From the IMG/VR virus record IMGVR_UViG_3300013794_000014, positions 1 to 64,000 of that record: 64,000 nt of DNA. One strand, given 5' to 3'. The DNA comes from a virus. Under the pieces are notes generated by a model. That model made no database searches, was not told the DNA's origin, and saw nothing but the letters and a program-made list of their open reading frames with translations. Of the stretch, positions 1-64,000 are shown piece after piece (the stretch's first letter is position 1; every line of letters begins with the position of its first letter). The translations under genes were made by a program, and so were the position numbers.

Positions 1-9114: not shown

Positions 9115-10506
9115 ATGATAAGTCCAGTACAAATAGTCGATATTGTAAGATATGCAAATCCAAGAAGAACCATAATCATTGAAGGAGCACCAGGAATAGG
9201 TAAATCTTACAACGTAATGTACGGTGCATACTTAAGAGCAAAAGATAGAGGCAAGATTCCAGTCGTCTATTCGTTTTACAACAGTAATAGTCAATTTGGA
9301 CAACCCTTAACCGAAGAACTACTACAAGAAATTGAAAAGAATCCAGACAAATACTTTATAATCGTTGACTTGAGATTGTCTACCAAAGAACCAACCGACT
9401 TAGAAGGGTTACTGGAGAAGTGTGGCAATCAATCCAATTACGTCAGGTACTTACCACCCCTATGGGCAAAACTATTAGCCTTATGTGAAGGTGTGTTGTT
9501 CCTTGATGAAATTGCCGATGTTCAAAGACCAGATGTCAAAGCCGCCACATATCAATTACTACTTGATAAACAAGCCGGTAACGTGAAATTCAGAGATGAT
9601 GTACTTGTCATAGGTGCTTGTAACAGTGAGGAATACAGTAGCCTATCAACCGGATTTTCATTGCCACAAGCACGAAGATGTCGTTTCTTTGAGGTTAGGG
9701 TACCAACTGTTGAAGAATGGATTGAATTCATGGATAGGGTGTATGAGCCAGGTAATTGGGACAGATCTGTAGCCGCCTATTTATCACATTATAAAGATTC
9801 GCTACTTAAGTTACCGGTTGAATCAATAGAAGGTGAACAACCAGTATACAAATCTGAAGTCTATGAGGCGTATCCATCACCAGATTCATGGACACATTTA
9901 GCATTGGCACTAGTACACGAAAAGGAACTTATCAGTATGATCGGACTAACGGATTTTGTCTCATCATTTGTCGGTATCAATGAAGCATACACCTTTGTAC
10001 AGTTCTATGAAGAAGTAGTCAAAATCAATATAGATGAACTACTGAAAAATCCGGAACAGATTAAAGGTTTTGATTGGAATAAGAAAGCAGCCGCCATTAC
10101 ACAAATAGCCAATAGAATAACTGATGATTACAATAACATACTTAAGTATAAGCCGCTATTAGACGCCTTAGTATTTGACAATAGTGGCGCTGTAAAATCC
10201 GATTATTTGGCATTACTTAAGACGTGTTTACCGGACGTTGAAAAAGACACTAAGGAAATCATTGGGAAATTACAGGCGTTACTTGATAAAATAGGTAGTA
10301 ACGGTAGTAGTAACAGTAATAGAGAACTGACAAAATTGGCAACTGAACTAACAACTGAAATTGAAACCCTTATCGATATGATCCAAAACATGAAATCTGT
10401 AAATGAAGCAAGTATCATCATGTACATATTGTCGGTAATGGACAAAAACTATGATACCGTCATTGAAGATATAGCCAAAAAGATAACGGCATTTGTAAAG
10501 AGATAA
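9115..10506 (+). CDS. MoxR-like AAA+ ATPase
   Basis: GAPGIGKS Walker A, DLRLSTKEPTDLEG, LFLDE Walker B, IGACN sensor 1, PSPDSW; paired with a downstream vWA gene. Confidence 0.88.
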   Translation: MISPVQIVDIVRYANPRRTIIIEGAPGIGKSYNVMYGAYLRAKDRGKIPVVYSFYNSNSQFGQPLTEELLQEIEKNPDKYFIIVDLRLSTKEPTDLEGLLEKCGNQSNYVRYLPPLWAKLLALCEGVLFLDEIADVQRPDVKAATYQLLLDKQAGNVKFRDDVLVIGACNSEEYSSLSTGFSLPQARRCRFFEVRVPTVEEWIEFMDRVYEPGNWDRSVAAYLSHYKDSLLKLPVESIEGEQPVYKSEVYEAYPSPDSWTHLALALVHEKELISMIGLTDFVSSFVGINEAYTFVQFYEEVVKINIDELLKNPEQIKGFDWNKKAAAITQIANRITDDYNNILKYKPLLDALVFDNSGAVKSDYLALLKTCLPDVEKDTKEIIGKLQALLDKIGSNGSSNSNRELTKLATELTTEIETLIDMIQNMKSVNEASIIMYILSVMDKNYDTVIEDIAKKITAFVKR

Positions 10507-10538
10507 AATAAAGTAAAGTATGATATGTGGTGGTTCCA

Positions 10539-11966
10539 ATGACAATCACAACAATGAACTACGAAAAACGCCTATCTGAAGTCCTTACGTTACTGTACAG
10601 ATCTCCTTTCTTTGTCAACCTTATTCCTTTTTTACGTATCTGTCTTACTAATAATCCAAAGATCAAAATTGGTGCTTGTACAAAAGACGGTACAATATAC
10701 TTGAACAAAGATTACTTTTACAATAAAGACGTCATTGAAGTAGTATCTGTCATTATTCACGAAATTATGCATTTAGTTTCTGGTGATCATTCGAGAACCG
10801 ACAGATTGTTCCAAGAACTGTTACCAAAATACAAAGCATTTAGTTACAAAAACTTCAGAATACTTTGTAATCTGATACAAGACACCATCAACGACTTCTT
10901 ACTCTCTGAAGGTTTCAAGACGTTTGAAAAGCAACAGAAGTGGTGGTATGAACTTAAGCAAATAACCGAAATTGATCATTTACATAAAGAAACACATATT
11001 AGGAAGTTACTGGAAGATGCCGACAAATTATTGAGTCAAAGTGGTATTGACCTTAGTAATATCACTGAATGCACTATTGAAGTTGACAAAAAGATAAATA
11101 AAAACACTATAACGGTTATTGGTAATCATCTTTTTGCAACCGTTAGAAGTGTCTTTGAACAATACGCCTTAGCAACCCTTATTCCAGGTAAAAGTGCATT
11201 AAGTAGAGACAGTAATAGTGATCTACTTGATGATAACGAACAACCAGACGATAGTGATGTTATTGTCATTTGGCAAGGCAACCAATATGATTCAAACAAA
11301 TGGGAAAACGAAACTGAAAGGAACGCCATGGTAAGATCTGCATTAACAAAATCCAAAACAGCCGGTAATGTGCCTTTAGGGTTATCACAGTATTTGGATC
11401 AGTTGACACAACCAAAAATCAAGTGGAACAAATACGTTGTCAAATTAGTTTCATATCAGATACAAGAATGGGTTAGTACATATAAGAAGCGTTCAAGAAG
11501 ACAAGTGGTTGGCATTGAAGCTGATAACATACGCCTACCAGGAATCAAATCATACGGTTACAAATGTGTAATAGCGGTTGATACATCAGGTTCTATAAGT
11601 CTTGAAGAACTTAGACAATTTGTCTCTGAAATCTTTAGTCTAGTAAGGCGTTATAACGTTACAAACGTGATAGTCGTACCGTTTGATGCTGATGTCTACA
11701 CGCCAATACATATAAAGTCCAAAGGTGATGTACAGAAGATTAGGGATTTGCCAGGAGGAGGTGGAACTTGTATCAGTCCATTTGTCAATTACGTAAAAGC
11801 AAAGAACTTAGTAACGCCTAATGATACAGTGGTTATTTTTACAGATGGACATATTTATGATTTAGACAGACAAAATGTTATTAGGTTTCTGAAATTATAT
11901 AGACCAATAGTTGTGACAACTGATAAAGCAGTATATCCAGATACATTGATAAATGTAAAAATTTAA
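10539..11966 (+). CDS. DUF2201-like protein: HExxH metallopeptidase-like domain plus vWA domain
   Basis: ACTKDG, HEIMH, MIDAS DTSGS, GGGGT, FTDG. Confidence 0.88.
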   Translation: MTITTMNYEKRLSEVLTLLYRSPFFVNLIPFLRICLTNNPKIKIGACTKDGTIYLNKDYFYNKDVIEVVSVIIHEIMHLVSGDHSRTDRLFQELLPKYKAFSYKNFRILCNLIQDTINDFLLSEGFKTFEKQQKWWYELKQITEIDHLHKETHIRKLLEDADKLLSQSGIDLSNITECTIEVDKKINKNTITVIGNHLFATVRSVFEQYALATLIPGKSALSRDSNSDLLDDNEQPDDSDVIVIWQGNQYDSNKWENETERNAMVRSALTKSKTAGNVPLGLSQYLDQLTQPKIKWNKYVVKLVSYQIQEWVSTYKKRSRRQVVGIEADNIRLPGIKSYGYKCVIAVDTSGSISLEELRQFVSEIFSLVRRYNVTNVIVVPFDADVYTPIHIKSKGDVQKIRDLPGGGGTCISPFVNYVKAKNLVTPNDTVVIFTDGHIYDLDRQNVIRFLKLYRPIVVTTDKAVYPDTLINVKI

Positions 11967-11974
11967 ATTTAAAT

Positions 11975-12475
11975 TTAAATTCCAGTTTCGACTACAAATT
12001 CACAGAAATCATGTCCCATTATACAACATTTAGTTTCTTTGATAACAGTTCGTTTGCCCAATATGGTTTCTAGACAACCAGCTAATATGCCTCTTTCAAA
12101 ATGACAAATGGGCTGTTTGATTTTTACTTTTACTTTCGATAGTCCAGAACAGAAGACACATTCACATACACGAATTACCAAAAGTGAACTATCAATTATT
12201 TCAGGAATACCTAAGCCTAAATATGTAAACCCTTCTATCAATTCTTCAAACGTCTTAATACCAAGACTTTTACCAAATTCAACGCCTGCATGATACAACT
12301 TCGACAAAGCATTAAATCCGAGATATTTCACTACTGACAAAATAACAGCTCTATAAACGACTACATCAATGTTTCTACCTAACGTTGGCCTATTTATTTC
12401 ACATACGTCTTCAATGTTAATAGGCAATTTCCAGTGTCTATGTTTACATGTGGATATGGACATATGCATCACCAA
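11975..12475 (-). CDS. V4R (4-vinyl reductase) domain protein, Methanococcales-like
   Basis: RPTLG, LYHAGVEFG, ECVFCSGL, PICHFERGILAG, ETKCCIMGHDFCEF. Confidence 0.88.
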   Translation of the reverse strand: MVMHMSISTCKHRHWKLPINIEDVCEINRPTLGRNIDVVVYRAVILSVVKYLGFNALSKLYHAGVEFGKSLGIKTFEELIEGFTYLGLGIPEIIDSSLLVIRVCECVFCSGLSKVKVKIKQPICHFERGILAGCLETILGKRTVIKETKCCIMGHDFCEFVVETGI

Positions 12476-12707
12476 TAACTAATGATATAATTATTAGTAA
12501 GTCCAATATTAATGCTAATATCTCAATTATGATACTACCACGAAACGGTCTGAACAACGAATCTTTTACATTGGTTACCATATGACTACACCTATACAGA
12601 CTTTTCTAAAAAGGTGATTTACAAAAACAAGTATAAAAAGGGCTTAATATCATGAAAAATAATGAAAATAATGAAAATAACGTAATAACGGATACTAGGT
12701 GATTTCA

Positions 12708-13643
12708 ATGATAGTACCTACCGATCAGATACAAACGGTTGTTTTTTCAGTGTACATGGAGACTCCTTCTAGATCACAGTATAAAACGCAAATCATGTAC
12801 ATTGATACAAATGACTATACGGTTACTAAAGCTCTGTACTATTTCTTTAAGTCATTGGTAAATACTATATGTGTACCCAATTCATTGTACTATAATATTG
12901 AAGTAGCAAATGGCCCTTCTTTCGATATGTTTTCAACTTATGCCTATTACGTTTTTACCGACGACTTTGAAATAACCGAAGATATAGTGAAAGCATGTAG
13001 GTTTACTGCTAAATCATATGTACTTGACTTACCGATTTTGGAGCACACTAATGATATGTCTGCAAAACCCTTTACAGGATTGCTTGATAGTGGTAGTAAC
13101 TCAGAGTTAAACGTTATTTGTCTAGATGTCATTCCAAAAGCGAGTATAAGGCGTCTTTCAGCAAAAGAACAAAGTGTTGTCGAAAACGTTCAGTTTATTC
13201 CTTCAGCCACTATGGCATTAGGCAACAGCAATATTACCAATACTGTTAACCTGTTACAAATCCAAATGAAACCAGACATTGGACTAATAGACAAATCTGA
13301 TTTTTGTAGACAGCTAATCACAGAGATTGGTGGCGTCATTGATATAACACGCCTATTACAACAATTCCCTAACGTGTTAAAACCGGTTTTCTATGATTCA
13401 AGTTTGATACCATCTAAGTTTGTAAGTCCTGTAAACGTGAACAAACCATCATCTGTAAAACAAATCATTGATTTTGTTTCTTCAAACGGTTATGAGTTCA
13501 TTACGGTTACAGATTATATGTTTGGCAGTAATTGGCGTGTATACTACTTTTACAACTCAAATAACGGTAAGTTTTGTACGCTAATAGGCGACTTACTGTA
13601 TACTAATGATACGGTATTAAGAAGGTTGTGTATGGAGTGGTAA
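12708..13643 (+). CDS. Hypothetical protein, possible distant family C member
   Basis: Similar size; C-terminal LYTNDTVLRRL resembles AYTTDKRL. Confidence 0.7.
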   Translation: MIVPTDQIQTVVFSVYMETPSRSQYKTQIMYIDTNDYTVTKALYYFFKSLVNTICVPNSLYYNIEVANGPSFDMFSTYAYYVFTDDFEITEDIVKACRFTAKSYVLDLPILEHTNDMSAKPFTGLLDSGSNSELNVICLDVIPKASIRRLSAKEQSVVENVQFIPSATMALGNSNITNTVNLLQIQMKPDIGLIDKSDFCRQLITEIGGVIDITRLLQQFPNVLKPVFYDSSLIPSKFVSPVNVNKPSSVKQIIDFVSSNGYEFITVTDYMFGSNWRVYYFYNSNNGKFCTLIGDLLYTNDTVLRRLCMEW

Positions 13644-13645
13644 CA

Positions 13646-14242
13646 ATGAAATTCCAGTACCATGTAACTGTGTCATATTTTGATCTCAAAGAGCTTGCTA
13701 ACATATCAGTAAAAGAGTTTATAGAGCAACAAATTCAGGAACAGATGCAAAGTCAAGAACAAGAACAAAATGACAACTTTACATGTATGAGTCTGATTAT
13801 ACATTCAAATTACATTTTCATTTGTTTTGACATGTTACCTACAAGTCTATTTGACTTTTTATTTACAGAAGATGGTAAATTTCTGAATAAACAATGGTAT
13901 CAACAGATATTTGATAAGAAGACTGTTAGAATCCTGTTAGATATCGTCGAGAAACGGCTAGATTTCGTTGATATGCTAGTAAAACATTATGTCAACAATA
14001 CACCCTTCATACAAGATTGGGAAATGCATAGTAAGGTTATTGAACGCCATAAAATACTGTCGGATGCATATAAAATGCTAATTGGTAAGTCACCTAGTTA
14101 TGCTTATGCGTTTTACCCATACACAAAATATGATGTAAATAAGTTTGAACAACTCAATAAAGCAATCGATCAATATTTTGAGTTTATGCAGACTTATCCA
14201 AATAACAACTTAGCAAAGTTAATGGAGGTGTCAATATGGTAA
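13646..14242 (+). CDS. Hypothetical protein, probable family B member
   Basis: SVKEFIEQQI and DGKFLNKQWYQQIF...LDFVD align with family B motifs. Confidence 0.7.
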   Translation: MKFQYHVTVSYFDLKELANISVKEFIEQQIQEQMQSQEQEQNDNFTCMSLIIHSNYIFICFDMLPTSLFDFLFTEDGKFLNKQWYQQIFDKKTVRILLDIVEKRLDFVDMLVKHYVNNTPFIQDWEMHSKVIERHKILSDAYKMLIGKSPSYAYAFYPYTKYDVNKFEQLNKAIDQYFEFMQTYPNNNLAKLMEVSIW

Positions 14243-14615
14243 CTACAGTTGATGTTAACAATACTGATACTGGCACCGATATTACAGTTCCATTTGAAAA
14301 AGCAAAAACTCTTGAAGATTTGATTGAATATATAAAACATCAATGTAATTTCAATTGAAAAAGCGTGTGTTAGATGTTGTCATCAGAATTGCAACCCCTA
14401 ACGACTTCATTGAAATAGCCGATAGATCATATCAGATTTTGTATCACAACGGTAAAATTGCATTTCCAGTAAATACAGATCCAAACGTCTACAGAAACCT
14501 AATTAACTATGTACTTTCACGCCTACAAACCCTTACTGATGAAGAAATTGAACAATTATGTGTTAGTTCAAATTCAAATCATGTCAATGTGTTCCAAATT
14601 ATCAATAATATGTGA
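14236..14615 (+). pseudogene. Family A gene with a single frameshift near 14354 (or sequencing error)
   Basis: SD GGAGGTG plus ATG 14236 gives ...ITVPFEKAKTLEDLIEYI; adding one T in AATTGA joins it to ORF 14355-14615. Confidence 0.6.
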
Positions 14616-14717
14616 ATTCAGGTATCGGTGATCTCTATGGGATATTCCAGCTTATAGAGTATTAACTGAATCATTAGAGGATATTATTACAGATATTTTC
14701 GAAATCAGAGTTATAAA

Positions 14718-15401
14718 TTGAACAGTGGTAAAATGAAAGGGTTAATTTACATTCAATCACCTGTATTGCTAGAGAATGCAATTTTAGATTTGGTTGAACA
14801 AAAAATATCAACGGATCAAAATCAAAATCAAGAACAAAACATAATCTGTTGTCGTATTGAACCGATAACGTTAGAAAATTTGCAATACAAGTACATAGGT
14901 GTAAGTTTAAGTAATTCATTGAAACCATTTGATTATTTGATTTCGGTACCAGATTTAAAGATAATTAACAATGAAGTTTGTCAAGGTATTTGGCAAAAAC
15001 TTTTCAAGATAAAACATAAATATTGGGAATTACTATGTAAAGCGTTAACAGAACCTTACAAACACGAATCAACATATCGTTACATTTTAGATGTTGCAAT
15101 TTTCGATTTATCTGAGTTGGCGTTTCTCAATTATGATATACATGCATTACCCGGCACATCTTGTTATGAGGCGTTATTGTTAGCCAAATCACCCTATAGA
15201 CACGCCTTAGATTTGTTAAACTCACGCTATGGAGATAGCCATATTGTCCCATTAGAAAACCTTATTGAAGAAATGAAACGTGGTAACAATGACGAATATT
15301 ACAAGGATCTATATCATAAGGCAAAAACAGTTTATCAGTTGGCTAAGAACTATAGTAAAGAACATCCGTTATTCAGATTATTGCGATTACAAACATGGTG
15401 A
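14718..15401 (+). CDS. Hypothetical protein, probable family B member; start uncertain
   Basis: PDLKIINNEV resembles KDLNIVNSQL; C-terminus similar to 13646. Confidence 0.65.
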   Translation: MNSGKMKGLIYIQSPVLLENAILDLVEQKISTDQNQNQEQNIICCRIEPITLENLQYKYIGVSLSNSLKPFDYLISVPDLKIINNEVCQGIWQKLFKIKHKYWELLCKALTEPYKHESTYRYILDVAIFDLSELAFLNYDIHALPGTSCYEALLLAKSPYRHALDLLNSRYGDSHIVPLENLIEEMKRGNNDEYYKDLYHKAKTVYQLAKNYSKEHPLFRLLRLQTW

Positions 15402-15407
15402 ACGGCA

Positions 15408-16055
15408 ATGGTAGCAAGAACAACGCTTACAAATCACTTTGTTTTTCGTAGCATAGCAGAAGCATACGAGAAGTTAGTACCATACATCTTGGAAAACGGT
15501 TTTGAACAACAATCTGAAAGAGGTTTAACACGTTTTTTGCCATACACCCTTATTGAGGTTACAAACCCAAAGATAAGGCGTGTTCCGAGTAAGTATCCGC
15601 TAGGCAGAAAAGCAATAGAAGATTACATTGATTGCTTTTTGAATGGTTACAGTAATCACGACTTTGTCTATACATATCATGATAGAATAGTACAATATGG
15701 TTGTAACGACGTCAATCAACTTGAATACGTTATTGACAAACTAAAGGAAAACAAGAATACAAGGCGTGCTTATATTTCAGTTTGGAACCCTTGTCAAGAT
15801 ACTAGGACAAACGAAATACCGTGTTTGGTTGGTATTCATTTTCAGGTTATCAACGACAACTTAATAATACAAACGATTATGCGTAGTCAGGATTTGTTAT
15901 TGGCGTTTCCAAGTAATCTTTTGGCATTTAGTCGTTTAGGTGAGAAAGTAGCAAATGAAGTTGGGTTACCATTCAAACGCCTAATACATTATGTCATGAA
16001 TTTACATATTTACGTTGAAAGGGATAAAGATTATGTTGAAGGGTGGTTTCAATAA
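15408..16055 (+). CDS. thyA: Thymidylate synthase, archaeal ThyA type
   Basis: FVYTY, TRRA, catalytic PCL, RSQD, dUMP-specifying Asn in FPSN, HIY. Confidence 0.9.
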   Translation: MVARTTLTNHFVFRSIAEAYEKLVPYILENGFEQQSERGLTRFLPYTLIEVTNPKIRRVPSKYPLGRKAIEDYIDCFLNGYSNHDFVYTYHDRIVQYGCNDVNQLEYVIDKLKENKNTRRAYISVWNPCQDTRTNEIPCLVGIHFQVINDNLIIQTIMRSQDLLLAFPSNLLAFSRLGEKVANEVGLPFKRLIHYVMNLHIYVERDKDYVEGWFQ

Positions 16056-16085
16056 GGTGAGATAAGGTGAGATAAGGTGAGGTGA
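16052..16085 (+). repeat. 10-bp tandem repeat of a stop+SD unit, (gATAAGGTGA)x3 plus GGTGA
   Basis: Read directly; contains four GGTGA elements. Confidence 0.9.
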
Positions 16086-16091
16086 TTGACT

Positions 16092-16235
16092 ATGGATAGA
16101 TAAAATCATGATAGACCTTATGTACAGTGCATCTTATGTAAACAGATAGTGCCAATTCATTTAGCGATTTGTATTGATGGTGTCTATATTTGTTACAAGT
16201 GTTACTATACAAAGAGAGTAGAGATTGGAAGATAA
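16092..16235 (+). pseudogene. Small CxxC...CxxC zinc-finger gene with in-frame TAA at codon 4
   Basis: MDR*NHDRPYVQCILCKQIVPIHLAICIDGVYICYKCYYTKRVEIGR behind strong SD sites. Confidence 0.55.
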
Positions 16236-16311
16236 GTTGGTAAGTTACTTTCGATGGTGGGGCTAAATGCCCCAAGAAACATATGAATATGAATTGAGGA
16301 GGTGGTAAACG

Positions 16312-16524
16312 ATGTCAGTATTCGATAACGTTGCATATTGGTTTTATCACACAAACAGTATTCCACTATACGTTTTCAGTGAATACACTTTACAAGAAAT
16401 AGTCAAAGATCCATATGATGAACAGATATTTCTTATCGAATTAGAACGACTTAAAGACTTTATTGCAAACTATAAACAACTAAAAGAAAAACATCCAGTG
16501 ATTATAAAGGGTATAGATGAATGA
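16312..16524 (+). CDS. Small hypothetical protein, possibly a family B remnant
   Basis: SD GGAGGTGG; RLKDFIANYKQL resembles the family B C-terminal helix. Confidence 0.6.
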   Translation: MSVFDNVAYWFYHTNSIPLYVFSEYTLQEIVKDPYDEQIFLIELERLKDFIANYKQLKEKHPVIIKGIDE

Positions 16525-16592
16525 TAGTTAGTGAACATTCTTTATTTTTTGTTTTTTCTTTACATATATATACAGTAAATTAGTGATCTTCT

Positions 16593-17267
16593 ATGATTTG
16601 TTTAACAATAACTGAAAACAATTTAAAAGACGCCATTAAAATAGCAGATAAAGTGTTAGAATCGGATATTGTAAACTTAATTGAATTTCGTTTAGACTAC
16701 TTTAAAACCTTTTCAAAAGAAGATGTTAAGATGTTATCTGAGTATCCGTGTATTATTACAATTAGGCCGATGTGGGAAGGTGGACTATACAAAGATCATA
16801 ATGTTAAACGTAATGTTAAACGTATAAAGTTACTGAAAACCGCCATTGAATATGACATAAAATATACTGACGTTGAACTAAAAGAACCTAAAAACAAAGC
16901 GTTGGTTGATTACAGAAATGAAATTGATTCAAAGACAAAAGTTATCGTCTCATATCATGATTTCTATAAAACACCCAGTTACCAAACATTGACAAATATT
17001 GTGACAAGAGAACTTACTATTGGAGATATAGGTAAATTTGCCACTATGGTTAATACAAAAAAGGATATTTTGACAATTTTACAAGTAACTAATACGTTTG
17101 AAAATAAGGTTGTTGGTATTGGGATGGGTGATAAAGGCAAATTAACCAGAATCCTTAACTTATATTTTGGTAGTCTATGGACTTATGTGTCATTGGACGG
17201 TAAACAATCTGCACCGGGACAGTTACAACTAAAAGATGTTTGTCGGTGTCTACAATGTATTTTGTAG
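16593..17267 (+). CDS. aroD: Type I 3-dehydroquinate dehydratase
   Basis: EFRLD, TIR..WEGG, DVEL, catalytic His in SYHDF, Schiff-base Lys in GKFA, IGMG..G.LTR, SAPGQ. Confidence 0.93.
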   Translation: MICLTITENNLKDAIKIADKVLESDIVNLIEFRLDYFKTFSKEDVKMLSEYPCIITIRPMWEGGLYKDHNVKRNVKRIKLLKTAIEYDIKYTDVELKEPKNKALVDYRNEIDSKTKVIVSYHDFYKTPSYQTLTNIVTRELTIGDIGKFATMVNTKKDILTILQVTNTFENKVVGIGMGDKGKLTRILNLYFGSLWTYVSLDGKQSAPGQLQLKDVCRCLQCIL

Positions 17268-17782
17268 AATTCAAATTCAGTGAGTTGCCGTCAACGTTTG
17301 ATAAGTTCCTAGAGCGTCTTGCTTCATTGTTTAGTCGTGATCCAAATCCCTTAGTTGTACATATTGACTTTAATTTTTGGTTTTATTCAGTGATAGTTTA
17401 CACATATCCGTTGACATACAATGACATATTTAAAGTGCAGTTTAATAAACCGACTTTATTCTATAGTCCATCGTTAAAACGGTTTGAAGTACCATTTAAT
17501 GTGCAAGAAAGAGACATTTATGAAAAGTGTCTGCGTTTCTACTATGAACTGGCTTTATTGCTACGACATGAAAGAACCGATTTCGTAAATAGTCTATGTA
17601 ACAAGTATTTGGATACAAGTATCAATCGTGTAACGTATAAAAAGTCTGTTACAGATGCATATCCGGAAATTCAGTATTTAGTGCAATTCATAAGGCGTGT
17701 GTTATCAGATGACAGTTATCGTTGTTTTCATAGGCGTCTACAAGAAATTGCCAATGAAGTCAAAGGTGGTGATTCACATTGA
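17255..17782 (+). CDS. Paralog family A protein
   Basis: FSELPSTFDKFLE; LFYSPSLKRFEVPF. Confidence 0.8.
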   Translation: MYFVEFKFSELPSTFDKFLERLASLFSRDPNPLVVHIDFNFWFYSVIVYTYPLTYNDIFKVQFNKPTLFYSPSLKRFEVPFNVQERDIYEKCLRFYYELALLLRHERTDFVNSLCNKYLDTSINRVTYKKSVTDAYPEIQYLVQFIRRVLSDDSYRCFHRRLQEIANEVKGGDSH

Positions 17783-18330
17783 CATCAGTGAAAATTAAGT
17801 CTATTGTAACACGTTATGGTTCAATTGAAGAGTACATTTTACAACGAATTGAGCGTCTACATGAAACCGGTAAAATCAAATCACGCCTTTATGGTTTCTC
17901 AATAGATATGCCGTTAACATCAAATCCAAATAGCGTTGTAAAGTTAAAGCGTGAAAAAGATCATTTGTCATTTACAGTTGTTGACGTTAAAAACCTTTTG
18001 ATTGTCAATTCTCTAATATATCATTGGGTTCGTAACAAAAATTATGTTCAATTTTACACTAAATTTCATAAAGATCTTTTAGACTTTTACAATTGGTATT
18101 GTAAAGCCGTCTATGAGGAAAAACAATATATCAAAGATTTTATCAATTATTCATCTATTGACAATATGTTAGATTTCTATAACCTTCATAAAACTTGTTT
18201 TGCAATTTTCAACCACAGATTAGTAACGTTTAAAGATCCAACAAAAGAATTACAAATGCCTAGTAAACTCAGAAACGTCATTGAACGGTTTGATAAGTAC
18301 AAAAAGTTATTTGAAGCAGGAACAATGTAA
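17779..18330 (+). CDS. Paralog family B protein
   Basis: RYGSIEEYIL, LDFYNWY, KYKKLFEA. Confidence 0.8.
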   Translation: MTSVKIKSIVTRYGSIEEYILQRIERLHETGKIKSRLYGFSIDMPLTSNPNSVVKLKREKDHLSFTVVDVKNLLIVNSLIYHWVRNKNYVQFYTKFHKDLLDFYNWYCKAVYEEKQYIKDFINYSSIDNMLDFYNLHKTCFAIFNHRLVTFKDPTKELQMPSKLRNVIERFDKYKKLFEAGTM

Positions 18331-18345
18331 TTTGTCGATTACGAG

Positions 18346-18696
18346 GTGTCTATTATGCTCATTGGAATTTCTAATAAAATCAAATTTAATCAGTTACCAG
18401 ATACTTTTGAACAGTTTTTAGAGTGGTTACTTGGACGTTTTCAAGTAAGAAATATTGACAAACCTCAAGTTATTTGTCTTGATTATCGTTATTCAACACA
18501 CACATTGGTCGTTTATATTGGCCCATTATATCCCACAGATATGTTTAGATCGAGATTCAAACGGCTATATTTGTATTATAGTCCAACGTTGAAACGGTTT
18601 GAAATTCCGTTTGGTGTTCGTAACAGAAACCTTTACAAAAAACGTTTAGAGTTACATTATCAATTGGCAAAAATGGCGGTGGAACAATGGAAGTAA
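18346..18696 (+). CDS. Paralog family A protein, C-terminally short
   Basis: FNQLPDTFEQFLE; LYYSPTLKRFEIPF. Confidence 0.75.
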   Translation: MSIMLIGISNKIKFNQLPDTFEQFLEWLLGRFQVRNIDKPQVICLDYRYSTHTLVVYIGPLYPTDMFRSRFKRLYLYYSPTLKRFEIPFGVRNRNLYKKRLELHYQLAKMAVEQWK

Positions 18697-19274
18697 GTGT
18701 TAGAATGTTAACAAAACGTTATGGTTCTATTGAAAAATACATTTTACATCAAGCTAAGAAACTCTATGATAGAGGTGCTATTGGTAATTATTATGGTTTT
18801 TCAATTGGTTTTCCCATACATAAACCACTGAGTCCAAAAACGAAAGTTAAGTTGTTTCAAAACAAATGGCATCCTACCTACATTTACGTTTATGTTGACG
18901 ATGATAGTGCCAAGATTGCCAACGACTATTTATGCCATTTTTGTTACGGTTTAGGTGATATAGAACACGCCACTAAGTTCAAACAACAGTTTTTGGATTT
19001 TATTGATTGGATTTGTCAGTTTTTTGTTGAATCTAGCCTATCTGAAGGTGTTAATGAAGACGTTAATCTGTTTTTCAATGACAATGATAAAATTAAACAT
19101 AAAGTACTTGAAATGGTTGGTTTATCAAAAGAATTCAATGACGTTTTTGTTGATACCGGTAGTGCTTATCACAATTTTGATTTCAATAAAGGTACAGAAA
19201 CGTTAAGTAAACTAAAAGACATCATATTAAATTACCGTAAATACAGAAAACTGTATGAAGCAAATATAATTTAG
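18687..19274 (+). CDS. Paralog family B protein
   Basis: RYGSIEKYIL, LDFIDW, KYRKLYEA. Confidence 0.8.
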   Translation: MEVSVRMLTKRYGSIEKYILHQAKKLYDRGAIGNYYGFSIGFPIHKPLSPKTKVKLFQNKWHPTYIYVYVDDDSAKIANDYLCHFCYGLGDIEHATKFKQQFLDFIDWICQFFVESSLSEGVNEDVNLFFNDNDKIKHKVLEMVGLSKEFNDVFVDTGSAYHNFDFNKGTETLSKLKDIILNYRKYRKLYEANII

Positions 19275-19283
19275 GGTGTCCCA

Positions 19284-19814
19284 ATGTCAGTTCAAATTCT
19301 TACTATCCAAGATCTAATTGAAACCAATAAACCTGTAAGAGAGCAATTAGTTGATTGGTTATGTTCACTTAATGACGATTATACACCGGGTATTATTAAT
19401 ATACCTTTCATAAACGGTGATTATAAACAGTTGAAGTTTTACAAAAGTAACATTGAACATCCATTGACGGTTCATTTGTATAAGGGTAAAGACATAACTG
19501 AACAATTATATAGGTGTGTTTATGGTAACGAATATCATGACTATTTCGAAGCACATAAGCAACTTTGGATATTTCATGACTGGTACATTAAAATCGTTAG
19601 AAAACGTAAAAATGTATTGTTTTATTCTAAATATATTGAAGATATAGTCGAGCGGTTTTTTCATTCTATCTATCAATTACTTTTTGATGTTGAATTATGG
19701 CACACATATAATCTTGTCAAATGGACTGAAATAAAAGATGAACTAGAACAATTTAAAAAAGCAATATTAGATCCAAAACCATATGAGAGGTTACTTAGGG
19801 GTTCAGGGTGGTAA
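19284..19814 (+). CDS. Paralog family B protein
   Basis: EHPLTV, FHDWYI, ILDPKPYERL. Confidence 0.8.
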   Translation: MSVQILTIQDLIETNKPVREQLVDWLCSLNDDYTPGIINIPFINGDYKQLKFYKSNIEHPLTVHLYKGKDITEQLYRCVYGNEYHDYFEAHKQLWIFHDWYIKIVRKRKNVLFYSKYIEDIVERFFHSIYQLLFDVELWHTYNLVKWTEIKDELEQFKKAILDPKPYERLLRGSGW

Positions 19815-19815
19815 T

Positions 19816-20343
19816 ATGACAAAAAAGGTTTTACCTTTTCAGGATTTACCAAAAGATTTTGATGGTTTTTTAAGTTTATTAAAGCAATTAGCAAATGATA
19901 TTAATGTTAATACAGTTTGTTTCATATTATTTTTCGATTTTTATATGGGACGTATACAAGTAGAATATCACATTCCGCAACTATCAGATCTTATGGTTAT
20001 CAGAAGTGAGAATTACGTTTTACTTTATGATAAAGGTAACAATGAATTCCTTATTCCTGAATCATTTGAAAATAAAATCGATTATTTTCAATCTTTACAA
20101 CAAATATATGAGATAGCTGCTTTCAAAAATGGTAAATATGCCAATACACTCGATTACTTATGCCAAATATTGTTTGACTGTAATTTAAATGTCGTTCAAA
20201 ATGTAGATTGGAGCATTAGTTCATGTTACACTTTTACATTTGATATCATACATAGAATATGGAACTTAATCAAAAAAGAACCGGCAAAAATAGAAATGTT
20301 ACATAATATAATTGGTGATTTACAAAAGAGGTGTTATCAATGA
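19816..20343 (+). CDS. Paralog family A protein
   Basis: FQDLPKDFDGFL; FFDF; LLYD. Confidence 0.8.
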   Translation: MTKKVLPFQDLPKDFDGFLSLLKQLANDINVNTVCFILFFDFYMGRIQVEYHIPQLSDLMVIRSENYVLLYDKGNNEFLIPESFENKIDYFQSLQQIYEIAAFKNGKYANTLDYLCQILFDCNLNVVQNVDWSISSCYTFTFDIIHRIWNLIKKEPAKIEMLHNIIGDLQKRCYQ

Positions 20344-20855
20344 ATTATATTACAATACCTTTTAACAATTTATCACTAGAAAAAATCAGTCAATGTATTA
20401 GAAAGACAATTGAAAAATCAGATTATAATACGGTTTTAGTTTTATTTAATTTTCAATTCGATTCAACTGAATTACATATGCATATCAGAAAACCTCAATT
20501 AATTGAACTTGTAAAAATACCATCTTCTTCGAGTTCATTGATACTACTTTATAATACGTCAAAGAATGATTTTTATCCTTTATCATCTTTCAAGAAACTA
20601 CAGTTGGTTATTAAGTTAATTCAAATGGACCTGCAACAGAATATTGATGTACTAAATGCGTTTAGTAAATGTCTTATGGGTATAAAACTTGAAAGAGCAA
20701 TTAACAGTTCAAGTCCAGAAACATATGGTGTTGTAAGGTGTATGTATGCAGTTTACAAGAAACGATTAGAAACCATAAAACGTATCAAGGAGGCTGTAAA
20801 TGATGTTGCCAGTGAAATTACAAATGAGTTTCCAGAATTTACCAAGTACTTTTAG
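20340..20855 (+). CDS. Paralog family A protein
   Basis: DYNTVLVLFNFQF, KPQLIEL, LLYN. Confidence 0.78.
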   Translation: MNYITIPFNNLSLEKISQCIRKTIEKSDYNTVLVLFNFQFDSTELHMHIRKPQLIELVKIPSSSSSLILLYNTSKNDFYPLSSFKKLQLVIKLIQMDLQQNIDVLNAFSKCLMGIKLERAINSSSPETYGVVRCMYAVYKKRLETIKRIKEAVNDVASEITNEFPEFTKYF

Positions 20856-21345
20856 TGAATTTAAACAGTTTTTAATTGAACATATACCTTTAGATACTGA
20901 CTATAACACTATTATGTTTCAGTTTAATTTTGATTTTGAAAATCAACAACTAACGGTTAAAATTGAAGAACCCCATATGATTAATCTGCTAACTTTGACT
21001 AATTCTACAACATATTTTGTACTTTATGATATCTCTAAAGATCAGTTTTTTGTACCATATTACATTGAATACAAAGATGCTTATCTACAGTGTTTCGGAT
21101 ACCTTTATGATCTTATGAAGTTTTACCTTAACGATCCTTTATGTTTTCGAATTATTGACGTTTTAAGCGGTAAGTTTACAACAAGAGAATCATTTCTTTT
21201 TATTGTTAACAAGAGATGGAATCCTCTTTTATGTTATTACATTAATGTTATTGTAAAAATTCATACAATATGGTATCTACTTAACAATACTGAACTTATA
21301 CAATTAATCAGAGGTGTTGCCAATGAAATCACTACCAATAAGTAA
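20824..21345 (+). CDS. Paralog family A protein
   Basis: FQNLPSTFSEF, DYNTIMFQFNFDF, VLYD. Confidence 0.8.
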   Translation: MSFQNLPSTFSEFKQFLIEHIPLDTDYNTIMFQFNFDFENQQLTVKIEEPHMINLLTLTNSTTYFVLYDISKDQFFVPYYIEYKDAYLQCFGYLYDLMKFYLNDPLCFRIIDVLSGKFTTRESFLFIVNKRWNPLLCYYINVIVKIHTIWYLLNNTELIQLIRGVANEITTNK

Positions 21346-21868
21346 AACTGAAAAACGATTAGAAGAATATTTAGTTGACTATCTGAAAAATAACTTTAAA
21401 ATTTCAGAATTCAAATGTGGGAATGTTATGTTACCTTTTACCAATAGTAAAAGAGCACATATAAAGTTTACCTATTCACAAGAAGATCATCCAACACTTA
21501 CTATAGTTGACAAAAATGGTAATAACATAACGCTTGATTTATACAAGAAATTGTTTAAGAACTACAATGAATACTGGAAAACACGTCAAGCATTTTGGGA
21601 TTTCTATGATTGGTACATTGAGGTTGTTAAAAACAGACAAAATCAATTGTTAGAAACAGTAAGATATAAAGAGGATGTCTTTGACTTAATTGAGTTTTTC
21701 GATTTAACGGATCTTTTCAAAATACTATTTTTACGTGAATTTGATACAGATAAAATACGTTTTCAATTATATCCTTATGAGAAAGTTAAGAAACAATTAG
21801 AAACGCTACGAAAAATGATTATCGATCCAAAACCGTTTATAAGGCTTTACACGAATGAAGAAATATAA
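21323..21868 (+). CDS. Paralog family B protein
   Basis: DHPTL, WDFYDWYI, IIDPKPFIRLY. Confidence 0.8.
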   Translation: MKSLPISKTEKRLEEYLVDYLKNNFKISEFKCGNVMLPFTNSKRAHIKFTYSQEDHPTLTIVDKNGNNITLDLYKKLFKNYNEYWKTRQAFWDFYDWYIEVVKNRQNQLLETVRYKEDVFDLIEFFDLTDLFKILFLREFDTDKIRFQLYPYEKVKKQLETLRKMIIDPKPFIRLYTNEEI

Positions 21869-21880
21869 AGGTGGTATTAT

Positions 21881-22468
21881 ATGTCAGAATATCCATTTAC
21901 ATTTGATTTTGATCAATTACCAGGTAATTTCGAACAGTTTTTAGAAATGGTTTCAGATATCGTAGATAATGTAGCACAGAAACATCCGAACTATAGAACA
22001 TTTATCCTTAGGTTTTCATTTGATTATGACAATTCTCAGTTAACAATAAGGGTTAGTCGTCCAGATCTTATCCATATGATTGAGATACCATTTTATTACA
22101 AACTATACTATGATACAATTGAACATAAGTTGGTAGCACCTCCAAGCCATCAAGATATTGAACATTGCATTGAATGTCTACGATTGTTATTTGATTTAGC
22201 CAAAATGGATATTGGCAAATATATGCACTACATTAATGTTATTTTAGAACAGTTAATTAAGCAAGACAAATCAGATTATTTTAAGTTTAGGTTAGTTGGA
22301 TATTTAAGTTTCAATGAAATTGCTAATTTATGTTGGATCAAACCACAATCTGTTATTATTGTAAAATTCGTTTATGTTTTAGTAAACCGACATAAAGAAA
22401 CGTTTGAACAAATAAACAAAGAGATTGAACATTTGGTATCGAAATATGGTGAAAACCATGGACATTAG
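21881..22468 (+). CDS. Paralog family A protein
   Basis: FDQLPGNFEQFLE, FSFDY, LYYD. Confidence 0.8.
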   Translation: MSEYPFTFDFDQLPGNFEQFLEMVSDIVDNVAQKHPNYRTFILRFSFDYDNSQLTIRVSRPDLIHMIEIPFYYKLYYDTIEHKLVAPPSHQDIEHCIECLRLLFDLAKMDIGKYMHYINVILEQLIKQDKSDYFKFRLVGYLSFNEIANLCWIKPQSVIIVKFVYVLVNRHKETFEQINKEIEHLVSKYGENHGH

Positions 22469-23741
22469 ACACGTTATTGAGTGTTTCAACCAAATCAAGC
22501 AAACAACTAAGTTAAAAGACAAAAAGGTGTTATTGAAGTATTATGATTGTAAACTTTTACGTTTATGTTTGTACTATTGCTACAACCCTTATTTGCAGTT
22601 TAACGTCAAACAAATACCAGAAGACGAAAGGTTGCTAAAACACGCTAAACTCGACTTACAACACTTCTTCAGTTACCTCAAATCATTAGCTAAGAAAGGT
22701 TCATCGACAAAAGAAGACAGAATACGGTTGTCATTACTAATGGGCAATGATCCTGAAATCCGATATTGGTTAAAACGTATTGTACAAAAAGATCTTGGTA
22801 TCGGCATTAACATAAACATTATCAATGACGTCTTTGACAATCTGATTCCAAAATTCGACGTGATGTTGGCTCAACCTCAAAGTCAACTAGAACGCTTCTT
22901 ACAAATGTTTCCAGAACATTATGTCAATTACAAATTAGATGGTATAAGGTGTTTGGCGGTTTGTTCTGAAAACGGCATTAGGTTGTTTACACGCAAAGGA
23001 AAACGCCTTACAAACTTCACGTATCTGGAAAAAGTACTATACAAAGAAACCAGAGACTTAGTAAGACAGTATGGTGCGGTTGTTCTTGATGGTGAACTTA
23101 CTGATAGACAATGGTGTAATTTTCAAGACTTAATGACTACAGTAAGGAGGAAATATGGTAAGGGTGCTTTTGACTTCAATGAGGTTGTCTTTAACGTTTT
23201 TGACGTATTTTCATTTGGATCAAATATCCTTACTGAAAAACCGTTATCTGAAAGAAAAGAAATACTAAATGACTACTTTAGTAATTGGCCTGAACTATCA
23301 GAAAAGAAACCAGAGACAATTGTAAGGGTTGACTACAATATGAACAAAAACGCCTCTATTGAAACAATTCAAAAACAATTAGATGAAGCGTTATCCAACG
23401 GTTTTGAAGGGCTTATACTCAAGAACCCAAATACACCCTATCAATTCAAAAGAACTATAGATTGGGTTAAAGTTAAGCAGTTTGATACACTTGATTGTCT
23501 TGTCATTGACGTCTTTGAAGGTAAAGGTAAGTATTCTGGTATGTTAGGCGGTGTTATTGTCCAATTACCAAACAAACAGACATGTCAAGTTGGATCTGGT
23601 TTCTCAGACTATGAACGCCAATACTATTGGAACAACCCCAATGAAATAGTCGGTAAATACGTTGAAATCAAGTATCAGGATTGGACTAAAGACGGTAAAT
23701 TGCGTTTCCCAGTATTTGTAAGGGTAAGAAATGATAAATGA
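22458..23741 (+). CDS. lig: ATP-dependent DNA ligase, phage type
   Basis: Motif I KLDG, LDGEL, FDV, EGLILK, WVKVK, VGSGFSD, LRFPVF. Confidence 0.95.
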   Translation: MDIRHVIECFNQIKQTTKLKDKKVLLKYYDCKLLRLCLYYCYNPYLQFNVKQIPEDERLLKHAKLDLQHFFSYLKSLAKKGSSTKEDRIRLSLLMGNDPEIRYWLKRIVQKDLGIGININIINDVFDNLIPKFDVMLAQPQSQLERFLQMFPEHYVNYKLDGIRCLAVCSENGIRLFTRKGKRLTNFTYLEKVLYKETRDLVRQYGAVVLDGELTDRQWCNFQDLMTTVRRKYGKGAFDFNEVVFNVFDVFSFGSNILTEKPLSERKEILNDYFSNWPELSEKKPETIVRVDYNMNKNASIETIQKQLDEALSNGFEGLILKNPNTPYQFKRTIDWVKVKQFDTLDCLVIDVFEGKGKYSGMLGGVIVQLPNKQTCQVGSGFSDYERQYYWNNPNEIVGKYVEIKYQDWTKDGKLRFPVFVRVRNDK

Positions 23742-23751
23742 GGTGATTACA

Positions 23752-24159
23752 ATGTATGAACTATTCAAAGTAAGAGAGTTTCAAATTGACACAATTCTCG
23801 GGTTTGTTTTAGGCCTTATATTGATCAAGTTTACTGAGATCGAACCGTCAGTTTGTTTGATATTCGGTCTATTGGTTTTTGGAGTAGTCGGTTACTTGTG
23901 TGTTAAGTTACAAGATTTCATGAAATCGAAATCAAACCATCCAAAGATTAAATTTATAAGAAGTCATCCAAAATACCAGACAATATCAATGTACTTTGAG
24001 TTTACACTTTCAATGGCGGTATTATTGATTATCAAATCGATGCTAGTAGAGTATTTGACGTTTCTTTATGTACCTATGGTTTTCACATATAGTTTATTGC
24101 CATTTTATGGGTGTAGGTGTTTACGACTGTACAAGAAAATTGTATCGTTAACTCAATAG
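23752..24159 (+). CDS. Membrane protein, about 4 hydrophobic segments
   Basis: Hydrophobic stretches; SD GAGGTGA. Confidence 0.7.
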   Translation: MYELFKVREFQIDTILGFVLGLILIKFTEIEPSVCLIFGLLVFGVVGYLCVKLQDFMKSKSNHPKIKFIRSHPKYQTISMYFEFTLSMAVLLIIKSMLVEYLTFLYVPMVFTYSLLPFYGCRCLRLYKKIVSLTQ

Positions 24160-24173
24160 AAAGGTGATACTTA

Positions 24174-25058
24174 ATGAAACCGATAAATTACTTCATTGAG
24201 AATACAGGAGAAAAGTACTGTCTAAGAGTTCCAGTAACTTTAACAGACAATGAAACAAAACAACTGATAATCATCAAAGATAAGTCTTGTAAACCGAATA
24301 TGGATCATACTCTAATATTTTACGATGAATTTACAAGTCCTTCTTTTGATAGTCAAAAATGGACAAAACGAGATTACGATTATCCCATTTATGAAACTAA
24401 GGACATGTTTTGTTCTGATTCTAATTCTGATTCTAATTCTAATACCAATAAATCACTAGTAATTGAAGGTAAAGTTAGGTTAAGATCGAAACCAGAAAAT
24501 ATGATTAGGTTATTATCACATACATGTTACATTGATTTTTATGCAAACAAAGATACTAACGAATTACATGATTTCATATGTGTTGACAATGAAGATATAA
24601 GTGAATGTTGTCTAGACATTCCTGATACAGAATTTAAATACAGGGTAATTATTGATGGTACTAAAATCATATATCAGACGTTAGATTTAGCAAATAATGT
24701 ATTACAAACGGATTATACTGATGTAACAAATAGTATGGGATTCTTCAAAGAATTAGTATATCATACTGTAGAGTATTATACATCATTTGATACCGGTAAA
24801 ATCCTTAATGTACTAGATTGGGCCATAGAGTTACATTTCGATGGGGTTAAACATGACTACATTTACGTATATAATGGGTTAAATACTGATAAACCATTAG
24901 ATGTTACCGTAACCCTAAAATCCAACGATGTTATGGTTATAGAAGTTTCAAATACAACAGATAAGTCAATAGAACAGTTAATATCAATCGATGTAACAGA
25001 TCTCGTAAAATCTAGAAATGAAGGACTAAGAATACTTAACATTTCGATGACGGACTAA
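24174..25058 (+). CDS. Circularly permuted DUF2341-like protein
   Basis: MKPINYFIE...LRVPV...IFYDEF...KW; tail VIEVSN...ISIDV...EGLRI. Confidence 0.7.
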   Translation: MKPINYFIENTGEKYCLRVPVTLTDNETKQLIIIKDKSCKPNMDHTLIFYDEFTSPSFDSQKWTKRDYDYPIYETKDMFCSDSNSDSNSNTNKSLVIEGKVRLRSKPENMIRLLSHTCYIDFYANKDTNELHDFICVDNEDISECCLDIPDTEFKYRVIIDGTKIIYQTLDLANNVLQTDYTDVTNSMGFFKELVYHTVEYYTSFDTGKILNVLDWAIELHFDGVKHDYIYVYNGLNTDKPLDVTVTLKSNDVMVIEVSNTTDKSIEQLISIDVTDLVKSRNEGLRILNISMTD

Positions 25059-25111
25059 ATGTCCTGAGAATATATGAGCAAAAAAAAACAAAAGAAACAG
25101 AGGTGGTATTA

Positions 25112-25891
25112 ATGAAACCAATAAACTACTTTATAGTTCCAGAAAACGGACAATACAAACTTTACTTTCCAGTTGAACTAGAGGCTAATGAAACTAAGAC
25201 GTTTCGTATCGAAAAAGATAAAGCATTTAAACCAGATATCAGTATATTTGAGGATTTTAGGTTGAATAGTTTACCAAAATATGTTCATAGACCAACAATC
25301 ATTAGGGGAACAATAACAGTACCAGAGGATGATAGTGATACTGAAATATTCGTTCTAAGGGCTGGTTATGGATTTTACTTCAAATTATATAAAAGTGAAA
25401 ATGATTTACATTATGACTTTATAGTTGACATTGGACTTGATGACAGATATGAAGATGACTATGGGACATTGCGAACAAACGATGAAAAAGAATTGATTTA
25501 CCAAATAACCATTACTGGATCAAGTATCGATTTGTTATTAAGTACTAAAGATGGTAGATATTTGGATTCTGATATAATATACATCAGTAATTTTCAAAAA
25601 GTTCTATTAGCATATGCTTTAAGGACAAAGTGTTTTGAAGACATAGAAGACTTATGTTTCGATGAGATTTTATATGCTTTACCATATAACTACTATAAAT
25701 CTCATATACATGAAGATTTCAGAGTATATCAGGTTCCAGATTCATTACCATACGAAGTAGTTGAAATATTCGATACGACAGGTATATATGTCAAAAATAC
25801 ATTTGCAAAACCAATAAAAGGATTTGTAGCAGTTGAAAACCTCAATGATATTATTGATAATCCGTCTATAGGATTGAGAATATTTTACTAG
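25112..25891 (+). CDS. Circularly permuted DUF2341-like protein
   Basis: MKPINYFI, FPVEL.ANET, IFEDF; tail IYVKN...IGLRIFY. Confidence 0.65.
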   Translation: MKPINYFIVPENGQYKLYFPVELEANETKTFRIEKDKAFKPDISIFEDFRLNSLPKYVHRPTIIRGTITVPEDDSDTEIFVLRAGYGFYFKLYKSENDLHYDFIVDIGLDDRYEDDYGTLRTNDEKELIYQITITGSSIDLLLSTKDGRYLDSDIIYISNFQKVLLAYALRTKCFEDIEDLCFDEILYALPYNYYKSHIHEDFRVYQVPDSLPYEVVEIFDTTGIYVKNTFAKPIKGFVAVENLNDIIDNPSIGLRIFY

Positions 25892-25981
25892 TCTTCCGTT
25901 TCATTTACTTTTTCCAATAATAGGCTAAAATGTCTGGAAATCTATCAACAAAAATATAAAGACAGAAAGAGGTGATGTCCA

Positions 25982-26818
25982 ATGAAATCAATAAACTACT
26001 TTATCGAGAATACTGGAAAAATATACAGTTTAAGAGTTCCTGTAAAAGTAGATGGTGGTGATACTGAACACCTTGTCATAGTTAAGGATAAGCATTCTAA
26101 TGGGCCTAAGCCAGAACGCCTATTAACATTCTATGATGGGTTGGATGGGATTTTCAATGAACATAAATGGATAAAAAAAGATTGGGGTTATCCGGTCTTT
26201 GAAGCAAAAGAAGAATTTTGTTCAACAGACTCGCTTATATTTGAGGGTAAAATCAGATTAGGGCCAAATCCAGGTGATATAATTAACTTATCAATGGGTC
26301 CATGCCACAATACACTTTATGTAAACGACGATTACAATGAACTACAAGATTACGTATCAATTGACATTGGATTAGATCCAGAAGATATGGGATACTGTCA
26401 TCTAGATATACCAGGAACAGAATTTAAATATAGAGTAATTATAGACGGAACACAATTCAAATACCAAACTATTGATTTGGAAAACAATATATTACAAACC
26501 AGTTATACTGATGTAACTGATGATAGAGATTTTTACGGTATGTTAATGTACTATATGGCAGAAAAATACATTTCATTTGATATGGATAGGATTCTCAATG
26601 AAGCATTATGGACTATGGAGTTACATTTTGAAGATATTACACATGATTATATCCTTGTCTATGATGGAATGGATATTGATAAACAATTAAATGTAGATGT
26701 TATATCAGAATCCAGAGAAGTAATGGTTGTAGAAGTTTCGAATCCAACTGATGAACCAATGAAGCAATTGATATCAGTTGATGTAACAGAATTTGTCGAC
26801 AGTGTAACGCGAAATTAA
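25982..26818 (+). CDS. Circularly permuted DUF2341-like protein, close paralog of 24174; probable 1-nt indel near the 3' end
   Basis: Shared blocks such as TEFKYRVIIDGT; another frame gives NAKLRVLY*, matching paralog ends. Confidence 0.75.
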   Translation: MKSINYFIENTGKIYSLRVPVKVDGGDTEHLVIVKDKHSNGPKPERLLTFYDGLDGIFNEHKWIKKDWGYPVFEAKEEFCSTDSLIFEGKIRLGPNPGDIINLSMGPCHNTLYVNDDYNELQDYVSIDIGLDPEDMGYCHLDIPGTEFKYRVIIDGTQFKYQTIDLENNILQTSYTDVTDDRDFYGMLMYYMAEKYISFDMDRILNEALWTMELHFEDITHDYILVYDGMDIDKQLNVDVISESREVMVVEVSNPTDEPMKQLISVDVTEFVDSVTRN

Positions 26819-26868
26819 GAGTTCTTTATTAACCTTCCTTACACTTTCATTTTTATTTCGGTGATACT

Positions 26869-27154
26869 ATGCCTACTTGTTCAGTTTGCAAACAAAACGT
26901 AAATGTAAACGCTTTACAGTATGTAGATGGCGACTTCGTCTGTAAAAGGTGTGTCAAACGTTTCTACGTTGAATGTGAACATTGTGGTAAATTGATTTAC
27001 AAAAGATGACGCCATTATCGTTGGAGACTTAGAATACTACGTTTGTGATGATTGTTTTGAACAACATTATGACGTTTGTTCCAAATGTGATATGGTTTAT
27101 CTGAAAAACGAAATCAAAAATGGAGTTTGCGTGTGGTGTCTGAAATGCAAGTAG
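26869..27154 (+). pseudogene. Multi-CxxC zinc-finger gene split by an extra A in the AAAA run at 27001-27004
   Basis: MPTCSVC...CKRC...CEHC then CDDC...CSKC...CVWC; SD GGTGA. Confidence 0.65.
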
Positions 27155-27753
27155 GAGACGGATTGCCGTATTGGATCGAAAATAACCGCCTATTATGGAC
27201 TAAACTAAACCTAAAACCGTTTGAAAAAGTAATTTTGAAGGTTTCCAATGAAAACGCCTATAAGCCTAATCCACATAAAGTTTTTGACTATTTTACTAAT
27301 AACTTCAATGATTGGATCGAAAGTCTTGATTCTAAGTACATTTTAAAGATATTTGATTTTAGTGATACGTTAATTGATTGGCCTAACGAGACGTATCAAT
27401 ATGTCATTAGATACTCACGCTTCGGGAATACTAATACTATTGTTTATTATGGTTTAGGTGTTCAGGAATACTATGTACATTATAACGACATTTTGATTGA
27501 TAAAGATATTCATTGGAAATCTAATAACATAGAAAATTATAAAGTTGAAATAAAAGTTCCAAAAGATACCTATTATTTTTGTATGTGGAAAAAGGCGCGT
27601 TACAGTTATTATACGGTTGAGTATCATTTACATGATAATTTTATGTACGTTGTTATCAAAAACCTCAGGAATTTGCCTTATGACTTAGTTTTACCAATAC
27701 TTTTACCTAAGGTACTAAGAATAGATAGAGTGAGTGTTGTATGTGGCCAGTAA
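27145..27753 (+). CDS. Circularly permuted DUF2341-like protein
   Basis: GLPYWIE..LLWTKL...PHKVFDYF; tail DNFMYVVIKN. Confidence 0.65.
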   Translation: MQVGDGLPYWIENNRLLWTKLNLKPFEKVILKVSNENAYKPNPHKVFDYFTNNFNDWIESLDSKYILKIFDFSDTLIDWPNETYQYVIRYSRFGNTNTIVYYGLGVQEYYVHYNDILIDKDIHWKSNNIENYKVEIKVPKDTYYFCMWKKARYSYYTVEYHLHDNFMYVVIKNLRNLPYDLVLPILLPKVLRIDRVSVVCGQ

Positions 27754-28367
27754 CAACCGACATACCATATTGTATTCTCGACAACTTAATGTGGGTAAGA
27801 GTTCCAAATAAACCTCAAACTATCCCGATAAAACCAGAATACTTAAGAAAACGTCATCCAAAAGACGTCTTTGATTTTTACTATGAGAGTAACAGTAATG
27901 GAAACTGCACCTTAAGAACAGAACAAAAATGGCCTCTACATTACGTTTTTGAGTGTAACTTGAATGTAAATGATAAACTTTTAGTGGGAATTGGGACAGA
28001 AGATGAAATACAGTTTGCAATAACGTACAAAGATATTTTGAAATCATTGAGAACTCTAGAAACCGTTAGAATTGCATTAAGAACGGGTTTCTGTGATGTC
28101 AATTATTGTAGTTACGTTAAGGTATTCATTTATGATCCTAAGACAAACATAATTGTGCATAAACAAGAACATGAAGTCGATCTTAATGATAGCGTCTACT
28201 TTTATGTTTCAGGAGATATCAAATATACTTTTGTAAGGCCAATTTTATGTGAATTGATACATTATATATCTACAAAGGATGATGCTTTCTACATTGAATT
28301 TAACGCACTTTCACATGATATTGAATATGTTGTGGTTCCTGTTCCAATTCCAAAATTGCTCCCGTAG
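27741..28367 (+). CDS. Circularly permuted DUF2341-like protein
   Basis: DIPYCI..LMWVRVP...PKDVFDFY...YTFVRP; its stop codon lies inside the tRNA. Confidence 0.6.
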   Translation: MWPVTTDIPYCILDNLMWVRVPNKPQTIPIKPEYLRKRHPKDVFDFYYESNSNGNCTLRTEQKWPLHYVFECNLNVNDKLLVGIGTEDEIQFAITYKDILKSLRTLETVRIALRTGFCDVNYCSYVKVFIYDPKTNIIVHKQEHEVDLNDSVYFYVSGDIKYTFVRPILCELIHYISTKDDAFYIEFNALSHDIEYVVVPVPIPKLLP

Positions 28368-28435
28368 TCTAGCCTGGATATGACGTGGGACTGCGGATCC
28401 CAAGGTCGTGGGTTCAAATCCCACCGGGAGCGCCA
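28358..28435 (+). tRNA. tRNA-Arg(GCG), intronless, CCA encoded
   Basis: Acceptor GCTCCCG/CGGGAGC; anticodon arm TGGGA-CT GCG GA-TCCCA (anticodon 28393-28395); T arm GTGGG-TTCAAAT-CCCAC; G15 and A20 present; discriminator G then CCA. Confidence 0.96.
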
Positions 28436-28484
28436 ATTATTATTATCATTTGTTATCATTTATTCTAGTGATCTGGTGATAACA

Positions 28485-29018
28485 ATGGAGTTCAAGTTCA
28501 CAAGATACTATGAACAAAATGTAGTAAGGGAGAAAACAATACAGGGTTTAGCCAAAGAATTCGCAAAAGAACTTTTCAATACGTTTCGTGTTTCAGATGT
28601 TATTGGTATTGAACTAGGATTCCCAAGAAAAGAAGATGGCCAATGTAGATTCTATATGACATATCAAATAACACCTTATATCTTGAATTATCATACCATA
28701 TTTATTGATAAAGATTTGAATATCGTCAATAGTCAATTGTATGAAGTGTATTTACCAGATTATACGGATCAATTGACTGAACTTTTCAATACTGTTCTAG
28801 AGACATATAACTTACTAAGTAAAGTTGGTGTTGAGATGATTTATGATAACGATGAGATCTTTGAGTTTTTTGGTATACAAATGCGCCAATTAAGAAATTG
28901 TACCGAGATCCAAAACGAAAATAATATTGACGAAATAATACAATTATATAGAAGTTTTCAACAGATACTTAAGGATTTCGACAAATACAAAAGACTTTAT
29001 GAGGTAAATCAAATATAG
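28485..29018 (+). CDS. Paralog family B protein
   Basis: DLNIVNSQLY, DKYKRLYE; start placed at SD plus ATG 28485. Confidence 0.75.
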   Translation: MEFKFTRYYEQNVVREKTIQGLAKEFAKELFNTFRVSDVIGIELGFPRKEDGQCRFYMTYQITPYILNYHTIFIDKDLNIVNSQLYEVYLPDYTDQLTELFNTVLETYNLLSKVGVEMIYDNDEIFEFFGIQMRQLRNCTEIQNENNIDEIIQLYRSFQQILKDFDKYKRLYEVNQI

Positions 29019-29027
29019 GTGTTAATT

Positions 29028-29297
29028 ATGAGCACGAATGTAGATAGAACCGTTATTACGTTGTTTATCTTAACTGTTTTAGGTATAGCTGTCTTAGACT
29101 TTTATGGAGATATTGTGTTTCAAAATACTAATACTACTAATACTACTACCAATAAATCTGTAACCTTTGAAAACTTTGAAAACTACATTGAACATTATTA
29201 CCATAAAATGAAAACATTAGTATCAAATACAATTGTAACGGGGTGTTCAGGATGGCATTTGAATACAAATACGAAATATCCAAAAAATTCCAAATAG
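29028..29297 (+). CDS. Small membrane-anchored protein
   Basis: N-terminal hydrophobic helix; several NxT sequons. Confidence 0.6.
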   Translation: MSTNVDRTVITLFILTVLGIAVLDFYGDIVFQNTNTTNTTTNKSVTFENFENYIEHYYHKMKTLVSNTIVTGCSGWHLNTNTKYPKNSK

Positions 29298-39153: not shown

Positions 39154-39801
39154 ATGTCTAAATGGTATATTTATTTGCCACAGTACAAGGAAAAAATAGA
39201 ACCTGATCATATTACAATGGATTTTCGAGTTAATGCTGTTTCTTCTGCGAATATAACTTTCAGTGAACATTTGATATTGTCGACGTGGTCATGGTTAAAA
39301 GATCATTTTTCCATTGGAGATCCTATACAGGTAAAATATGGAAAACAAATAATATTCAACGGATATGTAAATCAAGTAAGTTGGTCAAAGACGCAAACTT
39401 CATACAGGTTACAGGTAAACGCCTTAGATCCGTTGGGTAAGTTAGTGAATATGCCATTTAGAGGTGGTTTCACTGGTAGACTCAAAGACTTATTGAATAA
39501 CGAAATTTGTAAACCCATTAATATAAATAACCGTATATTGTCAGATTTAATAGTAAATTTACGTTACGATCAAGAAGTCTCAAGATTTGCATTACTAACA
39601 GATGCTTGTACTTATGCACGTGTTTTCACTGACTTAACCAGATTCGGATTCTATTACAACCATCAGTTGAACGCATTATGTGAGTTAAACGACAAGTCTT
39701 TACGTAAAATAGTACAATCAACATCACATACAAACCGCCTTTCAATTAATTTGACAGAAAGTTATATTGTTGCAAATGTGATACAAGTTACGAATTATTA
39801 A
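39154..39801 (+). CDS. Baseplate hub / tail protein-like, N-terminal part
   Basis: SSANITF...GDPIQV..G..IFNGYV..V......LQVNALD.LGKL, a pattern typical of gp27/gp44-like hubs. Confidence 0.6.
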   Translation: MSKWYIYLPQYKEKIEPDHITMDFRVNAVSSANITFSEHLILSTWSWLKDHFSIGDPIQVKYGKQIIFNGYVNQVSWSKTQTSYRLQVNALDPLGKLVNMPFRGGFTGRLKDLLNNEICKPININNRILSDLIVNLRYDQEVSRFALLTDACTYARVFTDLTRFGFYYNHQLNALCELNDKSLRKIVQSTSHTNRLSINLTESYIVANVIQVTNY

Positions 39802-39843
39802 TTAACTAACTAACTAGAGTTTTATATATTGGGCGTGATCAGT

Positions 39844-42069
39844 ATGCCAACGTGGCGAGTTTTACCGAAAACTAAAGTGCCGGTACCAGGCTGTCAATTC
39901 GAAGAGTTTTTCCTGTATACAACGTTACCGGATAAGTTTCCAGCTTCAGTTGATGATAGTAGCACTTTATATGATTTAGAACATTATTGTACTAGTAGTA
40001 ATCGTTTTAGAGCAATAGAAGAACCGGTTTACAAACGCTTTATACAGTGGTCTGATAATGTATATGCAGGACCATTGACATATAATCCTGAAACAGGAGA
40101 ATGGAGTTCAGATGTATCAGAAAAACATCCAATTACCGTTTACTATATTATCCGAGAAAATCAAGAGACGGTAAACAAAATACTTCGTTTTGAAGGTGCT
40201 GCTGCAGTTAGTTCTAAAATAGACAAGTACCTGATGTTTGTTTTTGTAAACACTGAAGATCTAAGAAACTATTTAAATGAGATAATACAGGCATATAACA
40301 ATTTACAAAATGCACGTAACAATGTCGTTCGTAATATTGTCGTCATATTGAAAGGAGTAGGGAAGTGGTTAGCTGAATTATTGGATTTAAGTGAAGAAGA
40401 TGGCATACCACCCAAAATACTATATGCATCTGCAAAATATACACCAACATATTTGAAAAATTACGTTTCTGAAAATTGGGATTTAATACCAGATATATGG
40501 AAAGATGATTTAGCATTTGCCAAGTCGTTACCTGACATTGGATCTGAGTACACGTTTGTTGTGGCACAATATTGTAAAATTGAAATAACCTTACGTGAAT
40601 TTACTGAGGATGATATTGACGACTATATAGATGAATCACAATATCCTGAGGTTACAAGAGTCTATATAGATGGATCAGAAGACAGTTACATTGAATACCG
40701 TCGATATGTTGCTGGTAAAGTAGTTGAATTTGGCAATATCAAATGTAACAGTTATGTGGAAGCAGAAATTGTACAACAGAAAGTGCGTGATACAGTAATA
40801 CAACTACGGGCAAAAGCAATAATAAAGTCACGATTTCGCTTCAGTTTGAACAGTGAAGTTGTATGTGACTTAGACGTATACACTACACCTGCGTTTGAAG
40901 TTACCGTTGAATTCCCTTACTGTAGTGCATTCTACTATGTGTGGTATGCTGCAGATGAAGATGCATCACAGTTACCAAGTGGGCCTGAATTTGATCTAGA
41001 TTTACCAGATGCTGACTTAGATTTCTCGATACCAGTATATACATGTTCTATTGAAGGAAAAACGTCTTATTCATGGCGATGTGATGAAAAAGCTGAATTT
41101 GAAGTCGTTGTCAAATATGGTGACGTCAAACTGAGTCCTAGTAGATATACAATTAAAAATGTGGAACTTCTAAATGAAAATGAAAATGAAAGTGAAAATA
41201 TCAGTTATACAATCAACCAATCGAAGTCTAAAATTATATTCGATATACCACATAAAGATACATCTGTTTCATTTAAAGTTAAAATAGTGATAAACAGTAG
41301 TGATAACAACGACATAGAACTTGAAGGATATGGTTATTTTTATGTTTCAGAGTGGTTAGATAGAATTTTGACATGTGAAGTGATTACTGATAAACAATAC
41401 TATGATTATGGATCTACAAATCCAGCTTCAGTACTAGTACGTGTACGAACAGTCAAAGGTCAACCAGTAACTGGACTTAAGATTTCTGATAACTGGAATT
41501 CTACATATATTGATAAAGGTGATGGACTTTACGAAGGTAACATAAATATATCGTCGTTGCCAGTAGGAACATACTCGGTTTATGTAAAAATAGATACAAA
41601 TAATCAATGTTACAAAAATAACCTTTCCGATGAAGAATATACTGAGATATTCTACTATAACCCAGTTACCTATGAAAATCAAGAATTTAAGTTAACTTAC
41701 CCACTAATAGAAAATTTAGAAGTTTACGTCAATGATAAAAAGACGTCCAAATATACTTTTTCCATTAACCAATATGGTGAGGGTATTCTCAAGATTACTC
41801 AGTCGCTTAACGAAAATGACGTTGTAAAGGTAAAGTACAAGGCGTATGCAACCTCTGTAAGTTTCAACATAGGGCGTTCAGAGCCTGTATCATGTACCCG
41901 TGTAGATGAAAAATCTATTACAAAATTTGGTAAAACTCAAATATTGAGAATTCGTATTCCATTTATAAGTAGTCCAGAAGAAGCATGTGAAATAGCTCAA
42001 ACATATTTAGAGTACTTTGCAAAACCATCAAAAATCATAATGACGAGTAACAAATGGGATGGTGATTAG
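39844..42069 (+). CDS. Large tail/baseplate protein with Ig-like domains and a hub-like C-terminus
   Basis: DKQYY..G....VLV...GQPVTG, VGTYSVYV; C-terminal DEKSITKFG...FISSPEEACEIAQTYL. Confidence 0.6.
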   Translation: MPTWRVLPKTKVPVPGCQFEEFFLYTTLPDKFPASVDDSSTLYDLEHYCTSSNRFRAIEEPVYKRFIQWSDNVYAGPLTYNPETGEWSSDVSEKHPITVYYIIRENQETVNKILRFEGAAAVSSKIDKYLMFVFVNTEDLRNYLNEIIQAYNNLQNARNNVVRNIVVILKGVGKWLAELLDLSEEDGIPPKILYASAKYTPTYLKNYVSENWDLIPDIWKDDLAFAKSLPDIGSEYTFVVAQYCKIEITLREFTEDDIDDYIDESQYPEVTRVYIDGSEDSYIEYRRYVAGKVVEFGNIKCNSYVEAEIVQQKVRDTVIQLRAKAIIKSRFRFSLNSEVVCDLDVYTTPAFEVTVEFPYCSAFYYVWYAADEDASQLPSGPEFDLDLPDADLDFSIPVYTCSIEGKTSYSWRCDEKAEFEVVVKYGDVKLSPSRYTIKNVELLNENENESENISYTINQSKSKIIFDIPHKDTSVSFKVKIVINSSDNNDIELEGYGYFYVSEWLDRILTCEVITDKQYYDYGSTNPASVLVRVRTVKGQPVTGLKISDNWNSTYIDKGDGLYEGNINISSLPVGTYSVYVKIDTNNQCYKNNLSDEEYTEIFYYNPVTYENQEFKLTYPLIENLEVYVNDKKTSKYTFSINQYGEGILKITQSLNENDVVKVKYKAYATSVSFNIGRSEPVSCTRVDEKSITKFGKTQILRIRIPFISSPEEACEIAQTYLEYFAKPSKIIMTSNKWDGD

Positions 42070-42071
42070 AC

Positions 42072-42410
42072 ATGTTAGGTTTCTTTGTCACTGTCAATAG
42101 TCCAGTGAATCCGATTTTAGTTGCAACAATGCAATGTCGAAATATGCGTATCGAGGTTCAAAACCAGAAAGCTACAGTATTATATGAGCTGTATGATCCG
42201 AACCAACCTGTAGATCAATCTAATATCAGTATTATTTGGCCAACTAAACCAACTTATGAGTTTCAATATGGTAAACTAGATGATGAAATACAGAAATGGT
42301 TAGAGGACTTACGAAAACATCAATTATCTTCAACTACTATTAAAACACAAGTACGTGGTAAGATCAACTATATAACTGGTATACCCGTAGGTTTACCTGA
42401 TAACTGGTAA
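42072..42410 (+). CDS. Hypothetical tail-region protein
   Basis: SD GGTGA; directly follows the tail gene. Confidence 0.6.
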   Translation: MLGFFVTVNSPVNPILVATMQCRNMRIEVQNQKATVLYELYDPNQPVDQSNISIIWPTKPTYEFQYGKLDDEIQKWLEDLRKHQLSSTTIKTQVRGKINYITGIPVGLPDNW

Positions 42411-42473
42411 CTGGTAGCTGGTAACTGGTAATTAGTAATTAGTAATTAGCAGTTGACAAATGGGGTGATAAAC

Positions 42474-43277
42474 ATGTTAGTATATACACCAATTCCACCA
42501 ATAAACTACATTGAAAAAGTAACAGAAAGAACAAAATCAATTTTTATGTTAGCACAATTATGGTCTATTGAAGAATATCGTAATGCAATTACTAATTCTA
42601 ATTTGAAACTAATTGTACTTGATAATGGTGCTTATGAAGGTGAACTAGTATCAGATAAACGTTTAATTGAAGTTATTGGACAAGTATCTGAGTTACACCC
42701 AAAAGCAAAGATTTATGCCATAATACCAGATGAAATGCAGAATCCAGAAATGACGTTAAAGAGAACTGAAAAGTTTTTACAGTACATAGAAAGTAACGAT
42801 ATAAAGTTACCAAAAAATGTTTCATTATTAGGTGTCATTCAGGTAGATCCAAATGTCAATGAAAAAACTGCAATAATACAAACGTTAGACTTTTCTGGTA
42901 AATTAATTGACTTAACACATGGTTATGGTGTTCATTTAGGCGGTTTTACAATACCAGTATGGTTCTACAGAAAATGGGGTTATCGTGATGTATTCGGTTT
43001 AACTTTACGTTTAGTTTACAATGATCATATGTATATTCACGCCTTGGGTTTAGACGACTTCAATGAACTTAGATACATACAATATGGTTTTGATTCGTTT
43101 GATACGTCTATGCCATTTACGTTAGCATACTACGGTTTACCAATTAAGGAAGTGCCGTTACTTGACAAAAGTACTAAACAACAGTTAGGCATTGATAGAG
43201 TGCCGCTAAAGCATCCAGTTCTCGAAAACTCTTTATACATGAAGAATCTAGAAGAAATATTGAAATTATGTAAGTAA
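42474..43277 (+). CDS. dpdA: DpdA/TGT-fold transglycosylase, candidate for inserting 7-deazaguanine into DNA
   Basis: LDNGAYE, IIPD, GVIQ, HALG and SFDTS are TGT-family-like motifs; no Zn site or PUA domain; directly upstream of mptA and in the gat-queC operon. Confidence 0.7.
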   Translation: MLVYTPIPPINYIEKVTERTKSIFMLAQLWSIEEYRNAITNSNLKLIVLDNGAYEGELVSDKRLIEVIGQVSELHPKAKIYAIIPDEMQNPEMTLKRTEKFLQYIESNDIKLPKNVSLLGVIQVDPNVNEKTAIIQTLDFSGKLIDLTHGYGVHLGGFTIPVWFYRKWGYRDVFGLTLRLVYNDHMYIHALGLDDFNELRYIQYGFDSFDTSMPFTLAYYGLPIKEVPLLDKSTKQQLGIDRVPLKHPVLENSLYMKNLEEILKLCK

Positions 43278-43302
43278 AGTAACATATATATGTGGTGATC
43301 AA

Positions 43303-44184
43303 ATGAAAGATGTACAAAATAGTCAACCAGAAATACAAATACAGTATGATATACCGCTAGTAGGTATTGAAGACTTGAAGACATATGTACCAATTCATTG
43401 GAAAGATAACAGTTACCATCTACTTTGTACATTTTCAGTATTTGTCAATTTACCCGCTAATCAAAAAGGAATACATATGTCAAGAATACCTGAATCAATC
43501 TATGATGTAGTAAGGAAAATCGTTGGTAAAGAACATACATCATTAGAAGACTTACTAGTACATATTAAGGACAAACTACTTGAAAAACACGATTATGCTA
43601 ATACAGTTCTAATTAGGGTTTCAACGTATTTACCAATTACAGTGAAGACACCAAGAACAAAAAAAGATTCACAAGAAATCATACCAATTGAGATGGTTCT
43701 AGAACATAAAGACAATGAAACCCTTAAAACCCTAATTGTATATGTACTAGGACAAACTGTATGTCCATGTGCTCAAGAACTAACCAAAGAAGAACTTGAT
43801 GTTGAGTTATCTCCAAGTCATAATCAAAGGGGACAAATGACTATTGAATTCAAATGTCCAATTGATTATAACATTACCTTTGAAGAACTCTATGATGTAG
43901 CATGTAAGTCAATGTCGGCGCCAACATATTCACTGTTGAAAAGGCCGGATGAACAATTTGTCGTATTACAATCACATAGTAGGCCAAGGTTCGTCGAAGA
44001 TTGTGTTAGATATGCTAAACACTATATTGAACAATTAATTAGTGAAAAAGGTAACAAAAACAAAGACAAAAACAATAAAAACGTTTCTTACAGAATTAAA
44101 CAAGTCAATTATGAGTCAATACATAAACATAATGCAGTTGCAATTATTGGTGATTTAAGGTTTGGTAATCTAGGACTTCGGTGA
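43303..44184 (+). CDS. mptA: GTP cyclohydrolase, MptA/FolE2 family
   Basis: DVQ, VGI, KGIHMSR, TVCPCA, HNQRG, LLKRPDE, PRFVEDCVR, ESIHKHNA. Confidence 0.93.
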   Translation: MKDVQNSQPEIQIQYDIPLVGIEDLKTYVPIHWKDNSYHLLCTFSVFVNLPANQKGIHMSRIPESIYDVVRKIVGKEHTSLEDLLVHIKDKLLEKHDYANTVLIRVSTYLPITVKTPRTKKDSQEIIPIEMVLEHKDNETLKTLIVYVLGQTVCPCAQELTKEELDVELSPSHNQRGQMTIEFKCPIDYNITFEELYDVACKSMSAPTYSLLKRPDEQFVVLQSHSRPRFVEDCVRYAKHYIEQLISEKGNKNKDKNNKNVSYRIKQVNYESIHKHNAVAIIGDLRFGNLGLR

Positions 44185-44226
44185 TCTAGGATTTTCGGTG
44201 ATCCAAGATTTTCGGTGATCCAAATG
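44161..44226 (+). repeat. 16-17-bp tandem repeat, about 4 units, spanning the mptA stop and the next SD/start
   Basis: TTTGGTAATCTAGGAC / TTCGGTGATCTAGGATT / TTCGGTGATCCAAGATT / TTCGGTGATCCAAATG. Confidence 0.9.
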
Positions 44227-45141
44227 ACTTCCATTTCTGATTTAAACATTCTTTTTTGTTATAACCAAGAAAAATTAGGTGCAATAAAGCGTGCTCACTG
44301 TTTACAAGAACAATCTCCAAAAGAAGTTGAATTACATTCTGTTCCGGTACAAAAAGTACAAGATATAGACGATGACTTTACACATGTTATTCTTGATAAA
44401 ACTGTTGCTAACACGCCTATCGAGCAAAATTATGAACAGAAACTAGTATTAGCAAATTGCCATAGAGAGCAGTATCAAAACTTAAATGTCAATGAAATGT
44501 TAGTTTATGATTTCAAAATGCCTTATACAGTATGTCGCTACAATTTACAGTATCCATATGAACGACAATACACTTACATTGGACCGTTGGTCAAAAGAGT
44601 ACAAACTAAACCAATTGAAGATAGGGCTGAACGTTTATTTGTCACAAATGGACAACATTACATGTTTGAATTAGCAAAATTTATTGTAGAACATGTAAAC
44701 GACGTCAAATGGATTATAGCGACAAAAACGGAAAAGGAATACGAAATACTAAAAGATACAAATAACTATGGACATGAAGTAGTCTATACAAAAGAGTTAG
44801 AACCTCTACTTGAACGTGCCAAATACGTTGTACATTATGGTTCACATCAGTTGGCGTTAGAATGCATTAGTACAGATCAAGTGCAATTAATTATACCGCC
44901 ACCACATTCAAGGTACTATTATCAACATGCATTCCGTATTAGGGAATTTTTAATTGGTTCATTTGTTTTTGATTTGTTTCATAGGGTACCAATTGAACGT
45001 AAATACCGCATAATAAGAAGAATTCGTTGTAATTATAAGTCATATAGAAGCAATTTACAGAACTATCGTGAAAAGGTAGAAAATAGTAAGGTGGTTACAT
45101 GTACACTGCCCACACTCTTTATACAGAACTCAAAGACTTAA
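44224..45141 (+). CDS. Divergent GT-B glycosyltransferase-like protein (GT28/MurG C-terminal-like)
   Basis: YIGPLV, LFVTNG, LLERAKYVVHYGSHQLALECI...LIIP...YQ resembles the ll..adlvithgG..t..Ea....P.i.iP...eQ consensus. Confidence 0.55.
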   Translation: MTSISDLNILFCYNQEKLGAIKRAHCLQEQSPKEVELHSVPVQKVQDIDDDFTHVILDKTVANTPIEQNYEQKLVLANCHREQYQNLNVNEMLVYDFKMPYTVCRYNLQYPYERQYTYIGPLVKRVQTKPIEDRAERLFVTNGQHYMFELAKFIVEHVNDVKWIIATKTEKEYEILKDTNNYGHEVVYTKELEPLLERAKYVVHYGSHQLALECISTDQVQLIIPPPHSRYYYQHAFRIREFLIGSFVFDLFHRVPIERKYRIIRRIRCNYKSYRSNLQNYREKVENSKVVTCTLPTLFIQNSKT

Positions 45142-45758
45142 AAAACGTTGTCTTAATAGTTTTTGACAATAATGTTGCTCATTTTTACGTTGGTATTAAA
45201 AGTGGATCTAAACTAATGAATGACAAAAACGTTAAAGGTAGAATTTACCTCAGTAATAGTTTAAATGCAACTTTTTGTATCACAGAATTCGATGATTTCT
45301 TAAAATACTTGAAGAACGTTAACGAACCTATCTTTTTTGACAAAGAAAATTTGGTTGTAACTACTCCTAATCGTGAGTTTGAATTTGTTGTCGATGAATT
45401 ACCACCGAAAGAACATTGGCCTACCTTTCCATATATCCAGAAACCAGAGACAATGTATAAAAACCTAAATTTGAAAATTGAGGTTCCTTATGACATAATG
45501 CGGTTTGAAGAAGAAGGAACATTTGTAGTATCATTAATGGGCCATAAAAAACGTATTAATAAAAACAAACATAAATTGTACACAGAAGTGAAGCGTGAAA
45601 CATTAGATAGATTACCACGATTTACATACGATTACTCATTGACGTTAGATTACCTTTATTTGCAATACAAAGAACCGTTAACTGGAAAAGCAAAAATAGA
45701 ATTCTATTTGACAAATGACTTAATGGTAACAGATGACGACATATTCGAGGTGATCTAA
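45099..45758 (+). CDS. Possible divergent sliding clamp (PCNA/gp45-like)
   Basis: About 220 aa; two alpha/beta halves with a Pro-rich linker; C-terminal LYLQY...G...IEFYL resembles PCNA. Confidence 0.35.
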   Translation: MYTAHTLYTELKDLKNVVLIVFDNNVAHFYVGIKSGSKLMNDKNVKGRIYLSNSLNATFCITEFDDFLKYLKNVNEPIFFDKENLVVTTPNREFEFVVDELPPKEHWPTFPYIQKPETMYKNLNLKIEVPYDIMRFEEEGTFVVSLMGHKKRINKNKHKLYTEVKRETLDRLPRFTYDYSLTLDYLYLQYKEPLTGKAKIEFYLTNDLMVTDDDIFEVI

Positions 45759-46340
45759 ATGGAGTTAATAATAGACTTAAAACGGAAGACATATACTGGT
45801 GACGTCATTGAACCATTATGGGCTTATCAGCAATATGGTATTCAAAGTGACAGTATAGTGGTATTCAGAGGTCCTATGCAAGTAGAATTATCCGACATGA
45901 AAGATTTAGCCGACATTAAAGAAGCAAAACCAATTTATGCTAATGACGCCATTAATTTTATCATAGAGCATTTTGATTATCCAGATATCAGAATTACTTA
46001 TTTGAGACAAAGGTTACTTGTAATGATAGCAAAAGAAGTTCTAGAAGAGTATTCGGGCAAAAGGTTAACAAGAAATGGTGATGACTTATATTACAATAAC
46101 GGTAAACTTTCTGTATCTATTGCGACTAGTAGCATAACATCAGGAAAAATTCACTTGGGTATAAATATCACTAATGAAGGTACGCCTAAGGGTGTAAAAA
46201 CCGCCGCATTAAGTGATTTAGGACTAGTTAACGATGATCAAATTGAAATGATCATGGAAATGATTGGTAAACGGTATAAAACTGAAGTTGAAAAAATTGA
46301 GCAAGACATTAGGAAAACATTGCCGTTACTATCGAGGTGA
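45759..46340 (+). CDS. DUF366 family protein (BPL/LplA-like fold)
   Basis: PLWAY, DSIVVFRGP, DMKDLAD, FIIEHFD, LRQRLL, RNGDDLY, KLSVSIAT, IHLGINI. Confidence 0.85.
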   Translation: MELIIDLKRKTYTGDVIEPLWAYQQYGIQSDSIVVFRGPMQVELSDMKDLADIKEAKPIYANDAINFIIEHFDYPDIRITYLRQRLLVMIAKEVLEEYSGKRLTRNGDDLYYNNGKLSVSIATSSITSGKIHLGINITNEGTPKGVKTAALSDLGLVNDDQIEMIMEMIGKRYKTEVEKIEQDIRKTLPLLSR

Positions 46341-46344
46341 AATA

Positions 46345-47730
46345 ATGTGTGGAATAGGTTTCTATGGTCCAATATTAAACTCAGAAAGAGATAAACTACT
46401 TATTATGGAGTTATTGAAGACGTTGACAAAAAGAGGAAAAGATGGTTATGGTTTCATAGTAATCAGTGAAGATGGTAAGTATATGTTGTATCGCCATCAT
46501 AGTTTAGATCAAGTACTTATGCAATTACATTACACTGAGTTAAGAAAAGGAGATATTGTATTGGTACATAGTAGGGCAAGACCAATAAGTGAACTAATTC
46601 ATGAGGAAGAAAAAGAAAAGGACATTGAACTTTTACAACCTATTGTAAAACATAAAATTGCAGTTGTCTTTAACGGCATAATCGAAAATGATGAAGAGTT
46701 TAGGGAAAATGAAGAAAAATGGGTTGATACGTTTGCCATTTGTAAATACCATTCATTGCCCACATATAAGGACAAAGTTTTAAAAGGCAGTTATTCGTAC
46801 ATTTACGTTGATTTAGATGAACCACAAAAGATACACGCAATTAAAGGAAACCAACCATTATATGCTTACGAAAACGTGTATACTGGACAAATGATACTGT
46901 CGTCTGAACCGATAAAATTTGAAAACTTTTACAGTGTAAAGTTTCCAGTTGCTACAGAAATGGCTTTGACATTTAAAGTACAACAGTACATATTCGGACT
47001 ATTGACGACGTATAAATGTGAATATGAAATGACACCAATAAAAATCCATAATTCAGTGAATACACCAGATCCTGATAAATCAAAAGCGGTTGTCTTATGT
47101 TCTGGTGGACTTGATTCTTGTGTAGTCGCCTACGAAATGGCCAAACAATGTAATCACATCATTTTATTGAATTTTGACTATGGACAACCTGCCAGAAAAC
47201 AAGAATGGAATGCTACATTGAAACTATACGAATACCTACAGAAACAGTTTCCAGAGAAAACGTTCGAAGTTGTTCAATTGAAATTAGACGTGTTAAGTAC
47301 ATTGGCATCAAAGTCAACTGTTTTCAATGAACCTCCTGAAGGTACAAACGCCTTAGAAACCCTTTCAAGATGGATACCCGCAAGAAACTTAGTGTTCCTT
47401 TCATTGGCAGTTAGTTATGCAGAATATTGTGGTGCTGGAAAAATCGCCTATGGTGGAAACCTCGAAGAAGCATGTGTCTTTCCAGATAATACAACAGAAG
47501 CAATTGAAAAGTTCAATGAAGCAGTACAATGGTTTATTGCAAAACCAAAGATACAAATTATATGTCCAACCGCTTATGATATGAAAGTGGATATTGTCAG
47601 AAAAGCAATCGAGTATGGCGTCTATGATATTTCTTGGAGTTGTGATAGAGATGGTGAAACAGAATGTGGGCAATGTGAAGGATGTCTACTGAAACGTAAA
47701 GCACATAGACTTGTCACGTATCACATGTAA
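46345..47730 (+). CDS. queC: Gat-QueC fusion (glutamine amidotransferase plus preQ0 synthase; archaeosine-forming type)
   Basis: N-terminal MCGI nucleophile, RGKDG, HSR, NGII; SGGLDS, DYGQ, PARN, FPD, SWSC...CGQCEGC. Confidence 0.93.
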   Translation: MCGIGFYGPILNSERDKLLIMELLKTLTKRGKDGYGFIVISEDGKYMLYRHHSLDQVLMQLHYTELRKGDIVLVHSRARPISELIHEEEKEKDIELLQPIVKHKIAVVFNGIIENDEEFRENEEKWVDTFAICKYHSLPTYKDKVLKGSYSYIYVDLDEPQKIHAIKGNQPLYAYENVYTGQMILSSEPIKFENFYSVKFPVATEMALTFKVQQYIFGLLTTYKCEYEMTPIKIHNSVNTPDPDKSKAVVLCSGGLDSCVVAYEMAKQCNHIILLNFDYGQPARKQEWNATLKLYEYLQKQFPEKTFEVVQLKLDVLSTLASKSTVFNEPPEGTNALETLSRWIPARNLVFLSLAVSYAEYCGAGKIAYGGNLEEACVFPDNTTEAIEKFNEAVQWFIAKPKIQIICPTAYDMKVDIVRKAIEYGVYDISWSCDRDGETECGQCEGCLLKRKAHRLVTYHM

Positions 47731-48092
47731 TCTTTGTAAACTTTAACTTCAGTTGGTTCAGTTACCTCTATTTCAACTTTTACATAAGGTGCTAAAGTCA
47801 ATACGATGTCGGATTTTTGAACTCTTGTACTATAATGATTGTCAAAAGTAATAACTGTGGTTGGTTCAGTATCATCTGCACTTCCGTCATTGGTTAAGGC
47901 CTGATAGCATTTGACGTAAACTTTCGTATTCGGGTTTCCTTTAGGTAATTGCACGACTAAATATATTGCTTCTGATATAGCGTTAATATAGAATGTTTTT
48001 GTATGTTCAACAATATCATGAAAGACAACTTCTGGTTTTTTACGTGTAGTTGAATATATCCAATGTCCTTTGAAACTCCTAATGAAAGGCAT
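47721..48092 (-). CDS. Hypothetical beta-rich protein
   Basis: SD AGGTGA on the minus strand; convergent overlap with queC. Confidence 0.65.
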   Translation of the reverse strand: MPFIRSFKGHWIYSTTRKKPEVVFHDIVEHTKTFYINAISEAIYLVVQLPKGNPNTKVYVKCYQALTNDGSADDTEPTTVITFDNHYSTRVQKSDIVLTLAPYVKVEIEVTEPTEVKVYKDYM

Positions 48093-48183
48093 TGTATCAC
48101 CTATCCTGTCACTTATAATGACATATACGTTAAATCAATTAAATTAAATTTAGAATTGAAGAAGGTAATATAAAGGTGTCAAT

Positions 48184-48396
48184 ATGTATAGGGTGCTGAT
48201 TGTTGGTTCAGAACCAATCAGAGTCAGAATTGATACAGAAGAACAATATTTTGAAATACAGTATAGCGATGTATTTGGTCCTATTAGATTTACATATGAT
48301 GATCCCTATGACATTATAAAAGTAATTGAACAATATACTTCTTTGAGTCAAGAAGATATACAAAGAATACTTGGTGTCTGTTACTATGGATGGTAA
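48184..48396 (+). CDS. Small acidic protein overlapping the hslU start
   Basis: SD AGGTG; 11-nt overlap with ATG 48386. Confidence 0.65.
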   Translation: MYRVLIVGSEPIRVRIDTEEQYFEIQYSDVFGPIRFTYDDPYDIIKVIEQYTSLSQEDIQRILGVCYYGW

Positions 48397-49684
48397 GAAC
48401 AAACTTCAGAAAATACAAGACTATTTACGACAGTATATCAAAGGACAAGAGCATGTCATTAAGTTAATTTCTATCTTACTGATTAACAGAGATCGAATTG
48501 AACGTATCAAATCTAAATTTAATTTTGAATCCGATACTAATATCAATGACAATGACAATGATATAGAATATCCCAAAGATGAGTTAGTGCCTCCTAACAT
48601 TATGTTAATTGGGCCGTCTGGATGTGGTAAAACCGAATTAACTAAACGTATTGCAGAAATTAGTGGGCGGTTTTGGTTCAGGATACCATGTACTGTATTG
48701 TCTGCAACTGGATATGTTGGTAAAGACGTAAACGACATATTGAAATATGCAATTGAATCAGCTATACAGAAAATACAAGAACAAAAACGTAAGGAGATAA
48801 TTGAACGGCAACTAGATAAACTATTATTGCGTGCTACTAAACCGCCACTAGTTACTGATACATATGTAAATAGTATTAAGAAATATGTTGAAGTTTATCG
48901 TAAGAATCCAGAACATCCACTGTTAGAAGAATTGTTAGTAGCAACGGTACCTGAACCGCATTACATGTTTAATCAAAAAGGTGAGAAATATACTGCAGGT
49001 ATTTTCTATCAAGAAGTCCGGGATACTGTAAAATCTATAATTGAAAAGTTAATTGAGGGTGAGTTAGCGAAACAACAGGAAAAAATACAAATGGAAGCAA
49101 TTAAACAAGTTGAAAACGGCATAATTATGCTTGATGAAATCGACAAGATTGTTGGAGGACGTCTCGATAACGTTTCAATGTATGGTGTTCAAAGAGAACT
49201 TCTTGCATTAGTTGAAGGATCCACATTTCATACACAATATGGTCCGATTAACACGAAAAACATATTGTTTATTTCAGCAGGAGCATTTCAAGTTGTATCA
49301 CCAGATGAAATGTTACCAGAACTGAGAGGTCGTTTTCCAATACGAATAAAACTTAAACCACTAATGAAAAAAGATTTCGTTGAAATTCTGAAACATTCAA
49401 GACTATCACCATTGAAAAAGTTCCAAACCATAATGAAAGCAGATGGAATTAACGTTACTTTTACAGACGACGCAATTGAGTATCTTGCTGAATATGCTGA
49501 AATGTTAAATCAGAAAGAAGAACAAATTGGTGCAAGACGTCTATGGGAATTATTTGATAAACACCTTATTGACTTGTATTTACTAGAAAAAGATACTGTA
49601 ATCACGAAGGAAATGTTACAAGAATTATTGCCAAGACATAGTAGAAGAAAACAAAAAAGATTTCCATATGAGATGTATATATAG
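48386..49684 (+). CDS. hslU: HslU/ClpY-type AAA+ unfoldase with a C-terminal HbYX motif
   Basis: GQEH, PPNIMLIGPSGCGKTE, pore loop GYVG, LDEIDKI, GVQRELLALVEG, ILFISAGAF, PELRGRFPIR, IGARRL; ends YEMYI*. Confidence 0.92.
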   Translation: MDGKNKLQKIQDYLRQYIKGQEHVIKLISILLINRDRIERIKSKFNFESDTNINDNDNDIEYPKDELVPPNIMLIGPSGCGKTELTKRIAEISGRFWFRIPCTVLSATGYVGKDVNDILKYAIESAIQKIQEQKRKEIIERQLDKLLLRATKPPLVTDTYVNSIKKYVEVYRKNPEHPLLEELLVATVPEPHYMFNQKGEKYTAGIFYQEVRDTVKSIIEKLIEGELAKQQEKIQMEAIKQVENGIIMLDEIDKIVGGRLDNVSMYGVQRELLALVEGSTFHTQYGPINTKNILFISAGAFQVVSPDEMLPELRGRFPIRIKLKPLMKKDFVEILKHSRLSPLKKFQTIMKADGINVTFTDDAIEYLAEYAEMLNQKEEQIGARRLWELFDKHLIDLYLLEKDTVITKEMLQELLPRHSRRKQKRFPYEMYI

Positions 49685-49735
49685 ATGTTCTGATAGATGA
49701 TGAATATAATGTAATAAACAGTTATCGGTGACAAA

Positions 49736-50671
49736 ATGCATGGTAAAATACATCCACATTGGTTTTTACCAATGAATTATTTTCCATGTCAATATTACAT
49801 CAGAGCATATAGTGCTAATTTCACAGAAAATTGGTTTGTAAAATATGAAACAGAATCAAGTACAGTTGTTGACGATGATGGTAACGAAATACCAATGGTA
49901 GTTCCTGTAGAACCTGATAAATATCATAATATTAACAGTAACGAATTAATTGCACTACAGTTCAATGCAAAAACCAAACAGTTTAAATTGATAGAAAAAG
50001 TATATACAACTAACAATTCTAGTAACGAAAATGAATTCATTTATCATCGTGAAAATATTATTAAATGTTATTACCCAGAAGATTTTACAGAGGTAAAAAA
50101 AGTGAAACCAGGACAATATATTGACGGCAGTAATATTGGTGATTTGATTTACGTTGCAACCACGGATGATGGTGCTGCTTGGACTAGTAATTTCTACTAT
50201 GGTACAAAAGAATATATTGGCCGCAGATTCAGACATTATGTAGATGTTAACAAAACTGTAATAACCGGATATGATGCTGAAGGTAGACCAATAACTACAA
50301 CGGTTCGGATTACATATACAAAACCATTTATTGTGTATTTGGATCCACATAAGTTTGCTGAAGAACATTTAGACTTAACAAATCAAGACTATGATTTTGC
50401 TTTAGTTAAATACACTGAGTGGAGTTCATGGCCAAATGCTAAACACCCCGTTTCTGGTAGACATAAAGCTATAATTTCAAAAAGAAACTACTATCCATAT
50501 GGTTGGTTTGAACCTTATCGTGAATACTGGACTCTTTTAAAACGTAAACCAAAAGAAGATAATGAAGATGGTTATGAGCGTATTTGTATGATGGCAAGAA
50601 CAGGGAAAGACACATCATATGGACTTGCTATCAGTGAAATTATCTATTACAAGTTAAATACAAATGAATAG
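49736..50671 (+). CDS. Hypothetical (virion?) protein, paralog of 50683
   Basis: FLPMNYF, YDFALVK, GLAISEIIYY. Confidence 0.7.
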   Translation: MHGKIHPHWFLPMNYFPCQYYIRAYSANFTENWFVKYETESSTVVDDDGNEIPMVVPVEPDKYHNINSNELIALQFNAKTKQFKLIEKVYTTNNSSNENEFIYHRENIIKCYYPEDFTEVKKVKPGQYIDGSNIGDLIYVATTDDGAAWTSNFYYGTKEYIGRRFRHYVDVNKTVITGYDAEGRPITTTVRITYTKPFIVYLDPHKFAEEHLDLTNQDYDFALVKYTEWSSWPNAKHPVSGRHKAIISKRNYYPYGWFEPYREYWTLLKRKPKEDNEDGYERICMMARTGKDTSYGLAISEIIYYKLNTNE

Positions 50672-50682
50672 GTGATCAAATT

Positions 50683-51492
50683 ATGTTTCTGCATTTACCT
50701 GAAAGAGTTTTTTTTGAAACTGAAATGAAACGTAAGGCATTACAACAGAACGCATACAATTTTGGTTGGACTTGGTATTATACAATTGAATCACAAGATC
50801 ATACGTTACAAGTACATTATACAGGTAATGCGATAACCAGTACAAATTACATAATGTTACAACCAACCAGATTCGATAACAGGTTTGTTAACCTTAACAT
50901 AAAGATTCTAAATGAACCTATATATGACCCAACCGATACACACGTTGTATATAGTTATACACATAAACTTGAGTTAATTTTTGAACAACAGTGTACACAT
51001 GTATATACGTATTATCCACATCCATCACATTTTTGGTATAAAAGGTTTAATTGGAGTGCAGACCATAAAGATGAGTTATGGGTTGATAACGACAAGTTCA
51101 AGTTGAAAATCTTTCCAATGTTAGATAAGTATCCTGGTACAGATGTGCAGCATAACGAATGGAGTGGTTTTTTGGGTATAGGAATGGTTGCTGGAGGTGC
51201 ACCAGCTGTGATACAAATTCCAATGGAAAATTTCATTCTTGATGAGGATGGAAATCCAATGGGCGAATGGGATTTTGCTGTTGTGCGCGGACATTGGCTT
51301 GGTGGCGAAACTATGTTATCATACGGTTCTAGAGATGACATTAAACCTGTATCAATGACTATACCTAAGCGTGAATTTGAAGTTGTTGTTAAACCAGGAG
51401 AATCATTATGGTACAGTAGTTTATCTGGTGGAAGTAGAGGTTTTGCAATAACTTACATTCAGTTTTATCGGTACAATCAAATTCCTGGTTAA
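50683..51492 (+). CDS. Hypothetical (virion?) protein, paralog of 49736
   Basis: HLPERVF, WDFAVVR, GFAITYIQFY. Confidence 0.7.
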   Translation: MFLHLPERVFFETEMKRKALQQNAYNFGWTWYYTIESQDHTLQVHYTGNAITSTNYIMLQPTRFDNRFVNLNIKILNEPIYDPTDTHVVYSYTHKLELIFEQQCTHVYTYYPHPSHFWYKRFNWSADHKDELWVDNDKFKLKIFPMLDKYPGTDVQHNEWSGFLGIGMVAGGAPAVIQIPMENFILDEDGNPMGEWDFAVVRGHWLGGETMLSYGSRDDIKPVSMTIPKREFEVVVKPGESLWYSSLSGGSRGFAITYIQFYRYNQIPG

Positions 51493-51503
51493 AGGTGTCA
51501 ACA

Positions 51504-52094
51504 ATGTTATTACGCCTCTTACCTAACGAATATTTTAGTTTAGTGTTTCCAAAAGAACTTGATGAAAATACTAGTCAGTTGGGAAAGTTACAGTTAATAC
51601 GTTATAATAGACAACAAGAACAAGGACAAGAACATGAACAAAAACAAAATCAAGAACAGTATAAATATTATTTCATTAATGAAAGTTATGATAATTTCAC
51701 TGTTAAATTTGTGTTCAATGATGATTCAGTTCTGTATGTACCTGTAGAAGTCTTTTCAAACAGGCATTGGGTAGTTTGTTCACCTTTTGAAGTCCATGTA
51801 CACTCTTTACATGAAAATCCTTCTTTTGGTTTTACACATCATTTAGATGGTCTTTATTGTCATTATAGTACACGTGATTATTTGGTTTTTGAGAACTTAA
51901 ACGTTTATACATATAGATATACGTTTTATGGTGAAGATTGTGTTATAGAACATGTAGACCTGTACAATAACAGTATGTTTATCACAGATCTTACTGACCA
52001 AACTGAAAAGACTTCAATAATTATGAAACCCACTGAAAAGATCATTGTTGTTGTACAAGGAGACTTGTACTTTAAGTCAATGAAATGTTGGTGA
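51504..52094 (+). CDS. Hypothetical protein
   Basis: SD AGGTG; LLPNEYF resembles the N-termini of the two preceding genes. Confidence 0.65.
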   Translation: MLLRLLPNEYFSLVFPKELDENTSQLGKLQLIRYNRQQEQGQEHEQKQNQEQYKYYFINESYDNFTVKFVFNDDSVLYVPVEVFSNRHWVVCSPFEVHVHSLHENPSFGFTHHLDGLYCHYSTRDYLVFENLNVYTYRYTFYGEDCVIEHVDLYNNSMFITDLTDQTEKTSIIMKPTEKIIVVVQGDLYFKSMKCW

Positions 52095-52099
52095 CATAA

Positions 52100-53536
52100 A
52101 TGACATTAGACGAGTATGTATATACAGTTTACATTGATAACAAGAAGTTTACTGGATATTTAAGGATACCTGAAACAATACTTACTAAATTTGGAAGGCA
52201 AATAATAGCCTACTTAGAACTCGAAAACGTTTCAGGAATAGAACCTGGAACGAAAAAAGTTGTTATACGTTGGCCTAAAAGTGTATTCCCATACGTCTTA
52301 AATGCTTCAAATGTCATTTTCGAAATAGATGGCCGTTTAGTATTCCAACATAATGTATCTACAAATTCTGAAACGTATACAACAGAACATGCGGTATCAA
52401 TAGACAGTGAGTTTAAGTGTTTGAGAGTATATATCGGATCAGAAGAACAAGATACTACAAAAACTGTTATTGGGTACTTAAATGGAATTCGTGAATTCTT
52501 TACGTACTTATTCCAATTCCCTAAATCTATACGTAATAACGTTGGCGTTTTTGATACAACTACTTTTGATTTCGAATTCTCTAAACCAATGAAAGCCGAC
52601 ACAAGACATTATTTCGATTTATACATTCCCACTACTATATTGTTTGCTAAGCCTTCGCGTGCTGATTTACTGTTACAATCAATTGACATACTGACTATAC
52701 CTTTTGCTTTCTTAAAATGTTACTACGAAAATGAACTGTTGACTGATATGTCTACTAAAGGATCTGTATTTGTTTTTTCATATCCACGTGATTACCGCAT
52801 CATACCATTAGGATCAGTATGTTCTTTTAGTTTCCCAAAATCTTTTTCCGATCTTACAGACTTACTGTATATTTGGATAGTCGTTTCATCACCATCATCG
52901 TCATTATCACCATCAACAGTTACACCATTTCATGTATTGAAATCATTGTATTTAATTCCTGAGTTCATATGGTGTACTGCTCCTATATACGTTTTATCAT
53001 CAATTCATTCTATGGGGTTTTTCGACTTAGACAGTTTTTCGCTTACAATACCGAAAATATATAAAGAAAACCTTAGGTATGCTTCTGAGGTACATACAAT
53101 TGTCAATTTGTTTACAAAATCATTTTATGAAGGTACTAAAGCATCAGAAACTAACACCTTTACATTTACTGTACCGGGATCGCGTGAACATATGATGATT
53201 TTCATGTTTTTCCATACTGTTTTGTTGGACAAGTACTTGTATATCGCTATACCATTAGAAACAAACCTTATATCTACATTATTTTTTAAGGCGTTTAAAA
53301 ATGTAATACCATGTGAGTCAACTACTATTTCCACATATACATATGTAAGATATCATGAGAAGGCAAATGTTGCAAGACCATATTGGTTAAACTTCACGAG
53401 ATGTTATGAACCGAAATTTGAATGGGTTGTTGATTTTGATGTACCACCAGATCTCTTGTTCTTCAACTATGTATCACTTAACGAAGAATTTAACTTAGAT
53501 CTCCTGTTACTTGATCCTGATGCCAAAATCTTCTAA
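52100..53536 (+). CDS. Hypothetical beta-rich protein
   Basis: 478-aa ORF with SD GGTGA. Confidence 0.7.
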   Translation: MTLDEYVYTVYIDNKKFTGYLRIPETILTKFGRQIIAYLELENVSGIEPGTKKVVIRWPKSVFPYVLNASNVIFEIDGRLVFQHNVSTNSETYTTEHAVSIDSEFKCLRVYIGSEEQDTTKTVIGYLNGIREFFTYLFQFPKSIRNNVGVFDTTTFDFEFSKPMKADTRHYFDLYIPTTILFAKPSRADLLLQSIDILTIPFAFLKCYYENELLTDMSTKGSVFVFSYPRDYRIIPLGSVCSFSFPKSFSDLTDLLYIWIVVSSPSSSLSPSTVTPFHVLKSLYLIPEFIWCTAPIYVLSSIHSMGFFDLDSFSLTIPKIYKENLRYASEVHTIVNLFTKSFYEGTKASETNTFTFTVPGSREHMMIFMFFHTVLLDKYLYIAIPLETNLISTLFFKAFKNVIPCESTTISTYTYVRYHEKANVARPYWLNFTRCYEPKFEWVVDFDVPPDLLFFNYVSLNEEFNLDLLLLDPDAKIF

Positions 53537-53545
53537 GGTGTCTTT

Positions 53546-54100
53546 ATGCTATTAATGTCTATTCATGTTGCTGGTGATGCTCAAACATTGAAACTAGCGG
53601 CCGGGGCAAAAGTAAACGAATATTTAGTTCCATACAAATATAAGGACATACCTATGGTAACACCAGGACATATGTTTAAACTAGAAGGCTATGCTTTATG
53701 TTATGATAACTTAGAAATAACAATAAAGACGAAAGGCCAAGTTGAGTTCTATGTAGATGATGACACATGTCTCATCCAAGATGAATTTGACGATTGTACT
53801 GTACAATTGTCAACTGGTATACACCCAATTACATGTTATATTAAACCTACAGAATATCCTGTCTCATATGAGTTATCACCAAATATATTTGTACTTAACA
53901 ACGGATATATTGAGTTCACAGATCCGAAACCACTAACTACAAAACTTTTAAACTTTAGATTTGTAAATCCAGAAAAACATGTAAGACAAAAATACTATAT
54001 TGGAACAAGAAAATTGAAAACGTATTATTACGATTATAAACATTTAGATGACAAGTATACAGATACAACTGTAGTTATACCTCCAGAAGATGAAAGTTAA
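53546..54100 (+). CDS. Hypothetical protein, possibly PA14-like
   Basis: FKLEGY...EFYVDD...VQLSTGIHPI. Confidence 0.55.
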   Translation: MLLMSIHVAGDAQTLKLAAGAKVNEYLVPYKYKDIPMVTPGHMFKLEGYALCYDNLEITIKTKGQVEFYVDDDTCLIQDEFDDCTVQLSTGIHPITCYIKPTEYPVSYELSPNIFVLNNGYIEFTDPKPLTTKLLNFRFVNPEKHVRQKYYIGTRKLKTYYYDYKHLDDKYTDTTVVIPPEDES

Positions 54101-54162
54101 GTAGATGAAAATTAAATAAATGAAAGTTAGGTAATTGTCTAAGTAATAATTAGGTGATCACT

Positions 54163-54612
54163 ATGTACCAGTACCAGTTAAAAGTAAAAGTAAAACGGTT
54201 AACAGAAAACGCAAAATTACCAACTAAAGCATATGAGGGCGATTTAGGCTATGACTTATATTCTATTGAGTCTGTAACTGTTAAACCGAATGAAAAGCCC
54301 ACTTCAATTAGAACTGGTATAGCTATTGAGTTACCTAACAATTATGGGTGTATCATCAAAGACAGATCTAGTTTGGCGTCAGAAGGCTTACATGTCGTTG
54401 CTGGAGTCATTGATAACGGTTATAGAGGAGAAATAATCGTAAAAATGGTTAATTTATCTAATAAACCTATTACGTTAGTAGAGGGCACGAAAATAGCTCA
54501 AATGATCTTGATTCCAGTTGTAAACTGTGATATCATTGAAGTAGAACAGTTGTCTAAGACTGATAGAAACGATAAAGGATTCGGATCTTCAGGACTCTAT
54601 TCCACTAAATAA
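54163..54612 (+). CDS. dut: Trimeric dUTPase
   Basis: GYDL, RSS, GVIDNGYRGEI, KIAQ, RNDKGFGSSG. Confidence 0.95.
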   Translation: MYQYQLKVKVKRLTENAKLPTKAYEGDLGYDLYSIESVTVKPNEKPTSIRTGIAIELPNNYGCIIKDRSSLASEGLHVVAGVIDNGYRGEIIVKMVNLSNKPITLVEGTKIAQMILIPVVNCDIIEVEQLSKTDRNDKGFGSSGLYSTK

Positions 54613-54926
54613 ACTTTACTTGCATTAAGAAAAACAAAATCTTCGATCTTGAAAAGAGTTCCTCTTACATAAAGGATTTTATCTTGTGAAAGCGATTTAT
54701 TAAGTAAGTTTTTGTCAATATGAACGATAAAGTAGTCAGATTCATCTTGTAACGATCTTATTGTCACAGAATAATACTCTTTAACTTTCGATTTAAGTTC
54801 TTTGCGTTTCAACTGTACCCTAGAAACTTTACCTATTACTTCTAGATCAAAAATACATGGCTGACCATTTTCACATGTTCTTGCTATTTCTCTAATTTCC
54901 TTAAAGGTTAATGGTTCAATCTCCAC
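54597..54926 (-). CDS. OB-fold protein (ssDNA-binding-like)
   Basis: VIGKVSRV...SLQDESDYFIV...ILYVRGTL; SD AGGAGGTG on the minus strand. Confidence 0.6.
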   Translation of the reverse strand: MEIEPLTFKEIREIARTCENGQPCIFDLEVIGKVSRVQLKRKELKSKVKEYYSVTIRSLQDESDYFIVHIDKNLLNKSLSQDKILYVRGTLFKIEDFVFLNASKVYLVE

Positions 54927-55003
54927 GATAACACCTCCTTTAAAGTTCTAATATAACATTAAAAAAGCTAGTACTATATATAGTTTATGATGGGTGATTT
55001 CTA

Positions 55004-55585
55004 ATGAAAAAACCGTTATTTATAGCGTTTACGGGGCCTGCATCATCTGGTAAATCAACACTTGTAAAGCATTTAGCAGAAATCTTAAAAGTCAATTATA
55101 ACGTATATGTGGTTAGTGAGGTTGTACGTAGTATCCTGAAACACTGGAACATATCGTTAGATGCGTTACTTGAAAACCCTGATTTATTTTTTGATTTCCA
55201 AGTTAAAAGTTTAACAAAACAGATTTTGCTTGAAGAACGCCTACTGAAAAGTGACTACGACATTGTACTATTCGATAGATCAGTACATGATTACTTTATA
55301 TATGCCGCCCTTGGTTTACCACCCCATAAATTCAATGAATACAAAGATCATTTCAAGGATGTAACAAACAATTACGATCTACTTATTTACTGTGAACATT
55401 TAGGATTTGTCAACGATGGCGTTAGATCCAAAAAATACATTGAACTCGGTGAAATTGGGTTATTCCAAACGCTAGTGAAACCTTACGCAAATTACGTTTT
55501 AAGCGTTGAGCCACATTGGAAGCGTATACATAAAGTATTAGGGTGTATTGCGGGGTGTCTATCCAATGATTCAGAACATAGATAG
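55004..55585 (+). CDS. P-loop nucleoside/nucleotide kinase (NadR/AAA_28-like)
   Basis: GPASSGKST, SEVVR, DRSVHD, DGVR. Confidence 0.75.
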   Translation: MKKPLFIAFTGPASSGKSTLVKHLAEILKVNYNVYVVSEVVRSILKHWNISLDALLENPDLFFDFQVKSLTKQILLEERLLKSDYDIVLFDRSVHDYFIYAALGLPPHKFNEYKDHFKDVTNNYDLLIYCEHLGFVNDGVRSKKYIELGEIGLFQTLVKPYANYVLSVEPHWKRIHKVLGCIAGCLSNDSEHR

Positions 55586-56984
55586 AGCAAAAGAACATAT
55601 TGAAAAAGTGATAAAAAGTAAAGGAAATATAAAGGTTGTAACGCATTGGGATGTAGATGGACTTACGTCATTTACCATACTGAAACGCCTATTTGATCAT
55701 TTAGAGGCCGACTACCATATCGAATATGTACCGGTACTTAATGATGAAACAATAATAGATTTAGAACTAAACGACTATGATACTGTTTTGTTTGCTGATC
55801 TAGGTAGTTCATCATTACACTTTATCAATGAAGAAGTAAAAGACAAGACTGTTATTGTACTTGATCACCACTATCCAGAAAACGTCAATAGTCTGAATTT
55901 CAAATTGATTCATGTAAACCCGAATTTATGTGGCTATACTGGTGATTCATCTGCTTGTGGAGCAACCCTTAGTTACCTATTAGCAAGAGAATTTGGACTT
56001 ACTGAATTAGCCAAATATGCTCTAATTGGTGCTATAGGTGATGCTCAATCTTCAAATAGTGGCTACTTAGAAGACTTCAATACAGTACCCATAACTGATA
56101 TGGCCAATGAAGTCGTTGTTAAATCAGCTTTACAAGTTTACGGTAAGTTTTCAAGACCATTGATATTGTCACTAAAGTACTCATCAAACATCTTTTCAAA
56201 CTTCAGTGAATCTGATAACAATATATTGGCGTTTTTCTACAAAATCAAAAATGATACTGGAATTGATTTGCCATATCATAAACCTTATTGTTACTTGACG
56301 TTAAAACAAGTACAAGTATTAGCTGACTATTTATTTCGTTACATGAAACGGTTTATACCAAAAGAATTCCATAAGTATATTCATTGGTGTTTGTTTGGTA
56401 AGTCGTATCACATTAACGTTGATACAGAACAAATAGTCAAAAGTCCTTGGACTTATGATTTTGAAGAAATCCCATCGTTTCTGAACGCTTCAATACGTGT
56501 AAAACAACATGACTTAGTTATCAAATATTTGTTAAATGGACAAAATGAAAAAACCCTATTAAGTAATTACCGCAAGTATAAACAAAAATTGTCAAAAGCA
56601 ATTAGAAACTTTGAAGATATTTGTACTTATGATCAATTGACAAATATCCAGTATTATATTGCTTACTATGATAACAGTGAAATTGAACCGACTATGTCTG
56701 GTGTATTGGCTGGAATGTTATATGCAAAACCTGAATTTGACTATACAAAACCAAATGTCGGTATCGTTGAATTTGAAGACGGATGGAAAGTTTCGATAAG
56801 GGGTTCAAAGTTATTGCAATTTACAGATTTCCATGCAGGACAAATACTTATGGAACTTTCAAAACGCTATGGTGGTTCTGCAGGTGGACATAAGTTGGCA
56901 GCAGGAGCAATGCTTCCTTATGATGTCGACCTAGACGCTTATTTACAAGATCTGAATAAGTTATGTACATATAATGTAAGGTGA
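55566..56984 (+). CDS. recJ: Archaeal RecJ/GAN-like DHH nuclease
   Basis: HWDVDG, ADLGS, LDHH, GAIGD, KVSIR, GGHKLAAG. Confidence 0.88.
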   Translation: MIQNIDRAKEHIEKVIKSKGNIKVVTHWDVDGLTSFTILKRLFDHLEADYHIEYVPVLNDETIIDLELNDYDTVLFADLGSSSLHFINEEVKDKTVIVLDHHYPENVNSLNFKLIHVNPNLCGYTGDSSACGATLSYLLAREFGLTELAKYALIGAIGDAQSSNSGYLEDFNTVPITDMANEVVVKSALQVYGKFSRPLILSLKYSSNIFSNFSESDNNILAFFYKIKNDTGIDLPYHKPYCYLTLKQVQVLADYLFRYMKRFIPKEFHKYIHWCLFGKSYHINVDTEQIVKSPWTYDFEEIPSFLNASIRVKQHDLVIKYLLNGQNEKTLLSNYRKYKQKLSKAIRNFEDICTYDQLTNIQYYIAYYDNSEIEPTMSGVLAGMLYAKPEFDYTKPNVGIVEFEDGWKVSIRGSKLLQFTDFHAGQILMELSKRYGGSAGGHKLAAGAMLPYDVDLDAYLQDLNKLCTYNVR

Positions 56985-56989
56985 TGTTT

Positions 56990-57337
56990 ATGCCTACAGT
57001 TGTTATTGATAGAGTGCGATTACCAGTAATTGAAGGTACATCTGATTTAAAGGAACGAGAAATCGCCTATGATGAAAAGTCTAAAAAACTAGTATTCAAA
57101 ATAGGTAATGAAGTAAAATACATTCCATTTGAAGATACGATTGTAAAAGATTTATTTGAACAATTGAAAAAGTATATTCAGGAACATTCTTTACCAATTC
57201 CTGTTATTCAAAAGGTACAAGACTTAGAAAAACAAAAAAACCCAATTAATGGACAAATATGTTATTGTGAAAGAACAGGTACAGTGTATATTTACATTGA
57301 TGATACATGGTGGCAACTAATACAAGCCAAAAAGTGA
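56990..57337 (+). CDS. Tail-fibre-associated protein
   Basis: P.NGQICY...GTVYIYIDDTW, a fibre-type repeat. Confidence 0.55.
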   Translation: MPTVVIDRVRLPVIEGTSDLKEREIAYDEKSKKLVFKIGNEVKYIPFEDTIVKDLFEQLKKYIQEHSLPIPVIQKVQDLEKQKNPINGQICYCERTGTVYIYIDDTWWQLIQAKK

Positions 57338-57341
57338 TAGT

Positions 57342-58874
57342 ATGTCAAATAACAATGACAAAGACAATGATAAGGTTATTGTAAGATACACGTTATTTTC
57401 AGTACTTGGTGATTACTTAAGAAATGTAACTTCAGAATCTTCGTTAGTCAATGAACGTGAACTAGTAATCGTTGATAAAACTGGACTGGGTATAATAGTT
57501 GGAAACAAACGCCACGAAATACACGATCCTGAGAAAATGGATATAAGTAGACTGTTACAACGTATTATACAAGAATACCAGTTATATCCAGTGTTATCTA
57601 TTGGTAAACCAAATAATGGTAACAAACAAGGCTATGGACATATGTACATAAGTGAAAACAAAAGACGTGTTATGTTAACGTATAACAATCAGAATATTGT
57701 CATAGGTGAATTGGCGTTACCAATACTAAAGGCTGATGGTAACTATTTATCCAAATCTAGATGGGAAATACAAGGTACGTATAAAGTTGAAAAGGATGGA
57801 GTAATCTTACAATCGGGTTATGCCAAATTCAACGACGATAAGCTTGATATCGATGACAAAACCCTAGAAATTAAGTTTCAAAACGTTGATGCTAAAACTA
57901 CTAGAAACATTACGATACTGAAAATCGGGTCAATTGAATTGAAGTACAGAACTGGTTACATTGACTTATATGTGGATGGAACTTACAAACGTACACTTAT
58001 AGGACTAGACACAAAAAAACGTTTTTTGAAAAAGAACAGAAACAAAAAACGTGATAATGATTATATTTCAAGTACAACACTAACTAAAGGACAGATATTG
58101 AAGGTTGTATACAAGGGAAAAAGTCAATCTGATCATCCTGTCAATTTAGAGGATCTTATTAACGATTTCGATTATAACCAATTTGAACGTGCTGCTAACG
58201 TAACTGAGATACATCTTTATGAAAATGATGATAGTGATAATTACACAAACACGCTATTTACATGTATCATGAAAGTTGACAGAATGCAACGAGTAAAATT
58301 CGGTATTAGTGGTGATGATGACTTTGGGTATGCTATCTACAGTCTTGAAGATCCAGAAACGTATATTAAGGCTTATCGTAAAAAACCAAATAATCAAATA
58401 ACATGTATTAAACAAATGTTTTTAAAGCCTGGATACTATTTAGTATGTGCATGGGTCAAGGAATTCAAGGGTACTTGTAGACTAACCTTATTTTGGAAAG
58501 GTGAAAATGACAGTAAATGGAAAGTATTTGGATGTAGTTCTGAACAAACTACAATTACAATTGGTGATAAACAGTATGAGGTTGGAAGTCCAGGTACACT
58601 CTATGCTTGGAATGTACAACAAACAGAATGTATGTGTAAAGAGTTCATAGAAAGTGCCAACATAGATCTCAGTAATCCTATCCAACTAGAAGAAACTAAA
58701 CCTGTTATCTTGTCTTTATGTTTTGATGATGGATATTTGACTACCATTAAATCCGATTCATATACAATATCTATCAACGACAATATAACAATAGATTCAA
58801 ACATAACCTTACAAATAGGTGAATCAAATAAGTCTATTAACTTAAAATACTACGATATTGTACTAAGACCATAG
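57342..58874 (+). CDS. Virion protein with a PA14-like domain
   Basis: FGISGDDDF, LKPGYY, KEFKG..RLTLFW. Confidence 0.55.
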   Translation: MSNNNDKDNDKVIVRYTLFSVLGDYLRNVTSESSLVNERELVIVDKTGLGIIVGNKRHEIHDPEKMDISRLLQRIIQEYQLYPVLSIGKPNNGNKQGYGHMYISENKRRVMLTYNNQNIVIGELALPILKADGNYLSKSRWEIQGTYKVEKDGVILQSGYAKFNDDKLDIDDKTLEIKFQNVDAKTTRNITILKIGSIELKYRTGYIDLYVDGTYKRTLIGLDTKKRFLKKNRNKKRDNDYISSTTLTKGQILKVVYKGKSQSDHPVNLEDLINDFDYNQFERAANVTEIHLYENDDSDNYTNTLFTCIMKVDRMQRVKFGISGDDDFGYAIYSLEDPETYIKAYRKKPNNQITCIKQMFLKPGYYLVCAWVKEFKGTCRLTLFWKGENDSKWKVFGCSSEQTTITIGDKQYEVGSPGTLYAWNVQQTECMCKEFIESANIDLSNPIQLEETKPVILSLCFDDGYLTTIKSDSYTISINDNITIDSNITLQIGESNKSINLKYYDIVLRP

Positions 58875-58886
58875 AGGTGAACTTTC

Positions 58887-59267
58887 ATGACATATAAGAA
58901 ATTGGCTTCAGTAAAGGTGACGTCTACAACTCAATCAGGTATTCCAGCTCTAGTATATCAAGTTCCTGAAAACAAAGAAGTAATCATAAGTAAGGTGTAC
59001 ATACATAATTTGCAAGGTAATACAGATATACGCGCACATGTATTTTTCGTTGATCCAAGTAATTCTAACGAATATGACGCCAATAACAATACAATCAATG
59101 AAGAATCAACAAGAGCATTTGACATTTTGATTCCAAGTCTTGATACAGCAATATTCGGTAGTGGTGTTACGTTGGCAAATAAACAAAGTATTTACGTCAG
59201 ATCAATTGGAGGTGATGCTGTAGTCCACGTCTTTGGGAAGATTGTTGATAAACAACCACCGATTTAA
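58887..59267 (+). CDS. Tail-fibre-associated beta-sandwich protein
   Basis: VYQVP....VIISKVYIHN...GVTL....IYV....VVHVFG. Confidence 0.55.
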   Translation: MTYKKLASVKVTSTTQSGIPALVYQVPENKEVIISKVYIHNLQGNTDIRAHVFFVDPSNSNEYDANNNTINEESTRAFDILIPSLDTAIFGSGVTLANKQSIYVRSIGGDAVVHVFGKIVDKQPPI

Positions 59268-59279
59268 AGGTGTCTTTTT

Positions 59280-60149
59280 ATGAGTGTACTATCACTGCTT
59301 AGTTATCTGAAGATAAAAAATGCATATCCTGTACATGTTGGTGTTGATCCACCCGATAGCACAAGTTACATTTGGTTAGATGTTAAAGACGGTACTTTCA
59401 AGCACTACATCGACGGTAAATGGGTATCAATTGACGTTGGATCAGATGTTGTAATTTCAAAAGATCCACCAGTAGATACACAAAAACTTTGGTTAGATTT
59501 GAATACGAGACAACTAAAGTATTTTAACGGTAGTACTTGGACTGCAATCGAAGACAAATTCGGTTTAGTTGTCAGTAAAACCGTACCTAGTGATTTAACA
59601 AAATTATGGTTTAATCCGGATACAGGTAAACTGAAATACTATAATGGACAAGAATGGGTATCAGTAGACGTTGATACTATCAAAGGTGTAACAATTGACA
59701 ATAGTTTGAACTCAAACAGTCTATGGACATCTGACAAAATTGTAGATCAGTTGAGTAAAAAGGCTGATATACAACATATACATAGTATTTCTGACATAAT
59801 AGATTATGTACCTATTGTCCATATTAGTAATACTGAACCTACTAATACAAATGTATTATGGTTTGATACAACATCCAATCTATTGAAATATTTTGATTCA
59901 GATACAAATTCATGGGAACCTATATCAGGTGATACGAATGTCATTATTTCTGAAATGCCACCTAATGATACTTCAAGACTTTGGTTTGATACGGTAAATA
60001 AAACGTTAAACTACTATAACGGAAAAGATTGGGTTCCTATCGCTGGATCTAATACGAGCACTGATACTAATACTGGCACTGATATTGAATCAAACACAAT
60101 TGATACAGAACCACTAGAAACTTTCGCTTTCTTTACAGGACTATTGTAA
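59280..60149 (+). CDS. Tail fibre protein with five internal repeats
   Basis: Five V.S..PP.DT..LW[FL]D....LKY[YF]NG..W-type units; H.H motif. Confidence 0.75.
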   Translation: MSVLSLLSYLKIKNAYPVHVGVDPPDSTSYIWLDVKDGTFKHYIDGKWVSIDVGSDVVISKDPPVDTQKLWLDLNTRQLKYFNGSTWTAIEDKFGLVVSKTVPSDLTKLWFNPDTGKLKYYNGQEWVSVDVDTIKGVTIDNSLNSNSLWTSDKIVDQLSKKADIQHIHSISDIIDYVPIVHISNTEPTNTNVLWFDTTSNLLKYFDSDTNSWEPISGDTNVIISEMPPNDTSRLWFDTVNKTLNYYNGKDWVPIAGSNTSTDTNTGTDIESNTIDTEPLETFAFFTGLL

Positions 60150-60170
60150 AACTAAATTGAGGTGTTCTAA

Positions 60171-60536
60171 ATGAAAATTGTAACTAAAAACCTTATTGAT
60201 GTAAATGGTTCTATTGCTACAGATGAAAACGGAAATGTTGTTATTGTAGTACCCCCAATGGATGAAAACGGCTTTCATATTGTAAGGGTTGATGTATCTG
60301 GACTTAAAGACGTTACTACTGCTTCTGCAATCGTTTACATCGAAGATAGAAGTGATGATATAGCAAGGATACAAGAAATTACAAGTCGTGCTCTAGAAAT
60401 CAAAGCTAGACTGACTGATACTGAAAATCCACCTTCAGAAACAGAAAAAGGTATACTTTATGCTGAATTAGCTGAATTGAATAAGCAACTCAAAATGATT
60501 GACTCGAATATGAACATATATGAACTAATTGGATAA
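60171..60536 (+). CDS. Hypothetical protein
   Basis: SD GAGGTG. Confidence 0.65.
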   Translation: MKIVTKNLIDVNGSIATDENGNVVIVVPPMDENGFHIVRVDVSGLKDVTTASAIVYIEDRSDDIARIQEITSRALEIKARLTDTENPPSETEKGILYAELAELNKQLKMIDSNMNIYELIG

Positions 60537-60547
60537 AGGTGATCTAA

Positions 60548-60667
60548 ATGAGTCTATATGAACAGGTTAAAGAACTTAAAAAACAAGGTTTAACACCAAA
60601 AGAGATTGCTAAACAATTAGGTTATCCATTATGGTTGATTAAAGCCTTATACGACTTAATACCTTAA
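60548..60667 (+). CDS. 39-aa HTH protein (not in ORF track)
   Basis: SD AGGTGA; MSLYEQVKELKKQGLTPKEIAKQLGYPLWLIKALYDLIP. Confidence 0.7.
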   Translation: MSLYEQVKELKKQGLTPKEIAKQLGYPLWLIKALYDLIP

Positions 60668-60743
60668 CCAAGTTAAACTTTAGAACTTAATCTTTGCCTT
60701 TACCTTTAACTTTTACTTTTACCTCTTTTTATGGTGATCTGTT

Positions 60744-61595
60744 ATGAAGTTCTATCATAGTAGACGTTTTCCAAAAATTGTCATAGATGGACATTTGACT
60801 GATACATTGAAAATATCAGAAGACTTCAAATACACGATTCATGGTGATACTTTACGACTTTATAGCGTTAGGGTAAAATGGCATCATGATCCCAGTCCAT
60901 ATCGACACGTCTTAACCATCTACTCTGAATTTGATGATGTAAATGGTTATCAAGTTGACTTATGTGACTTTTACAGAAAAACTGACTTAAATACACGTAA
61001 TGATATTTACGTTTTTGATATCAAAGGAAATCAGTTAGAACATTACATTTACAATGGACTTTGGATTAAAACACCCTTACAGAAAGGAGAAAACCTAGTT
61101 TTCATCTACTATGGATCGGGAACTGAGAATACAGGTAACCCCAATAACGTTTTTGAATTATACGAACATAATATTGGTACAAACTCATATGTAAGTCAAA
61201 AGACATTTAGATGTAACATACAGTTAACAGTGAAAGCAAATGTACAGCAAGACGAATCCATGTTCATTGGACTAACTGATAGTAACAATAGTACTTCTAT
61301 CGGTTATCAGTATGATACTTCAGTTGGTTTCGTTGCATTTGTCAAATACATGAACACATATGTTAGAAGTGAATCTTTATCCTTGAATACTGAACAACAA
61401 TATGAATTTACAATACAGTTAACAGAATCTCAAGCCAAGTTTTATGTCAATGGAAATCACGTCTTTACTCATTACGTAAATGTCGAATCTGATCTTTATG
61501 TCAAATGTAACGCTGTAAATGTAGACTATTTGTATGTCAGTAAGTATAGGGAACCAGAACCAACAGTTGTTAACGCCTTAAGACAAACAAAATAA
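60744..61595 (+). CDS. DUF2341 plus lectin-like virion protein, canonical order
   Basis: YRHVLTI...GYQV...NDIYVFD..GNQLEHY...LWIK...IYYG...NVFE...VDYLYVSKY.EPEP. Confidence 0.8.
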   Translation: MKFYHSRRFPKIVIDGHLTDTLKISEDFKYTIHGDTLRLYSVRVKWHHDPSPYRHVLTIYSEFDDVNGYQVDLCDFYRKTDLNTRNDIYVFDIKGNQLEHYIYNGLWIKTPLQKGENLVFIYYGSGTENTGNPNNVFELYEHNIGTNSYVSQKTFRCNIQLTVKANVQQDESMFIGLTDSNNSTSIGYQYDTSVGFVAFVKYMNTYVRSESLSLNTEQQYEFTIQLTESQAKFYVNGNHVFTHYVNVESDLYVKCNAVNVDYLYVSKYREPEPTVVNALRQTK

Positions 61596-61608
61596 TGGTG
61601 ATCTTCAT

Positions 61609-62844
61609 ATGCCTATTATTGTCAATGGCAAAAAGACAAATGAAATACATTTCAAATATGGTGCATATGTAGACTACAATGAACCAGTTCCTACATTGAA
61701 GTATGGTAATAGGCCTGGTACAGTTGTTATACGTAAAGGTAAACCAAAAGACTACATTGAATTTGATAGTAATAATGGTGGTTATTGGAAGTACTATTTC
61801 AGTATACCTGTATTTGGTACAGATTATCTCAATGAACCAGTTCAATACAAAATTGAGTTTACAGAAAGTTCAGTTAATGTGTGGTCAAATGATTTGCAAA
61901 GCATACTAGCTACACGTTCTATAGTGAACTTCTGGGATGAAGCAACTAAAGCAAATATCAGAGTTTTCGATGAAAATTACCAACAGAAGTACTTCTGGAT
62001 TGAAAAGTTTGATCCAGTCAACAAACATGCTATAATTTGGGTTTCAATTGAACCAGGACAAAAAGAAGTAAACATTGCATATGGAAATGACAGTTGCTTT
62101 GAAAGTGGATATAATGTTCCAAGTAAATGTTTTAGGAGAGTAATTGATGGGCTAGTCGGATGTTGGCATTTTGATGAAGGACAAGATAATACTGTCTATG
62201 ATTCATCTGGCTATAATAGACATGGAACTATTAATAATGTTACTTGGACTGATGCTGGATACTATGGTAAAGCGTTATACTTCAACGATGGTGAGGTTGT
62301 AATTGAAAACTCAGAAAATATGGATGGATATGAACAATTAACAGTTATTTCTCGTATATATCCTACACAAAGTTCATCGCAAGCTATTGTATTTAACAAA
62401 GAAGTGTGTTATGAGTTGGCATTGATAAATTTGAATATATGTTGGGCAGTATGTAATAGTATATTTTGGGAGTGGATATCAACTGGATATACTGTAAAAC
62501 TTAATAAATGGTATTTTATTGCATGGGTTTATGAAAGTGCAAATTCAATAAAGACATATGTTGGTGATGAAAATAGTAATATGTCATTACATACTGGTTC
62601 TTATGGTAGTGGAAACATATCAACGTCGAATCGTAAACTTAAAATTGGAAATCGGTATATTGCTAATTGTCCATTTAAAGGTATCATAGACGAAGTTATG
62701 ATCTTCAATAAAGCATTAACTAATGAAGAAATTCAAGACTTATACAATAATCATGGAATAGGAGGACATGATGGTAAATGTTACGTAAGAAAAATTATTG
62801 AACAAGATCTCCAATTCGGAACCATTTCCATTAATGAATTCTAA
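61609..62844 (+). CDS. DUF2341 plus LamG (concanavalin-like) protein
   Basis: NIRVFD, FWIEKFD, IAYGN; GLVGCWHFDEG, YDSSG, NKWYFIA, FKGIIDEVMIFNKALT. Confidence 0.9.
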   Translation: MPIIVNGKKTNEIHFKYGAYVDYNEPVPTLKYGNRPGTVVIRKGKPKDYIEFDSNNGGYWKYYFSIPVFGTDYLNEPVQYKIEFTESSVNVWSNDLQSILATRSIVNFWDEATKANIRVFDENYQQKYFWIEKFDPVNKHAIIWVSIEPGQKEVNIAYGNDSCFESGYNVPSKCFRRVIDGLVGCWHFDEGQDNTVYDSSGYNRHGTINNVTWTDAGYYGKALYFNDGEVVIENSENMDGYEQLTVISRIYPTQSSSQAIVFNKEVCYELALINLNICWAVCNSIFWEWISTGYTVKLNKWYFIAWVYESANSIKTYVGDENSNMSLHTGSYGSGNISTSNRKLKIGNRYIANCPFKGIIDEVMIFNKALTNEEIQDLYNNHGIGGHDGKCYVRKIIEQDLQFGTISINEF

Positions 62845-62855
62845 AGGTGTCTACT

Positions 62856-64000
62856 ATGTCTATGAATAACTGGATCAAAATCATATTGCCTAATGGTGTT
62901 GAAAGGTATGTTAGAAAAATCGAATTTGGACATGGGTTTCAAGTCACTGAAGACAAATATGGTATTAACGTATCAAACATAAACTATGAAGGTGGTATTG
63001 ACTACGAATTTGCAAAAAACATTTTTGATATTACAAAATATGAATGGAAGTCTGTAGTACCTAACGACAAATGGAATAACGCTATAGTTTATGCTGTACA
63101 TAATAAGTCAAGTGAAGAAACCGTCACATTTGTTTTACATCTTAATACAATTTGGCCAATAACAAACGGATCAATGAAACCTGATCTTTCTGATGTACTT
63201 GTTATCAATGAAGACGGTGAAATTCTTTCTTGGTACTATAGTGGAGACAATGCTTTTGGTGAATTTGATATTGTAGTAACAGATAACATACCACAAAACG
63301 GAATCAAGAACTATTTCATTGTATTCGGGAATTCAAAATGTTTAGGTGTATTCAAGAAACCACAAAACGCCAGTATAGTCAAATTACCATTTAATTTAGA
63401 TAGTTACCGTAAATACAGTATTTATCCGTTATCAAATCAAGATATTAGGTTGAATTGGACTACTGATGGTAACAACGGTTACATAGACGTTTCATCACTT
63501 TCAGATGGTTCATTATTTGTCGTTGAACTTGACAACTTAAATGGAACTACAATGTCAGAGTTTGAATTTGATGTGACAAATGCCGTTGATGTTGAAAAGA
63601 TCCAATGGCTCAAACCAGAACCACAAATAACAGAAAACGTAAAAACTTACATAGTTAGGAATCAGTTTCTTTCAGATTGGCCGTACTATTGGTGTTTTGA
63701 CGTAACCAATGAAGATACACAAAATCCACTAGAAGGCCCTATCTGTATTGAATTTGACTCTACTGAATTGATATCAAAAGGTATAATGAAACCTAACGCA
63801 AATGACTTAAGGGTTGCTATTGTTGATCAATATGGAAATCCAATACGGTTCCTAGACTACTATGTAGAACACGTTACAATTGGAACAGATAAAACCAGAG
63901 TTTGGACTGAATTGTACATATCACCAAGTTCAACAATTAGATTGGCATTATTGTTTGATAACCCATATGTTTTCAGTGAATCTGATGGTAACAAAGTTAT
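62856..64000 (+). CDS. Protein with multiple DUF2341 domains, 3'-truncated by the window
   Basis: SD AGGTG plus ATG; MKPDLSDVLV...LSWY; WPYYWCFDVTN...MKPNANDLRV...LDYYVE...VWT...DNP...SDGNKV. Confidence 0.8.
   Translation, partial: MSMNNWIKIILPNGVERYVRKIEFGHGFQVTEDKYGINVSNINYEGGIDYEFAKNIFDITKYEWKSVVPNDKWNNAIVYAVHNKSSEETVTFVLHLNTIWPITNGSMKPDLSDVLVINEDGEILSWYYSGDNAFGEFDIVVTDNIPQNGIKNYFIVFGNSKCLGVFKKPQNASIVKLPFNLDSYRKYSIYPLSNQDIRLNWTTDGNNGYIDVSSLSDGSLFVVELDNLNGTTMSEFEFDVTNAVDVEKIQWLKPEPQITENVKTYIVRNQFLSDWPYYWCFDVTNEDTQNPLEGPICIEFDSTELISKGIMKPNANDLRVAIVDQYGNPIRFLDYYVEHVTIGTDKTRVWTELYISPSSTIRLALLFDNPYVFSESDGNKV

What the first reader, a model, noticed from the sequence alone, without database searches (positions are those of the whole stretch)
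48184..49684. Bacterial-type HslU with an HbYX tail: candidate viral cap for the host 20S proteasome
Seen: a full HslU-family ATPase (GYVG pore loop, DEIDK, GVQR..L..VEG, GRFPIR, IGARRL) with no hslV beside it or anywhere in the window. Its C-terminus is a basic linker ending RFPYE-M-Y-I-stop. Established: HslU normally docks on HslV through a C-terminal ...LSRFIL tail. Methanogens instead use the 20S proteasome, whose gate is opened by ATPases ending in hydrophobic-Tyr-X (HbYX; M. jannaschii PAN ends L-Y-R). M-Y-I fits HbYX exactly. Inference: the virus has repurposed a bacterial unfoldase as an alternative regulator of the host proteasome, redirecting degradation (for example of defence or host proteins) or competing with PAN. 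The overlapping 70-aa acidic gene upstream could be a substrate adaptor. I know of no described system like this.
Basis: partly seen in the sequence, partly recalled or inferred. Interest (0 to 1): 0.88.

Follow-up and report, generated by a model that had tools for sequence, protein, structure and literature searches.

The report
Viral HslU unfoldase with proteasome-docking tail
A 141-kb virus that most likely infects vent methanogens carries a bacterial-type HslU protein-unfolding motor whose tail has been replaced by the same [Leu/Met]-Tyr-X docking motif the host's own PAN uses, so it probably plugs into the host proteasome; this has not been tested at the bench.

Summary
ORF 48386-49684 (+) is an intact HslU-family AAA+ ATPase with every catalytic motif, and its predicted fold matches HslU. 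The complete 141,059-bp virus genome has no detectable HslV, proteasome subunit, ClpP or prohead protease.

All 9 known members of this clade (61-100% identical) end in [M/L]-Tyr-x after a disordered linker that varies in length and sequence. None of 260 other HslU-family proteins has a penultimate Tyr; 225 end in the HslV-docking aromatic-[I/V]-L.

Host-derived genes (TyrRS, MptA, DUF366, RecJ) point to Methanococcales. All 40 genomes of that order carry the 20S alpha subunit and 39 also an intact beta, plus PAN. None carries HslU, and no extra proteasome-family gene (HslV) was found. Their PAN tails (…KKVKVKEPAHLEVLYR, …PALNVMYG) match the viral tails (…RRKQKRFPYEMYI, …FPYELYR) in motif, proline and basic linker.

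The best reading is a virus-encoded alternative ATP-dependent cap for the host 20S proteasome (about 0.5). Binding is untested, and the one complex prediction gave no verdict.

The closest branch in the tree carries C-terminal IGF tails, and one member sits beside clpP, which hints at tail swapping between peptidases.

The scan noted this same stretch twice in this genome and not on other DNA.

The parts
48386..49684 (+). HslU-family AAA+ ATPase gene (432 aa from the ATG at 48386; an upstream in-frame TTG at 48371 would give 437 aa). The residue numbers in the other parts count from 48371.
   Evidence: TIGR00390 E 3.4e-71, 240 bits (cut-off 362); phrog_4339 E 1.4e-68; PF07724 AAA_2. PDB HslU 7mhb E 1e-57. 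AF2 model pLDDT 83, Foldseek top hits HslU/ClpY at TM about 0.7. P0001/P0002 start at the ATG.
48611..48634 (+). Walker A / P-loop GPSGCGKT (residues 81-88)
   Evidence: G81, P82, G84, G86, K87 and T88 are invariant across the viral clade and bacterial HslU.
48710..48721 (+). Pore-1 loop G-Y-V-G (residues 114-117), the substrate-gripping aromatic loop of HslU/ClpX
   Evidence: G114, Y115 and G117 are invariant; the third position varies (V/M/A/H/I) within the clade.
48731..49072 (+). Insertion between Walker A and Walker B at the position of the HslU I domain (about residues 121-234): helices plus a long beta-hairpin. Its sequence cannot be aligned to bacterial I domains.
   Evidence: phmmer aligns only query residues 64-139 and 214-398 to PDB HslU. 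The AF2 secondary structure here is confident: H121-156, H163-178, E188-200, E206-219, H220-234.
49121..49147 (+). Walker B IIMLDEIDK (residues 251-259)
   Evidence: D255, E256, D258 and K259 are invariant.
49328..49345 (+). GRFPIR box (residues 320-325), which holds the HslU arginine-finger region
   Evidence: G320, R321, F322 and P323 are invariant. Assigning the arginine finger here rests on established HslU literature and was not tested.
49529..49543 (+). Sensor-2 GARRL (residues 387-391)
   Evidence: G387, A388, R389, R390 and L391 are invariant.
49640..49672 (+). Flexible basic linker of the C-terminal tail (residues 424-434, ...RRKQKRFPYE). It varies in length and sequence, and a Pro at position -6 is kept in 6 of 8 lineages.
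   Evidence: pLDDT is below 50 for residues 424-437.
49673..49681 (+). HbYX-type C-terminus Met-Tyr-Ile, followed by the TAG stop at 49682-49684
   Evidence: DNA read. Position -2 is Y in 8 of 8 lineages, -3 is M (7) or L (1), -1 is I (5), R (2) or C (1). 0 of 260 other HslU-family proteins have a penultimate Y. Methanococcales PAN proteins end LYR (19), MYG (9) or MYA (2).
48184..48396 (+). Conserved 70-aa acidic protein gene, translationally coupled to the ATPase gene (11-nt overlap). Function unknown.
   Evidence: Present directly upstream of the ATPase in L002, L003 and L004 at 37-100% identity. pI 4.27. AF2 pLDDT 92.6, four strands plus two helices. No PDB fold match at E <= 0.001; no Pfam or PHROG hit.

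Best explanation
The gene encodes a hexameric HslU-type unfoldase/translocase that an archaeal (Methanococcales-like) virus has re-targeted from HslV to the host 20S proteasome. The ATPase core, pore loop and I-domain-like insertion are intact, so it should grip, unfold and thread proteins. The canonical HslV-docking end (...DLSR[Y/F]IL) has been replaced by a longer, disordered, basic tail ending in Pro-x-x-[Met/Leu]-Tyr-x. That is the HbYX motif with which the host's own PAN inserts into the pockets between 20S alpha subunits and opens the gate. During infection the viral ring would therefore cap host 20S particles, alone or in competition with PAN, and feed them substrates chosen by its own divergent I domain, perhaps helped by the co-translated 70-aa protein. 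Shown here: family membership, intact motifs, absence of any detectable viral or host HslV, conservation and uniqueness of the tail, its likeness to host PAN tails, and the presence of 20S and PAN in the presumptive host order. Inferred: hexamer formation, binding to the alpha ring, gate opening, coupled degradation, and the identity of the substrates.
For: (1) It is an HslU homologue with all catalytic motifs and an HslU-like predicted fold. (2) The tail ends [M/L]-Y-x in 9 of 9 clade members. Position -2 is invariant Tyr, -3 is M or L, and -1 is free (I/R/C); positions -4, -5 and -7 to -15 vary and the linker has indels. (3) 0 of 260 other HslU-family proteins have a penultimate Tyr, and 225 end in aromatic-[ILVMT]-[LIVMF]. 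The ProEnd paper states that HslU has no HbYX motif (PMC11475706). (4) The tail is predicted to be disordered (pLDDT < 50), as expected of a docking tail. (5) No proteasome or HslV homologue was found in the complete virus genome: PF00227 gave 0 candidates; hmmsearch --max over six-frame ORFs with alpha, beta and HslV profiles gave a best E of 0.18; hhalign gave a maximum probability of 8%. ClpP, S78 and S49 proteases are also absent. (6) The host signal is archaeal and Methanococcales-like. The viral TyrRS matches M. jannaschii TyrRS at E 8e-116, and its 15 nearest genomic relatives are all Methanothermococcus or Methanocaldococcus (60-65% identity) before a drop to about 50%. MptA scores above its cut-off, RecJ_Meth scores 307 bits, and DUF366 is present. 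DUF366 and mptA show 64-82% nucleotide identity to many Methanococcales genomes. (7) All 40 Methanococcales genomes have a 20S alpha and 39 an intact beta (one incomplete assembly shows alpha only; one has beta in two pieces). None has a further PF00227 gene, 40 of 40 have PAN, and 0 of 40 have HslU above cut-off. The alpha subunits keep the invariant Pro18 and Lys67. (8) Host PAN tails (...KKKVKVKEPAHL[D/E/S]VLYR...PALNVMYG) share the basic-linker, Pro and [L/M]-Y-x layout of the viral tails, and one viral homologue ends ...PYELYR. (9) A precedent for tail re-targeting: in a FastTree, the branch closest to the clade is four HslU-like proteins ending in IGF, the ClpP-docking tripeptide, and one of them lies next to a clpP gene.
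Against: There is no direct evidence of binding. HslU belongs to a different AAA+ clade from PAN, Rpt and Cdc48, and no HslU-type ring is known to dock on an alpha ring. The host is inferred from acquired genes, not from a CRISPR spacer or an isolate; the short DNA matches to Methanococcales genomes were not in CRISPR arrays. The clade is small: 9 sequences, about 8 lineages, a single cluster at 50% identity, so the conservation rests on limited sampling. By ProEnd's count about 1-2% of proteins end in HbYX by chance, and 2-3 other ORFs of this virus do so too. A very divergent virus-encoded peptidase, such as the roughly 140-aa phage PPH family (PMC8665760), could escape single-sequence profile searches.
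Confidence: 0.5

Rival explanations
1. A protease-independent unfoldase or remodeller. The ATPase acts alone, for example in virion assembly, disassembly of host complexes or protein quality control at high temperature. The conserved tail then binds something other than the 20S: the co-encoded 70-aa protein, another viral protein, or a neighbouring subunit of its own ring.
For: Orphan HslU-like genes with no hslV nearby occur in jumbo phages (phrog_4339; Klebsiella phage phiKp_32 'hslU', whose protein ends ...GLLESV). The synteny with the small ORF is conserved and translationally coupled. No binding to the 20S has been shown.
Against: It does not explain why the tail converges on exactly the [L/M]-Y-x, Pro and basic-linker layout of the host PAN. 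It also does not explain why only the last residues are conserved in a disordered tail of variable length. In the HslU family the established role of the C-terminal residues is peptidase docking (PMC4106860 abstract).
Confidence: 0.2
2. A proteasome blocker rather than an activator. The ring, or just its tails, occupies the alpha-ring pockets and displaces PAN or Cdc48, shutting down host-directed degradation of viral proteins instead of delivering substrates.
For: The same tail evidence as for the main reading. Competition with PAN follows from the shared motif.
Against: The pore-loop Tyr, Walker A/B, sensor and arginine-finger motifs are all invariant in the clade. A passive plug would not need them. 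HbYX peptides are established gate openers, not inhibitors (general knowledge; PMC11475706).
Confidence: 0.12
3. The ATPase works with a virus-encoded peptidase that is too divergent to recognise, for example a PPH-like mini-proteasome homologue or a novel fold among the many orphan ORFs. The tail is adapted to that partner.
For: Phage-specific, highly divergent proteasome homologues exist (PPH, AAH; PMC8665760). Most ORFs of this virus have no family assignment.
Against: Nothing was found with PF00227, with alpha, beta or HslV HMMs under --max, or with hhalign on all 90-400-aa ORFs. The neighbouring downstream ORFs look like hypervariable, duplicated beta-rich proteins rather than a conserved enzyme. 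Per that paper, PPH and AAH are reported only from bacteria and bacteriophages.
Confidence: 0.08
4. The motif has no function. The tail is a decayed remnant of ...[Y/F]IL (loss of the terminal Leu would leave ...Y-I), kept by shared ancestry in a young clade.
For: Canonical tails carry Tyr or Phe at position -3, so a one-residue truncation would put Tyr at -2. The clade is small.
Against: The clade has diverged to 61% identity, and the tail linker is essentially randomised with indels. Even so, Tyr at -2 is 8 of 8 and M/L at -3 is 8 of 8, while position -1 has drifted to R and C. In canonical HslU the residues before the aromatic are D-L-S-[R/K], and none of these survive.
Confidence: 0.05

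Closest known systems
Bacterial HslU (ClpY), ATPase of the HslUV protease (E. coli / H. influenzae; TIGR00390; PDB 1G3I, 1E94, 6PXK)
   Same: Homologous AAA+ module with GYVG pore loop, Walker A/B, GRFPIR and GARRL. It has an insertion at the I-domain position, and a C-terminal tail on the peptidase-facing side is used for docking. About 33-37% identity; Foldseek TM about 0.7.
   Different: The score is below the equivalog cut-off (240 vs 362 bits). The I-domain sequence is unrelated. The tail is longer and disordered and ends [M/L]-Y-x instead of D-L-S-[R/K]-[Y/F]-I-L. No hslV is present in the virus or in the presumptive host order.
PAN, the archaeal proteasome-activating nucleotidase (M. 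jannaschii MJ1176; TIGR01242), and other HbYX activators (Rpt2/3/5, archaeal Cdc48/VAT, Blm10/PA200, PbaA/B)
   Same: A C-terminal hydrophobic-Tyr-X motif on a flexible tail of an AAA+ ATPase expected to form a hexamer. The tail layout (basic stretch, Pro, a few residues, [L/M]-Y-x) matches the Methanococcales PAN tails read here.
   Different: A different AAA+ clade: HslU/ClpX-type rather than classical AAA. It has no N-terminal coiled-coil/OB domain and has an I-domain-like insertion instead. TIGR01242 matches only the P-loop region (E 2e-4, 20 bits against a cut-off of 500). It is virus-encoded.
Mycobacterial Mpa/ARC and Bpa/PafE (bacterial proteasome activators with a C-terminal GQYL motif)
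   Same: A precedent that a penultimate-Tyr C-terminal motif docks different kinds of activator onto a prokaryotic 20S alpha ring (general knowledge; PMC8755798 and PMC8223512 appeared).
   Different: These are actinobacterial cellular proteins of other families linked to pupylation. They are not viral and not HslU-type.
Orphan HslU-like 'ATP-dependent protease' genes of jumbo phages (phrog_4339; e.g. Klebsiella phage phiKp_32 hslU, Erwinia phage AH06 gp122)
   Same: A virus-encoded HslU homologue without an adjacent hslV.
   Different: Bacterial hosts and only about 25% identity. The phiKp_32 protein ends ...GLLESV, with neither an HbYX nor a canonical tail. No proteasome link has been proposed.
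HslU-like proteins with C-terminal IGF tails
   Same: The branch closest to the viral clade in the tree (midpoint root; joint support 99). Non-canonical tails, low-GC (31-33%) mobile-element or virus-like contigs, 33-36% identity.
   Different: The tail ends in Ile-Gly-Phe(+0-2), the tripeptide ClpX and ClpA use to dock on ClpP, and one member is next to clpP. There is no Tyr at position -2.

Membership tests
HslU (TIGR00390 equivalog; ATPase subunit of HslUV) | HslU/ClpX-type AAA+ module with Walker A/B, GYVG pore loop, arginine-finger box and sensor-2 GARRL | tested here: met
   All motifs are present and invariant in the alignment with bacterial HslU. PDB HslU E 1e-57. Foldseek HslU/ClpY TM about 0.7.
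HslU (TIGR00390 equivalog; ATPase subunit of HslUV) | Score above the curated equivalog cut-off | tested here: not met
   240.5 bits against a cut-off of 362.45.
HslU (TIGR00390 equivalog; ATPase subunit of HslUV) | I (intermediate) domain inserted between Walker A and Walker B | tested here: inconclusive
   An insertion of about 110 residues lies at the right place and is confidently modelled. Its sequence does not align to bacterial I domains: phmmer skips query residues 140-213.
HslU (TIGR00390 equivalog; ATPase subunit of HslUV) | C-terminal HslV-docking tail ending aromatic-[I/V]-[L/I] (…DLSR[Y/F]IL) | tested here: not met
   It ends ...FPYEMYI. 225 of 260 other family members have the canonical ending and 0 of 260 have a penultimate Tyr.
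HslU (TIGR00390 equivalog; ATPase subunit of HslUV) | A cognate hslV gene, normally adjacent | tested here: not met
   None was found in the complete virus genome or in the homologue contigs L002-L004. No PF00227 gene beyond the 20S alpha and beta was found in any of 40 Methanococcales genomes. Bacterial comparators do have it adjacent.
HbYX-dependent 20S proteasome activators (functional class: PAN, Rpt2/3/5, Cdc48, PA200...) | Hydrophobic-Tyr-any residue at the extreme C-terminus | tested here: met
   M-Y-I followed by a stop codon. The 9 clade members end MYI (6), LYR, MYR and MYC.
HbYX-dependent 20S proteasome activators (functional class: PAN, Rpt2/3/5, Cdc48, PA200...) | The motif is conserved among orthologues while the last residue is free, and it sits on a flexible tail | tested here: met
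   Right-aligned statistics; pLDDT below 50 for the last 14 residues.
HbYX-dependent 20S proteasome activators (functional class: PAN, Rpt2/3/5, Cdc48, PA200...) | A 20S alpha ring with the pocket lysine is available in the same cell | tested here: met
   The presumptive host order has a 20S alpha subunit in 40 of 40 genomes and an intact beta in 39, with invariant Lys67 and Pro18 in alpha. The host assignment itself is inferred.
HbYX-dependent 20S proteasome activators (functional class: PAN, Rpt2/3/5, Cdc48, PA200...) | Physical binding to the alpha-ring pockets and gate opening | not testable with these tools
   This needs purified proteins or peptides with 20S (peptidase stimulation, pull-down, cryo-EM).
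PAN / proteasomal classical-AAA ATPases (TIGR01242) | Classical AAA module with an N-terminal coiled-coil and OB domain | tested here: not met
   TIGR01242 gives only 20 bits, over the P-loop. The best families are HslU and ClpX, and the model shows no OB domain.

The most novel reading that the evidence does not exclude
A lineage of HslU-type unfoldases carried by viruses and other mobile elements has become a universal adaptor motor. By swapping only the last few residues of a flexible tail, it plugs into whichever self-compartmentalised peptidase the host offers: [M/L]-Y-x for the archaeal 20S proteasome in these Methanococcales-like viruses, and a C-terminal IGF for ClpP in the closest branch. 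The virus studied here would then be the first archaeal virus known to bring its own ATP-dependent proteasome cap, re-programming host proteolysis with its own substrate-recognition domain and perhaps a 70-aa adaptor.
Probability: 0.3. Interest if true: 0.9.

Novelty: new variant of a known kind. Interest (0 to 1): 0.8.

Why it matters
HslU-HslV and PAN-20S are textbook examples of two AAA+ lineages that are thought to have been recruited independently to proteasome-family peptidases through different interfaces. An HslU-type motor carrying a PAN-type HbYX tail would be a natural hybrid across that divide. It would show that the docking code is portable between AAA+ clades.

It would also be the first virus-encoded proteasome regulator in Archaea, which opens the question of which host or viral proteins an archaeal virus needs to destroy. 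It is directly testable with reagents that already exist, namely M. jannaschii 20S and PAN.

It could also give protein engineers a compact, thermostable unfoldase that couples to archaeal 20S. The IGF-tailed relatives beside clpP suggest a general rule for re-targeting unfoldases.

Tried and rejected
(1) Complex prediction with two Methanococcales alpha subunits (alignment A5, residues 1-240) plus the last 48 residues of the viral ATPase (A2). The verdict was 'no answer' (three runs at 0.04, 0.45 and 0.18; mark 0.32). It counts neither for nor against binding.

(2) Looking for more clade members with genomic context. The IMG/VR scan gave one distant relative (L001, 27% identity, tail unrelated). 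The metagenome contigs and genome-contig scans found none. The exhaustive representative search found only one cluster for the clade.

(3) P0121, the best non-clade hit (333 bits), was checked as a possible intermediate. It is an ordinary gammaproteobacterial hslV-hslU operon with a canonical tail.

(4) Direct host assignment through CRISPR spacers. One 20-kb chunk (window 40001-60000) was searched against 40 Methanococcales genomes. The 31-37-nt hits at 90-94% identity are not inside repeat arrays. The remaining chunks were not searched.

From memory the JGI sample label 'FS856' of homologue P0006 looks like a hydrothermal vent fluid sample, but I could not verify that.

(6) A stronger HslU-like hit in one Methanococcales MAG (G014:C91, a 518-aa ORF) turned out to be a degenerate ClpX/HslU-like ATPase with an acidic ...DDDFLF end, next to a DGQHR (DndB-like) gene. 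It is unrelated to this clade.

(7) ESM Atlas look-ups of the two downstream ORFs, and Foldseek of the 70-aa protein against the PDB, gave nothing usable.

(8) Literature searches for HslU with HbYX and for archaeal viruses with proteasome or unfoldase terms found no description of such a system in the held library.
Full report
WHAT IS THERE. The finding spans two overlapping genes on the + strand. ORF 48184-48396 encodes a 70-aa protein. ORF 48371/48386-49684 encodes a 437/432-aa AAA+ ATPase. The ATPase matches NCBIfam TIGR00390 (hslU) at E 3.4e-71 but scores 240 bits, below the equivalog cut-off of 362. ClpX is a distant second. It also matches PHROG 4339 at E 1.4e-68 and Pfam AAA_2. Against PDB sequences the best hits are HslU chains (7mhb at E 1e-57; 1G3I, 1E94, 6PXK). 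Only query residues 64-139 and 214-398 are aligned, so the segment at the I-domain position is not alignable.

An AlphaFold2 model built on a 14-sequence alignment has mean pLDDT 83. Foldseek places it on HslU/ClpY chains at TM about 0.7 over the full length. Walker A, the GYVG pore loop, Walker B, the GRFPIR box and GARRL are invariant between the viral proteins and bacterial HslU. The motor therefore looks catalytically competent. The likely start is the ATG at 48386, as in the database copies P0001 and P0002. It is preceded by GGTG and overlaps the small ORF by 11 nt. The gene ends ATG-TAT-ATA-TAG at 49673-49684.

THE TAIL. A word-index search of 5.8 billion proteins found nine close homologues (61-100% identity). 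After these, identity drops abruptly to about 35% with bacterial HslU. An exhaustive HMM search of 1.84 billion representatives found only one 50%-identity cluster for the clade.

All nine end in [M/L]-Tyr-x: six MYI, one LYR, one MYR and one MYC. When the eight distinct lineages are right-aligned:
- position -2 is Tyr in 8 of 8;
- position -3 is Met in 7 and Leu in 1;
- position -1 is Ile, Arg or Cys;
- position -6 is Pro in 6 of 8;
- positions -4, -5 and -7 to -15 vary freely, and the linker differs in length.
The last 14 residues are predicted to be disordered.

By contrast, 0 of 260 other HslU-family proteins returned have a penultimate Tyr. Of these, 225 end in the canonical aromatic-[I/V]-[L/I] (typically DLSR[Y/F]IL) and six end in an IGF motif. 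The ProEnd paper says explicitly that HslU has no HbYX motif. It puts the chance frequency of HbYX ends at 0.72% of bacterial and 1.92% of viral proteins (PMC11475706). In this virus, 7 of about 145 ORFs have a penultimate Tyr, and 3-4 of those have a hydrophobic residue before it. One HbYX end would therefore be unremarkable. Its strict retention in a hypervariable, disordered tail, in one clade only, is not.

NO COGNATE PEPTIDASE IN THE VIRUS. The window is the first 64 kb of a 141,059-bp virus record with direct terminal repeats, rated 100% complete. PF00227, which covers HslV and the proteasome alpha and beta subunits, finds no candidate at all. I built HMMs from Methanococcales alpha (23 sequences) and beta (10) subunits and from two bacterial HslV sequences. 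Run with --max against all six-frame ORFs of at least 50 aa, they gave a best E of 0.18. hhalign of every 90-400-aa ORF against these alignments peaked at 8% probability. ClpP, Peptidase_S78 and Peptidase_S49 are absent as well. None of the homologue contigs L002-L004 has a peptidase next to the ATPase, whereas bacterial comparators have hslV directly upstream. One limit remains: single-sequence searches could miss something as divergent as the phage PPH mini-proteasome homologues described by Fuchs et al. (PMC8665760).

WHO IS THE HOST. Several genes of cellular origin point to Methanococcales.
- A 311-aa archaeal-type TyrRS (6769-7704) hits M. jannaschii TyrRS (1J1U) at E 8e-116 and 390 bits, against 288 bits for the next archaeon.
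- In one genome per species of GTDB, the 15 closest relatives of this TyrRS are all Methanothermococcus or Methanocaldococcus at 60-65% identity. Methanobacteriales and Methanopyri follow at about 50%.
- ORF 43303-44184 passes the MptA equivalog cut-off. ORF 55548-56984 scores 307 bits on the RecJ_Meth model. ORF 45759-46340 is DUF366.
- The DUF366 and mptA genes are even detectable at the DNA level (64-82% identity) in most of 40 Methanococcales genomes.
- The GC content of 32% fits.
I found no CRISPR-spacer match in the single 20-kb chunk I searched. The host is therefore inferred and not proven, but an archaeal host is all the argument needs.

WHAT THE HOST OFFERS. All 40 Methanococcales genomes carry a 20S alpha gene. 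Thirty-eight of them show exactly one alpha and one beta. One incomplete assembly shows alpha only, and one has its beta gene in two pieces. None has an additional PF00227 paralogue, so none has HslV. All 40 have PAN above its cut-off, and none has an HslU above cut-off. The alpha subunits keep the invariant N-terminal YDR...FSPEGRLYQ segment and Lys67, which I take from memory to be equivalent to the HbYX-pocket Lys66 of Thermoplasma.

The PAN C-termini that I read from 30 of these genomes end ...KKKVKVKEPAHL[D/E/S]VLYR (19)...PALNVMYG (9) or ...LHVMYA (2). The viral tails are ...RRKQKRFPYEMYI...NKKQVYFPYELYR and ...KEVPHVMYR. They share a basic stretch, a proline, a few free residues and then [L/M]-Tyr-x. 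The viral HslU-type motor thus carries a close imitation of the host proteasome activator's docking tail.

HOW IT MOST LIKELY WORKS. In HslUV the C-terminal tails of HslU leave the ring on the peptidase-facing side and insert between HslV subunits. In PAN-20S the HbYX tails insert between alpha subunits and open the gate. Both points are established knowledge (PMC6329974, and the PMC4106860 abstract seen). The simplest reading is that the viral ring keeps the HslU engine and its exit-side tails, but the tails now fit the alpha-ring pockets of the host 20S. The ring would then form an alternative ATP-dependent cap whose substrate choice is set by its own divergent I-domain-like insertion. I give this about 0.5.

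The variants and rivals are these (their evidence is set out in the rival explanations):
- a PAN-displacing blocker, 0.12; the fully conserved motor motifs argue against it;
- a protease-independent remodeller whose tail binds something else, 0.2;
- an unrecognised viral peptidase partner, 0.08;
- a functionless remnant, 0.05.

EVOLUTIONARY CONTEXT. In a FastTree of 63 HslU-family proteins the HbYX clade is monophyletic (support 100). It groups, with support 99, with four proteins whose C-termini carry IGF (…KIGFVV, …TIGFLA, …RKIGF, …TIGFIT), apart from canonical HslU. Three caveats apply: the root is a midpoint root, the support values are local rather than bootstrap, and the clade sits on a long branch (1.28). 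IGF is the tripeptide with which ClpX and ClpA dock on ClpP (established knowledge). One of these proteins (P0131) lies immediately upstream of a clpP gene. Another (P0122) sits in virus-like contigs with MoxR, DUF2201, a DEAD helicase and a radical-SAM gene, and a third sits in a plasmid-like contig. All of these contigs have 31-33% GC. This suggests, but does not prove, a mobile-element lineage of HslU-type motors that changes peptidase partner by changing its tail.

THE SMALL UPSTREAM GENE. It is a real gene. It is conserved (37-41% identity in L002 and L004), always directly upstream, acidic (pI 4.3) and confidently folded into four strands and two helices (pLDDT 92.6). It has no family, PHROG or PDB fold match. 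A role as adaptor or regulator is possible but unsupported.

NOVELTY. Each component is known: the HslU engine, the HbYX docking code, and orphan HslU-like genes in phages. The combination is not described in the literature I could search, and one paper explicitly states the opposite for HslU. I class it as a new variant of a known kind, of high interest, and directly testable with existing M. jannaschii 20S and PAN reagents.

The scan had flagged the same stretch in an overlapping window of this genome (e1-5787052) and nowhere else.

Noticed in passing
P0131 in L163:795-2180 with clpP at L163:2428-3012; also P0122 (L164, L165), P0136, P0172 (L166, L167): A small group of HslU-like ATPases ends in a C-terminal Ile-Gly-Phe(+0-2 residues), the ClpP-docking tripeptide of ClpX/ClpA. 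P0131 lies right next to a clpP gene. In the tree this group is the branch closest to the HbYX clade. It may be a second case of tail re-targeting and deserves its own survey.
   Followed up: partly
window 49736-52094 (+), three ORFs of 311, 269 and 199 aa: The genes just downstream of the ATPase are hypervariable. In contig L003 the ATPase, small ORF and antisense ORF are 99-100% identical to the window, but these three are only 50-55% identical. In L002 they are tandemly duplicated. They are aromatic-rich orphans with weak Ig/beta-sandwich-like structural hints, possibly a diversifying host-recognition cassette.
   Followed up: partly
window 47721-48092 (-): A conserved 123-aa orphan gene on the opposite strand between GAT-QueC and the small ORF (55% identical in L004). 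Its C-terminus also keeps a penultimate Tyr (...KDYM / ...RDYI), but with Asp rather than a hydrophobic residue before it.
   Followed up: partly
window 3294-5222 (-): A 642-aa DEAD/ResIII helicase-like protein ends in Trp-Tyr-Thr, which is formally also an HbYX end. Conservation was not checked.
   Followed up: no
window 6769-7704 (+) and 28358-28435 (+): The virus encodes its own archaeal-type tyrosyl-tRNA synthetase (60-65% identical to Methanocaldococcus and Methanothermococcus TyrRS; 390 bits to PDB 1J1U) and a tRNA-Arg(GCG).
   Followed up: partly
window 42453-47730 (+): A 7-deazaguanine-type modification cluster immediately upstream. It contains FolE2/MptA (43303-44184, above the MptA cut-off), DUF366 (45759-46340, E 8e-71) and a GATase-QueC fusion (46264-47730). 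The DUF366 and mptA genes have 64-82% nucleotide identity to Methanococcales chromosomes.
   Followed up: partly
window 9115-11966 (+): A 463-aa ORF is followed by a DUF2201 / VWA-like metallopeptidase-domain protein. The 463-aa ORF is weakly similar to the AAA_5 (MoxR-like) gene of contigs L164/L165, where the same pair also occurs near an HslU-like gene.
   Followed up: no
window 35975-39143 and 61609-63998 (+): Several large proteins carry DUF2341 and a Laminin_G_3 (concanavalin-like) domain. They are probably fibre or adhesin proteins.
   Followed up: no
window 22425-23741 (+) and 55548-56984 (+): An ATP-dependent DNA ligase and a methanogen-type RecJ/GAN-like nuclease (RecJ_Meth, 307 bits). 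These add to the archaeal flavour of the replication genes.
   Followed up: no
L091 (G014:C91) 1815-3371 (-): In one Methanococcales MAG, a 518-aa degenerate ClpX/HslU-like ATPase with an acidic ...EEDDDFLF end sits near a DGQHR (DndB-like) gene. This may be a defence island. It is unrelated to the viral clade.
   Followed up: partly
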